Shown here piece by piece: positions 1 to 64,000 of a stretch of DNA of 64,000 nt. Numbering within the stretch: the stretch's first letter is position 1; each line of letters starts with the position of its first letter. Made by a program: the position numbers and the translations under genes. Location: positions 10,416,001 through 10,480,000 of the forward strand of contig JBHGNT010000012.1 of NCBI GenBank assembly GCA_043228905.1, in the 5' to 3' direction. Source of the DNA: Azolla caroliniana (taxonomy: Eukaryota; Plantae; Polypodiophyta). The notes under the pieces were generated by a model, which ran no database searches, was not told the origin of the DNA, and was given only the letters and a program-made list of their open reading frames with translations.

Positions 1-1053
1 GAGAGACATCTAGAGCGAAGTCATCTTTCTGGCCCGAAGTGCTAGAAATCTCCGAGAAAACCGATTCTGATGAAATCCGTACCACCGCAGAAGGCATCCG
101 AGAAGCTACAAGATGGGAGTGCCCCGTAGATAAGAATAGCATATATGCCTTATGTCAATTACATGAGGTGTATGTAGATGTGAAGCGATGACGCACGAAT
201 GATGCGGTCGGACCATCAAAGAAGGGAGAAAGCTGGAATTCCGAAGGGAAAGGAAAAGGAAAAATGACTCTGACATTCAGACTCCCTTGGACATCAAACA
301 ACAGATGGACTTAAAGAAGGTGTTCGAAGAGAGAATCCTTGATAGTTGGGTGGAATTCTCCTTCCAAGAATTGCTCGGAATAGCGAAGAAAGAGTTCCAT
401 AACCTCCTTGTGGATCTCGTGAAAAGAAAGAGACAAGCTACGGAAGAATCAAATGCTCCAAGGGTGAATGCAAATATCATTCTAATGAACGATACGGAAG
501 TAGAGGATGAGATACTGAACTCCCACTACACAAAGCCACAGTGGGCACGAGCAACTATTGGCACCGGATGATGCAGGCTCGGTGAGGAGTGCTCACCGGA
601 TGAAGGGACATATTCGTAAATATGTTTCTGAGAGTCCATTGGGGCTATATTTGTAAATAGCCGAAAATTCATATTAGTATAAATATGACTTGGGGAAAAC
701 TTAGTAAATAGAGTTGTTGTCATTCTTGTTGGTGCAAGAACAGAGCGTGTAACTATGTACAGAGAGAGAGAGAGAGAAAGAGGTCGTTGCCTCTGTTGTA
801 ACCGTCGCCTATGGCGAAGATAACAAGCTCGAGGTCGTTGCCTCAGTGCTTTACCATTGCACATTGTGATATAGTGATAGTTTGCAGCCTGTGGGCTGCG
901 GTGGTTTTTCCCTACTTTGGGTTTTCCACGTTAACATCCCGTGTACTCTTCTCTCCGTTGTGTCGTGCTTTTCATTTCCCCTTTTCTGTGTATGATTCTA
1001 AGCTCGGTTGTGGCTGAGCGTTGCGCATAGGGAGCGTGCAGTTCCTGTCAAAG

Positions 1054-1065
1054 TGGTATCAGAGC
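1054..1065 (+). promoter_or_regulatory. Primer-binding site (initiator tRNA-Met) of copia K
   Basis: TGGTATCAGAGC 3 nt after the LTR end; canonical iMet PBS. Confidence 0.9.
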
Positions 1066-1080
1066 GAAACGACACAGAAA

Positions 1081-4000
1081 ATGGACGATTCGTTGGGAGG
1101 CATGTTCAAGCTCACCGGCTCCAACTATTCGGTGTGGAAGTCGAAGATGAGGGACATGCTCGTGGTTAAAGATTTTTGGTTGCCGGTTCAGTTCGGGGAC
1201 AAGAGACCAGACAAAATCGACGCCACGATATGGGACGTGATGCACATGAAGACAACGGCGTACATACGGTGCTTCATCGACATGAGCCTATACAACAACT
1301 TCAATGAAGAGAGCAAGGCTCATGAGCTCTAGGAGAAGATCGGCATTATGTTTCAAAACAAAAATGTTGTTAATTAGGTTTCGGTATTCCAGAAGCTAGT
1401 AAGACTCCGGTACCAAGATGGCTCCAACATGGCGGAGCACATGAATGCCTTCCAGGGGCTGATCCACCGGGCAACATCATGAGAAGTACGTCTTGCCGAT
1501 GAGGTACTAGCACTACTCCTGCTCGATTCCCTCCCAGATAGCTGGGAGACGTTGGTTGTCACCTTGGGCAACGCTGGGCCGGAAGGGAAATGTTTATCCC
1601 TAGCAAGAGTGAAGTCGAGCTTGCTAGATGAGGAGGCGCGTCGGAAAGATAAGGATACGAGCTCCGACCCCAAAGCGCTCCTTACCGAATCGGAACGCGG
1701 AAGACAAAGAAACCGTAGTCCCCAGAACCGGGAAAAGTCGGGGACACGGTCAAAGTCAAGGGGGAGGCCTACTTGCTTCTATTGCGGCAAGCTAGGACAC
1801 TTCCAGAAGAACTGTCGGCATTTCCGAAAAGACAAGGAAACCAACGGTACCGATTCGAAGCGGACACCGGACCGGAACGGTAGAGACAGGAGGGGGCCGG
1901 ACCGGAAGGGAACGACAGCAATCGCGGCAAGTGAAGAAGAGTTGATGCTCATCACCGGGGAGAGTGAGCTAAACCTTGCCGGCGGCGAGATGACCTGGGT
2001 GGTCGACTCCGGAGCATCGTTCCACCTTACTCCGGACCGGAAATACTTCTCATCCTACTCAGCCAGTGATCACGGATGTGTCCGGATGGGGAATGAAGGT
2101 ACATGCCGAATTGTCAGCATAGGAGACGTGTGGCTGGCAACACCAACCGAATGCAAGCTGGTGCTGAAGGATGTCCGACACGTTCCGGAGGTTCATCTGA
2201 ACCTAATATCAGCCGGTCGGCTAGATGATGAAGGCTACACGGGTAGCATCCGGAACGGTGTTATGAAGTTCAGCAAAGGGAGCCTGATTGTGGCTCGGGC
2301 CCAGAAGGTAAACACGTTGTACCTGATGAATGCCCGGTTATGTCCGGAGGAAGTGAACATGGCATCCGACACCGCCGGTGAGCTGTGGCACAAAAGGTTG
2401 TGTCACATGAGTGAGAAGGGGATGAAGAGGCTTGCAGATGACAACCTCATTCCAGTGAAGAACGTGCACTTGGAGAAGTGCATTGATTGTCTGGACGGTA
2501 AGCAAAACCAGACCTCCTTCCGACCAAGGCCACCGATGAGACGTAATGCACCACTGGAGTTGGTGCATACTGATGTGTGTCAAGTGGACATGAAGTCACA
2601 TGCAGGATCACATTACTTCGCGACGTTCATAGATGACCACATCTGGAAGTTGTGGGCCACACTGTTGAAGACGAACGATCAAGTGCTATCCGTCTTTAAA
2701 GAGCTCCACGCGAGGGTGGAAAGAGAAACCGGCCAGAAGCTGAAGGCGGTTCGAGCAGATAACGGATGTGAATACCGGGGGCAGTTCGAGGAGTACTTTC
2801 ACTCGAAGGGAATCCGGCTCGAATTTACGGTGCCGAAGACGCCGAAACTAAACGGGTTGGCCGAGAGGATGAACCAGACCATAATGGAGAGGGTCCGGAG
2901 TATGCTCGTGCATGCAAAACTACCCAAGAAGTTTTGGGTTGAGGCACTGTCAACGGCGACATATGTGATAAACAGATCACCCTCAGTACCCTTGGACGGA
3001 GACACGCCACAGAGAGTATGGACCGGTAAGGAAGTATCCTACCGGCATCTAAAGGTATTCGGTATGTGCATGTAGCTAAGGACCGGAGAGGAAAACTAGA
3101 TCCGAAGACCCGGTCATGCATATTCCTCGGTTACGGTGAGGATGAGTTCGGCTACCGAGTGTGGGACCTGGTCGACAAGAAGGTATTCCGGAGTCGAGAT
3201 ATTATCTTCATGGAGGACAAGACACTCGCCGACTGGGAGTTGGAGAAGAAGATAATGAACTCCGAGTCGACCGGTAAGGATTGATTCTACGAGGAGCAGA
3301 CCCAACTGGCAAGAGACTGGTTAGCACTCGAGGAACCAGCCAGTTACGGTGAGGATACCGAACCGGCAGAAGAAGAAGTAGAGGAAGCTGAAATCGGAAC
3401 CGGCCAAGACCCCGAATCGGATTCGGAAGAGCGAATGGAGGGCCCAGTTACCGAAGCCCAAAGACGAAGATATCCTCTCAGAGAGAGAAGGGCCCCCCGG
3501 AGATTTCCGGATGCAGAGCATGTGCTGCTAACCAATGAGGGGGAGCCAGAAAGCTTCGTAGAGGCAAAGGATGACACCCACATCCGCAAATGGTTAAGTG
3601 CCATGCTGGATGAGATGGATTCCCTCCATGAGAACCATACGTACGAATTGGTGGAGTTGTCTAAAGGAAAGTGGGCACTCCGAAACAAGTGGGTGTACAA
3701 GTTGAAACCGGGAGATGCCGACAACCCCCCGAGATACAAAGCCAGGATCGTGGTGAAGGGGTTCCAGTAGAAGAAGGGCGTGGACTTCGACGAGATATTT
3801 GCCCCGGTAGTAAAGATGACCTCCATCCATATGGTGCTGAGTATAGCGGCAAGCATGGACCTCGAGGTACAGCAACTAGACGTGAAGACGACATTCCTTC
3901 ACGGTGACCTCGAAGAGGAGATCTACATGCAGCAACCAGAAGGATTCGTGGAGAAAGGGAAGGAGCACCTGGTATGCCAGTTGAAGAAGAGCCTGTACGA

Positions 4001-5113
4001 ACTGAAGCAGGCTCCCCGACAATGGTACCGGAAGTTCGACTCCTTCATGACTGATCAAGGGTACCACAAGACACAGGCTGACTACTGTGTTTGTGAAGAA
4101 GTTCGACGGAGGCGACTTCCTGATACTCCTTCTGTATGTGGATGACATGTTGATCGTCGGACGGGACCAAGCCAAAATACGGATGCTGAAGAAGGCTCTC
4201 AACCGGACCTTCTCAATGAAAGACTTGGGTTCGGCAAGACAGATGCTGGGGATGCATATTATTCGGAACTGGTCAATGAAGCAATTGTGGCTGTCACAGG
4301 AGAAGTACATGACAAAGGTGCTTCAGCGGTTCAACATGTCAGATGCCAAACCGGTCGGATGGACACTTCCAGCAAACTGCAGGTTATTCGGTAAGCAAAG
4401 CCCGAAGACAAAAGCAGAGAAGGCGGATATGATGAAGGTTCCATATGCCTCTGCCGTCGGGAGCTTAATGTACGCAATGGTGTGTACCCGACCGGATATA
4501 GGATACGCAGTTGGAGTGGTGAGCCGGTTTATGAGCAATCCCGGCAAGGAGCACTGGAACACAGTCAAATGGATACTCCGGTACTTGAAGGGCACTTCAA
4601 ATATGTATCTCCGATTCGGCTCTGGAAAACCTCAACTTGACGGTTTTACCGATTCGGGCATGTCGGGTGATGTGGATACCAGCCGGTCTACATCCAGGTA
4701 TGTAATGACATATGCAGGGAGAGCTATTTCGTGGCAGTCGAGGCTGTAGAAGACGATTGCGCTGTCAACCACGGAGGCGGAGTACATGGCGGCTGTGGAA
4801 GCCGGCAAGGAAATATTATGGATGAAGGACTTCATCAGAGAGCTCGGTATCCGGCAAGATGAATATCGGCTCTATTGCGACAATCAAAGTGCCATCCACC
4901 TTGCTAAGAATGCGGCCTACCATTCCCGGATGAAGCATATCTAGAGAAGGTATCATTGGATCCGGGAAAGAGTAGATGACTAGGATTTCGCGCTGACGAA
5001 GATCCACACGGCCGAGAACGGGTCAGATATGCTGACCAAAGTACTGATACCTGACAAGCTGGATGCATGCCGGAAGCGGATCGAACTAGTAAGACATCCC
5101 ATGCCGGAGTGAA
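1081..5113 (+). pseudogene. Copia gag-pol polyprotein, disrupted
   Basis: Zn knuckle CFYCGKLGHFQKNC, protease WVVDSGAS, integrase LWHKRLCH...ELVHTDV, RT LLLYVDDMLI, RNaseH. In-frame stops and frameshifts (e.g. 1330, ~3065, 3768, ~4087). Confidence 0.93.
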
Positions 5114-5122
5114 GGGGGAGTT

Positions 5123-5533
5123 TGTTAGGAAATAGGTCCCTCCGGATGGGAAGTGAGAAGCCGGATGGTGAAGACTCGGTGAGAACCGGATGAAGCGTAA
5201 CCGGCAACGGAAGCCCCGGTGAGAACCGGATGAAGAGTACCCGGCAACGAAAGACCCGGTGAGAACCGGATGACGAGTACCAAGCAAGAGCCAGATGGTG
5301 GAGACCCAGTGAGAACTGGATGACGTGTGCCCGGCAAACGCCGGATGATGAAAGCCCGGTGAGGAGTGCTCACCGGATGAAGGGACATATTCGTAAATAT
5401 GTTTCTGAGAGTCCATCGGGGCTATATTTGTAAATAGCCGAAAAGTCATATTAGTATAAATATGACTTAGGGAAAACTTAGTAAATAGAGTTGTTGTCAT
5501 TCTTGTTGGTGCAAGATCAGAGCGCGTAACTGT

Positions 5534-5573
<40 letters not shown>

Positions 5574-5841
5574 GTCGTTGCCTCTGTTGTAATCGCCGCC
5601 TGTGGCGAAGATAACAAGCTCGAGGTCGTTGCCTCGGTGCTTTACCATTGCACATTGTGATATAGCGATAGTTTGCAGCCTGTGAGCTGCGGTGGTTTTT
5701 CCCTACTTTGGGTTTTACACGTTAACATCTCGTGTACACTTCTCTCCATTGTGTCGTGCTTTTCATTTCCCCTTTTCTGTGTATGATTCTAAGCTCGGTT
5801 GTGGCCGAGCATTGCGCATAGGGAGCGTGCAATTCCTGTCA
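5123..5841 (+). repeat. 3' LTR of copia K, with ~39-bp U3 tandem repeats (ggtgagaaccggatga core, ~5160-5380) and a (GA)n tract
   Basis: Starts tgttagg after the PPT and ends ...tgtca. Positions 5341-5841 match 564-1050. Confidence 0.92.
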
Positions 5842-6185
5842 TACAAGACAAAAATACAAGAATTTCTATTACCGGAAACCGAGATTACAAGGTTGCTGAA
5901 GACTGGTGTTGAACCGGAATGGTTCAACACTAAGCAGATCTTCGACTTATATATTGTACATCAGAATGTGCTTGATCACCACTTGGCATACATGTTGTGC
6001 GCCACTTGGCGTACAGGGTGCATGCCATTTGGCGGTCATCTAATGTGTCTAGTGCTCTAGAGTTCTTGAATAATAATAATATGAAAATATATTTATTAAT
6101 GAAAATGAGTTGGTGCAATGGTTGAAGTGTAAGACCATTGTTTGAAGGTCACAAGTTCAAACCTTGATATTCACATTTTGTGACA

Positions 6186-9100
6186 TCATCCCCTCCTTTG
6201 ACGACGAGTTCCATGAGTCATAATGCATGAACTAGGTTTTGGTTTATGGGGATAACGAAGATGAAACTCTTGTATAAGTTCAGAGGCATTAGTGACGTTC
6301 GTTGCAGGTTCCCATGTCTGATCCGCAAGCGTGTATCCCAACCAATCTACTAGATAATATAACTTATTGCAGATGAACTTAGAGTCCAAAATAGCTTCTA
6401 CTTCATATTCAAGTCCTTTAGCAAGTTGAACCGGAGGTGGTGGTGGGAAAACCCGATTTGGAATAGAACTTGATGTCCATGGTTCTAATAATGAAACATG
6501 AAATACTGGATGAAGACGCATATGTGAAGGTAGGTCCAAACGAAATGCAACATCGTTGACTTGATGAGAGATTACAAATGGACCTAGACGTTGGAAATCC
6601 AATTTGGCACTTGGTCGAGTAGTTTTCACATTACGACGCAATAACCAGACACGATCACCAACTTTAAACTTAGGGTCTTCAAGTGAAGAATCTAAGCGAT
6701 GTTTATCCGCCACCTTCTTGTACTTGGCTTGAGCATGAAGCAAATTGTGAGAAAGGTTGGTTTGAATTTCTTGGAGTTTTTCTAGACAATCTTTGACCGT
6801 GGGATTTTTTGAGACTTTTGGACATTCGAGCATCATCCATCGAGGATGATATCCTGTGTTTGCAAAGAACGGAGTGAATCCCATAGAAGAATGGATTGAA
6901 TTATTGTAAGCAAATTCTGCCATATGTAAGAAATCCATCCAATCATCTTGTTGATAGTTGATAAAGCAAGAGAGATATTGTTCTAATGTTTGATTTGTGC
7001 ATTCCGTTTGCCCATCAGTTTGAGGATGGTAGCTTGAAGATAGTTTACGAGAAATTCCAAGGCTCTCAGTGTCCAAAACTTTGCAATAAATTGTGGTCCA
7101 CGATCACTAATGATTTCATCTAGAAGGCCATGGTGCTTGAAAACTTTTCGCATAACAAGACTTGTCAATTCTTGACTAGTAAAAGTTTTTCTACATGGAA
7201 GAAAATGTGCCATTTTCGTAAAGCGATCCACCACTGTAAGAATTGCATCATAGCCTTCGGAAGATGGGAGATCTGTGATGAAATCAATAGAAATGGATTT
7301 CCACGGACCATCTGGAATGGGCAATGGGTGCAACAAACCATATGGCCGATGTCGAGGCATCTTTGATCGACAACATACATCACAAGTAGAAACATAGACT
7401 ATGACAAACTGACGGAACTGAGGCCACCAATAGTTTCGGGTAACTAGGTCTAATGTTTTCAAAACTCCGAAATGTCCAGCTAGCAGTGAATCATGGCAGT
7501 GATGCAAGACTTCAAGTTGAAAAGGTCCATTGGGAATATAAGTAGGGTTGTTTCGAAAAAGCAACCCATCATGCCAACTGAAGTTCCCATAATCCATGCG
7601 AGAAAACTTGGAGCGTGAACAAGAAGCATGATCTGGAACAATGTGATCTAAAATATCTTGTGCAAAATCATTTGAACCAATGCTCGAGCGAATAGAATCG
7701 AGAAATTTTGAATCCAAAGTTGTCTCAGCAACATTTGTCACCATTAATCGTAGACGACTAGGGCTCAAAAGGACTTGTTCTTGATTGTCGTAAGTTGGGT
7801 CCCCCGGTTTTGGTGCAAAATAAGAGCGTCTTGATAAGGCATCAGCTTTACCTTGTTGTGTTCCTGGTCAATATGTTATCACAAAGTTGAACCGTGTTCG
7901 AAATTGTGCCCACCAAGCTTGTCGTCGATTTAGAACTCGAGCATTTTGAAAGTATGTGAGGTTTTTATATCGTTGTAAACAATAATTTGGTGGGGAGAAC
8001 CTTCCAAGAAGTGACGCCATTGTTCGAAAGAATCAACAATTGCCAACAATTCTTTGTCATGGATTTCATAATTGATTTCTACAGGTTCAAACTTTCTTGA
8101 ATGAAATGCAACTGGATGTAATTTCTCATTATCCGCTACTTGCGATAGAACACTTTCTAGTGCAAAATCAGATGCATCTGCTTCTATGATAAACGGCTTT
8201 TTAAGGTCAACATGGACCAAAATGGGAGCGGATGTAAATGCTTGCTTCAAGCTATCAAATGCATCAGCTGCGCTTGATGTCCATACAAATGGTCGGTTCT
8301 TCTATGTTAGTTCCGTGAGGGGCAAAACAACTTTTGAGTAACTCTTGATGAACTTGCGGTAGAAATTCGCAAATCCCAAGAAACATTGCAGATCACGAAC
8401 TGAGCCTAGTGTCTTCCAATCTAGAATTGTTTGTACTTTCTTTGGATCCATAAAAATACCTTCTAGAGAGACCATATACCCTAGAAACTCGACTTGATTG
8501 CGGTCAAAGCAACACTTCTCTAGTTTGGCATAAAGGCCAAATTCCCGTAATCGTTGTAGAACTTGTCGAACATGATTATTATGCTCCTCTTGTGTCTTTG
8601 AGTAGATTAGTATGTCATCCAAGTAAATTATCGTGAAGATATTGAGGAAATCTCGAAAGATATCATTTGCCATATGTTGGAAAACTGATGGAGCATTTGT
8701 AAGGCCGAATGGCATTATTGTGTACTCAAAGTGACTATATCGTGTGCGAAAAGCAGTTTTCCATTCATCACCAGGTCGAATACGAACAAGGTTGTAAGCT
8801 CCTCGTAAGTCTAGCCTTGTGAAGTATTTGGCTCCATTGAGACGTTCCAAGAGATTTGGAATCAATGGTAGAGCATATCGATTTCGAATCATAACCTTGT
8901 TCAAGCCTCAATAGTCTACGACCAAACGTAAAGAGCCATCTTTCTTCTTAACAAAAAAAATAGGAGCGCCAGCAGGAGATCGGGAATGTCGAATAAAGCC
9001 ATTTGCAAGATTCTCATCAATATATTCTCGAAGAACTTTCAATTCTGACGGCGAAAGGTTATAAATTGGTCCCCATGGTGGTTCCTTCTCAGCATGCAAA

Positions 9101-9814
9101 TCAATGGGACAATCATATGGGTGATGATCAGGAAGTGTTGTGGCCTTTACCTTATCAAACACATCGGAAAATTCTTGAAAAATGGACCTCTGAATCTTGT
9201 GGGTTTGAGAATGGGGTTATGACTACTGCAAACACAAACATATCTTCTATTGTAGCTTCTTTATGTAATCTTTTGAGAGAGATAGTTGATATATGTCTTG
9301 GTGTTAGCTTTGATGTTGATGTGGTGATGAGCCCTAAAGTGTTGTCTCGTGAGTCTATGATTTCCCGCTTCTTCCAATCAATCTTTGGATTATGAAGTTC
9401 AAACCATGGCAACCCAAGAACAATTGGATGTTCGGGACTGCTTGTGATATTAAAAGATATTACAGTAGCTAAATTACCAAGAACTACACGAATAGGCTTT
9501 GATTCTTCAGTAATATCTCCTGATGCAATAGAACGTCCATCAATTACTGCTTCTGATGCTAGACGAGGAAGCTTATAAAGTAGAATTTCTTGTGTTGTGG
9601 CAAAATCCCGATCCATGAAACATGAGTTGGCTCCTGAATCCAATAACGCAAATGCAAGAACTTGATGACATCGTGATGTGCTGAGTTGAACTTGCGCTGT
9701 GAAAACTTCACTGACTCGGTTCGATGAAATGGAACCTAAGCTCAGAACAAGTTCTATATGCTTTGGTTGGTCCAACCAAATGGCTCCGATTTTGGCTGGA
9801 CTTACTCGTTTAAC
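6186..9814 (-). pseudogene. pol (PR-RT-RH-IN-chromodomain) of B, disrupted
   Basis: ORF pieces 9155-9775, 8908-9162, 8302-8904, 7930-8250, 6983-7768 and 6186-7076 carry the expected motifs. Confidence 0.9.
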
Positions 9815-10920
9815 AGCTCATCTAATTGGCTTAGAACATCAAAACTATTGGATTGAGGGTTGTTGACAAGAGTTCTTGGTTTATTGGCTTTGACTGGAGA
9901 ACATGAATCAAAATTCTCAATAGCACTTACTTGATTTAATTGTCTCTTTGGTCGATGTGGATAATGTATTGCTATATGTCCTGGACCACCACAATATAGG
10001 CAAAGTCGATTTGCTCGGCGTCGTTGTTTCTCAGCTTCGGACAAAGGACCTCGATGACGTGTTGCATCAATCTCCATTGGATTAGGTCCATTAAAAGAAT
10101 TAGGATTAGGAACTTGCACTGGTCCTAAAGGTGGTGAGGCTAATGTTGAGGCATATGTTTGCTCAGATCTAAGGCATGTCGACGTTTGTTGGCGCTCAGA
10201 ACGTCTTTCGAACAAACGATTGTCACATCGAACTGCACGGCTAATAGCTTCTGTCAGTGATTTGGGTTCATCATGAAATGTTAAGAGCAAGTCTTTAACA
10301 TCATTACGCAAACCATGCCGAAACAAGTCCATCATCGCTGCTTCATCCCAAGGGATATCACAAGCAAGAAGACGAAAATCAGTTGCGTAAGTTGAGGCTG
10401 GCCGATCTCCTTGGCGCAACCTACGTATCTTGTTTATTGTTGTTCTTACACTATCAGTATCACCAAAAATAGCTTGGAATTCGTTGATAAAGGTATCAAA
10501 GTTTTCTAGCATTGGGGATTTCTTCTCTAGCAATGGTGCAAACCATGCTAGTGCGGTTCCTGTCAATAATGTTCCAACTAACCCCACTCGAGCTGCGTCA
10601 GTTGGATATCGGTTGGGATGCATATGAATTATAAGGCGTACCTGATTTAAGAATCCTCAGAATTGAGACCTTGTACCATCAAATTTTGTTGGTAAAATAA
10701 TTTTGGGTTCTTTCAACAAACTTTGAGAGGTTGAAGCTTGTTGTCAAAGAGATAACACAATAGCTTCAAGTTGTTGGACACGTTTCGAGAGTTCCTCATG
10801 TTGTTGTGCCTTTTCAACGCTCACTTGTTGCAAGTCGCCAAGAAGTTTATGATTCTCTTGTTCCAATGCAACAAGATCTGACAGAATACGCATATACTCT
10901 TGTTTACTGACGGTCTCCAT
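9802..10920 (-). pseudogene. gag of B (capsid plus CLYCGGPGH knuckle), disrupted near the 5' end
   Basis: ORF 9802-10623 plus upstream sequence homologous to the F gag (EPKI.LP.KFDGTRSQF). Confidence 0.88.
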
Positions 10921-13251
10921 TGTGACGGAAAAACTTCACTAGATACTCGAGAAAAAAAAAATGTGGGATTCCGGTTCAAACTGTCGTGACCCAAGCTTCG
11001 AAGACAAGGTTGATTTGGAAGAAAAGAAGATGTTTACAAGACAAAAATACAAGAGTTTCTATTACCGGAAACCGAGATTACAAGGTTGCTGAAGACTGGT
11101 GTTGAACCGGAATGGTTCAACACTAAGCAGATCTTCGACTTATATATATACTGTACATCAGAATGTGCATGATCGCCATTTGGCATACATGTTGTGCGCC
11201 ACTTGGCGTACAGGGTGCATGCCATTTGGCGGTCATCTAATGTGTCTAGTGCTCTAGAGTTCTTGAATAATAATAATATGAAAATGTATTTATTAATGAA
11301 AATGAGTTGGTGCAATGGTTGAAGTGTAAGACCATTGTTTGAAGGTCACAAGTTCAAACCTTGATGTTCACATTTTGTGACAACTATTCCGTGAGATGTT
11401 GGAAAAGCATTTGCATTCACATCAAGAGAGATAGAGTGTGTCAATCCGAAGAAAGTGGAGCCGATGGTGATCTTCACGATTGAACATGTGTCATGGAACC
11501 TGACTTGCTCAAAGACAAGGTGGCAATGAGGATTCTAGAGCCATCAAATCACTCTGGTTCATTCAAGATTTGCAACCGGTGAACAAGGTCATGATTCGGA
11601 ACTTCGGGGTCAGTCCGATAGTGGATGAATTTGCAGAAGCATTTGCTGGACGCGCGATATATTCCAGCGGGTATGACCAATTCCAACTAGCAGTGGAGGG
11701 CCGAGATATCACTACAATGCGGACACTGATAGGACTAGTCCGGATGTGTACGCTACCAAATGGAGCAACGAACTCGGTCGCACATATGATGAATGCGATG
11801 AACAAGGTGCTTCGAGACTGCATCCCGGAGATAACAATGTCGTTCCTAGATGACATTCCAATGAAAGGATGTGCAGTGGAAGAAAAGGATGAGAATATGG
11901 ATGATCAGGGATGTCGTAAGTTCGTAATCGACCATATTCGCGACTGTAAGAAAATGCTATAGAAGTTAGACGATGTGCACTTAACACTCTCCGGAGAGAA
12001 ATCGGCATTCGGACAAGAAGAGATATTGGTAGTCGGGCATCTATGTGGGCCCTATGGTCGAAGACCGTCCCCAGTCAAGATCGATGTGATTCAATCTATG
12101 AAAGAAATATGCAAGTCAATCCAAAGTCCGTAGATTTCTTGGTGCGTGTGCATTTTATCACATATGGATTCTGCACTATGCACACATTGCGGACCCACTC
12201 TATCACTTATTGGGGAAGGGTAAGAAGTTCGAATGGAGACCGAAACATACCAAAGCCATAAAGAAGCTCAAGAAAACATTTCGGAGGGCAAAAGCACTTA
12301 ACAAGCCGAACTATGACCGACCGATCATAGTGACGGTTGATACAAGTCCAACCAGGATCGGATGGGTCATCAACCAAGTCGACTCGGATGGTTCACGATA
12401 CCCGATTCGATTTGGAGCAAAGATTCTCAACGAAAGGCAACATGGATATGCACAAGTTAAAAGAGAATTATGGAGAGTCGTGTCAACAATAAAATCAGAT
12501 CAAGATTATTTGATCGGAACCAAAGTAGTGATCGAAACGGATTGTCTTCCAATACTCGAGATGATGCGATGTTGCACGGTACCGGATGTGGCTATGCTAA
12601 GATGGATTACATATGTAAAGTCACTTAATCGGGAGGTTCGACACATCTCGGGAAAAGACAATGCGGTAGTGGATATGTTATCAAGGGCCTGGTTCGAAGA
12701 TGACATAGTTGAATCAGATAATGAAGAAGTTTCTGAAGACTACTTTACTTCGGAGCACATATGCCATGTGAACGTGATTCGGGAGTTCCGGGAAGACGAA
12801 TACGAGGGAGAAGAAATCGAGGAATCATCGGACAATAAAGAAAAGAGAGCCGAGATCTGAAGGAAGAAACGGGAAGTCCAGAAACGGGATTAATTTGGAG
12901 GGAACCGAAAAGACCAGATGATACACCACTCCGGGTAGTCGGCAGAAAGGAATAACAAAAACAAGTAATATCCGAATTTCATGAATCCAATTGGGCTGGA
13001 CATCGGGGAACATGGGCAACATTTGCAAAGATCAACCAAAAATATTGGTGGAAGAATATGTACAAGGATGTAGCGGAGTTCACCGAAAGCTACGAGAAAT
13101 GTCAAATCTACTCCGGAGTTCAACACTAGAACGAATTACATTCGCCATTCTCACCGACAATCAATTTAAATGGATGGTCAACATCGTGGCCATGCCAACC
13201 GGGATCAGACAAAAAAAGTACTTGGTGGTAGCTCAGGAGGATCTGATGAAC

Positions 13252-13623
13252 TGTAAAGAATACGTGTGCGGAAGCGTATGCGAAACACAGAGTACACAAC
13301 TCGGAGAACGACGGTTTGGTAAAACACAAAAAACGCAGAGATGGAGAGGGAGAGGGAGAGATAGAGACAGAGAGAGCAGACAACTCAATCTATTTCAAAA
13401 TAATGACACTCTGTACATACTTTGTGCTCAATGAGCACCTTTTATACAAGCCCTGACTATCGGGCTGACACAAGTACTGATAGTACTTGACTGCTCATAA
13501 ATGAGCTCCTACACTAACTCCCAAATATATTCCCTCGTGGAATATTTGTTCAATGACCTCCCGGTTTCCGCACCGTTACGGCCTCTTGTTGTGTGCCGGT
13601 TTACGCACCGGTTTACGCACCGG
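13252..13623. repeat. Partial LTR-like segment X inserted in A1 and cut by the T array
   Basis: Begins TG (tgtaaagaat) exactly where A1 integrase homology stops. Has a GA tract and short ccggtttacgca repeats. No partner LTR in the window. Confidence 0.5.
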
Positions 13624-16600
13624 TGTCGTGGTGTGACGTGTGCACTGTGAGAAAAAACGAGGTTCCACGGACATCTCATGAAATAATGTAAGAATTAAAT
13701 AAAATAATTATAAATAATAAGTAACTTGTAGTAACTTAGTGGTTAAGGCTTATAAGTATATGTAGAGAGGTGTAGAGTTTGAGTCCCTCTTCTTACAAAT
13801 CATTTTGCTTCCCTTCCATTTTTGTGATAAAGAAAGAAAAAAAAAACACGTAATTTAAAAATAAGCTCCACTTTCGTCTATAAGAGAGGGGTGATAGGGC
13901 TTATTGGAGGGTCGCCCATTTTGCCTTAGGGGTGTACTATTAGGGTTTCATCTTCTCCTCCTCTTCTTCTTGGGTTAGGGTTTTGTAGCCTTCCTTTCTC
14001 CTTCTTCTTTTCCATCTAGACTTGGGGTTTCAAAGCTTCTTCTACCTCCTCATCATATTAGAGAACTTGGAATTTTAGGGTTTTTAAGTTTACTTCTATT
14101 ATTCTACTTCTTACTCAAGATATTTTAGGGTTTGGATTTCCTAAACAACGGCTTTTTCGGCATCTCGATGGTGGTCAACTCGGTGGCCGGTTGCGGAAGG
14201 GAGGTTGTAGTGGCACGAGAGCTACTCCGAATCAAGGCAACATAGCCGTCGAAAGTAGTCGAGCTCGGAGCCCACTAGACTCACCTTCACCATATTATTT
14301 TCAGCCCTTTAGGGTTGATTAGCCATTTTTGAATAATGATGAAATTGATTCTGTGTAAGAAATAAAACCACTGAAATCGTGGTATTAAGCTTAATTTATA
14401 TCAAAACTTATGTATATTTCCCAATGTCTTTATCTTAATCTCCAACTTCCTCACCCCTTGTGTCTCCCCGGTCCAAGGCCCCGGCGGTCCCGTTCGAGTG
14501 ACACACGCAGACGAAACTTTACGACATTTGTGAACCCGACGTGAAAGAGCGGTAGGGGCGGACAAAGACGGACGAAGAAGATTTCATGGAGATGATGTCG
14601 AAGACGATGGTAGATTCGCGCGAGCAAAGGCGCAATGAAGGAAAAGAAAAAAAAAGTTGACAACCTTTTGCCCCACCACATCACTTTTTTTGGCACATGC
14701 CGGAGGATGTGTGGTTTGGTGGGGCTGGATGTCGTGGTGTGGCGTGTGTAGTGTGAGAAAAAGCGAAGCTTCACACACATCTCATAAAGTAATATATGAA
14801 TGAAAATAAAATAATATAAATAAAGTTGTAGTAGTTTAGTGGTTAGGGCTTATAAGTATACATGGGGAGGTGTAGAGTTTGAGTCTCTCTTGTGAAGAAT
14901 TAAGGAGTATTTTGCTCCCGTTCCATTTTTGTGGTAAAGGGAAAAAAAAAACATGTAATGTTAAAAATAGGCGCCTCTTTCCTCTATAAGAGGGGAGGAA
15001 TAGGGCTTATTATGGGGTCGCCCATTTTGTCTTCTAGGGGTGTACCACTAGGGTTTCATCTTCTTCTCCTCTTCTTCTAGGGTAAGGGTTTTGTAGCCTC
15101 CCTTTCTCCTTATCCCTTTTTCTTTCATCTTTTCCTTCTAGGGTTAGGGTTTAAGAGCTTCTTTCTACTTTTCTTCTTTTCTTCTCAACATATTCGAGGA
15201 ATTAGGATTTTAGGGTTTGAGAGTTTTTCTTCTAATATTCTACATCTTACTCAGGATGTTTTAGGGTTTGGATTTCTTAAAGAATGGCTTCTTCGGCATC
15301 TAGGTGGTAGTCAACTCGGTGGCCGGTTGTGGAAGGGAGGTTGTAGTGGCATGAAGGCTACTCCGAATCGAGGCAACATAGCTGTCGGAAGTAGTCGAGC
15401 TCGGCGCCCACTAGACTCGCCTTCGCTAGATTATTTTAGCCTTTGGTTTAATTATAACCGATTATTGTAATAACCACCGAAATCATGGTGTCAAGCCTAG
15501 CAATTGTAAAATAATAATAATAATACCCTAATTTATATCAAAACTTATGTTACAAATTTCCCCATGTCTTTGTCTTGATCTCCTACTTCCTCACTACTTT
15601 TGTCTCCCCGGTCCAAGGCCCCGGCGGTCCCATTCAAGCGACACACGCATGCGAAATTTTCACGACATTGGACCGCATGCGTGTGTCACTTGAACAAGAC
15701 CTCTAGGGCCTTGGACTGGGGAGACAAAAGAAGTGAGGATAGTGGGAGATTATGATGTCAATGACATGGGGAAAATATACATAAGTTTAGATATAAAATA
15801 GGCTTTAAACAACAATTAGGCTAAATACCACGATTTCATGGGTTTTTTTACATAGAATTGGTTTCATGATTAATAAAAACAGTTATGAATCAAAACGAGT
15901 TTTTTATTTTCTTTAGAATTGCTAGGGTTGATACCATGATTTCGGTGGTTTTTACAACAATCATTATGAAATAATCAAGGCTAAAATACTCGAGCGAAGA
16001 TGAGTCTAGTGGGCTCCGAGCTCGACTACTTCCGACGGCTATGCTGCCTCGATTCGGACTAACCCTCGTACCACTACAACCTCCCTTCCGCAATCAGTCA
16101 CCAAGTTGACTACCACCTAGATGCCGAAGAAGCCATTCTTTAAGAAATCTAAACCCTAAAATATCCCGAGTAAGATGTAGAATATTAGAAGAAAAACTCT
16201 CAAACCCTAAAATCCTAAATTATTCCTCTAGTATATTGAGGAGAAAAGAAGAAGCTCTCCAACCCTAACCCTAGAAGGAAAATATGAAAGAGAAAGTGAT
16301 AAGGAGAAAGGGAGGCCACAAAACCCTAACCCTAGAAGAAGAGGAGAAAAGATGAAACCCTAGTGGTACACCCCTAAGGCAAAATGGGTGACCCCCAAAT
16401 AAGCCCTATCCCTCCTCTCTTATAGAGGAAAGAGGAGCTTATTTTAACATTACATGCTTTTTTTAATTTATTTGGAGCAAAATATTCCTTGATTTGTAAA
16501 AAGAAAGACTTGAACTCTACACCTCTCTATATATACTTATAAATCTTAACCACTAAGCTACTACAAGTTACTTGTTATTATTATTATTATTTATTTATTT

Positions 16601-17109
16601 ATACATTATTTCATGAGATGTGCGTGGAACTTCGGTTTTTCTCACACTACACACGCCACACCGAGGTTCCACGCACATGTCATGAAATAATATATAAAAA
16701 ACAATAATAATAATAATAATAATAAGTAACTTGTAGTAGCTTACTGGTCAAGGCTTATAAGTATATGTAGAGATGTGTAGAGTTTGAGTCTCTCTTTCTA
16801 CAAATCAAGGAGGATTTTGCTCCCCTTCAAATTTTGTGATAAAGGAAATAAAATAAAATAAGCAATCAAGGAGGATTTTGCTCCCCTTCAATGTTTGTGA
16901 CAAAGGAAATAAAATAAGCTCCTCTTTCCTCTATAAGAGAGGAGGGATAGGGCTTATTTGGGGGAAAAGTGATGTGGTGAGGCCAAAGGTTGTCAACCTT
17001 TGTTTTCTTTCCTTCGTTGCGCCTTGCCCACACGAAATCAACCATCAACTTCGACGTAATCTCTTCTTCATCCATCTTTGTCCTCCCCTACCGCTCTTAC
17101 ACGCCGGGT

Positions 17110-17469
17110 CCACCAATACTTCTCCTTGAGCTTTGCAAAAGTTGCCCATATACCTCGATGACCTGCCCACACACTATCATGAAATTCAGCAATTAGTGTT
17201 TGTTGATCTTGTTTCTTGCACACCACTCGAAGTGTATTTCCATTCTTCCTCTTTGGAAACTTCCATATATGTCCTTCTTTGAGGAAGAACTTGTAGGCCT
17301 TCTTCCTAATTCAGTAGAAGTCTTCCTTTGACCATGATTAATCCTTTGTAGGAGAGCTTAAGTACTTGCCAATTTCGATGAATTCACCCTCATAATTTTC
17401 TACTTTAAACTCCTCTAGCACCCGAGCACAAGAAACTGTAAAGAAGTTTAGGCCAACATCCTCTTCATC
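17110..17469 (-). pseudogene. Captured gypsy pol fragment (RNaseH-integrase linker plus start of the integrase zinc finger) of the A/C lineage
   Basis: Minus-strand translation DEEDVGLNFF...YEGEFIEIGKYL...KFFLKEGHIWKFPKR...EFHDSVWAGHRGIWATFAKLKEKYWW aligns by eye with A2 pol and C (21776-21840). Confidence 0.85.
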
Positions 17470-17505
17470 AGAAGGTTGCATGTTCGATTCACGTCGGGTT
17501 CACCA
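17467..17505 (+). other. DNA copy of the 3' half of cytosolic tRNA-Trp (positions 38-76 including CCA), forming an extended PBS of a T LTR
   Basis: atcagaaggttgcatgttcgattcacgtcgggttcacca matches plant tRNA-Trp(CCA) as recalled, with one CG>CA change. It has an encoded CCA and lies 1 nt from the LTR end. Confidence 0.88.
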
Positions 17506-20500
17506 ATGTCGCGAAGTTTCGCTTGCGTGTGTCTCTCGAATAGGACCGTCGGGGCCTTGGACCGGGGAGACACAAGAGGTGAGGAAGTTGGAGATTAAGA
17601 CAAAGACATGGGGAAATATACATAAGTTTTGATATAAATTAAGCTTTAAACAATAGTTATGTTTAATATCATGATTTTGGTGGTTTTATTTCTTTCATAG
17701 CATCAATTTCATCATTATTCAAAAATGGCTAATCAACACAAAAGGGCTGAAAATAATATGGTGAAGGCGAGTCTAGTGGGCTCCGAGCTCGGCTACTTCC
17801 AACGGCTATGTTGCCTCGATTCGGAGTAGCTCTCGTGCCACTACAACCTCCCTTCCGCAACCAGCCATTGAGTTGGCTACCATCGGGATACCGAAGGAGC
17901 CATTGTGGAAGGAAACGAAGCCCTAAACTCTGTTGAGTAAGAAGTAAAATAGAATCTAAACTCATAAACCCTAAAAACCTAAGTCCTCTAGTATTTTGAG
18001 GAGAAAAGAAGAAGCTCTCAAAACCTAACCCTAGAAGGAAAAGATGAAAGAGAAAGGGATAAGGAGAAAGGGAGGCTACAAAACCCTAACCCTAGAAGAA
18101 GAGGAGAACAAGATGAAACCGTAATGGTACACCCCTAAGCCAAAATGGGCGACCCCCAAATAAGTCCTATCCCTCCTCTCTTATAGATGAAAGAGGAGCT
18201 TATTTTAACATTACATGCTTCTTCTTCTTCTTTTCCTTTATCACAAAAATTGAAGGGGAGCAAAACCCTCCTTGATTTGTAGGAAGAGAGACTCAAACTC
18301 TACACATCTCTACATATACTTCTAAGCCTTAACCACTAAGCTACTATAAGTTACTTATTGTTGTTGTTGTTGTTGTTTTTTATACATTATTTCATGAGAT
18401 GTGTGTGGAACCTTGGTGTGGCGTGGTGTGGCATGGTGTGGCGTGTGCACTGTGAGAAAACCTGAGGTTCCACACACATCTCATGAAATAATGTATAAAT
18501 AAATAAATAATAATAATAATAGTAACAAGTAACTTGTAGTCACTTAGTGGTTAAGATTTATAAGTATATGTAGAGAGGTGTAGAGTTTGAGCCTCTCTTT
18601 TTACAAATCAAGGAATATTTTGCTCCAAATAAATAAATAAAAGCATGTAATGTTAAAATAAGCTCCTCTTCCTCTATAAGAGAGGAGGGATAGGGCTTAT
18701 TTGGGGGTCGTCCATTTTGTCTTCTAGGGGTGTATCACTAGGGTTTCATCTTCTCCTCTTCTTGTTGGGTTAGGGTTTTGTAGCCTCCCTTTCTCCTTCT
18801 TCTTTTCCTTCTAGACTTGGGGTTTCAAAGCTTTTTCTACCTCCTCATCATACTAGAGAACTTGGAATTTTGGGGTTTGTTAGTTTATTTCTATTATTCT
18901 ACATCTTACTCAAGATAATTTAGGGTTTTGATTTCCTAAACAACGGTTTTTTCGGCATCTCGGTGGTAGTAAACTCAAAGGCCGATTGTAGTGGCACGAG
19001 GGCTATGAGGGCTACGAGGGCTACGAGGCAACATAGCCGTCGGAAGTAGTCGAGCTCGGAGCCCACTAGACTCGCCTTTGCTAGACTATTTTAGCCTTGA
19101 TTATTTCATAATGATTGTTGTAAGAACCACCGAAATCGTGGTGTCAAGCCTAAGAATTGTAAAAAAATAATAATAATACCCTAATTTATATCAAAATTTA
19201 TGTTACATATTTCCCCATGTCTTTGTCTTAATCTCCTACTTCCTCACTACTTTTGTCTCCCCAGTCCAAGGCCCCGGCGGTCCCGTTCAAGCGTCACACG
19301 CACGCGAAATTTTCGCGACATTGGTGAACCCGACGTGAAAGAACAGTAGGGGAGGACGGACACAGACGAAGAAGATTTCGTGGAGATGATGTCGAAGACA
19401 ATGGTGGATTTCACAAGGAAAGGGCGCAACGAAGACGAAAAGAAAACAAAAAAACAAAGGTTGACAACATTTGGCCCCGCCACATAACTTTTTTCTTTGG
19501 CACATGCCGGAGGATGTGCGGTTTGGTGGGGGTGGATGTTGTGGTGTGGCGTGTGCACTGTGAGAAAAAGTGAGGTTCCACGCACATCTTATGAAATAAT
19601 CTATAAAAAACAATAATAATAATAATAATAATAAGTAACTTATAGTATCTTAGTGGTTAAGGCTTATAAGTATATGTAGAGATGTGTAGAGTTTGAGTCT
19701 CTCTTCTTACAAATCAAGGAGGATTTTGCTCCCCTTCAATTTTTGTGATAAAGGAAATAAAATAAAAAAAGCACGTGATGTTAAAATAAGCTCCTCTTTC
19801 CTCTATAAGAGAGGAGGGATAGGGCTTATTTGGGGGTCGCCCATTTTGGCTTAGGGGAGTACCATTACGGTTTCATCTTCTTCTCCTCTTCTTCTAGGGT
19901 TAGGGTTTTGTAGCCTCCCTTTCTCCTTATCCTTTTCTCTTTCATCTTTTCCTTCTAGGGTTAGGTTTTGAGAGCTTCTTCTTTTCTCCTTAACATACTA
20001 GAGGACTTAGGTTTTTAGGGCTTATGAGTTTAGATTCTATTTTACTTCTTACTCAACAGAGTTTAGGGCTTCGTTTCCTTCCACAATGGTTTCTTTGGTA
20101 TCTCGATGGTAGCCAACTCGGTGGCTGTTTACGGAAGGGAGATTGTAGTGGCACGAGAGCTACTCCGAATCGAGGCAACATAGCCATTGGAAGTAGCCGA
20201 GCTCGGAGCCCACTAGACTCTCCTTCACCATATTATTTTCAGCCCTTTTGTGTTGATTAGGCATTTTTGAATAATGATGAAATTGATTCTATGTAAGAAA
20301 TAAAACCACCAAAATCGTAGTATTAAACGTAACTATTGTTTAAAGCTTAATGTATATCAAAACTTATGTATATTTCCCCATGTCTTTGTCTTAATCTCCA
20401 ACTTCCTCACCCCTTGTGTCTCCCCGGTCCATGGCCCCGGCGGTCCAATGTCGCGACCAAGCCCTAAAATATCCCGAGTAAGATGTAGAATATTAGAAGA

Positions 20501-21999
20501 AAAACTCTCAAACCCTAAAATCCTAATTCCTCGAATATGTTGAGAAGAAAAGAAGAAAAGTAGAAAGAAGCTCTTAAACCCTAACCCTAGAAGGAAAAGA
20601 TGAAAGAGAAAGGGATAAGGAGAAAGGGAGGCTACAAAACCCTTACCCTAGAAGAAGAGGAGAAGAAGATGAAACCCTAGTGGTACACCCCTAGAAGACA
20701 AAATGGGCGACCCCATAATAAGCCCTATTCCTCCCCTCTTATAGAGGAAAGAGGCGCCTATTTTTAACATTACATGTTTTTTTTTTCCCTTTACCACAAA
20801 AATGGAACGGGAGCAAAATACTCCTTAATTCTTCACAAGAGAGACTCAAACTCTACACCTCCCCATGTATACTTATAAGCCCTAACCACTAAACTACTAC
20901 AACTTTATTTATATTATTTTATTTTCATTCATATATTACTTTATGAGATGTGCGTGAAGCTTCGCTTTTTCTCACACTACACACGCCACACCACGACAAC
21001 GTGTGAAAGGGGTGAATGCCACACTCATATGCTAGCATGTTGTAAATAGGACTTAAATTAGAATCATAAAAGAAAAGCTAGATGTAAAGTTAAACATGTG
21101 CACATGTGATGTGCGCTCAAACATTTGTATATATAAAAATAAGACTAAAGCCTAGTAAGATTTGAGTGTATACAAAGGGGTGCAAGCAAGGCGTGTACCT
21201 TACACCTCCAAGATAAGAGACAATTGACATAGCATTAAGCTAAGATGTTTCTTTTATATTTATCTTCATCATTGTATTTTCCACATGTAAATTCTCATAC
21301 ATGAGAGGTTGGATGAGTGAGATGGTCATCATGCATCACATGCATTCCATACATTCCATGCATTGTATGTATGTCTTGTACCCTCACATGCATCATATGC
21401 ATGGGGACATCTATAAAGGAAGAAAAAGAAAAAGGATGGGGGGAAGCTATATATTGAAGGAAGAAACCTCTAATAAAAGAGGTAGTTATCTTATTGGTGA
21501 GGTATCTTGTCTCTCAAAATTGAAGTCAAGGGTTCTCTCTCCCTCAATCTGTCTCAGAATTGGAATCTCTATCTCTCTCTCTATCTCTCTCTCTCTATCT
21601 ATCTATCTTAAATTCTTTCTCGCTAAAGCTAGTAAAAACTTTGAATCCTTCCGGTCCAAGACCCCTGTGGTCCCGCTTCATTTCGCGAACATGCAAGGAT
21701 TTCCTCGACATCTTTCTTGGTAAACCCGACGTGAAGAACCCGACGAGGATCGACCAAAGATCCACAAGAGTCCTTGGGCAGGTCCTAGAGGAACATGGGC
21801 GACGTTTGCAAAGCTGAAGGAGAAGTACTGATGACCGAGCATGTACAAAGATGTACTTCATTTCGTGTCCACATGCGAAAACTGCTAAGTACATTCAAAC
21901 ATACATCACCGTGATGAGTTACGACCGATGTACCCACTCACCATACACTTCAAATGGAGGATGGATCTAGTCTCGATGCCAGTGGGAGTGGGACAAAGG

Positions 22000-24900
22000 T
22001 GTCATGAACATCGAGTCGAATTCAAGCCTTAGGTCCTTGTTTATATATATTTCTCCCAGAAAGTCTTTAGACTTTAAAACTTTGTATAAAGAGTGGTATA
22101 TAAGTGTGAGTATGTAAGACTTAGTATGTAAGACTTGGCATGCAAGAATCAGTATGCTTAATATTATAGTATGTATGACTTGGCATGAGCATGCTTATCA
22201 TGCATCACTATATGTATAAAAAGGGTTGATCTCCCTTGTTAACATCAAGGAGATCAACACCAGTCATGGAATAGATATTCGTACTCATTGTCATCAACTT
22301 ATCCATCTCTCTATCTCATCAACTTACCCATCTCTTTGTCTTCCAATTGTTCATCCGTGACAGATTGATCTCCTTCCTTCTTTTTGTCTTCTTTCTCAAT
22401 ACACTATGATGTCAAAATCATCCAGTAACCTTGAGCAAATTTTGGCGGTGCTGCATCAACTCCAACATGAGAATGTGAGCTTACGAAACTCTGTTCAAGA
22501 ACTTCAAGCAACAACAACGGTTATACCTCACCCGATTATTGACCATTCTGCTGTAGAAACCTAATGTCTGCTTGCCCGAAAAATTCGATGGAACAAGGTC
22601 ACGATTAAGAGGCTTCATCAACCAAATCCTCCTTATTATTCGTCTTCAGCCCCAACGATATTCTGATGACTTTCGACAAGTTGGGTTGATCGGCACATTG
22701 CTGACAGGACAAGCGCAAGCCTGGTTTGCCCCTCTAGTAGAGACTTCTTCGCCTCTCTTGAATGACTTCCAAGCATTTCTTACCGATTTTGAGGCAACTT
22801 TCGGGGAGACTGACAAACGACGAGCCACGCTCAACAAACTATACGCGTTACAACAAGGAGAACGTGCGGCATCAATCTATGCATCTGAATTTCGTCAGCT
22901 CGCGTGAGATGTGGAATGGGATGAACAAGCCCTCGATCAATTTCGTCGAGGATTACGAGGTAAGATAAAAAACATTTTTCTTAACTTCCCTGAGCCCACA
23001 TCTTTGAATGAGGCTATTTCCCAAGTTGTGCATTGCGATAACCGTCTCTTTGAGTTTCGGCAAGAGGTATGTCCTCCTCGGATCCATCCACCTTGGCCAG
23101 CCGCTTCATCTTCATCGTCAACTCCCACCATATATTCTAGCTCCCCAATGGAGATCGATCAAATTCGCTATCGACCACTGACTAACGTGCAACGACAACA
23201 TCGACGAGCTAACAATTTATGTCTCTATTGTGGTGGCCCTAGCCATTTGATCTGTTCTTGCCCAAAAAGGGGACCCCATCGAACACCACATCGTGTGGAT
23301 GGGGTCAACATTTTCTACCAACAGGAAAACTCCAATGTCCAGTTGCAGTAGGGGTTGTGCATCTGGACCACAAGAGTCGACAATTGTGTCAAGGGCCCAA
23401 TCAACCAACTTCTTTGACAACAAGCTTCACACTTCCGGTCACTCTTCAATTTGGCTCCAACATTCTAAAGAAAAAAGCTTTGTTGGATTCTGGAGCTACG
23501 TCGTGCTTTATTGACATCATGTTTGCACGGACACACAACATTCCAAGCAACAAAATAACTGTCCTGATTCCAGTTGAAGTGATCGACGGTCGAACGCTCT
23601 CTTCTGGTGCAATCACAGATACAACAATTCCCTTGAGTCTCCACATAGGAGCCCACCAGGAAGAAATCATTTTTAACCTCATCACATCACCTTGACATCC
23701 TATCATCTTGGGGTTATCATGGCTCGAGACTCACAATCCAATTGTGGATTGGCGATCTCGCTCCATCAACTTCACCTCGAATTCTCACCCACAAGGGATT
23801 ACTTCCACTCTTCTTCAAGCTAATGCTCCGCCATTTGTTTGGCCTCCTACTTCGGTGAGGACCGTGTCAACGGTTGCTCCCACTCATGTTTCGGGGACAA
23901 GTACTGTTTCTGCTCCAGTGAGGACCACATCAATGGTTGCTCCAATTCCAGTCTCCGCTCCGATGAGGACCGTGTCAATGGTTGCTCCCACTCATGAGGA
24001 ACAACTCCCGTTTCTACTCCAGTGAGGACCACATCAATGGTTCCTCTGATTCCCGTCTCCGCTCTGGTGAGGACCGCATCAACGGTTGCTCCCACTCATG
24101 ATTTGAAGGCAACTCCCATTTCTGCTCCAGTGAGGACTACATTAGTGGTCACTCCCATTTCCTCTTCAACAAGAACCATGTCCACGATTGCTCCAATAGA
24201 AACAACATCGATAGTTCCAACCGCGTTGGCCTCGGAAACATATTCCATTCTTGTTCGGGTAAGTGATACAGTGTTAATTGCATCCATTTCTAATTCTAAG
24301 GACATGGTGGTCATGTCCACTCCAGACACTGCCCTATGTAGTAGCTCTTTTCCATCGAAATACAATGATTTCTCTTATGTATTTGAGAAGAAAAATGTTG
24401 ATCGCCTGCCTGAACATCGCCCATACGATTGTCCAATTGACTTGAAAGATGGTGCTTGTCCTCATTTCGGCCCTATCTATGGGTTATCTGAACCTGAACT
24501 CAAGGCCCTCAAAATATACATTGAAGAGAATCTCGCAAAGGGATTCATTCGCCACTCAAAATCTCTAGTTGGCTCTCCTATTCTATTTGTCAAAAAGAAA
24601 GATGAAATTCTACGCTTATGTATCGACTATCGCGGGCTCAATCGAGTCACTGTTCGAAATCGCTATCCACTACCTCTAATCCCTGAACTCCTCGACCGAC
24701 TTTGGGCTGGGCGTATATTCTCCAAAATTGATCTCAAAGGCGCCTACAACTTGGTACATATCAAGCCTGGAGATGAGTGGAAAACGGCATTTCAAACTAG
24801 GTACGGGCATTTTGAATACATGGTAATGCCATTTGGTCTCACAAATGCTCGTGTTGTTTTTCAACATATGATGAATGACATCTTCCGAGAATATCTGGAC

Positions 24901-27683
24901 CAATTTGTGGTCATCTATCTCGACGACATACTTATCTTCTCACAAGACTACATAGAGCACACCAAGCACGTCCGACTTATCTTGTCCAAAATTCGGGAAC
25001 ATGGACTTTATGTGAAACCCGAGAAGTGTGAATTTGATCAAACCTCAGTTGAATTCCTTGGGTACGCCATTTCATCTTATGGTCTCACTATGGACAAGAA
25101 GAAAGTCGCAACAATTCAAGAGTGGGAAGTCCCCACCAAGGTCAAGGATGTGCAATCATTTTTGGGTTTTGCCAACTTCTATCATTGATTCATCCAAGGA
25201 TTCTCTACACTAACGTAACCACTTATAGCACTCACTCGGAAAGATTCCCCTTTTTGTTGGACTCCAACAACCCAAGTGGCATTCGAGATAGTAAAGAAAT
25301 CTTTTACCTCGGCTCTGGTACTTTTTCATCCAGATCTGACCAAACCATTTACAATCGAAACTTATGCATCTGACTTCGGCATTGGTGCCATTCTCTCTCA
25401 ATCATATAAAAACGGGTTCCTTCATCCTGTTGTCTTTTATTCCAGGAAGTTCACACCCCCCGAGATCAACTACCCAATTTACGACAAAGAACTCTCTACC
25501 ATTATTGCCGCCTTTGAAGAATGACGTCCTTACTTGGCGGGCGCCCAACACCGTATCCAAGTGATGACCGATCACAAGAACCTTGTCTACTTCACCACTA
25601 CTCGCATTTTGAATCGAAGGCAAGCACGATGGTTGACCTTCCAGGCCAATTATGACTTTGAAATTGTTTTTCGCCCTGGTGCCCAACATGGTAAAGCCGA
25701 TGCGCTATCTCGACGTTCAGAATTCAAAATTCGGCCAAGGGATGCAGCCTACAATCAACAATCACATTGTCTCCTACAACCACATCAATTTCAACTCTGT
25801 GCAACTTATATGGCCGTGGATGAATCATTACTCAATGCCATTGCCACAAATACTGCCACCGACAAATTTGCACAAGAGATTAGGGAGAATCTCAACAATT
25901 CATCCAAAGGCGAGGTATGGAATATTGATAACCAATTTATGTTTCGGGATGGTTTTCTTTTCCGATACAACTTAATGTATGTCCCAGATGGTCCTTGTCA
26001 TATCTGTATCGTGAAGGAATGTCATGATGATGCCCTAGCTGGAAATTTTGGCGTTGCAAAAACTTTGGAGTTAATATCTAGAAGTTATTGGTGGCCACAA
26101 CCTTGGAAACTTGTTAAAGAATTCATGAAAACATGTGATACATGTGCCCGCGCCAAAGCAGTACATCATCGTCCCTACGGTCTACTTCAACCTTTGCCAA
26201 ATCCAAATAGGCCATGGGCCTCCATCTCGACAAACTTTATCACTGACCTTCCAAACATTGATGGATTCAATTCAGTATTAGTGGTGGTTGATAGATTCAC
26301 AAAGATGGCACACTTTATTCCATGTTCTAAGGCAATTTCAGGGATGGAAACAACATATCTATTATTAACAAATATTGTGCACCTTCACGGTTTACCAGAT
26401 GACAATATCTCTGATCGCGGTCCCCAATTTATGTCTCATTTCTGGAAACGCCTCTTCTAGACACTTGGAACTTCTACAAAATTTTGAACAGCCTTCCATC
26501 TTGAGACATATGGACAAATGGAACGAGTGAAATAGATTCTAGAGAAATATCTCCGATGTATGATAAGTTATCTACAAGATTATTGGATCAAATTTCTTCC
26601 AATGGCCGAGTTCGCCTACAACAATACTCTCCACACATCAACTAGCGTAACACCCTTCTTCGCAAACTATGGGTTCCATCCACACTTTAACATAGTTATC
26701 CCTACTGGTTCTATGAATCCATCTGCTGAAGAACGAGCTCATCTGATGAAATAAGTGCACCATGACCTATCCCTCGAACTCTCCATTGCTCAGGAACGAC
26801 ACAAAGAGAAGGTTGATCGACATTGGCGGCATGCAACTAGTTTTAAAGTCGGCGACATGGTCTGGCTATTACGACGGCATATTCCAACTACTCGTCCATG
26901 CATCAAACTTGATTACAAAAAATTGGGTCTGTTCCAAATTGTTGACAAAGTCAACCCCATAGCTTTTCGTCTTGCTCTTCCATCACACTACCGAATTCAC
27001 AATGTCTTCCATGCATCTCTTCTTGAGCTCTACCATCCATCCTTAATTCCATGAAAAAGCATCGAGCTGCCACCCCCTATGGCATCGGCAACCGGGGATG
27101 AGTATGAAGTCGAGACCATTCTAGACTCATGCAAGAACCGACGAAATCTCAAGTATCTGGTCTTGTGGAAAGGATATCCCATTTCTGAGGCCACATGGGA
27201 GCCTGCAAAAAATTTACTCAATGCCCTAGATGTGGTTCATGATTTTCATCTCCGATATCCTCACAAACCTACACCTTCTTGAAGTCGGCGCTTAAGGGGA
27301 GGATAATGTCATGAACATCGAGTCGAATTCAAGCCTTAGGTCCTTGTATATATATATTTCTCCTAGAAAGACTTTAGACTTTAAACCTTTGTATAAAGAG
27401 TGGTATGTAAGACTGAGTATGTAAGACTTAGTATGTAAGACTCAGTATGTAAGACTTGGCATGCAAGAATCAATATGCTTAATATTATAGTATGTATGAC
27501 TTGGCATGAGCCTGCTTATCATGCATCACTATATGTATAAAAAGGGTTGATCTCTCTTGTTAACATCAAGGAGATCAACACCAGTCATGGAATAGATATT
27601 CGTACTCATTGTCATCAACTTATCCATCTCTCTATCTCATCAACTTACCCATCTCTTTGTCTTCCAATTATTCATCTGTGACA
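22000..27683 (+). mobile_element. Chromoviral Ty3/gypsy element D (Tcn1/Tf1-sushi-like), full length, decayed
   Basis: LTRs 22000-22362 and 27307-27683, TSD aaagg/agagg, PPT aaggggaggataa 27294-27306, chromodomain YEVETILDS...YLVLWKGYPISEATWEP. Confidence 0.94.
22406..27282 (+). pseudogene. gag and pol of D, disrupted
   Basis: PEKFDGTRS gag, CLYCGGPSH knuckle, ALLDSGA, VIYLDD, RNaseH, integrase and chromodomain, with numerous stops. Confidence 0.9.
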
Positions 27684-29746
27684 AGAGGAAGTACTTGGTA
27701 CTGGCAAGAGAAGACCTAACAAATCAGGTAGAAGGATGAGCCTTGGCAAATAAGATGACGTTAGTTGTTTGCAAATTTCTACTCAAAGAGGTCGTCTGCC
27801 GATATGGATGTGTGGGAAAGATAGTGACTAACCGAGGGGAGCTGGATGCACACGAAGCGATGGAGCTGTTTGAGCGACTAGTAGTGAAGCACTCCCTCAT
27901 GACTGCCTACAATCCGGAAGCAAATGGGAAGATCGAGCGAGGACATGGACCAATAGTCAAAGCCATCGTACGAGAATGCGATGGTCGAGTCGGGAACTGG
28001 TCGTGACTATTGCCCTATGCCTTGTGGGCCGACAGAACTACGCACAATTCAGTGACAGGGTATATGCCAGCAGAGCTTATGTATGGACAAAAGCCAGTAA
28101 TGTCCATCAAAAGGATAATCGCCTCTACTAGGAATATGTCCCTCCAATGGGAGGAGTCGACTGCTCGGAAAGAGCCGACAGTCGAAGACAAGGGAGTAAC
28201 TGACTAGTTGGATGAAAGCGACTGATTCGTAAGACTATTATTACTATTATTAGATAATAATAATGGCCATGATTGTAAATAGCCCATTCTGTGTATTAAT
28301 ATAAATACACCTAGGGCAAACACAACAAAATAGAACAGAATAGTGTATGAACTGAGTGAAGCAAAAAGAGAGAGATAGTGAGTGAGGGGCGCCATAGTTG
28401 TGTTCGTAATAGCAAACGTGAAGAGCCCTGTGAGGCTGATACACTCCACACATAGAGTGTTGTACTCTAATCTCTCCATTGTATATCCACTGTATAGTGA
28501 AATTTTGTTCTCCATGGTTTTCTCCCGTTACAGGGTTTCCACGTTAAATCTGTGTACACTCTTTTCATTCTGTGTTTTCAAGTTGTGCATTTTAGTGTAT
28601 TCTTTTCTTGTGAAATAACGATTAGTTTTCACAATAAACTAGTAGTCAAGAATGGAAGGAGGTGTGTGCGGTTTCCCAGGTATGATAGTTCTGAACTCAC
28701 AGAACTATGTAGACTGGAAGATCAAAATGGAAGACCTCCTCATAGTGAAAGACCTGTACAAGCCCATCGACAGAGCAGATATACCCAAGGGGGTGTTGGA
28801 GTCTGATTGGAAACTTCTTAACAGAAAGGCACTAGACACCATTAGATAGTGTGCCGATGTGAGTGTCCTTTAGCATGTGGCGAACGACACAAATGCCCAT
28901 GAGATGTGGCAGAAGTTGTCAGGCTATACGAGAGGAAGAATGCCCTCAATAAAACCTCACTGATGAGAAAGATCGTACGGCTGAAATACAGAGATGGTGA
29001 GAGCATCATCGAACACATTAGCACATTCATGGGGTATGTAAATCAACTTGTTGCAACCAAGTTTCCCCTTGAAGATGCAATGTGGGCCATCCTACTATTG
29101 TGCACCCTGCCGGACAGCTGGGAAAATCTAGTGGTGACTCTCAGCACCTCGTGTCAAGAAGAGAACTTGTCTCTATAAGCGGTAAAGACAAGTATCTTGA
29201 ATGAAGAGACCAAAAGGAAGGACAAGGGTGTCCTGGTCCAGTCTGAGTCATACTTGATTCAACACATCGGCAGAGGAAGGAGCCGACAAAGGAGTCCATC
29301 AAGGAGGGACAAATGTGAAGCTAGAGAAGTGTGTTGACTGCTTAGTCGAAAAGTAGAACAGAGCAGCATTCCACACACGGCCATCAAGAAGAAAAGAAGT
29401 TGCACTGGAACTGGTACACACGGATGTGTGTTATGTAGATGCTTCGTCGCATCGAGACGGACAATACTTTGTGACTTTCATCGACGACTACAGCCGGAAG
29501 TTGTGGGCTTTTGTACAAAAGTCAAGATCAAGTATTGTTGTTCTTCAAGAAGTTCCAAGAAAGAGCCGAACGAGAGTTGGGTCGGAAGTTGAAGGTTGTT
29601 TGAACCGACAATGGTGGCAATTATAAAGGGAAATTCGAGGAATACTGCAAGACCCAAGGTATTCGAATCGAATACACAGTACCGAAGACCCCTGAGTTAA
29701 ACAAGCTGGCAGAGAGGATGAATCGAACAATCATTGAGAGAGTAAG

Positions 29747-32700
29747 TGTCAGGAGTAGTACTAAAGCAGAGATGGAATTAGTACTAAAGAAGAGCAGTAC
29801 TATTAGTACTAAGAGGACGGGACTGCGTAAGATTCCCGAGAGAGGAAGTGAGAGAGAGAGAGAAGGATGATGACAGCAGCTCTTATATTATGTGAAAAGA
29901 TAAGTACAAATCGGCTAAGAGGCTTAAGACTGGCGTTGAACCAATTTGGTTCAAAACAATGCCTTGTGCCTCCTTTTATAGTGTTTTTAGGAATAATCCT
30001 GAAGCTTCTAGAATGTTCCAGAGAGATCTGGAATATACATCAATTTTCTATGATAAAGCATAAATGAAAATAATATTCTACAAATTACAATTCATAGTCT
30101 AATGGTAAGAGCTCGAACCATGTAGCATAAGGTCATGGGTTCGAGTCTTGCCATATCATGACACTATCTCTCCCTTAAAGACGACGAGTGGAACGAGTCG
30201 GCGCTAATTGCGGACCAGGTTTGTCCGGATACTTTCAGTGGAAATCTGCAAGAAGATCCTGTGCATTGGCAACATGCTCGACGGGTTCCCAAGTATGTTC
30301 GCTCGGACTATAACCGAGCCAATCGATCAAGTAATAAATTTTGTTGCGAACAAGTTTGGAATCGAGGATGGCAGCAACTTCATACTCCGGGCCGGCGTCC
30401 AACTCCAGCGGGGGCGGCGGTGGTGTCACACGATCGGGAATGGTGTTTGCTTTATAAGGTTCAAGAAGAGAACAATGGAAAACCGGATGTATCTGAAGCT
30501 GCGGAGGGAGATCAAGGCGGAATGTGACATCATTAATCTTACCCGTAATACGGAAGGGATCGAGTCGTCGATAATCCAACTTGTCGCACGGTCGAGTAGT
30601 CTTGATGTGACGACGTAAGAGCCAGACTCGATCTCCGATGGCAAAAGAGGAGGGAATCCGATGACGATCCGCATAATTCTTCTGTGTGTGTTGAGCATGA
30701 CGAAGGTGAGTAGAGAGATCCATCTGGATCTTGCGTAGCCTCTCCAAATGATCCTCGGCACGAGAGTTGGTAGGTAGCTCCGGGGTGTCGATCACCGACC
30801 AACGAGGATGGAAACCGGTATAAGCGAAAAATGGGGAGACCCGAGTCGAGGAGTGAATAGCATTAATATACGCAAACTCCGCAAAGTGGAGAATCTCGGC
30901 CCAATCGTCCTGTTGATAACTCAGGAAACACCAGAGATATTGCTCCAACGTTTGGTTTGTTCGTTCCGCCTGCCCGTCGGTCTGAGGATGGTAGCCAGAG
31001 GAGAGATTGCAGGAGACCTTGAGCATCTTGAAGATATGCTACCAAAATTTGGAGACAAATTGCGGTCCTCAGTCACTGATGATACTGTCTGGGAGGCCAT
31101 GATGCCGAAATACCTCACGCATAACAAGGGCGGTTGTTTCCTCACTAGTGATGGCTTTAGTACACAGCACAAAATGTGCCATCTTTGTATATCGATCGAC
31201 GACGGTTAGGATAGCATCGAACCCCTTCGAGACCGGCAGATCTGTGATAAAATCAAGACAAATAGACTGCCACGGCTTACTTGGAATCGGTAAGGGTTCC
31301 AACAAGCCATATGGATGGTGTCGTGGCATCTTTGCTCGGCAGCAAGTATCACAGGTCCGAACGTAGTCGTCAACAAAACGGCGCATGTGGGGCCACCAAA
31401 AAGATTGTTGCACTAGCTCCAACGTCTTAGTACTACCGAAATGTCTTGTCGTATGGGTGTCGTGACAATGCTGGACAATTTGAAGGCGACAGGAGCAATC
31501 GGGGACATATACGTGCTTTTTAAAGAATAACAAACCATCATGATATTCGAATTGTCGGTAGTCAATACTTGGTTTTTGAGACCGAGAACAGGATGCCCGA
31601 GAAGTATCAATGTGCGCCAGGATGTCTTGAGCAAAACTATCCATCTTCAAGGTTGCACGTATGTCATCGGTAATCCATGAATCCATCAGGGTGTGAAAAA
31701 TCCGCGTCGTGTGCAATCGTGTTGGTCCCAAGATTACTTGCTTTTGATTATCAAATGTTGCATCACCAGGATGAGGTGCAAGATATGAACGTCGTGATAG
31801 TGCATCTGCTTTTCCTTGCTGCTTCCCCGGTCGATATGTGATTTTGAAGTCGAAACGCGTGAGGAATTGCGCCCACCGAGCTTGCCGTCGATTTAGTACG
31901 CTAGCGTTCTGAAAATAAGCAAGATTTTTATGATCGCTAAAGACAATGACCTGATGTGGAGAGCCCTCTAAAAAATGCCGCCATTATACAAATGAATCCA
32001 CGATGGCTAATAACTCCTTGTCATGTATTTCGTAGTTGATTTCTTCGTAGTTGTCATGTATCCACGATGGACCAAAGAAATGCTTGGCCCTTCTTCGTAA
32101 GTTGTGTGAGAGGTAAAATAATCTTCGAGTAATCCTGTATAAACTTACGGTAGAAGTTAGCAAAACCTAGAAAACATTGTACATCTCGTACCGACCGTGG
32201 AATTTGCCACTCTAGTACAGTTTGGATTTTAGTTGGATCCATGGCGATGCCCTTTGAGGAGATGACGTAGCCTAGAAATTCCACTTGCTTGCAGTCAAAG
32301 CTACATTTTTCTAGCTTGGCATAAAGACCATTCTCGCGGAGTCGCTTTAGTACTAATAGTACATGAGAATCGTGCTCTTCCTGGGTCTTCGAATAAATCA
32401 ATAGATCATCCAGATAAATGATCAAACAGATATCCAAGAGGTCTCTGAATATATCATTTGCCATGTGTTGGAAGACTGCGGGTGCATAGTTAGGCCGAAC
32501 GGCATAACAGTATACTCGAAATGCCCATACCGCGTGCGAAAGGCGGTCTTCCATTCATCTCCCGGTCGGATCCACATGAGGTTATACGCTCCTCGTAGGT
32601 CGATTTTAGTAAAAAACTTGGCACCATTAACCCGCTCTAAAAGACTTGATATAAGAGGAAGTGCATACCTATTCCGGATGGTGACTTTATTCAATCCGCG

Positions 32701-35215
32701 GTAATCAACGACAAGACGAAGTGAGCCATCTTTCTTCTTGACAAAGAAGATGGGTGCACCGGCCGGAGATTTCGAATGACGGATGAACCCGCTTGCCAAG
32801 TTCTCCTCTATGTAGGCTCGAAGGAATTCTAACTCGGTGGGTGACAAGTTGTAAATTGGTCCCCATGGTGGCTCGGTTCCTGGTTGTAAATCGATGGGAC
32901 AGTCATAGGGACGGTGATGAGGAAGGGTACCGGCTTTTACCTTGTCAAATACATCGGCATAAGGATGATATTTTGCTGGAAGTTGTACTGAGGAGTCCTT
33001 CTTAATAGTGCTGGAAGGATGTAGTAATATTGCAAATAGGAACATTGCCTCCTTGGGTCCTTCTTCGCGTAGTTGATGGAGTGAAATGGTCGAAACTCGG
33101 TGAGTTGATTCTTGGGGTGGTCGATATCAGACTTCTCTTGTTCTCCAATCTATGGCTGGATTATGTAATTCAAACCAAGGTAATCCTAGGACAATGGGAT
33201 GCTCTGGACTACTAATTATATTAAATGATATTACACACACAAAACTACCTAGGACAACTTGAATGGGTTCTGATTCTTCTACAATATTCCCGGAAGCAAT
33301 GGGACGACCATCAATGACTACTACAGCTACGGAACAAGGAAGTTTTCTTAAGGATATCTGAGAAGCTTGGGCAAAATTTCGATCCATGAAACAGGAATTA
33401 GCTCCGGAATCTAAAAGTGCTAGGATGGGTATTGGGGGAGTACTTTTAGTACTAACAATGACTTGGGCTAGGAACACATTGCTAACTTGCTTGGAAGGAA
33501 TGGAACCACTAATGGGCTGTACAGATCTAGGGTTGTTGTCCAACCAAACGGCTCCTATTTTGGCTGGACTCAATCGTTTAACTCTTCATCTAATTGACTA
33601 AGGATTTCAAATTTATTTGAGATACTTGGGCTATTAGTACTATGAATACTATCAAACACTCTATTAGTATTATTAATACTATCAGACACTCCTAAGGGAA
33701 GAATTGACTGGGGTTTAGTACAGGCTACAATTTGATTTACCTATCTTCTTGGCCTATGGGGACAATTGATTGCGATATGCCCTGGTCCACCGCAATAAAT
33801 ACATAATCGATTTGCACGTCGTCGTTGCTTTTCTTCTTCTGATAACGGGCCGCGTCGACGCATGGTATCGATCTCCATCAGTGTCGAAGTATTTGCTTGA
33901 GGTATGTCTCGTGCAAACGGTTTAGCCGCGACTGCGGCGTAAGTGGGCTCCGGCCTAGCGCGTGGTATCTATAATTGACGTTCCGAACGTCGTTCGAAAA
34001 GGCGGTTGTCACATCGGACCGCTCGACTGATTGCCTCCGTAAGAGACTTTGGTTCTTCGGGGAAAGTTAAAACTAGATCTTTGACATCGTTTTGCAGGCC
34101 ATAGCGAAATTGCTCCATTAGTGCTTGATCATCCCAGGGTATGTCTGAAGCGAGTAGGCGGAAATCCGCCGCGTAGGCAGAGGCTGGACGATCGCCTTGA
34201 CGCAATCGCCGGATCTTGTTGATCGCCGTCCTGATGTTGTCGGTGTCTCCAAAGCAGGCTTTGAACTCACTAATAAAATCTTCAAAGTTATTAAGCAAGG
34301 ACGATTGTTTTTCTAGGAGCGGAGCGAACCATGCTAAGGCTGAGCCGCTAAGCAATGTGCCTATTAAGCCGACTCGGGATGCATCAGTGGGGTATCGGGA
34401 AGGATGCATTTGGAGGACTAATCGTACCTGATTAAGGAATCCCCTGAATTGCGATCGCGTTCCATCAAATTTCACAGGAAGTCCAATCTTCGGCTCTTTA
34501 TGAAATCCTTGGGGACTTGATCCTTGTTGTTGCAATGCCGCTTCGAGTTGTTGCACCCGTAACGCTAACTCCCCATGTTGTTGCTGCGTTTGTTGCTTTT
34601 CTAGAGCGATTTGTTGCAAATCCCCTATCAGTCGTTGGTTTTCTTGTTCTAAGGCAACAAATTTTTCTTTTAAGCACTGTAGCTCGAAGAAAACGGATTG
34701 ATATTCTTGGGCGCTAACAGTAGCCATAGTATAGGGAAAAGGGTAGGAGGACAAATTGGTTCAAACTGTCAGGAGTAGTACTAAAGCAGAGATGGAATTA
34801 GTACTAAAGAAGAGCAGTACTATTAGTACTAAGAGGACGGGACTGCATAAGATTCCCGAGAGAGGAAGTGAGAAGAGAAGAGAGAGAGAGATAGCGAGAA
34901 AGAGAGAGAGAGAGAAGGATGATGACAGCAGCTCTTATATTATGTGAAAAGATAAGTACAAATCGGCTAAGAGGCTTAAGACTGGCGTTGAACCAATTTG
35001 GTTCAAAACAATGCCTTGTGCCTCCTTTTATAGTGTTTTTAGGAATAATCCTGAAGCTTCTAGAATGTTCCAGAGAGATCTGGAATATACATCAATTTTC
35101 TATGATAAAGCATAAATGAAAATAATATCCTACAAATTACAATTCATAGTCTAATGGTAAGTGCTCGACCCATGTAGCATAAGGTCATGGGTTCGAGTCT
35201 TGCCATATCATGACA
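29747..35215 (-). mobile_element. Chromoviral Ty3/gypsy element F (close relative of B), full length with an internal deletion in RNaseH
   Basis: LTRs 29747-30163 and 34767-35215, TSD gtaag/ctaag, PPT revcomp at 30164-30176. gag 33570-34727; pol ~30175-33582 with chromodomain. Confidence 0.94.
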
Positions 35216-38200
35216 CTAAGGAGCATGTTGTCGCATGCTAAATCGCCGAAAAAATACTAGGTTGAGGCGATGTACACAGTTGTTTATCTTATCAACAGAT
35301 CCCCCTCAGTACCGTTGAAAGGTGATGTCCCACAAAGGGTGCGGACAGGAAAGGATGTCTCCTACCGACATTTGAGGGTGTTCAGATGCCTAGTGTATAT
35401 GCATGTGCCTAAGAATCAGAGGTTGAAGCTTGATAGTAAGTCGAAGCCATGCATATTCATGGGTTACTTAGAAGATGAATTTGGCTACAGGCTATGGGAC
35501 TTAGTCGATAAGAGAGTAGTGAGGAGTCGGAACGTAGTCTTCTTGGAAGATAAAACGATTGAGGACTGGAAACAACAGAGGTCGGAATCGACTCCCCAGT
35601 CAGCCCCCACTACCACCGACTTAAGGCCAAGTGAACCGACACAGTCGGTTGTTCTGAGATAGCCATTCGGCACAGTCGAATCCGAGTCAGACGACTCAGA
35701 GAGATTGACCAACTATGAGTTTGAGTCAGCAGATTAGTTAAGATCGATTGAGGAATATGAGTTGGAGTCATCCAACCTTGACAAGCCAATCGACAGAGAC
35801 ATCCAAACTGAAGCCGGCAACGAGTGGAAGGAGATACCCACTTAGATAAAGGAGAGCACTAACAACATATGTCAGTCAATACATCCTCTTGACTGATGAA
35901 GGTGAGCCAGAGTGCTATGATGAAGCCATTGCCGACAAGCACAGAGAAAAATGGCTAAGTGCGATGCCAGATGAGATGGATTCTTTGCACAAGAATTATA
36001 CCTACTACCTAGTAGAGTTGCCAAAAGGTAAGAGAGCACTGAGGAATAAATGGGTGTACAACTTGAAGACTGGAGAAGTCAACAGTGCGCCCAGGTATAA
36101 ATCCCGCATAATGGTGAAGGGGTTCCAACAGAAAAAGGGTGTCGACTTCAACGAGATTTTCACACCAGTCGTGAAGATGACATCCATCCGAACTGTTCTG
36201 AGCATAGCTGCCAGCATGGATCTAGAGATCAAACAATTGGATGTCAAGACAACATTCTTGCATGGGGAGCTGGATGAAGAGATTTACATGTAACAGCTTG
36301 AAGGCTTTGAGTAAAAAGGGAAAGAGAACCTAGTGTGTCGACTGAAGAAAAGCTTGTATGGTTTGAAACAAGCTCCCCGCAAGTGATACAGAAGTTCGAA
36401 TCCTTCATGGTGGAACATGGGTTCCAGAAAACACAGGCGGATCATTGTGTGTTCGTCAAAAGGTACGATGAAGGTGACTTCTTGATTCTCTTATTATATG
36501 TAGATGATATGTTGATAGTTGGTCAACATACAAGGAAAATTGGTAGCTTGAAGAAAGCATTAGGCAAGTCGTTTGCCATGAAAGATCTTTGGACCGGCAA
36601 AGCAGATATTAAGGATGCACATAGTTCGAGATAGAACTAAAACAGTGTTGTGGTTGTCACAAGAGAAATACGTGATTAAGATCCTAGAAAGATTCAACAT
36701 GTCGGAAGCAAAGTCGGTCGGCTCTGTGTTATTGACTAGCTACAAGTTAAATGCAAAGCAATGCCCGAGAGGGGAGAAAGAAAAGGTTGAGATGAGGAAA
36801 GTACCATATGCCTCAGTCATCGGCAGTCTAATGTATGCTATGGTCTACACGAGACCAGTCATAGCTTTTGATGTGGAAATAGTAAGCCGATACATGAGTA
36901 ATCCAGGAAGAGAACACTGGGCAGCGGTGAAGTGGATACGCAGGTGCGTGAAAGGCACCTCGAGAGTATGCCTTAGGTATGGTGTCGGGAAGCCTATGCT
37001 CGAAGGGTTTACTGACTCGGGCATGTCGGGGGATGTAGACTCAAGCCGATCCACATCAGGGTACATAATGACCTATGCAGGGGGGGCAGTATCGTGGAAG
37101 TCTGTGGCCTTGTCGACCACAGAGGTAGAGTATATGGCAGCGGTAGAGGCTGGCAAAGAGCTTTATTTGGATCAGAAATTTTCTCAATGAGTTGGGGAGG
37201 AAGCAAAGGGAGTTCTTGCTTCATTGTGACAGCTAGAGTGCCATACATCTAGCAAAGAATGTTGCGTACCACCTGTTACCCGGCCAGCAAAGGAGTTAAA
37301 GACCAGAATGTGAAAGGGATTGTTATTCAGAATCTATTTTAATTAAGTAGAATAGTGGGACGTGAACAGACGGACCGGAATCGGTATGCCGATCCGGATC
37401 CGGACCGGTTCCAAACAGGTGCCGGTTGGCACCGTTTTGTACTCAGCACTAGTGACCTATATAAAGGCCCGGTTACAATGTAGAACTTTGACGGATAATT
37501 AATAGAGCTTCTTGTTTTATCTTTAATTGTTGATTACCGTTCTGTACTAATTGTTCTATCATACGCATGCATCAAATTTAATGCCGTATTGCTAAGTAGC
37601 CAATTAAGTCTGATTAATCGTTGTGTCTTAAGTTATCTCGCCGTAACACCCCTTTGGTGAAGTGTCTTCCGTAGACACCCTGTGTTAGGCCATTGTCCAG
37701 CCCTAAGGATTAACACAGTTTTTGGCGACCACGATGGGATTGATGGTGAGAGAGACGACAAGCATTGAGAAGCATTGTGGGGTGGGGGTGGTGCCTAGAA
37801 TGGCTCCACCCCCCTCCCAAGGGGGTTCAACGTTAAGGGGAGAGAGAGGAAGAGAGATGATGAGAGAGAGAGAGAGATTGAGAGAAATGGTTATTGTTTT
37901 CATTCATTCCCCATAAGGGGTTAAATAGGTACAAAGGGGTAGATCCACAAGGGTGCAAGCCCCTTGGCATTCACACCTAGTCACTCACTCACACCTCTTT
38001 GTATCTACCACACACACAGTTACATTCACACTCATAATCGTATAAAATCCCACATACATATCAACACATTACATCTTTCACCCTCACTTATCACACTTAT
38101 CAATCACCCGTACATCTCGTACGGTAACACAATATGGCACGCCCGTGGGAGAGTGCCTTGCACGTCAATCCCACATGCCTTGATCATAATTTTTATTCGA

Positions 38201-38223
38201 CTGGAATTTCCACCGGTCCTCTC

Positions 38224-38445
38224 AACGATCGACCCCCTCGATTAGAGTGCTGGATTCGAGCATCGTCGCCAGTCAGCGACTCTTCTGCGACACGAACATT
38301 CTCATTCTATCGACTTATGAACTTTGGTAACATCAACGATTGACTCCCTCGATCGGAGCGCTTGACTCGAACATCTCCGTCGGTCAGCGAATCTTCATCG
38401 ACACGAACATTCCCGTTCTGTCGTTTCACGAACTTCGGTAACATC
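38224..38445 (+). repeat. Two diverged ~111-bp direct repeats inside G
   Basis: aacgat(c/t)gac...gacacgaacatt...gaactt(t/c)ggtaacatc occurs twice. Confidence 0.8.
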
Positions 38446-39993
38446 ATTTGGGTCGTCAAAAAAACGTTGTATGTATGTATTTTCCTTTTGTTGATTTTGT
38501 GAGTTGTGTGTCGATCGCGTCCCTTTCTTTTAAGTTGATGAGTTTTCAAAATTTCGTAGGTGCCCTTTGATTTTTAAAAATTTTATTATATACCCTCGAG
38601 TTTTGAAAATTTCATTCAGTATCCCCAACTTTCTGAAATTTTAGGCTGCTACCCTCAACATTTTAAAATTTCTTCGCATGCCCCTTATCATTCTCTTTTT
38701 CCCTCTTTTTTCTTTTCTTGTTTCCTTCTTTTTTTCTCTTGCTTCTTGTTTTCTTCTTCTTCAACGTCGTTTCCTCTATGTTTTCTTTTTCTTCTTCCCT
38801 TTCTCTTTTTCTTTCCTTCATCTCCGTTTTTTGTTTTTTCTTCCTTCTTTCACCACCGTTATGTCCATTGTCCATGGTTATCACGCTCTATTCTTGTCTG
38901 TCGCTGTGTCTGTACGGCCTTCTCTGTTCATCTCCGTCTCTGTCTCTGTTTTCGTTTTTGTTTCCATCTCTGGCTCCGTCGTTGTCACCGTCACCGTCGT
39001 CATCACCATCACCATCCGTCGTCGTTATCTGTCCGTCATTGTCGTCTGTCGGTTCCTCCTCGTCCAGCATTGTCTGTCTGTGTCACTGACTCTGTCCGGT
39101 CCGTCTGTCCGAACTAGCCGTTATTGTCTTTCCGGCCCTCCAGCCACTGTTCGGTTGTTCGGCCCGTCGTTTCAACGTTGTCGTGCCTTTCGGCTCCGGA
39201 TCGTTGCGTGAGTCGGGTGGGAACCACAGAGGTCTTGGACTAGGAGAAAGAAGTTCGTGAGATAGAGATTAATTATGAATAAATAGCGAAGAGAAAGATA
39301 AGAAACTCGTGAATCACACGAGTATACTATATTAATCGGTACTTAGGGTGTTAAGAGAGAAGTAGATGTATAAATCGTGAATCCCACGAATAATTTTTGT
39401 ATTGATTAATACTTAATCCAAATAATCAACAACAACTACAATGTGCTCCCCATCCTTATATAGTGATGGGAGAGACTAAGCATAGCTACATGCTTTTTCT
39501 CATATGTTCATGCACACTAAATGTGCATGTGATGCTTTTTTTTTTATTTCCTAAGTATAGGGCTCATGCACGCTAGATGTGCATGAGTTATTTTTAGTGT
39601 CTCGTGTTTTTTCTTTTTCATATATTAAAGAAATACACGATTTACCTTTTAATAAAGGTATGCATAAATAAAGGTCTTATACATATTAAATCTATATTTA
39701 AAACACTTAAGATAATTTAATGTAATGGTAAGGTTGGGGTTTGTCAACGTGGAGGTGCAGAGTTCGAATCACGCCCTACGCAGTAGTGAGTATTTCTTTT
39801 TTTTACATTTATGTCTCTTTATCCGGCTCTTCCTTGCCGGTATGCCGTTTTCCTCCTTGCCGGTATGCCGTTTTTCCTCCTTGCCGGTATGCCGTTTTCC
39901 TCCTTGCCGGTATGCCGTTTTCTTCCGGTTCTCACCGAGCACTCCATTCTCTATCCGGAGGGACAAAAATATAATTTCCACATAGTGTGCAAC

Positions 39994-42900
39994 CTACACT
40001 ACGACACTCGCCCCCTCCAAACCCGCACATCCTCCGGTATGTGCCGAAGTTCTTGATTCTTCGTATCCGTCTTCATCCGAAGCTTCCTCCGATTCTCCCC
40101 TTATGTCGACTATGAGTTGTAATCCACTTTCTTCGCTTCCCGCATCATTGTGGTCTTCGTCTGATTGCTCCTCGTTGTCGGCCTCGACTTGGATCACATA
40201 AGGTTTGTCGTCGGTCCGCTTCTTGAAAATCTTCACCCGCTTCCCGGCTATAGGCACTCGCAGTATTGTTCCATCCAACTCGGACAGTCGGTACGTCCCG
40301 TTGTCGAAGACCTTCCAAACCTCGTACGGCCCGAACCACCTTTTCGCGAATTTCCGCATCGTTGTATGTTGATGGTCCAAGCTACTATCATAGACGATCA
40401 CCCAATCTCCTTCTTCAATCCTCCTCGGTCGTAGTCGGTGCTTTGTGTCGAACCGACGTTTTGTTCTGGAACCGTGCTTCTTGTTGTCGGCGTGACGCTT
40501 CCGCTACATCTTTCGGTCTTCCCTCCAGTTGTCGTATCCGGACCGCTAGTAGTTCTTCCCGGCTCATCTCTTCCTTCCACGGTAGTATTGTCCATGTCGC
40601 GATTGCGGTTTCCGTTGGCATTACCGGTGCTTGTCCGGTCATGAGTTCTGCCGGCATGTAACCGGTCACGGAGCTATGCGTCGTCCGATCCGCCCATAGT
40701 GCATACGGAAGCATTTGTGGCCAATCCTTCACCCTTCCGTCGCATGCCTTCGCAAGTGCTTTCACGATCGGACTATGTCCTCGTTCGATCTTCCCGTTGG
40801 CCTCCGGATTGTAGGCCGTTGTCAACGTTAACCGAACTCCATGTTTGGCGAAGAATCCCCTAGCTTTGTCCGAGTCGAGTTCTCCCCGGTCCGCAATCAC
40901 TTGTCCTACGCAGCCGTACCTACAAAACACTTCTTCCAAAAGAAATTGGCACACCGTGTGCACGTTTTCCTCCGAAGCGCTCGACCTTCAACTTGGTTTG
41001 TGAGATCTTCTCGAGCTAACACCAAGTATTTCTTTTGTCCAATCCCGGTCGGCATAGCTACAATGTCGACCATCCACTTGAAGTTGATTGACGGTGAGAA
41101 TGTCGGATGCAACTCATCTCGGTGTCGGACCCCGGAGTAGACTTGACATTTCTCGCAGCTTTCTGTGAACTCCGCGACATCTTTATACATGTTCTTCCAC
41201 CAATATCTTTGCTTGATTTTCACAAAAGTTGCCCATGTTCCTCGATGTCCAGCCCAATCGGATTCGTGGAACTCGGACATTATCCGGTTTCGTTGCTCTT
41301 TCGTCCCGACTACTCGAAGTGGTATCCCATCCGGTCTTTTCGGCGTCCTCCATATTAAACCGTTTTCCAAGAAGAACTTTTGGACTTGCCTCTTCTTCCT
41401 TCGGATCTCGGCTCTCCTTTCTTTATCATTGGTTGAATCCTCGACCTCTTGTAGCATCTTCCCGATCATCAAGGTTTCCCCCTCGTATTCTTCTTCCCGG
41501 AATTCTCGGATCACGTTCACTCGGCATATGTGTTCTGACGTGAAGTAGTCTTCGGAAACTTCTTCATTATCTGATTCGGTTATGTCGTCTTCAAACCGCG
41601 CCCTCGATAACATGTCCGCTACCGCGTTGTCCTTCCCCGAGATGTGTCGAACCTCCGGATTAAGTGACTTGACATATGCAATCCACCTTAGCATAGCCAC
41701 ATCCGGTATCGTACAACACCGCATCATCCCGAGTATCGGAAGACAATCCGTCTCGATCACCACTTCAGCTCCGATCAAATAATCCCGATCCGATTTTATC
41801 GCCGACATGACTCCCCACAATTCTCTTTTGACTTGTGCATATCCGCGTTGCCTTTCGTTGAGGACCTTTGCTCCAAATCGGATCGGATACCGCGAACCAT
41901 CCGAGTCGGCTTGATTGATGACCCACCCGATACCGGTTGGACTTGTATCAACCGTTACTATGATTGGCCGCTCGTAGCTTGGCTTCTTAAGTGATTCCGC
42001 CCTCCATAGTGTCTTCTTGAGCTTCCTCATGGCTTTAGTGTGTTCCGGTTTCCACTCGAATTTCTTACCTTTCCGCAACAAGTGATAGAGCGGGTCCGCT
42101 ATATGTGCATAGTGCGGAATCCATATGTGATAGAATGCACACGCACCCAGAAACCTTCGGACTTCCGATGTTGACTCACATACTTCCTTCATAGCTTGAA
42201 TCGCATCGATCTTTGTTGGTGACGGTCTTCGGCCGTAGGGTCCACATAGATGTCCGACCACCAATATTTCTTCTTGCCCGAATGCCGATTTCTCCCCGGA
42301 AAGTGTTAGGTGCACATCTTCTAGCTTTCGCAACACTTTCTCGCAATCATGAATATGGTCGACCACGAACTTTCGGCATCCCCGATCATCCATAGTCTCA
42401 TCTTTTTCTTCCACCGCGCATCCTTTCATCGGAATGTCATCTAGAAACGGCATCGTTATCTCCGGAATGCAATCTCGAAGCACCTTGTTCATCGCATTCA
42501 TCATATGTGCAACCGAGTTTGTCGCTCCTTGTGGTAGTGTGCACATTCGAACTAGTCCTATCGGTGTCCGCATGGTAGTGATGTCTCGGCTCTCCACGGC
42601 TAGTTGGAATTGGTCATACCCCGAGTATAGGTCCCCGATGGAGTATATCGCACGTCCGGCAAAAGCTTCCGCGAATTCGTCCACTATCGGACCGACTCCC
42701 GAGTTCCGGATCGTGACCTTGTTCACCGGTTGCAAGTCTTGGATGAATCGGAGTGACCCATTCTTCTTCGGAACCGTAAACCATCGATTTGAGTACGGAG
42801 CACTTGATGGCTCTAGAATCCCCATCGCCACCTTCTCCTTGAGCAAGTCGATGACTTTCGGAATATGTGCCCGTGGCACCGGAATCGGCTTCAGGTTCCA

Positions 42901-43602
42901 CGGTACATGATCAATCGTGAAAATCACCATCGGCTCCACTATCTTTGGATCAATGCATCCGATCTCCCTCGATGTGAACGCGAATGCTTTGCCATGTTGC
43001 TCCAACATCTCTCGAAACCGTTTTTCTTCTTCTTGTAAGAGGAACCCACCTCCACCGATCCGAAGTTTCTTCCGGGTCTCATCTGTGAAGGCATGTCCGA
43101 TATCCACGGACTTCCGAAGTGTCGGATCTCCCGAGACTTCTTTCTTCTTTTGTTCGCTATCGGCGGGTAGTGGTCCCGCGGCCGGTTTCACCTTCTTCTC
43201 CACGGTCTTGTATTTCGTACTTACCATTGCTTCTTCTTTGCGGAGCGCATCCGGCCCCATTTTCGCAACGATCTCGTACATCTCGACCGATTCCACCAGG
43301 ACTACCCGGTTCCCTTGGCTTTTATCTTCCGCAAGCTCTTCAAGCCGTTGTAGTGTATTCCCATAGAACACTTCCTCGATCACTCCCACGATTTCTTCGT
43401 CTTCTTTTATTATTGATGCCGACCGTAACTTATCCTCCACTTGTCGGTATTGTTTCTTCATTCCTCCGGTTACGGCCGTGTACGTAGATGCCCCATCCGG
43501 GCCGATTCGTACTTGTTTTGCTCCGAGAGTTTTCTTCCTGTGTGGGGTATCAGGGCTTCTCGGACTATCACTTCCCCACTCCGCAACAGTCCTCTTTAAA
43601 AA
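39994..43602 (-). pseudogene. pol (RT-RNaseH-integrase) of A2; open except for two 1-bp indels in integrase
   Basis: ORF 40906-43461 (QGATNS, FLDD, TVDTS, HESDWAGH..CEKC) continues in 40415-40963 and 39994-40401. The frame is open upstream to 43602. No chromodomain. Confidence 0.88.
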
Positions 43603-45635
43603 TCAATTCTCACTTGGGACAAGAGTTCCCTCTTGTTCCTTTCGTGATTTGCCGGCACTGTTAGGAATTGGACGGATTTCCCTCCGTTTTGGCTCCGAAT
43701 TCGCGCAAAAGCCGCACCACTATCGAGCACCTTCGTCTCCATCCGTGAAGCCGTGATAAAGGGTTGGCCGAGGATGACAGAATGTGAAACCTCATCCTGC
43801 ACAAAGAAATTTTGGTCAATTTCGACATCCCCGATCTTTACCGTCACATCCGGACAAGCCGCAAATAGGTCTTCTGTCGTTTTCGTGGCTGCCCGAATCT
43901 TCCATCCATGGTTGGTATTTATAGGCCACTTCCCCTTTCGGTAGAACTCCTTGGACATCAAGTTGATCTCCGATCCGTGATCAATCAATGCTAGCACGGG
44001 TTCTTTGATGTTGCCGATTCGGACCGGAGTCTCCGTAGTCGCACGTGCCCAGTGTGGCCTTGTATAGTGGGAGTTCGGAATTTCGCCTTCCACTTCGGTG
44101 TCGTTCATTGAAACGGTATTTGCATTCACCCTTGGAGCATTTTCCTCCGTACTTTGTCTCTTCCTTTTCACAAGATCCACGAGAAGATCGTGAAACTCCT
44201 TCTTCGCTATTCCGAGTAGTTCCCGCAGCGAAAAATCGACCCGGCTATCCAAGATTCTTTCCTCGAACACTCTTTTCAAGTCGGTTTGTTGTTCTATGTC
44301 CGAGGCGAGCTTGAATGCCGGAGTCGCCTTTTCTTTTCCCTTACCTCCGGAGTTCCAGCTTTCCGATATCTTCGATGGTCCGGCCGCATCCTCCGTGCGC
44401 CGTCGTTTCTCGTCCACATACACCTCATGTAATTGACACAGGGCGTATATGCTATTCTTGTCGACAGGGCACTCCCATCCCGTAGCTTCCCGGACGCCTT
44501 CCGCGGTGTTTCGGATATCGTTGGAGTCGGTTTTCTCGGTGTTTCCTAGCACCTCCGGCCAGAAAGACGCCTTCGCTCCCGTTGACTCCCCGACACATAT
44601 TCCCGCGGTTGTCGCATAGTTGCTTCTTGCCGCTAACTCCTCCTCGAGCACCTTCTTCATGCCGCCTTTCCGGAAGTTCGGTCGGAGTGGCTTCCGAGAG
44701 TCCATCGAATGAATCCGATTTCCCTCGTAGTAGATGAGATCCCGTCGTAGCGCCTCCTTATGGTCGTCGCAATCCCTCCGATCGTGTTCGGCGCTATCGC
44801 ACCATATGCACCGTCGATCCGTATATTTGGAGCTTGTGGGGCGGTCATCCGACTTCTTCACCATCGCGATCTTTAGATTCTCCATCTCCTTCAGCAGCTG
44901 CTCCAACGTAGACGCGTCGACTCCCTTCTCGGCCGTAATCTCCCGAGCCCTCGGTTGATGGTCTTCCAGTCCCGTTCTCGGTTTCGGAATCGGTTCCGAA
45001 ACCCTCTTTTCTTCGTTGGCAAGCCATTGCCCCCTCTTCGTGTACCGCGCGACGATATCCCGCACGCTTTCCCATGTTTCGGTGAGGCCGCTTTCGGTGG
45101 TCGTGTCCTCAAGAAGCACTCCGAGATCTTTCCGGTCCCGGACGTCCACAGCTCGCAAAAACATGATGACTTTGTCCGGTGCAAGAATAGTTTGATCTCT
45201 CGCGGACAACCTCCCGAACCGACTTTCGAATGTCGAAAACACTTCGAGGACCTTCAGCCCCTTACCTGACGTTTCCACCCAATCCTCGAATCCCCTCCGC
45301 GTTGCCTTGGAGGAGTCCTCGATGGCAAACGTGGTCTTTAACGCCTCTTCGAATGCTTCCCACGTCGGATTTTGTTGTTGCAACCCGTGGATACTCCCTT
45401 GAAGCCCGTCGGTCGCCACCCGGTTAAAGGATGTCACTTGCAGTCCTTCCGAAGCCCGGCACTGGAGCATCTCCGCCTTGTAGTCCTGCAAATATCGCGA
45501 CACATCCTTACCATTAAATTGCCCGTTGCGTTGCACGAGCCGCTCTACTGATGCCGAAATCTCCGACATCGTGCGTTGTTCTTGAAGCATCCGTTCGAAC
45601 ATCGCCATCATATTGTTAGCTTGTTGAGCCTCCAT
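43596..45635 (-). CDS. Gag-protease ORF1 of A2
   Basis: Uninterrupted ORF from ATG 45635, with Zn knuckle CIWCDSAEHDRRDC and aspartic protease LIDHGSEINLM...ILGQPF. Confidence 0.88.
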   Translation of the reverse strand: MEAQQANNMMAMFERMLQEQRTMSEISASVERLVQRNGQFNGKDVSRYLQDYKAEMLQCRASEGLQVTSFNRVATDGLQGSIHGLQQQNPTWEAFEEALKTTFAIEDSSKATRRGFEDWVETSGKGLKVLEVFSTFESRFGRLSARDQTILAPDKVIMFLRAVDVRDRKDLGVLLEDTTTESGLTETWESVRDIVARYTKRGQWLANEEKRVSEPIPKPRTGLEDHQPRAREITAEKGVDASTLEQLLKEMENLKIAMVKKSDDRPTSSKYTDRRCIWCDSAEHDRRDCDDHKEALRRDLIYYEGNRIHSMDSRKPLRPNFRKGGMKKVLEEELAARSNYATTAGICVGESTGAKASFWPEVLGNTEKTDSNDIRNTAEGVREATGWECPVDKNSIYALCQLHEVYVDEKRRRTEDAAGPSKISESWNSGGKGKEKATPAFKLASDIEQQTDLKRVFEERILDSRVDFSLRELLGIAKKEFHDLLVDLVKRKRQSTEENAPRVNANTVSMNDTEVEGEIPNSHYTRPHWARATTETPVRIGNIKEPVLALIDHGSEINLMSKEFYRKGKWPINTNHGWKIRAATKTTEDLFAACPDVTVKIGDVEIDQNFFVQDEVSHSVILGQPFITASRMETKVLDSGAAFARIRSQNGGKSVQFLTVPANHERNKRELLSQVRIDF

Positions 45636-45651
45636 CTCCTTGCCACCCGTC

Positions 45652-45669
45652 TTCACGTCGGGTTCACCA
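45652..45669 (-). promoter_or_regulatory. 18-nt PBS complementary to tRNA-Trp
   Basis: TGGTGAACCCGACGTGAA, 4 nt from the LTR; the same PBS occurs in C and T. Confidence 0.88.
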
Positions 45670-48007
45670 ACTGTGTCGTGCCTTTCGGCTCCGGATCGTT
45701 GCGTGAGTCGGGTGGGAACCACAGAGGTCTTGGACTAGGAGAAAGAAGTTCGTGAGATAGAGATTAATTATGAATAAATAGCGAAGAGAAAGATAAGAAA
45801 CTCGTGAATCACACGAGTATACTATATTAATCGGTACTTAGGGTGTTAAGAGAGAAGTAGATGTATAAATCGTGAATCCCACGAATAATTTTTGTATTGA
45901 TTAATACTTAATCCAAATAATCAACAACAACTACAATGTGCTCCCCATCCTTATATAGTGATGGGAGAGACTAAGCATAGCTACATGCTTTTTCTCATAT
46001 GTTCATGCACACTAAATGTGCATGTGATGCTTTTTTTTTTATTTCCTAAGTATAGGGCTCATGCACGCTAGATGTGCATGAGTTATTTTTAGTGTCTCGT
46101 GTTTTTTCTTTTTCATATATTAAAGAAATACACGATTTACCTTTTAATAAAGGTATGCATAAATAAAGGTCTTATACATATTAAATCTATATTTAAAACA
46201 CTTAAGATAATTTAATGTAATGGTAAGGTTGGGGTTTGTCAACGTGGAGGTGCAGAGTTCGAATCACGCCCTACGCAGTAGTGAGTATTTCTTTTTTTTA
46301 CATTTATGTCTCTTTATCCGGCTCTTCCTTGCCGGTATGCCGTTTTCCTCCTTGCCGGTATGCCGTTTTTCCTCCTTGCCGGTATGCCATTTTCCTCCTT
46401 GCCGGTATGCCGTTTTCTTCCGGTTCTCACCGAGCACTCCATTCTCTATCCGGAGGGACAAAAATATAATTTCCACATAGTGTGCAACCTACACTACGAC
46501 AACGTCATCGTCGTTCCGGTCGTCGGCTGTCCGGCCATTCCTATCGCTTTTCGGCGTGGTGTCGCCGTTCTAGTTGTTGTCCAACCGTTCCAGCTGTCTG
46601 TCCAGTCGCTGATTTTTGTTGCCGCCGGTTGTCTGTGTCCGACCCTATCTCCCGGTCCTCCATTCGTTTGTCTGGCTCGTCCGGTCCGTCCATCTTCGTC
46701 ATTAATTTTTCGCCGCCACCGCTGATTATTTGTCGCCACTCCGGTCGTTGTTCAGCTACTGTCCCAGCCATTTGTCCGTTGTCTTCCGGTCGTGCGTTCG
46801 GACCGTCCTCCCGGCCAACTGTCTGCTTCCCCGGCCTTGTCCGACCCTCCGTCCGCTCCGGCTGCTACAACCATTGTCCGGCTATTCCGATCGGTTTCTA
46901 ACCCTTCCGACCGCTCTTTCCGCTCTTCGGCTGATATTTGGCCGTTGTTCCTGTTGCTATCTAGCCCCCTCTCTAGTCGAAACTCTCCTGATGCGACCGC
47001 TGCTTTGTCGGGTTTTGTGGTCGTCTCCGTCGGCCGGCCGTCATCAAGCGTCGTCATCTGGTTGTCGTATCGGCATTTGTCCGGTCATTGGCTGTTGTTT
47101 AGCCACTATTCGACCACTCCAACCGCTCCAACTGTTGTCTAGCTGCTCTTCAGCCATTGTTCGGCCATTCCGGCCGCTCCGACTGCTGGTTCATTTTTCT
47201 AGCCATTGGTCATTCTTTCCACTGCCCTTTCTCTTTGTCACCGTCATCTCTGGCAGACCCTTCATTTTTCCGTCTTGTTGTCTGGTCCTCCTTGTTCTTC
47301 TTTGGTGTTCTCCCGTATCCTTCTATTTGTTGTTGATGATTTTAGCAATGGTGACCCTAATGATTATGATTACAACGAAGAATGATGACCCTAATGATGA
47401 TGATTACAACGAAGAATGAGTGCACATTCTAATTCCTTCATATGCATCATCTTGGAGATCATGGTTTATGAACAAACCATGCTTATTATGAGTGCCACCA
47501 TGATATGAATCATGCTCACATGCGTTATGGCGGTTAATGTAGGTGTTAGTATCAGGGTTAGTATAAGGGCCAGAGGCACGCACTTAGGGTTAGTACACAA
47601 AGAGTTTGGGCTAAACTTATAAGGCCCATGGGTTGTAGGAGAAACTAGGGCTAGGGTATCTAGTGCAAGGAATGGTAGAGGAGTTAGGGTTAGGAAAACA
47701 GGAACAGAAACTAGGGTTAGGGTTACAGGAGTAGTGATTATCCAAAGACCAAAAATGATGATAATGCTCGGAGACATCATCAATCTACCATTTTCATGAT
47801 TTCTCGCACATTTCTTGTACATTGTCGGTTTGATTTCTTGCTCTCTCGCACATACTTCTACCGGATATCATTCTGTGAGTTCCTCTTGCACATCATACTG
47901 CCGCGGATAATTCGTCAACACCATCTCCAAAGGGGTCGGCTTAATGGTCGCCAAAAGGGGGACCGGCTTGGTGGGACAAATGGGCAAAACACACAGCCGA
48001 GCTCTAG

Positions 48008-48523
48008 TTGCTAAGGGCGGACGCGGAAAACCGGCAGAAGGATGGCGACGACTGTTACATGCTAACAAAGGAGGACTTCACCGCCGTAAGAGATGAGTTA
48101 GCCGAAGATTTTGTAACTCTGGCGGAGGAACAATCAGTAGTGGTCTGGCAACTGGTAGCACAGCTAGACGATGATCGATTGGATGCTCAAATCCAGTTTG
48201 AAAGCTATAAGCGGACCAGGCTACGGAAAGAAGACGCAAAGCAGGTGGCGACCATCAACCTTAGCGATGAGGAGCCATCGTCGGAGCAAGGACCGGACGG
48301 AGACAAGGCTGGGGCGAGTCCACCAGAGTCAAATCCGGCAGAGCAGCTAACAGAGGAATCACCGCCACAACCGCCGGTACCGGGACCCGAACAGATGCCA
48401 TCTAAGGAGCAACAGTCAGAGGAGCCAAAGCCATAACAGCAACAGCCACAACAACAACAGATTTCCGAAGAACCATTGGATACCGTGGAGCAGAGTATTC
48501 TGGATATCTTGGACGAAGGCTAA
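48008..48523 (+). pseudogene. Orphan acidic/Gln-Pro-rich ORF remnant near the right LTR of G
   Basis: 142-codon open stretch that continues in frame past one stop as QQPQQQQISEEP...DEG*; no recognisable domain. Confidence 0.4.
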
Positions 48524-50967
48524 GGGGCAGATAGTGGGATTCGACATACAAGGTACTGTCCCACGGGCGTGCCATGTGTTACCCGGCCGGCAAAGGAGTT
48601 AAAGACCAGAATGTGAAAGGTATTGTTATTCAGAATCTATTTTAATTAAGTAGAATAGTGGGACGTGACCAGACGGACCGGAATCAGTATGCCGATCCGG
48701 ATCCGGACCGGTTCTGAACATGTGCCGGTTGGCACCGTTTTGTACTCAGCATCAGTGACCTATATAAAGGCCTGGTTACAATGTAGAACTTTGATGGATA
48801 ATTAATAGAGATTCTTGTTTTATCTTTAATTGTTGATTACCGTTCTGTACTAATTGTTCTATCATACGTGTGCATCGAATTTAATGCCATATTGCTAAGT
48901 AGCCAATTAAGTCTGATTAATCGTTGTGTCTTAAGTTATCTCGCCGTGACACCCCTTTGGTGAAGTGTCTTCCGTAGACACCCTGTGTTAGGCCATTGTC
49001 CGGCCCTAAGGATTAACACCACTCCCGAACCAAGCATATACAAAGGAGATATCATTGGTTACGGGAGAAAGTGGAGGAAGGAGAGTTTACCCTTGTGAAT
49101 ATCCATACTGATGACAATGGATCCGAAATTCTAACAAAAAACCTACCGATGGACAGACTCAGTGTTTGTCGACAGAGGACATAAATAACATACCCCTCCC
49201 CACTGGAGTGAAGGGGGAGTTTGTAAGGAATATGTCCCTCTAGTGGGAGGAGTCGACTACTCGGAAAGAGCCGACAGTCGAAGACAATGGAGCAGTCGAA
49301 TGGTCGGATAAGAGCCGATAGTCGGTCGACTGATTAGTAATACTATTATTTTTATTATTAGATAATAATAATGGCCATGATTTTAAATAGCCCATTCTGT
49401 GTATTAGTATAAATACACCTAGGGAAAACAGAACCGAAGAGTGTATGAACTGAGTGAAGTGAAAAGAGAGAGATAGTGAGTGAGGGGCACTATAGTTGTG
49501 TTCGTAACAACAGACGTAAAGAGCCATGTGAGGTTGATACACTCCGCACACAGAGGGTTGTACTCTGATATCTCCATTGTATATCCACTGTATAGTGAAG
49601 TTTTGTTCTCCGTGGTTTTCTCCACGTTAAATCTGTGTACACTCTTTTCATTCTATGTTTCCAAGTTTTGCATTTCGGCGTATTCTTTTCTTGTGAAATA
49701 ATGATTAGTACATTGTGCATTGCCAACAGAGCTTATGTATGGACAAAAGCCGGTAATGCCTATCGAAAGGACGATCGCCTCATGGGTAGTGATACCATGG
49801 GAGAATGAGATGAGTCGAGAAGAATTATTAGCGGCGCAGATAAGGCAGCTTGAAAGAAGGCCTGAAGATCTAGAAAATGCGTGAAAGATAATGGAGGCAG
49901 CTCGAGTGAAGGACAAGATTCGGTTCGACAAGACACATCGATTGCGTCCCAAGAAGATCGAAGATGGAGATTGGGTATTGGTCTACGACAATAGCCTTGA
50001 CAACCAACACAAGACAACAAGAATGTTCGCAAGAAGGTGGTTCAGATCGTATGTGGTGACGAGTGCCAACGACAATGCCACCTACCACCTCGCGGAGCTA
50101 GACGTATCAAGGTTGTTCATACCCATTGCGGGGAAAAGAGTAAAGATCTTCAAGAAAAGACAAGGTGAAGGTTTTGACCTCGATGACCTCAACATATGGT
50201 AGGGCGGAACCCACAAACGTGAGCGAGGTCAACGAGGACGTGGAGGAATCGGATTGATCACCGTAGCCGAAATCTCACACTCTCTTCTTGGCATGTACCG
50301 GAGGACGTGTGGTTTGGTGGGGGTGGATGTCGTGAAGATTTTCGGCAACGGTGTGAAAATCACGTGGAAAGGAGAAAACCGAGAAGGTGCAATGTGCACA
50401 TGCATGAAAGGGGTGATGATTACACTCGTATATTAGCACATTAATGTGCACATGGGTTTTGAACCTTACACCCCCAAGCTAGGAGACAATTGACATACCA
50501 TTAAGCTAAGATGTTTCTTTAAAGTTTATTTTCATCATTGTACTTTTCACATGTAAATTATCATACATGAGAGCTTGGATGAGTGACATAGTCATCATGC
50601 ATCACATGTGATACATGAACGCCAGATGGCAAGACATGCATTGTATGCATGTCTTGTACCCTCACATGCATCATATGTATGGGGGCATCTATAAATGATG
50701 AAAAAGAAAAAGGATGGGAGGCAAGCTATGTATTGAACGAAGAAACTTCCAATAAAAAATCTAGTTTTCTTATTGGTGATGTATCTTGTCTTTGAATATT
50801 GAAGTCAAGGGTTCAATCTCTATCTCTCTCAATCCGTCTCTCTCTCTCTCTCTCTGTATCTATCTTAAATACTTTCTCGCTAAAGCTAGTACAAACTTCG
50901 AATACTCCCGGTCCATGGCCTCGATGGTCCCGCTTCATTTCGCGAACATGCGAGGATTTCCTTGACA

Positions 50968-52522
50968 CCGGCCAAGCAGATCCTAGGGATGCACATAGTT
51001 TGAGATAGAACTAAGAAAGTGGTGTGGTTCTCACAAGAGAAGTATGTGACAACGATCCTAGAGAGGTTCAACATGTCGAAAGCAAAGCCAGTCGGCTCTG
51101 TGTTGCCGACCAACTGGAAGTTGAATGCAATGCAATGCCTGAAAGGGGAGAAAGAAAAGGTTGAGATGAGGAAAGTACTGTATGCCTCAACCGTCGACAG
51201 TTTAATGTATGCTATGGTCTATATGAGACCAGAAATAGCATTTGTTGTGGGAGCAATAAGCCGATATATGAGTAATCCAGGTAGAGAACATTGGGCTAGG
51301 GTCAAATGGATACTCAGGTACTTAAAAAGCACCTCAAGGGTATGCCTTAGGTTTGGAATCGGAAAATCTGTGCTTGAAGGGTTTACCGACTCGGGCATGT
51401 TGGGGGACACAGACTCAAGTCGATCCACATCAAGGTACGTGATGGCCTATGCAAGGGGAGCAATGTAGTAGTAGTCACGACTTCAGAATTTTGTGGCTTT
51501 GTCGATCACAGAGGCAGAGTATATGGCAGCGGTAGAGGCTAGCAAAGAGCTGATTTGGATGAGAAATTTTCTGAGTGAGTTGGGAATGAAGCATAGGGAA
51601 TTCTTGCTTCATTGCGACAGCCAAAGTGCCATACATCTAGCTAAGAATGTTGTGTACCACTCCCGGGCCAAACATATATAGAGGAGGTATCACTGATTGT
51701 GAGAGAAAGTGGATGTCGGGGAGCTCACCCTTGTGAAGATCCATACTGACGATAATGGATCCGACATGCTAACTAAGAACCGATTGATGGACAGACTCAG
51801 AGTCTGTCGACAGAGGAAATGGCTAACCGACTCCACCCATAGGAGTGAAGGGGGAGTTTGTTAGGAATATGTCCCTCCTATGGGGAGGAGCCGACTGGTC
51901 GGACAGAGAGCAGACAATCAAAGACATGGAGTAGCCGACTGGTCGGGCCGAGAGCCAACAATCGATGTCATGGAGAGTCAACTAGGTGAGTTGACTGAGA
52001 GAGAGTCGACAACAAATATGATCCAAGTTGAAGACACGACTAACTAGTCGGGCCGATTGGACAGTTGAGATTCGACTAGCCGATCAATCGGTTGATTAAC
52101 TATTATTGTTATTTAGTATAATAATATGAATGATGGTAGCAATGGTTACATTTGTAAATAGCCCATATCGTGTATAAGTATAAATACACTTAGGGAAAAT
52201 AGTTTGTAGTACAATAGAACACAACGAAGTGCTGCAGAGATAGCATGTAATAGAGAGAGAGTGAGAGTGTGTGAGAGAGAGCGGCGGTAGAGTTCAACGA
52301 AATTGCCAAGAACCCTAAGTGTTTATCCTTTGAGTTTTAGAGAAGAGTTGTAGCCGTTCTTTGTACTCTCTGTTGTATAGTGCAAGAACTGTTCTCCCGT
52401 TGTTTTTCCCATGTTTAGGGTTTCCACATAAAACTCTATGTTGTCTTGTGCATGTTCTGTTTCCACGTTATTGTGTATTTTGCAATCGGTCTTTCTCACA
52501 GATCTGGGATTGATTCCCTACA
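50968..52522 (+). mobile_element. 3' part of Ty1/copia element E (RT end, RNaseH, PPT, 3' LTR 51859-52522)
   Basis: SQEKYV...SLMYAMV...EAEYMAA...CDSQSAIHLAKN; PPT gagtgaagggggag; LTR tgttagg...ccctaca. The 5' part is absent from the window. Confidence 0.88.
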
Positions 52523-54594
52523 ATAACTACAACCGGAATACAAGGATGTACACAAACTTACCTTTTGGAGGAGCATCAACATTTGATGGTTCATGTTTTG
52601 GTATGGGGTCTTCAACCCCATTAGACTTTGCCTTTGCCGCCTCCATGTTGTTTTTAGTCTCCGACTTGGTAGATACGTTGCTTCTAATACCCCTTCTTAC
52701 TAAAACACTGCAACCAAAACCAAAGTTAGCATATAATGCATCACTATTTTAGTCTCATATACATTCTCGAAGATTGAATTGTGTCATACCTCCCTTTGTT
52801 GGGTCTGCTTACAACCCAATCATACTTAAACTCTAGGAACTCCTTGGACTTAGCAACCATCTATGGAAGCAAAGCAAACTACCATAATTTATGCACTCCA
52901 CCACAAGAATGTAAACCTTAATACTAGATTTCAACGACTTTTTATCCATCCACATTTTACCCAACCCAACATTTTCCTTTCACTCACAAACATGCAAGCA
53001 TATTTAGAAATCATTACAAAACACGCAATTAAAAGTAGACTAACGGGACTAACCTGGATGTCGACAATCATCCATTGCATGCAACCATAAGAATTTTAAT
53101 CCTACTACCACATATGATGGTTCATTTTAGCCAACCAAACATTTTCCTTTCGCTCGCCAACATGCAAGTTTTTCAAAATAATCCAATGCATGCACGATCT
53201 GCATGTATCCACAAGAATCTCTACCCTAATACTATATTTCACCAACATTTTATCCTTTTTCAAGAACATTTTATCCATCCAACATTTTCTGAACACTCAC
53301 AAAATCATTAGAAAAGTAGCAATCAAAAGTAGAAACCAATGAAATACATACCAGGCATATGTAGGTGGCAATGCAAATGCAGATGCAGGTGCAGGTGGTT
53401 TGAGTTCTTCCCTCATAAAACGCAAATGTCACAAGCACGTCATCATTTCAAAAAAGTGGGAAAAATGGCCAGACACCAGGGTTTTAGTTGATTGCAATTA
53501 TATGTTGGTTATTCCTTTGACTTGGTTTGAGTTGGGCTACTGCTTTGAGTCAAACTACTACAAGGAGATAATCAAGCTATGGAAATAAGTTAGGCTATTG
53601 ATTTGAGTTGGGCAATTGTGATTTGAATGGTCAAGTTATTAGGGCTACCAAAAATCAAATTTTATAATGGTGCGCGTTTTTAGATAAATATCTGATGGTG
53701 TAGATCATATGTACTCTTGGAAACGTGCCCTACATCGTTTGTGGCGGCGATTCCCTCACCAGGCCTCATCATGATTTGGTAGCAAATAAACACGTTGCAT
53801 GGACATGGACAACCCATTTCCTCGTGTTGGAGCCCCACCATGGCATTTGCATAAAATGTTAAGAGAGTTTAGCTCTTGATAGATGATGATGATGATGTGT
53901 CTTTGTTTAGAATAAATATCATGACCTCGGGTTTTCCAAGGTTCATCCTGCAATAATTGTGTGTAGAAGCCATCTATTATGTATAGGAGTTGGTGTCTCT
54001 TGTAAACTTATGTGTGAGTTAGAAATTGAGATAATGACACAAACGGAAATGGAATGTATGGGTTGGAGCACGAACTAGATGCCCCCATCTTTTCTTGTTG
54101 TATTGACATAGTCTACCATATTCTTGTTGAAGAGCCTATAGAGCCCAATGAGTTTATGAGAGAGTAAGTAACAACCTTGTGTCACAAGATTGGTGCTAGA
54201 AATACATATACGAGAGACCTATGATGCATCTCGTTTCACCCCTAACTTATTCATAAAGTGCATAGATAATCCGTAACGTTTTTTCGTAATATAGTCAAAG
54301 CCATTATAAACATTTTGCATAATTTGTTAAATTTTGATCTACCATGCAACTGAGAGTGAAGGTTTATTACCAAGGGAAGAATAATTAAGAAGAAGAGGAC
54401 ATTTATTATTATGAAGAAAGCCTTCCTCCTTTGCTTAATTACTAATTTCATTAAGGAGAAGAAGAAGAAGAAGAAGAAGAAGACTAAACTATTATTTATG
54501 TACATACATATGTAGATGATTGATTAAGGAAACTTGGAAAACAAAGAGGAAAGGAAGAAGACTTTTTAATGAATGATTTAAGTAAGACAGCTTC

Positions 54595-54626
54595 CTTCCC
54601 TTCCTTCTTTCCCTCCCTCCCTCCCT

Positions 54627-54668
<42 letters not shown>

Positions 54669-54701
54669 CAAAGAATCTTTGCTCTCTCTCTCTCTCTCTC
54701 T
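54595..54701 (+). repeat. (CCCT)n/(CT)n microsatellite just upstream of the kinase start codon
   Basis: Visible pyrimidine tract, typical of plant 5' UTRs. Confidence 0.85.
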
Positions 54702-54754
54702 GTCCTTTTCCATTGATCCTCTAAACCTCTTGGCTTGTGAAGAGACTGACTTCC

Positions 54755-57700
54755 ATGGCTGCTTCCTCTTCCCCTTCTTCTATATCTCGCTGTTCCAACA
54801 GAACTCTGTTTCTGCACGCCAGGCTCTCTATTAATGCAAACAACTCCTCATCCCTCAGACTCACAACACTTCCATATCCAAAAGTTGTGTTAGAGTTAGG
54901 GTTACCATCAGGTTTTGGACCAGGATCTTCTTCTCTGAACACTTTCTCACCTCTGAGATCATCATATGGGAGCAGAATGCTGAAGGATAGGAAGAATAGC
55001 ATGATAACCAGGGTTTCCATCGCTTCTGGAATAGCAGAAGACAGTGTAAAAACATCAAGAAGTACTGAAGAAGTAGGTGCAATCAGTGAAAAAGGAGAAT
55101 CCATCTCTAAAGGTAAAAGGGATACACATAGCGAGTCTTACAAACCTGATGATAAAATTCATTCTCATGATGAGAGTTATAACACAGTTACCAATTCATT
55201 GGAGGAGGGCTTCATCAATGTCAATGTAAAGGTTCCATCTGAAAAGGAAGTTAAACCAACCATTGCAAAGGCCTATTCCTATTCTGTTGTCGGAGAGAAG
55301 AAGAAAAATAGCAATAGGAGGCAAAAAATGGAGTCTATAGAGCAAGAAGAACCCTGGTTTAAATATGCAAACAAGGAGAAAGTCCCGGTATGAAAAACAT
55401 ATATCACCTTTAAGAATTCATCCTGCATTTTAGAGCTGTTCACATTTTGCATCAAAGAAACTTCTTTTGTGTGTAGATTTACTGCTTTGCATTGTGTAAT
55501 TTCATGTTGAAGAAGGATTTTTATTGTATATCAGGCAATGTTTCTTCTGTGGAGAAATGTGCATTGTGTTGATTTATGTGATATTGTAGAATTGTTTCAA
55601 TGTATATCAAATGTTTTTTCTTGTGTGGAGAAATGTGCATTCCATAGTGTAATGTCATATTTTACAAATTCGCATTGGGTTTTATAATGGCATATCTTAG
55701 AATGATTTTCTGTATATGACAAACATTGCTTTTCTGAAGAGTGTCTATTGCAAAAATAATAATGTAAAGTTATTTTCTTGAAGTAGTTCCATTAACATCA
55801 ATCCCCTAAAACAACAAGGTTGCTAAAGCTCGCTACTGCCAAAAAAGCTGAATTTCTCTCTAAAGATGATCAAATATGTGTTATTGCTTTTTATTTAACT
55901 GGACAATGTCAAATTTGTTGCATTCTTCCTTTCCTTTTGTAATTTGTGGCGATATTGACACTCATTTATATGTGTGATGGACAATGGCTTCCTTGCTTTC
56001 GTGGGCTGCTCCGGTAGAGAATAAGGCAAGATTTCTCTCTTAAACAACTTTGATTGCTCTAATGTAGTTCAACAAGGGTGATATAACCAACTAAATTGAT
56101 CTCAAATGGAGTGAATCCTGCCCTGAAGATTGTAGTAAAGATAGAAGAAAATTGTTTTCTAGTATGTTTGCTGGTTTTAAGGTAGCATCAATGCTGCGTT
56201 AATAGCCAATAGGCAACTCCATTTAGATGGACAACAGCAACTGCGATCAATAATACGCCTTGAGATTTTCCTCTCTATGAGATGTCTTTCTAGGGTTTGG
56301 ACCCACTTGTATAAATTTCATAAGTTGATACTCCGAGGATCCCCAATGGAAGTAGAAAAGGTTGTGTGATTGCACCATCACATGTCAAATGATGAAGAGG
56401 TTATCGTTGTTTCTGGTCTGTGAAAATGCATGATCAGGTGCACATCTCTCACATCGGAATCAAAATTCATCAGCTTGTGCTTGAGAGTTACCCATCCACA
56501 CATTGATAAGCAATCTATAGATTCCCAGAATGTGGTTTGTGAGGGATGATTGGTTCTCCCTGGATTGGCTGAATTGCATGTGAATGGGAGGTTGAATCTT
56601 CATTTAGGTTTCATCTGAATTGCCTCATCCAACTCCTCCTAAAGAGTAGTTTAGTCTTGAGACTGTTACACTTAACGTGTATCCTATGAAAGCTTTGGAG
56701 TGAACAGAGTTATAAGTAACTGTTGGGTGTGAACATACTTAGAATAGTATGGACCTTGTTAGGTAGCTGTTAGGTGTGAATATAGTTAGACTTGTGTGAA
56801 CCTAATTTAGTGGTAGTTAGGTTTCCACCTACTTGTAAATATTGGCTATATAAATCATTCTACATCTTTGTATTCAGTGCTCATTTTTTCTAATCTATTG
56901 ATATTTCCTTAAGTCTTCTAAGCAATTTTTTACAAGTGGTATCAAAGCAAGTTTAGGTTACTTTCTCTATCCTATTCTTCCTAATAGGCATACAAAGATC
57001 TTTGTTTATCTCTTCCCATCGAAGACGACATCAAACCTCTCCATCTCCAGCAACGAAAGTTCAAAGAACAGAAAACAATAGCAGAGGTGATCTTTCCCTA
57101 TTTTCACATTTCAAAAAGTAGATTTCGAGTTGATTCTGTTGACTATTGCATGCCCAAACCAGATTTTTGGTTTTGGAGGTATAGTCGAAACAAGTGTTGC
57201 GGCAGTCTCAAACCCTAACTGCATAGCAATTGCAGAAACCAGTTTTACCACAACACAATAACTCTTATCTATTTCTTTTAGCCCATTTCTTATGCTATTC
57301 TTCAATACTATATTGCTTTAATACATTTTAGTTAACATAACCATCGAGTACTGCAATATCTCATCCATATTTCTTGCTTCTTTCAATGGCTGAGCAAACT
57401 AATGTTTTTGGTATGCGTAATGCTAAAGACAAGTACATTGAAAAGCTGCGACAATGATTCAGGTTTGAAGAATGCAAGTCAATCTCCACTCCTGTGAAGC
57501 AGGTTTAAAATTCTCAGATCAAGACAAAGGAGAACCAACTGATGCACGCTTATACCAGCAAGCTGTAGGTTGTTTGATATTTTTGTGCAACATGAGACCT
57601 GGCATTCAATATGCAGTTTCACAATCAAGCAGGTTCATGTACAGCCCTGGAACAAGGCATTGGCAAGCAGCCAAGCAAGTTTTCCGTTACTTCAAAGGCA

Positions 57701-60700
57701 CTATGGATTTCAGCCTTCATTGATAGTGATTGGGCTGGCTGCTATGACACTCGTGTCTTACATAGTGGCAATTGTTTCATGATTGGCAATTCCTGTGTTT
57801 CCTTGCTCAGCAAGAAGCAGCTAATAGTGGCAACATCAATTTGTGAAGCTGAATATAGAGCAACATTTAGTGATATAGTAGCGTGTGTGTGGCTCAAGAG
57901 ATTATTGTCCGATTTTTCATTTAAGTAACCATCTCCTACTTGTATATTTACAGATAGTCAAAGTGCCTTGACTATTGCAAGAAATCTCGTCTTCCATGCA
58001 CAAACAAAACACATTGAGGTGCACTATCATTATGTGAGGGTGCAGTTTCATGCTAAAGAGATAAACTTGGTTTATGTACCAACTCTTGAAAATGTTGTAG
58101 ACATTTTCACCAAGGCTCTATCAAGAGAAAAATTTGAATATTTTTGCAAGGAATTGGGCATTCTTCCAACACACAGATAGTGACGACAATCAAGTTCACA
58201 CCATTCACTTCAGGGGGTTTGTTACACTTAACGTGTATCCTATGAAAGCATTGGCGTGAACAGAGTTATAATAGTGTGAACCTAGTTAAGTAACTGTTGG
58301 GTATGAACATACTTAGAATAGTATGAACCTAGTTAGGTAGCTGTTAGGTGTGAATATAGTTAGACTAGTGTGAACCTAATTAAATGGTAGTTGAGTTTCC
58401 ACATGCCTGTAGATATTGGTTATATAAACCATTCTACATCTTTGTAGTCAGTGCTCGTTTTTTCTAATCTACTGATATTTCCTTAAGTCTTCTAAGTGAT
58501 CTTATTGTGTGAGAGTTAGTCTAAGATCCCAACATTTGTTTTTACAGAGACCTGATCTAATCAATAATAGGAGGCTGTACATGAAGCTTCTGACTCATAC
58601 ATGTCCCAGGATTGAAGGTTTTTGTTAGCTTTATGTAGACATGGGATAAGTATAATGATGAAAACATAATTATAAAAAATAACTTATCCTGATGGTATAT
58701 ACTTCATACTTGGTATACAAGGTTGTGGGTTCAAGTATCTCAAATATCACTTAATCTAATATTTGAGTTTATTTTTACATCGTGAAGCAATTTCTTCACA
58801 ACAGCATGAGAAGCATGTAGACAATAGGTTCATTGTTCTCATGCTCATGATGTATGGTGTGCAGTTACTTCATTGCTTTCATTGGGTATGTATTTCTCAG
58901 GGCAGGAGTGGTGCTCTGGATTCAACATAGATCACTAGGTATCTGTTTAGTCTACGAGGGGCTTCTGGGGTTTCCGACAACCCAGTTTTTTATGGTCAAT
59001 GCTACAAGATGCTAGACGCAATCTCGTACACATTTCCTTTCAGACAGATGATTATCATAGACATGCTACCACAATGGTACAAATTTCCAGCATCACACTT
59101 GATATTAATGTGGAAGAGCATTTGGTCACATTCTTGGTGGTGAATTCAATTAGATGCTTATGCTTGCTTCTTAAGAAGAAAGAAGGAAATCTTGTATGGG
59201 AACTTGGAACTTTGTAAAGGGCTGTTCTCTGAGCATCTGTAACTATTGCATTTGTATATACTACTTTAGTATTTTGCCATATGGCAATGGCATCTTTTAT
59301 AAAAGTTATTCCTATTGTACATCAGGCATTCTTTTCCTGAAGAGGCTAGCAAAGTAATGGAAAATTCCATTTCATTTTCTGGCAGACTTTTCTGCGGACT
59401 TGGAGACATTCTAAATGGGAATACACTTTCCATGGCTGTTCTATGAAAAATTATATAACTGTTGCATTTGTATCTGCTACTTTCCGTAGAACCTTCAGAA
59501 TTAAGACACGTTACTATGCCTTATTTTATAAAAATTATTCCAATTGTACATCAGGAATCTTCTTTCTGCAGACATGAGAAAAGTAATGGTGTTAAGTCCT
59601 ATTGAAATTTCTGGTATAGGTCTCTGTTGCACCTGGGGGTAGCTGGAATCAGTTTAAAGCATGCTCAACAATTCAAAGATCTTGTGAGATTTGGTTTTTT
59701 GCAGTTACTTTCCTTTTCAGGGCTTGGCTTGTGAACCAGAAGTTTGCATATAAAGGTTTGGTGGAATATGTAAAACTTTTCTGGAAGCTTTTATGCTTTA
59801 TATCATATTCAAATTTCCAGTTTGATTTCTCTAATTTGTCTTTAGGAGGAATAACTAAGGGGAAAAGAAAAGAGAAGAGGAAGAAGCTGGCTAAGTGGTT
59901 GAAGGAAGGGCTCTTAAGATTGGGGCCAACTTTTATAAAGATCGGGCAACAGTTCTCCACACGAGTGGACATTCTTCCCCAAGAATATGTTGACCAACTT
60001 GCAGAACTTCAGGTTTGTTCACATCTGTATCACATTACTGGATTCTTTTTCTTTGGTAATGTAATTGATCTAATCTCATGTTCCTGAATTTCCATTGAGA
60101 TGAACAACTTTAACAGGGTCAACATTTTGAATGTTGATTGGAATTTTAGGATCAAGTGCCACCATTTGAGTCTGAAACTGCATTAAAGATTGTCGAAGAG
60201 GAGCTAGGTGCACCTATCAGTAAACTTTTTGAGCAGTTTGATCCAGACCCAATTGCAGCAGCGAGTCTTGGTATTGTATTTTTTCTGTTAAAAATGTCGA
60301 ATGCATGCTTTTCATATTTGATGGATTTGTCCTAATAGAGTTATTGGCAGGCCAAGTTCATCGAGCTACCCTTAGAGGTCAGGAAGTAGTTGTGAAAGTT
60401 CAAAGACCTGGCCTGAAAGACCTTTTTGACATTGATCTCAGAAACTTGAGGGTAATAGTATGGTCAGATTGTATGCTATTGAAGGCCATTCTTCTTTCAG
60501 TCCTCTAAATTTTTAAGCTCTCATCGGGTTTCCTCAGGTCATTGCAGAAAATTTGCAAAAGTTGGATCCGAAATCTGATGGTGCAAAAAGAGATTGGGTT
60601 GCCATTTATGATGAATGTGCCTCTGTTTTATACCAGGTTCTGATTTTGAACAGATGGCTTACTACGCAAATTGAGATTACTGAATTATTGCTTCTCTTAT

Positions 60701-62099
60701 AGTTGGATCTGTGCTGAACTCACATTCTCCTTCTTTCCTGTCGCAAGTATCCACATTCCATTCTTAATGTTTGATAACAATAGAAAATTATTCATTTTTT
60801 GTTAAAACACATCAACCTTCAAGCATTAGTTTGCTATAGATGCATTTCCATGCATTCTAAGTGCAAATTTGCTCTCTAACTTAATGACTATAGACTTAGT
60901 TTTGTTTTATATTAGTCTATTGTGTATTGCTTAGAGTTTTCTTTTCAATCCTCTATATATTTTTAAACATACATATATGTATATATTCATGTTTAGACAG
61001 AATTATTAGGAAATTGATATTGGGTTTCTTCTCATCTTGTCCATATTAATATTTAAGGCTTGTATTTGGGATGTGGTATGCTGCATACTGGACAGTTTTT
61101 TGAGGTGACCTAGTTTGCATGTCTCTCAGGAAATTGATTATTGTATGGAGGCCACTAATGCTGAGCGTTTTGCAAACAATTTTAAGGGTTTGGATTATGT
61201 AAAAGTTCCAAAAATATATCGGGAGCTTACAACTTCACAGGTATCGTAATATGCATAGTCTTTTTCATATTTTAAGAATTATGATTTTCTTTAGAGAGTA
61301 ATTGGGGTGGGGGGTTGAGTTTTTACTTTTTTAGGTACTTACAATGGAGTATGTTCCAGGCATTAAGATAAATCACATTTCAGCTTTGGACCAACTTGGC
61401 GTAGATAGAAAAATGTGAGTAACTGTGTGTATGAATATGCACTGAAACTGGTTTGAGCAGCAAAATCTTCCCAAACTTTCTGAATATATATGCATTGCAG
61501 GATAGCTAGATATGCTGTAGAGTCCTATCTGGAACAGATTTTGCGGCATGGCTTTTTTCACGCAGATCCAGTAAACACTTGATCACCATTATAATAATTT
61601 AACTTATAAAAAATGCTTGTTATATTTGGATCTTATGGACAGTGGTCATTATCAGCATCCCGGCAACATTGCTGTAGATGATACAAATGGAGGACGCCTC
61701 ATCTTCTATGATTTTGGCATGATGGGAAGGTAGAATAAGTTAGTATGCTGGTTTATGATATGATGGGTTCTTTGTTCCATATACTAAGGGTTCTTTGCTT
61801 GTTCACGTGCAGCATCAGTCCAAACATAAGAGAAGGACTGCTTGAGGCATTTTATGGGGTGTATGAGAAAGATCCTGACAAAGTGAGTGAGAACTATGCT
61901 GATCTAAAGTTTGTTTCTAGTGAAACCTTTCAACCTTGGTAGCATGGGAAGCTTATTGAACTCGTACATTGATTTATCTTTTGACCCGAGTTTACTGAAT
62001 GATCAAAAAGGTTCTACAAGCCATGATACAAATGGGAGTGCTTGTTCCAACTGGAGATATGACTGCTGTCCGACGAACAGCACTATTCTTTTTGAATAG
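54755..62099 (+). CDS. ABC1K8: Plastid ABC1/UbiB atypical kinase, ABC1K8 (OSA1/ATH13) type; 5' 12 coding exons, 3' exons beyond the window
   Basis: GT-AG exons: 54755-55387, 59620-59755, 59846-60012, 60150-60270, 60351-60451, 60538-60636, 61130-61240, 61335-61414, 61501-61570, 61656-61729, 61813-61882, 62011-62099. They splice to a Ser-rich transit peptide, [65 protein letters not shown] and DFGMMG. Confidence 0.93.
56664..58546 (+). mobile_element. Internally deleted Ty1/copia element in kinase intron 1
   Basis: LTRs 56664-56934 and 58220-58546, perfect TSD gagac, PBS tggtatcaaagc, RT-end/RNaseH remnants 57430-58180, PPT aggggg. Confidence 0.92.
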
Positions 62100-62699
62100 G
62101 TACTTTTTTACATCCTTGATATATCTATCTCTTCATGTTTGATGGGATCAATACTATCTCTTGATGTCTGATGGAATACTGACCAATTATAGGCCTCTCT
62201 CTCTATGCGTTGAAAAGAGAAATGATGAAATATATACATTGACCCAGAGAAGCTAACATAAGAACCGCTCGTTTGATCCTCTGCATTGAACAATGGCAAT
62301 GTCTGTCCTCTGCGTTTTTTGCAATGTCTGATCCTCTGCATTTTCGGCCAAGTCTGATCCTCTGTGTTTTCTGCCAAGTAGGAATTCCTGGAATCTATAT
62401 TGTCCCCTTTGCCATTTTGCATTTCATACCTTATACCTGCTGTCCTAAGACAGCATGGACTCTGAATGGACAGAAAATGATATGGATCTTAACACACACG
62501 AAGAGGGTCCAGATCCATGGAAGACCCGAAGAAGATACCATAGACGAAAATGACGGGATGGAAGCACCCCGAATAGTGTTAGAAGGGCGCATAAGGCACC
62601 CAGAATGCAAGTCCCGTTCGACATTCCATTTGATGTCGAAAATGGGAAACATGATCTATTATGCCATTTGATTGCGCAAGAGATCAATCTTAAAAGAGG

Positions 62700-63456
62700 A
62701 TATAGAAAGAGCACTAAAAGAAGAAATGAAAAAGGAGATAGAAAAAACAGAAAACAGAGTTGTGTGCCTCTCTCAAGACTGAGTTATTAGAAGAGATGCG
62801 GAAAGACATAACAAGCAATGTGAAGAAATCACACGTAGAGCTCAAGGATGACATGACACAATACCTTAAGGATGAAATATCCTCAAATATGGTTGAGTTA
62901 GGAGCTATAAAAATGGATTTAGAAAAAGGATAAGAAGCAGTGGAAAAATGCATCTCTACATTGAAAGCCAATGTCATTAACGAAATGCAAACATGGGCAG
63001 ACATGGCCAAAGATGCCAAAGCTCAAGCTGAGCATGCCCAAAAAGAAATTAAAGCAAATGCTCCTTGGATAGAGGTAGTGAAAAAGCAAAAAGGAACATC
63101 AATGGATAGGATGGAAATGATGAATGCTACGTTAGAAGACGAAGCCAAGAGGAAAGCTTGTGCATTGCATGCACAAGTGGTTGGTTGGGCAAAAAAAGGA
63201 TGCCCACAAGAAGATGCCAAGAATCTCGGAACAAAGATTGGGGCATCAGATATTCCATTTGCTTCAACATGGAGGGTGGGAAGAGAGGAGTCTAGAGCTA
63301 AAACCCTTATTATCCGCTTCATAGATATTGACAAGAAAAAAGCTTTCCTCTAAAACGGAAAGGCACTCAAGGGTGAGAAAATATACTTAGATGACGATCT
63401 CACTGCAGCCCAAATGGCACACCGCAAAGAAAACATGCCACGAGTGCTTAATGCAA
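62700..63456 (+). mobile_element. LINE ORF1-like remnant (coiled coil plus RRM-like region) in kinase intron 12
   Basis: Translation through stops gives a coiled-coil region, PWIEVVKK, then WRVG...LIIRF...AFL*..ALKGEKIYLDDDLTAAQ, the pattern of non-LTR ORF1 proteins. Confidence 0.6.
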
Positions 63457-64000
63457 TTGTTAATGCTTGCTGTGAGTTGCTATGGTTAATGCAATTGTTT
63501 TCTCACATTGGTGTTTTGCAAGACTCTCCTATTGCAGTTTTCACCGATAGCCAAAGTGCGAGCCTTGGCACATAGCTCAACATTTCATGGTAGAACAAAA
63601 CATATCGAAGTGCACTACCAAACAACCATTTCACCCACTTTCCCCAAATTTGTATAAATAGGCTATACCAAACTTATATTAATTTGACAACTATTCAATA
63701 TCAAGATGAGAGAGTCAGATCTTGCAACCTCCCACATCAACACCTTCAGCCGGGTGTTGTTTGAACTCTCCTTCCAAGGGATTAACTTAGAAGAAGAGAT
63801 TAAAGCCCTTGCCCTCCTATTGAGCTTGCCGGTGAGTTGGGAGGTATTTTGCACGACATTTGCCAATAGCCGACCAAATCTAAATCTAGAGGAAACAATC
63901 GGCAAAGTCCTCATTGAGAATATTTGGCGAAAATCGATGGGACTCACCATCGACGAGTTGGTAGAAGCGCACCACTCGACCGACTTGATTGACCGATTCA
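63457..64000 (+). mobile_element. Copia fragments: RNaseH piece (~63457-63620) followed by a gag piece (~63690-64000)
   Basis: ACCELLWLMQL...FTDSQSA...TKHIEVHY, then HINTFSRV...ALALLLSLPVSWEVF. Confidence 0.7.

What the first reader, a model, noticed from the sequence alone, without database searches (positions are those of the whole stretch)
17467..17505. Fossil of reverse transcriptase reading through its tRNA primer to the anticodon loop
Seen: other PBSs of this lineage match tRNA-Trp over ~18 nt, but here 39 nt match (positions 38-76, with CCA) directly against the LTR. Established: plus-strand synthesis normally stops at m1A58, giving 18 nt, and position-37 modifications such as m1G block RT. 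Inference: m1A58 was bypassed and copying stopped at modified G37. This identifies the primer and records its modification state. The last 3 nt (atc) are shared with the pol fragment, so the stop lies at position 38-41.
Basis: partly seen in the sequence, partly recalled or inferred. Interest (0 to 1): 0.72.

Follow-up and report, generated by a model that had tools for sequence, protein, structure and literature searches.

The report
Retrotransposon over-copied its tRNA primer
A plant jumping gene carries a 39-base DNA copy of the back half of a finished host tRNA, likely written when its reverse transcriptase ran past its normal stop, and about 40 such copies in this genome end at primer-specific places that likely record the tRNAs' chemical modifications.

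Summary
Confirmed. 17467-17505 matches host tRNA-Trp positions 38-76, including the CCA that the genes lack (38 of 39 bases), one base from the LTR of a Phygy-type non-autonomous element; normal sites stop at 18 nt (30 of 30 sampled, of 5,527). The copy joins a pol fragment through 3-6 shared bases, so the stop lies at 38-43. It is not alone: I found 40 over-long, LTR-adjacent tRNA copies from three primers. For primers with G37 (Trp, Arg-TCG), 0 of 10 copies that reached the anticodon arm went into the anticodon; for Arg-TCT (A37), 20 of 23 did, six to nearly full length (Fisher 3e-6; cut-offs set after seeing the data). Position 58 reads T or G in 9 of 40, the known m1A error. Best reading: over-extended plus-strand strong-stop DNA, likely arrested at m1G37 and likely rescued by template switching. 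The chemistry is known from HIV-1, where this product is called a dead end; I found no paper on a genomic record of it in 10 searches. The scan noted such fossils in three other genomes. Modifications were not measured.

The parts
17467..17505 (+). DNA copy of mature tRNA-Trp(CCA) positions 38-76 with CCA (tRNA sense on +; reads as an extended primer-binding site of a - strand element)
   Evidence: 38 of 39 match to host gene plus CCA
17488..17505 (-). canonical 18-nt primer-binding site (tRNA positions 59-76)
   Evidence: identical to 5,527 genomic sites and to window sites 19322-19339 and 45652-45669
17467..17487 (-). 21-nt overshoot (tRNA positions 58 to 38); A58 at 17487 read correctly, G51>A at 17480
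17467..17472 (-). junction microhomology with pol: 3 nt (17467-17469) in most relatives, 6 nt in the closest
17507..18413 (-). LTR whose U5 end abuts the tRNA copy; lacks about 36 nt of the U3 start and is fused head to head to another LTR
   Evidence: self-BLAST to 13660-14545 and 19573-20449
17110..17469 (-). pol fragment (RNase H-integrase linker and integrase zinc finger) from an autonomous relative; contains in-frame stops
   Evidence: tblastn to the window's pol; 95.8% over 358 nt to L085
17098..17115 (-). second, imperfect primer-binding site (15 of 18) that overlaps a look-alike stretch of the integrase frame; second junction
16965..17097 (-). internal region of the non-autonomous family, cut before its polypurine tract and joined to an inverted LTR piece
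   Evidence: 80% to 14526-14688 and 72% to 19320-19492
39179..46501 (-). coding relative with 99.6% identical LTRs, an 18-nt Trp primer site (45652-45669) and a 4-bp NCGN target duplication; fixes the lineage

Best explanation
The 39 bases are a DNA copy of the mature tRNA-Trp primer, likely made when reverse transcriptase overshot its normal plus-strand stop at A58, likely arrested in front of a methylated G37, and likely switched template onto pol. Shown: the copy holds CCA that the genes lack, sits in primer-site geometry at the U5 end of the LTR, ends at 38-43, joins pol through 3-6 shared bases, and after about 350 nt rejoins the family's own primer site and internal region. Shown across the genome: end points depend on the primer's base 37, and position 58 carries an excess of T and G. 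Inferred: the 21-nt overhang could not pair with the 18-nt minus-strand primer site, so it paired by microhomology with co-packaged pol sequence; the product reached the chromosome once and did not multiply. Inferred from other organisms: G37 is m1G and A58 is m1A in this plant.
For: Copy and geometry. Normal sites: 30 of 30 sampled Trp sites end at exactly 18 nt (30 of 5,527 examined); 76 of 81 exact Arg-TCG sites end at 18-20. Ten Trp copies with ten different junctions end at 37, 38, 38, 39, 39, 41, 41, 51, 51, 53; five Arg-TCG (G37) copies at 36, 38, 38, 51 and about 49; the two ends 5' of 38 are fold-backs where the acceptor supplies the extra bases. Arg-TCT (A37): 25 copies end at 1, 1, 1, 1, 2, 6, 13, 14, 19, 20, 21, 21, 21, 21, 23, 24, 26, 29, 33, 34, 36, 38, 39, 44, 49. 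Passing to 35 or less among those reaching 41: 0 of 10 against 20 of 23, Fisher 3e-6; Arg-TCG against Arg-TCT alone 0 of 3 against 20 of 23, 0.008. One Asn copy passes A37 and ends at 27, in front of G26. Position 58: 3 of 9 and 2 of 3 single mismatches in searches that allowed one anywhere (p 0.003 and 0.005). Literature: HIV-1 stops at m1A58, 55, 54 and 37 (PMC13191261, section 10 read); m1G arrests RTs and T errors are prominent at m1A (PMC7144921, passages); human or bovine tRNA-Trp has m1G37 (PMC7200024, Table 1 passage); plant TRM5 makes m1G37 (PMC6344853, passages); a TRM5-family domain is in this genome.
Against: No modification was measured, and neither plant TRM5 paper's passages name tRNA-Trp as a substrate. 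In this copy A58 is read correctly and the stop is only bounded at 38-43. Four of 10 Trp copies score as ending at 39 or 41, and 5 of 15 G37-primer copies end at 49-53, a class I cannot tie to a modification. Five of 25 Arg-TCT copies end at 33-39, so the anticodon loop also slows RT without G37. Trp and Arg primers are used by different lineages with different enzymes; 2 of 25 Arg-TCT copies abut U3 rather than U5 and 8 of 25 were not oriented. The cut-offs 41 and 35 were set after seeing the data. The surrounding 7 kb is heavily rearranged, so later repair may have reshaped the junction.
Confidence: 0.82

Rival explanations
1. The primer was a 3' tRNA half cut in the anticodon loop, and RT ran off its 5' end at about 38; no modification block is needed there.
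For: Plants accumulate tRNA halves (PMC6874348, passage on 5' halves). Five of 25 Arg-TCT copies also end at 33-39.
Against: 20 of 23 Arg-TCT copies that reach the arm run past it, six to nearly full length, so whole tRNAs are the usual template; G37-primer ends sit at 38-39, and the two apparent ends at 36 and 37 are explained by acceptor sequence.
Confidence: 0.07
2. RT made the over-long copy, but it was joined to pol and to the rest of the locus by host end-joining or recombination, not by an RT template switch.
For: Only 3-6 nt of microhomology; the locus is a tangle of inverted LTR pieces without a matching target duplication; one Arg-TCG copy joins a copia RT stretch of another family.
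Against: All ten Trp copies join retroelement sequence on inspection (pol, gag side, 3' end before the polypurine tract, or LTR sequence, often by fold-back), as expected inside a particle; the window copy returns to the family's own primer site. This rival changes the joining step only, not the reading of the end point.
Confidence: 0.2
3. RT stalled on the anticodon stem-loop or fell off at random, and the end point reflects where a microhomology happened to lie.
For: Ends spread over 37-41 and most junctions show short homologies.
Against: A hairpin block predicts ends at 44, at the foot of the stem; the copies run through it. Arg-TCT has the same arm and passes. Random nulls give at most 3e-4.
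Confidence: 0.04
4. A piece of a genomic tRNA gene or a tRNA-derived SINE was captured at DNA level, or the junction is an assembly chimera.
For: The genome holds tandem arrays of Trp genes and pseudogenes; no public contig spans the junction.
Against: The copy has CCA, which the intact Trp genes shown lack; it is in register with the primer site; inverted arms nearby are 94% alike, not identical; ten independent junctions exist; upstream flanks of the six full-length Arg-TCT copies do not match gene flanks beyond simple repeats.
Confidence: 0.02

Closest known systems
Over-extended plus-strand strong-stop DNA of HIV-1, products P1 and P3-P5 (PMC13191261, section 10 read; PMC8599865, passages)
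   Same: RT passes A58 and stops at 55, 54 or in front of modified position 37; an unmodified template is copied to the 5' end.
   Different: There the position-37 product is biochemical and is said not to serve as a template or to integrate; here it is fixed in a plant chromosome, the block is G37 rather than ms2t6A37, and three primers can be compared.
tRNA-Gly DNA beside retroviral LTRs: HIV-1 proviruses in Jurkat clones (PMC12220202, abstract and passages) and the MMLV circle of Colicelli and Goff (seen only as cited there)
   Same: A reverse-transcribed mature tRNA with CCA joined to an LTR end and linked to deletions.
   Different: Single events with a non-cognate tRNA in cell culture, nearly full length; no series of end points, no comparison of primers.
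Phygy lineage of Ty3/gypsy elements (PMC6317226, passages and supplement file 3 rows)
   Same: tRNA-Trp primer site (81% of Phygy), 4-bp NCGN target duplication, short element.
   Different: The finding lies in a non-coding, rearranged derivative; the passages read do not mention over-long primer sites.
RT signatures of modified purines in tRNA sequencing (PMC7144921, passages)
   Same: Arrest in front of m1G and m2,2G; misreading, notably T, at m1A.
   Different: Made in vitro with laboratory enzymes; here the signature would come from endogenous enzymes and be stored in the genome.
Deletion by faulty plus-strand transfer in spleen necrosis virus vectors (Pulsinelli and Temin; recalled, not seen)
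   Same: Deletions that start at the primer site after mis-terminated strong-stop DNA.
   Different: Recalled only; I could not check whether tRNA beyond 18 nt was reported.

Membership tests
Over-extended plus-strand strong-stop DNA | Copy of mature tRNA (CCA not encoded by the gene) | tested here: met
Over-extended plus-strand strong-stop DNA | Continuous with the U5 end of the LTR in primer-site geometry, cognate primer | tested here: met
   same 18-mer at 5,527 sites
Over-extended plus-strand strong-stop DNA | End points cluster in front of modifications that block base pairing | tested here: met
   cut-offs post hoc; class at 49-53 unexplained
Over-extended plus-strand strong-stop DNA | The primer really carries m1A58 and m1G37 | not testable with these tools
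   indirect only: position-58 errors, TRM5-family domain, literature on other species
Over-extended plus-strand strong-stop DNA | Present as an intermediate in particles | not testable with these tools
   needs particle cDNA
Phygy (non-chromovirus Ty3/gypsy) | tRNA-Trp primer site | tested here: met
Phygy (non-chromovirus Ty3/gypsy) | 4-bp NCGN target duplication | tested here: met
   met for the coding relative 39179-46501; the rearranged locus itself has NCGN at both edges but not the same four bases
Phygy (non-chromovirus Ty3/gypsy) | RT-RH-INT order, no chromodomain hit | tested here: met
   Pfam on 40906-43602; that frame ends early in the integrase, so its C-terminus was not scanned
Phygy (non-chromovirus Ty3/gypsy) | Placement in the Phygy clade on an RT tree | not tested
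   no reference Phygy sequences were fetched
tRNA gene or tRNA-derived SINE | 5' half with A box, cloverleaf, or an amplified family with a tail | tested here: not met
   ARAGORN finds nothing in the window; no sibling with this junction among 40 scored pol matches and the pattern hits

The most novel reading that the evidence does not exclude
Plant genomes hold a readable fossil tRNA-sequencing experiment: each primer tRNA leaves its own ladder of arrests and misreadings (A58, G37, G26, the D loop) beside LTRs, so modification maps can be read from assemblies alone. The 'dead-end' overshoot is also a working route that founds deleted non-autonomous elements and makes full-length tRNA copies with encoded CCA that gene finders call tRNA genes.
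Probability: 0.5. Interest if true: 0.78.

Novelty: new variant of a known kind. Interest (0 to 1): 0.64.

Why it matters
It shows that a product which HIV-1 biochemistry treats as a dead end does reach plant chromosomes, and that its end points follow the primer's base 37 within one genome. That gives an in vivo test of which tRNA modifications stop an endogenous reverse transcriptase, a way to infer modifications in species never assayed, a source of deleted elements, and a warning for tRNA annotation: six near-full-length Arg-TCT copies beside LTRs are called tRNA genes by ARAGORN.

Tried and rejected
ARAGORN and Rfam on the window found no tRNA; Rfam gave only sub-threshold microRNA-like hits on fold-backs. 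Laying four public DNA contig sets on 16950-17700 gave no record spanning the junction; uninformative. No RNA holder was listed for the stretch. Read-level evidence for errors at G37 and A58 in RNA was not obtained. Initiator tRNA-Met: 0 of 4 hits extended past position 55 carried CCA, so no test there. Rows dropped before counting: L082 (chance match), L138 (no extension), L137 and L140 (gene or pseudogene), duplicates L272, L273 and L290, L254 (outside the 3-mismatch filter), L333 (internal rejoin, counted as 18 nt), L156 and L171 (23 and 22 nt, within chance). The generic T-loop search listed 100 of 117 hits and I examined 50 loci; His and Asp hits with CCA looked like array genes and were not counted. 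A wider census of Arg-TCG copies with mismatches was not run, so that set stays at five. One search's orientation test failed on a faulty pattern and was redone. PMC112522 is not held; PMC5014426 and PMC3187697 (passages) held nothing relevant. Ten literature searches found no genome survey of over-long primer copies; the library lacks most subscription papers and older virology, and supplements other than file 3 of PMC6317226 were not read.

Full report
Observation. The 39 bases at 17467-17505 match positions 38-76 of the host tRNA-Trp(CCA) with CCA added: 38 of 39, the one difference being G51>A at a CpG. The intact Trp genes shown do not encode CCA, so the template was a finished tRNA. One base further on starts the reverse complement of an LTR's 3' end (17507-18413, - strand), so the copy is the element's primer-binding site extended by 21 nt. 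Base 37 is G in the gene and is not matched. A chance extension of this length beside any of the 5,527 exact 18-nt Trp sites has probability about 8e-8. Thirty of these sites were examined and all 30 end at exactly 18 nt.

Anatomy. On the element's strand the order is LTR, 39-nt tRNA copy, about 350 nt of pol (RNase H-integrase linker and zinc finger; 95.8% to L085), a second imperfect primer site (17098-17115, 15 of 18), and the internal region that normally follows the primer site in this non-coding family (14526-14688, 19320-19492). The first junction shares 3 nt with 9 of 14 pol relatives and 6 nt with 2 of 14, including the best match; the stop is therefore at 38-43. The second junction lies where the integrase frame resembles the primer site, and its three differences from the normal site each fit the pol sequence in a gapped alignment made by eye, which may be a repaired heteroduplex; this is speculative. 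No sibling with this junction was found. The lineage is Phygy-like: a coding relative at 39179-46501 has the same primer site, 99.6% identical LTRs and a 4-bp NCGN target duplication, the traits listed for Phygy (PMC6317226, passages and supplement file 3). No tree was built.

Other Trp copies. Five pattern searches gave ten over-long copies with CCA beside LTR ends, each with its own junction. Ends, called by scored extension (+1 match, -3 mismatch): 37, 38, 38, 39, 39, 41, 41, 51, 51, 53. The end at 37 is a fold-back whose acceptor supplies the extra base; the two at 41 extend to 39 and 38 if one mismatch at 40 is allowed. Partners are pol, the 3' end before the polypurine tract, gag-side sequence or LTR sequence. 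Six of 5,527 exact sites reach 23 nt or more without mismatch.

A second G37 primer. All 81 exact tRNA-Arg(TCG) sites were examined: 62 end at 18 nt, 11 at 19, 3 at 20, and one each at 22, 23, 26, 39 and 41 nt. With two more from the generic search, five over-long copies end at 36 (fold-back, acceptor-supplied), 38, 38, 51 and about 49. For the first 13 G37-primer copies, 9 fall in one 6-nt window: 15 of 200,000 under a uniform null and at most 3e-4 under constant-hazard nulls.

The control. If a methylated G37 is the block, a primer with A37 should pass; if a hairpin or a cut tRNA half is the cause, it should not. I set up the generic search to test this. It revealed tRNA-Arg(TCT), which has A37 and A26. 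Of 62 distinct sites, 25 are over-long and end at 1, 1, 1, 1, 2, 6, 13, 14, 19, 20, 21, 21, 21, 21, 23, 24, 26, 29, 33, 34, 36, 38, 39, 44 and 49. Among copies that reached position 41, those passing to 35 or less are 0 of 10 for G37 primers and 20 of 23 for Arg-TCT (Fisher 3e-6); Arg-TCG against Arg-TCT alone gives 0.008. The cut-offs were chosen after seeing the data. Geometry: gag or RT reads away from the LTR in L268, L269, L278, L282 and in normal sites L322, L325, L335, so these are true minus-strand primer sites; 15 of 25 copies share LTR-end sequence with them (judged by eye), and 13 of the 13 that reached 41 passed it. Two of 25 abut U3 and 8 were not oriented. Six copies are nearly full-length tRNAs with CCA; their upstream flanks do not match gene flanks, and two are followed directly by RT sequence, the same layout as the window copy. 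One of two Asn copies with CCA passes A37 and ends at 27, in front of G26; the other ends near 48; their LTRs were not verified.

Position 58. In two searches that allowed one mismatch anywhere, 3 of 9 and 2 of 3 mismatches in LTR-adjacent copies fell on 58 (p 0.003 and 0.005). T errors at m1A and high arrest at m1G are described for laboratory RTs (PMC7144921, passages). The window copy has A at 58, so it may have come from an unmethylated primer or a correct read-through.

Mechanism. Established for HIV-1: plus-strand synthesis stops at m1A58, with minor stops at 55, 54 and 37, and the position-37 product cannot serve in strand transfer (PMC13191261, section 10 read; PMC8599865, passages). 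Inferred here: RT passed A58, unwound the T and anticodon stems, arrested in front of m1G37, and the unpaired 3' end primed on pol by microhomology before returning to the family's primer site. m1G37 on tRNA-Trp is listed for human or bovine tRNA (PMC7200024, Table 1 passage); plant TRM5 makes m1G37 but the passages read do not name tRNA-Trp (PMC6344853; PMC6874348); a TRM5-family domain is present in the genome. Against: nothing was measured; ends at 49-53 (5 of 15 G37-primer copies) are unexplained; five Arg-TCT copies end at 33-39; the lineages use different enzymes; host repair may have made the joins; no public contig spans the junction.

Novelty. Single tRNA copies beside retroviral LTRs are known (PMC12220202, abstract and passages). 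Ten searches found no genomic survey of such copies; the library misses most subscription and older papers. Unreviewed notes of this scan report the same kind of fossil in three other genomes, which I did not check and which is not independent support. What this locus adds is the G37-against-A37 comparison inside one genome. Verdict: real, a new variant of a known kind, interest 0.64.

Noticed in passing
window 37264-49019: An element with a tRNA-Arg(TCG) primer site after its left LTR (37723-37740) carries a sense copy of the tRNA-Arg(TCT) 3' end directly before its right LTR (about 48556-48574), where a polypurine tract is expected, and 8 tRNA-like bases before its left LTR. Earlier scan notes describe such a lineage.
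   Followed up: partly
L271 and L274 (G000 C2:12004220 and C2:12742718): Over-long Arg-TCT copies (to positions 20 and 21, one with T at 58) abut the U3 end of an LTR. They would be direct fossils of a tRNA joined to the 5' end of the plus strand and so bear on the dual-tRNA priming idea.
   Followed up: partly
L268, L269, L276, L284, L288, L289: Near-full-length tRNA-Arg(TCT) copies with CCA beside LTR ends, called tRNA genes by ARAGORN; L288 lies in a tandem duplication with a second copy lacking CCA.
   Followed up: partly
L107-L136 and the listing: 437 initiator-Met primer sites match 18 nt with at most one mismatch, only 21 exactly; most listed mismatches are C or T at position 64, and 25 of 30 examined end at 59. 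Position 64 carries a bulky ribose modification in plant initiator tRNA (recalled).
   Followed up: partly
Arg-TCT copies: Eight of 25 end at 19-24, four at exactly 21, next to the D-loop uridine; a candidate second block. About a quarter of exact Arg-TCT sites are over-long (15 of 55 by coordinates, duplicates included) against about 0.1% for Trp.
   Followed up: no
L003, L079, L104: Three copies from two primers end at exactly position 51; no modification at 50 is shared by the two tRNAs as far as I know.
   Followed up: no
window 13624-20998: About 7.4 kb of LTR pieces of one non-coding family in both orientations, with several fold-back palindromes and 99% identical inverted arms at 14730-15271 and 20457-20998; a concatemer or a later rearrangement.
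   Followed up: partly
window 21718-21999: Another Trp primer site is followed closely by integrase sequence, a deletion that starts at the primer site without overshoot.
   Followed up: no
L001, L139: Overshoot copies join just before or at the polypurine tract, giving miniature LTR-tRNA-LTR elements.
   Followed up: partly
L333 (G000 C3:8094145): An 18-nt Arg-TCT site is followed by seven element-type bases and then rejoins the tRNA at about position 49 down to 22.
   Followed up: no
G000 C5, C8, C16 (Trp); C4, C11, C22 (Arg-TCT); C8, C15 (Asp): Large tandem arrays of tRNA genes and decayed copies; the Asp arrays and some His genes encode CCA.
   Followed up: no

Follow-up and report, generated by a model that had tools for sequence, protein, structure and literature searches.

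A clade of LTR retrotransposons in the genome of Azolla caroliniana lacks a polypurine tract (PPT); a conserved site with the sense 3′ end of a host tRNA stands there instead. We suggest that a second host tRNA, tRNA-Arg(UCU), primes the plus strand there, two bases upstream of U3. The lineage appears to have given up the PPT and taken on an inverted, structured PBS, with host tRNAs now priming both strands, the second on a DNA template via a three-way junction, and with some families using two Arg tRNAs, one per strand; we put the probability of this reading at about 0.8. The conserved site in place of the PPT and the rare fusions of tRNA to U3 together make it likely that a host tRNA starts both strands, in support of the original prediction of a second tRNA as plus-strand primer.

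The site in the PPT position

Genes for tRNA-Arg(UCG) and tRNA-Arg(UCU) were located in the host genome for comparison. The copy of element G analysed here lies in a stretch of 64,000 nucleotides (the window). Next to its 3′ LTR we found the sense 3′ end of host tRNA-Arg(UCU) with CCA, minus one base, and a 2-nt spacer. Purines make up 9 of the 20 bases before U3 and there is no PPT, whereas an ordinary one (40007-40018) is present in element I, which is nested in the same copy and serves as an internal control. The longest purine run before U3 is 2-5 in all 18 site-bearing sibling LTRs, none of which has a normal PPT. The inward-facing tRNA-Arg-like sites at both LTRs and the missing PPT, as originally predicted, are thus confirmed, and the second site does match a host tRNA.

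The site together with the LTR start has 1,379 exact matches in the genome (0 for the reversed control). Among 30 G LTRs sampled, all 16 of the 3′ type are preceded by the site, as are three shared LTRs; this survey and the genome count rule out chance or a single-copy accident. On C1, 24 of the 33 PBSs have a same-strand site at most 25 kb downstream and none has one on the opposite strand. The spacer measures 2 nt in 119 of 148 sites; the 4-5-nt spacers of H-type elements, non-coding relatives of G, are not explained by a simple trimming of 2 nt.

Upstream of the CCA-bearing part lies a small hairpin, preceded by a match to the T-arm. In 84 distinct upstream sequences, 284 of 336 hairpin cells are Watson-Crick pairs (shuffle mean 214, maximum 236, in a shuffle that ignores relatedness), and T-A/G-C and G-C/A-T swaps are seen as covariation. 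A segment corresponding to tRNA positions 51-58 occurs within two edits in 81 of these 84 sequences, against 11.7 in shuffles; the 16-nt core of the site was fixed by the search pattern. Co-folding with RNA parameters predicts a three-way junction of −48.3 kcal/mol with the UCU tRNA versus −30.5 kcal/mol with the UCG tRNA. By eye, the sense RNA could itself fold into a T-arm-like stem.

Classification of the clade and the copy in the window

The G clade belongs to Ty3/Gypsy (Metaviridae). Its elements are about 9 kb long, with the layout LTR-PBS-gag-pol-extra ORFs-LTR; G siblings have the order gag, RT, RNase H and integrase between direct LTRs flanked by a TSD, and a tRNA PBS follows the 5′ LTR. 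Coding is confined to one strand, and gag-pol runs from the PBS towards the site in the PPT position; this gene orientation rules out a reversed element whose second site is a normal PBS. Two different elements placed back to back were likewise ruled out for the family, the window copy nevertheless being a chimera. In a tree of RT-RH-INT (38 rows, without labelled references) G clusters with proteins of ferns and liverworts and stands away from those of Malus and Pinus, the fern and liverwort relatives being 40-50% identical. Of 80 sites in metagenome contigs, 32 are preceded by G-type 3′ coding in the same orientation; one further metagenome match lacks the hairpin and was taken as chance. 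Contigs from sequencing runs under two further organism labels cover the site and are uninformative on strand or ends. Viral contigs gave neither a match to the site pattern nor an RT relative.

The tRNA-Arg sites had been likened to those of Tat/Ogre elements. The matches to host tRNA-Arg(UCG) and (UCU) stand, but the Tat/Ogre identity (TatI-III, Ogre, Retand) was dropped because no additional archaeal-type RNase H was found with Pfam profiles in the sibling ORFs scanned or among the precomputed domains of 120 homologs; in G-type pol, RNase H continues directly into the integrase zinc finger. Athila differs in its tRNA-Asp/Asn PBS, that of G being tRNA-Arg, and Phygy in its 4-bp NCGN TSD and tRNA-Trp PBS, since G has a 5-bp TSD and the Arg PBS. 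The PBS of element I is presumably that of tRNA-Trp.

In a correction to the original prediction, the interior of the window copy (Table 1) consists of non-G sequence, and gag-pol is lost. Its two G LTRs are identical at 424 of 442 positions, with the TSD CCACC/CCACT, and ARAGORN detected no tRNA gene anywhere in the window. Two more tRNA sites, those of the inverted relative H, lie within it (38135-38174 and 47943-47953). The 5′ PBS is, as expected, a complement of the tRNA-Arg 3′ end including CCA and stands 7 nt from the LTR, but its length is atypical: in siblings the PBS matches tRNA-Arg(UCG) over about 11-12 nt only (828 exact copies), and the longer match is therefore read as a reverse-transcription scar. 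This copy is a dead chimera, and its 18-nt PBS is read as a strong-stop copy transferred onto H. G plus-strand strong-stop DNA likely jumped onto a co-packaged H RNA, which would then have been copied up to its trimmed 5′ end, before synthesis returned, as it seems, to G 608 bp ahead of the 3′ LTR.

Table 1 Components of the chimeric G copy, in window positions
Feature	Position	Strand	Remarks
G 5′ LTR (442 bp)	37274-37715	+	Interrupts a Copia element in its RNase H region; TSD of 5 bp, one mismatch
Minus-strand PBS, full 18-nt complement of tRNA-Arg(UCG)	37723-37740	+	Read as plus-strand strong-stop scar
U3-side part of 3′ LTR of non-coding relative H	37741-38129	−	Short shared stretch joins PBS scar
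tRNA-Arg(UCU) site of H in PPT position	38130-38174	−	5-nt spacer, hairpin, T-arm match
H internal region, ~2.5 kb excluding nested element, no pol	38175-47958	−	Ends exactly at H spacer/5′ LTR boundary
Nested young Gypsy element I	39179-46501	−	LTRs 39179-40006 and 45674-46501, 827/828 identical; 4-bp TSD ACGT
H minus-strand PBS, tRNA-Arg(UCG) type, degenerate	47943-47953	−	
End of G 3′ extra-ORF region	47969-48533	+	Remnant ORF 48008-48436; follows 10-nt filler
PPT-position site	48534-48576	+	T-arm-like 48534-48544; 4-bp hairpin 48546-48556; tRNA-Arg(UCU) 3′ end with CCA 48558-48574; spacer 48575-48576
G 3′ LTR	48577-49018	+	

Strong-stop scars, tRNA–U3 fusions and the start of the plus strand

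Priming of the minus strand by a tRNA at the PBS is established retroelement biology, and here both the PBS and strong-stop scars were seen. The tRNA-Arg concerned is UCG in G, G2 and H and UCU in K, M and N. We identified 81 strong-stop scars on the UCG/U5 side; 27 of the 30 examined stop at 18 nt and three at 19 nt. An 18-nt stop is described for HIV-1 as the result of m1A58 (PMC8599865).

Mature tRNA sequence, with CCA and a base absent from the element, is joined to the U3 start at four clear independent loci. In the young family G2, a fusion (C2:12.0 Mb) comprises 57 nt of tRNA in three copies that go back to one event. An H2 fusion (C2:12.74 Mb) holds about 51 nt, with A58 read as T, and is located on the 5′ LTR, the 3′ site of the same element being ordinary. 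The fusion in K, likewise a young family (C16:17.53 Mb), is an end-to-end junction of LTRs in which the U5 end is followed by the spacer, a T, tRNA sequence of exactly 18 nt, AG and U3; two copies lie inside one TSD, and the 3′ site of K itself is not identical to the tRNA. The fourth locus (C6:16.78 Mb) has 63 nt of tRNA. At C9:12.74 Mb a fusion is probable, with the LTR orientation taken by eye from the 2-nt spacer and a TATA-like motif, the BLAST comparison with G/G2 LTRs not being significant. The U5 tRNA of G, G2 and H is UCG, which excludes minus-strand read-through as the source of UCU fusions on their LTRs. The fusions are few in number, and those of G2, C6 and the complex locus at C3:8.09 Mb could alternatively come from RT switching from element RNA to free tRNA. 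Four candidates for fusions to a U3 starting with TGTTG all proved to be U5 ends by spacer and sequence, and clean U5-spacer-TG-U3 junctions were represented by a single match, joined via shared bases and uninformative.

In the proposed mechanism, the 5′ PBS is where tRNA-Arg starts the minus strand, and once the first jump has taken place the minus DNA would present the three-part site to the second tRNA. Pairing is predicted over about 28 nt of that tRNA (acceptor end, T-stem and T-loop), with the 4-bp DNA hairpin looping out. RT would extend this tRNA across the 2-nt spacer into U3, RNase H would remove it, and integrase would trim the 2-nt overhang. Where removal failed, the tRNA would be copied and remain fused to U3, which we propose as the origin of the fusions.

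A first alternative is that the element's own RNA acts at the site as a tRNA mimic, escaping RNase H and priming from where it lies in the manner of an atypical PPT, with the fusions as by-products of template switching. The exact PPT position, a conserved hairpin that could function in RNA, and a genomic site uncorrected to the tRNA (1,379 copies of the element type versus 19 true-tRNA loci) all suit such a mimic. Ty1 and Ty3 PBSs, however, are likewise uncorrected despite tRNA priming there (PMC5371799); moreover, at the K junction it is true tRNA, unlike K's site, that stands between the right end of the cDNA and U3, and the H2 fusion sits on a 5′ LTR. We consider the mimic unlikely.

Still less probable is replication from either strand, also raised in the original prediction, with the second site as first-strand PBS on antisense genomic RNA. 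It would account for the mirrored layout of the two sites and for the same tRNA at both in K, M and N, but is disfavoured because coding is on one strand and the 81 strong-stop scars lie on the UCG/U5 side, whereas the 19 true-tRNA loci include no 18-nt scar at a G/G2 U3 end. The site might also bind a tRNA for packaging, strand transfer or small-RNA control, the plus strand being primed otherwise. The 3′ tRNA site of Drosophila gypsy is dispensable for cDNA synthesis (PMC1635307), and in the C3:8.09 Mb chimera a strong-stop DNA landed at the site; yet the gypsy site is complementary to the tRNA on genomic RNA, whereas that of the G clade is tRNA-sense, its CCA end usually lying 2 nt ahead of U3 in surroundings that offer no purine tract. 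A role of this kind instead of priming seems very doubtful.

Comparison with known systems

That the second strand is primed from a PPT is taken to hold for retroviruses and LTR retrotransposons in general (PMC5371799, PMC10886601). Our literature search, which covered mainly open-access papers, found no description of a tRNA site in place of the PPT. If tRNA priming of the plus strand is true, the G clade would be a natural high-copy exception, in which RT is able to begin plus-strand synthesis from a tRNA bound to DNA and integration-ready ends are still made, raising questions of RNase H recognition and of the packaging of two tRNAs. Annotation tools that score the PPT would be expected to misjudge the clade; the signature to seek in other plants is T-arm match, hairpin, CCA, 2 nt and LTR.

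Yeast Ty3 and retroviruses resemble the G clade in that a tRNA primes the minus strand, the plus-strand primer lies immediately before U3, and strong-stop synthesis copies the tRNA end; in Ty1 and Ty3 the genomic PBS is not rewritten from the tRNA either. Their plus-strand primer, however, is an element-encoded purine-rich RNA, in contrast to the tRNA-sense site without purine tract described here (PMC5371799; PMC13332604). Athila, Tat, Ogre and Retand share the Ty3/Gypsy domain order, 5-bp TSD, 9-12 kb length and 3′ extra ORFs, and Ogre, TatIII and part of Retand also the tRNA-Arg PBS; the extra RNase H that defines Tat is absent from the G clade, and the Athila PBS is mostly Asp rather than Arg (Neumann et al. 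2019, PMC6317226). No Pfam match to Athila ORF1 was obtained in the extra ORFs tested. The accessible text of Neumann et al. (2019) on non-chromovirus OTA elements mentions no second tRNA site (PMC6317226).

In Ty3 and Drosophila gypsy, too, a bipartite or double PBS includes a second site related to tRNA close to the 3′ end, and T-arm pairing occurs. These second sites are tRNA-complementary on genomic RNA, opposite in polarity to the G-clade site, and the available descriptions assign them to minus-strand priming or end bridging, not to plus-strand priming (PMC5371799; PMC1635307). Helenus TRIMs also contain a tRNA-like sequence in an LTR retroelement, but there it is a promoter inside the LTR, and Helenus retains both PBS and PPT (PMC10886601).

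tRNA-Arg sites at both ends of G and its relatives

As the original prediction had it, the Ty3/Gypsy element G of the window carries tRNA-Arg sites at both LTRs. Its 5′ LTR is followed by the complement of the last 18 nt of tRNA-Arg(UCG), and its 3′ LTR is preceded, 2 nt from U3, by a sense copy of the tRNA-Arg(UCU) 3′ end with CCA, one base of which is missing. Pattern search found genes for UCU and UCG isoacceptors in the host genome (named by ARAGORN in three of six and two of four loci given, respectively). G is inserted in a Copia element, within its RNase H region (5-bp TSD, one mismatch). No purine tract precedes its 3′ LTR, unlike in nested element I, and the predicted lack of a polypurine tract (PPT) extends to its siblings, none being found at the sampled G LTRs (the best-matching 30 fetched of 40 listed). 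In this sample the primer-binding site (PBS) directly follows 14 LTRs and is absent after 16; the tRNA-sense site precedes every one of the 16 without a PBS and 3 of the 14 with one. Both sites are family features. There were no solo LTRs among these 30 (L001-L030).

Complete G siblings (~9 kb) carry gag, RT, RNase H, integrase and extra ORFs, all coded in the PBS-to-site direction. The site with the LTR start has 1,379 exact genome matches and the PBS of G and related G2 has 828, against 0 for either reversed control. On contig C1, a same-strand site lies within 25 kb downstream of 24 of 33 PBSs, mostly at ~9 kb, and an opposite-strand one downstream of none of the 33. The layout is common to the related families G2, H (non-coding), K, M and N, the last three having tRNA-Arg(UCU) at both ends. 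A metagenome scan returned the site in at least 123 stretches; among the matches listed (80 sites, 78 loci with flanks), G-type 3′ coding sequence lies upstream on the same strand at 32 sites and opposite-strand RT fragments at 2. These contigs look like close relatives, largely from one data series. RT homologs of 40-50% identity occur in a fern and liverworts.

Coordinates of LTRs, tRNA-U3 fusions and the nested element
Feature	Position	Strand	Details
G LTRs	37274-37715 and 48577-49018	+	identity 424/442
Clear tRNA-U3 fusion, G2	C2:12.0 Mb		
Clear tRNA-U3 fusion, H2	C2:12.74 Mb		tRNA on 5′ LTR, ordinary site at 3′ LTR
Clear tRNA-U3 fusion, K	C16:17.53 Mb		from the 19 true-tRNA loci
Clear tRNA-U3 fusion	C6:16.78 Mb		
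Nested element I	39179-46501		young Gypsy, long ORFs, 4-bp ACGT TSD, normal PPT

Site structure and tRNA copies joined to LTR ends

Upstream of the tRNA end, the site contains a hairpin of 4 bp and a segment matching positions 51-58 of the tRNA. Among 84 distinct upstream sequences, 284 of 336 hairpin cells are Watson-Crick (shuffle mean 214, maximum 236, kinship ignored; 22-91 in slid registers), with double-sided changes at two pairs, and 81 of the sequences carry the T-arm segment (11.7 when shuffled, likewise ignoring kinship). The site is separated from U3 by 2 nt in 119 of 148 cases and by 4-5 nt in the remainder, mostly H types. When the tRNA 3′ end is co-folded with the site on the minus strand, a three-way junction is predicted in which ~28 tRNA bases take part and the hairpin loops out; values are approximate, since RNA parameters were applied to a DNA strand. 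In G siblings (e.g., L035:637-682), a small hairpin and short T-loop-like match also follow the minus-strand PBS, so the 3′ site may have arisen by inverted duplication of a structured PBS. At loci L020 and L118, an I-type LTR end lies at ACGT just before the site's hairpin, upstream of the LTR; such positions suggest the conserved site as a target for I insertions.

On the minus-strand side, 81 places in the genome bear the UCG complement at its full 18 nt. Of 30 such scars examined, 27 end after 18 nt and 3 after 19; each follows an LTR end and leads into unrelated or displaced sequence. The length fits a strong-stop at m1A58 of the tRNA primer (PMC8599865). Locus L058 (G000:C597, first 540 bases) is a fold-back product of LTR, 18-nt PBS scar, sense tRNA-Arg(UCG) piece and inverted LTR, and at L333 (G000:C10 14.18 Mb) two K LTRs are joined head to tail via ~56 nt of read-through minus-strand tRNA.

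True UCU tRNA sequence adjoins an LTR end at 19 loci, and a longer copy was found at 36. Among the 30 fetched of these 36, the U3 start is joined in 5 loci (three events) and probably in 1 more; 14 copies lie at U5 ends, 6 have long spacers and are unclassified, 2 lack an LTR and 2 prove to be tRNA genes. In 5 of the 30, position 58 is a base other than A. At L334, L338, L343 and L346, nearly whole mature tRNA-Arg(UCU) with CCA stands beside LTR ends; such copies give rise to tRNA pseudogenes.

The K fusion is the most telling case. From the U5 end it runs through the PBS spacer, a single T, 18 nt of tRNA and no more, and the 2-nt spacer into U3. Two copies of it lie within one insertion bounded by a TSD, and the 3′ site of that insertion itself differs from the tRNA. 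This junction would be expected from joined linear cDNA ends if the left end had kept the copied tRNA primer; LTR-LTR junctions serve such end inference in HIV-1 (passages of PMC13332604). Template switching onto a tRNA can also explain the G2, C6 and complex C3 cases, and would still need a tRNA paired with minus-strand DNA at the site. At C3 8.09 Mb (L151:2109-9715), H LTRs (99.3%) surround the 3′ half of a G2 element in inverted orientation; a tRNA piece precedes the second LTR, and the unit adjoins tRNA-like sequence at its insertion point.

The window copy as a G/H chimera

In the window, the 18-nt scar is followed by the reverse complement of H, which starts inside the H 3′ LTR, continues via H's own site and internal region and ends exactly at the H spacer/5′ LTR boundary (47958); 10 filler bases and the last 608 bp of G follow. 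G plus-strand strong-stop DNA likely jumped onto co-packaged H RNA already devoid of R-U5. As a chimera, this copy is therefore dead. Element I, Phygy-like by its TSD and with a putative tRNA-Trp PBS, was inserted later. Elsewhere, repeats 0.2-2 kb long, some direct and some inverted, are densely clustered at 13600-21000.

Proposed plus-strand priming and known systems

The tRNA site is a real, conserved feature, and its position, conservation, tRNA identity and hairpin covariation, with PPT absence and tRNA-U3 fusions, are matters of observation. There is good indirect evidence for a plus-strand priming route: the proposal that a second tRNA primes the plus strand gains support from site conservation and the fusions, and we infer such priming at the site with a probability of roughly 0.8. 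That the element's own RNA mimics the tRNA at the site and primes in place is unlikely. Replication from either strand, also proposed originally, is very improbable, because coding is confined to one strand and 18-nt scars number 81 at U5 ends versus 0 at G/G2 U3 ends; a non-priming role of the site we consider just as improbable.

No description of a tRNA-primed plus-strand route was found in the literature searched. The 3′ site of the G clade is opposite in polarity to the 3′ tRNA sites known from Ty3 and gypsy (PMC1635307). The clade resembles OTA non-chromoviruses, but it lacks, by Pfam, the extra RNase H that defines Tat, and its PBS differs from the usual Athila PBS. In a tree of 38 rows that held no labelled references, G grouped with fern and liverwort proteins, apart from those of Malus and Pinus. 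Apart from its plus-strand primer, the G clade works like Ty3 (PMC5371799).
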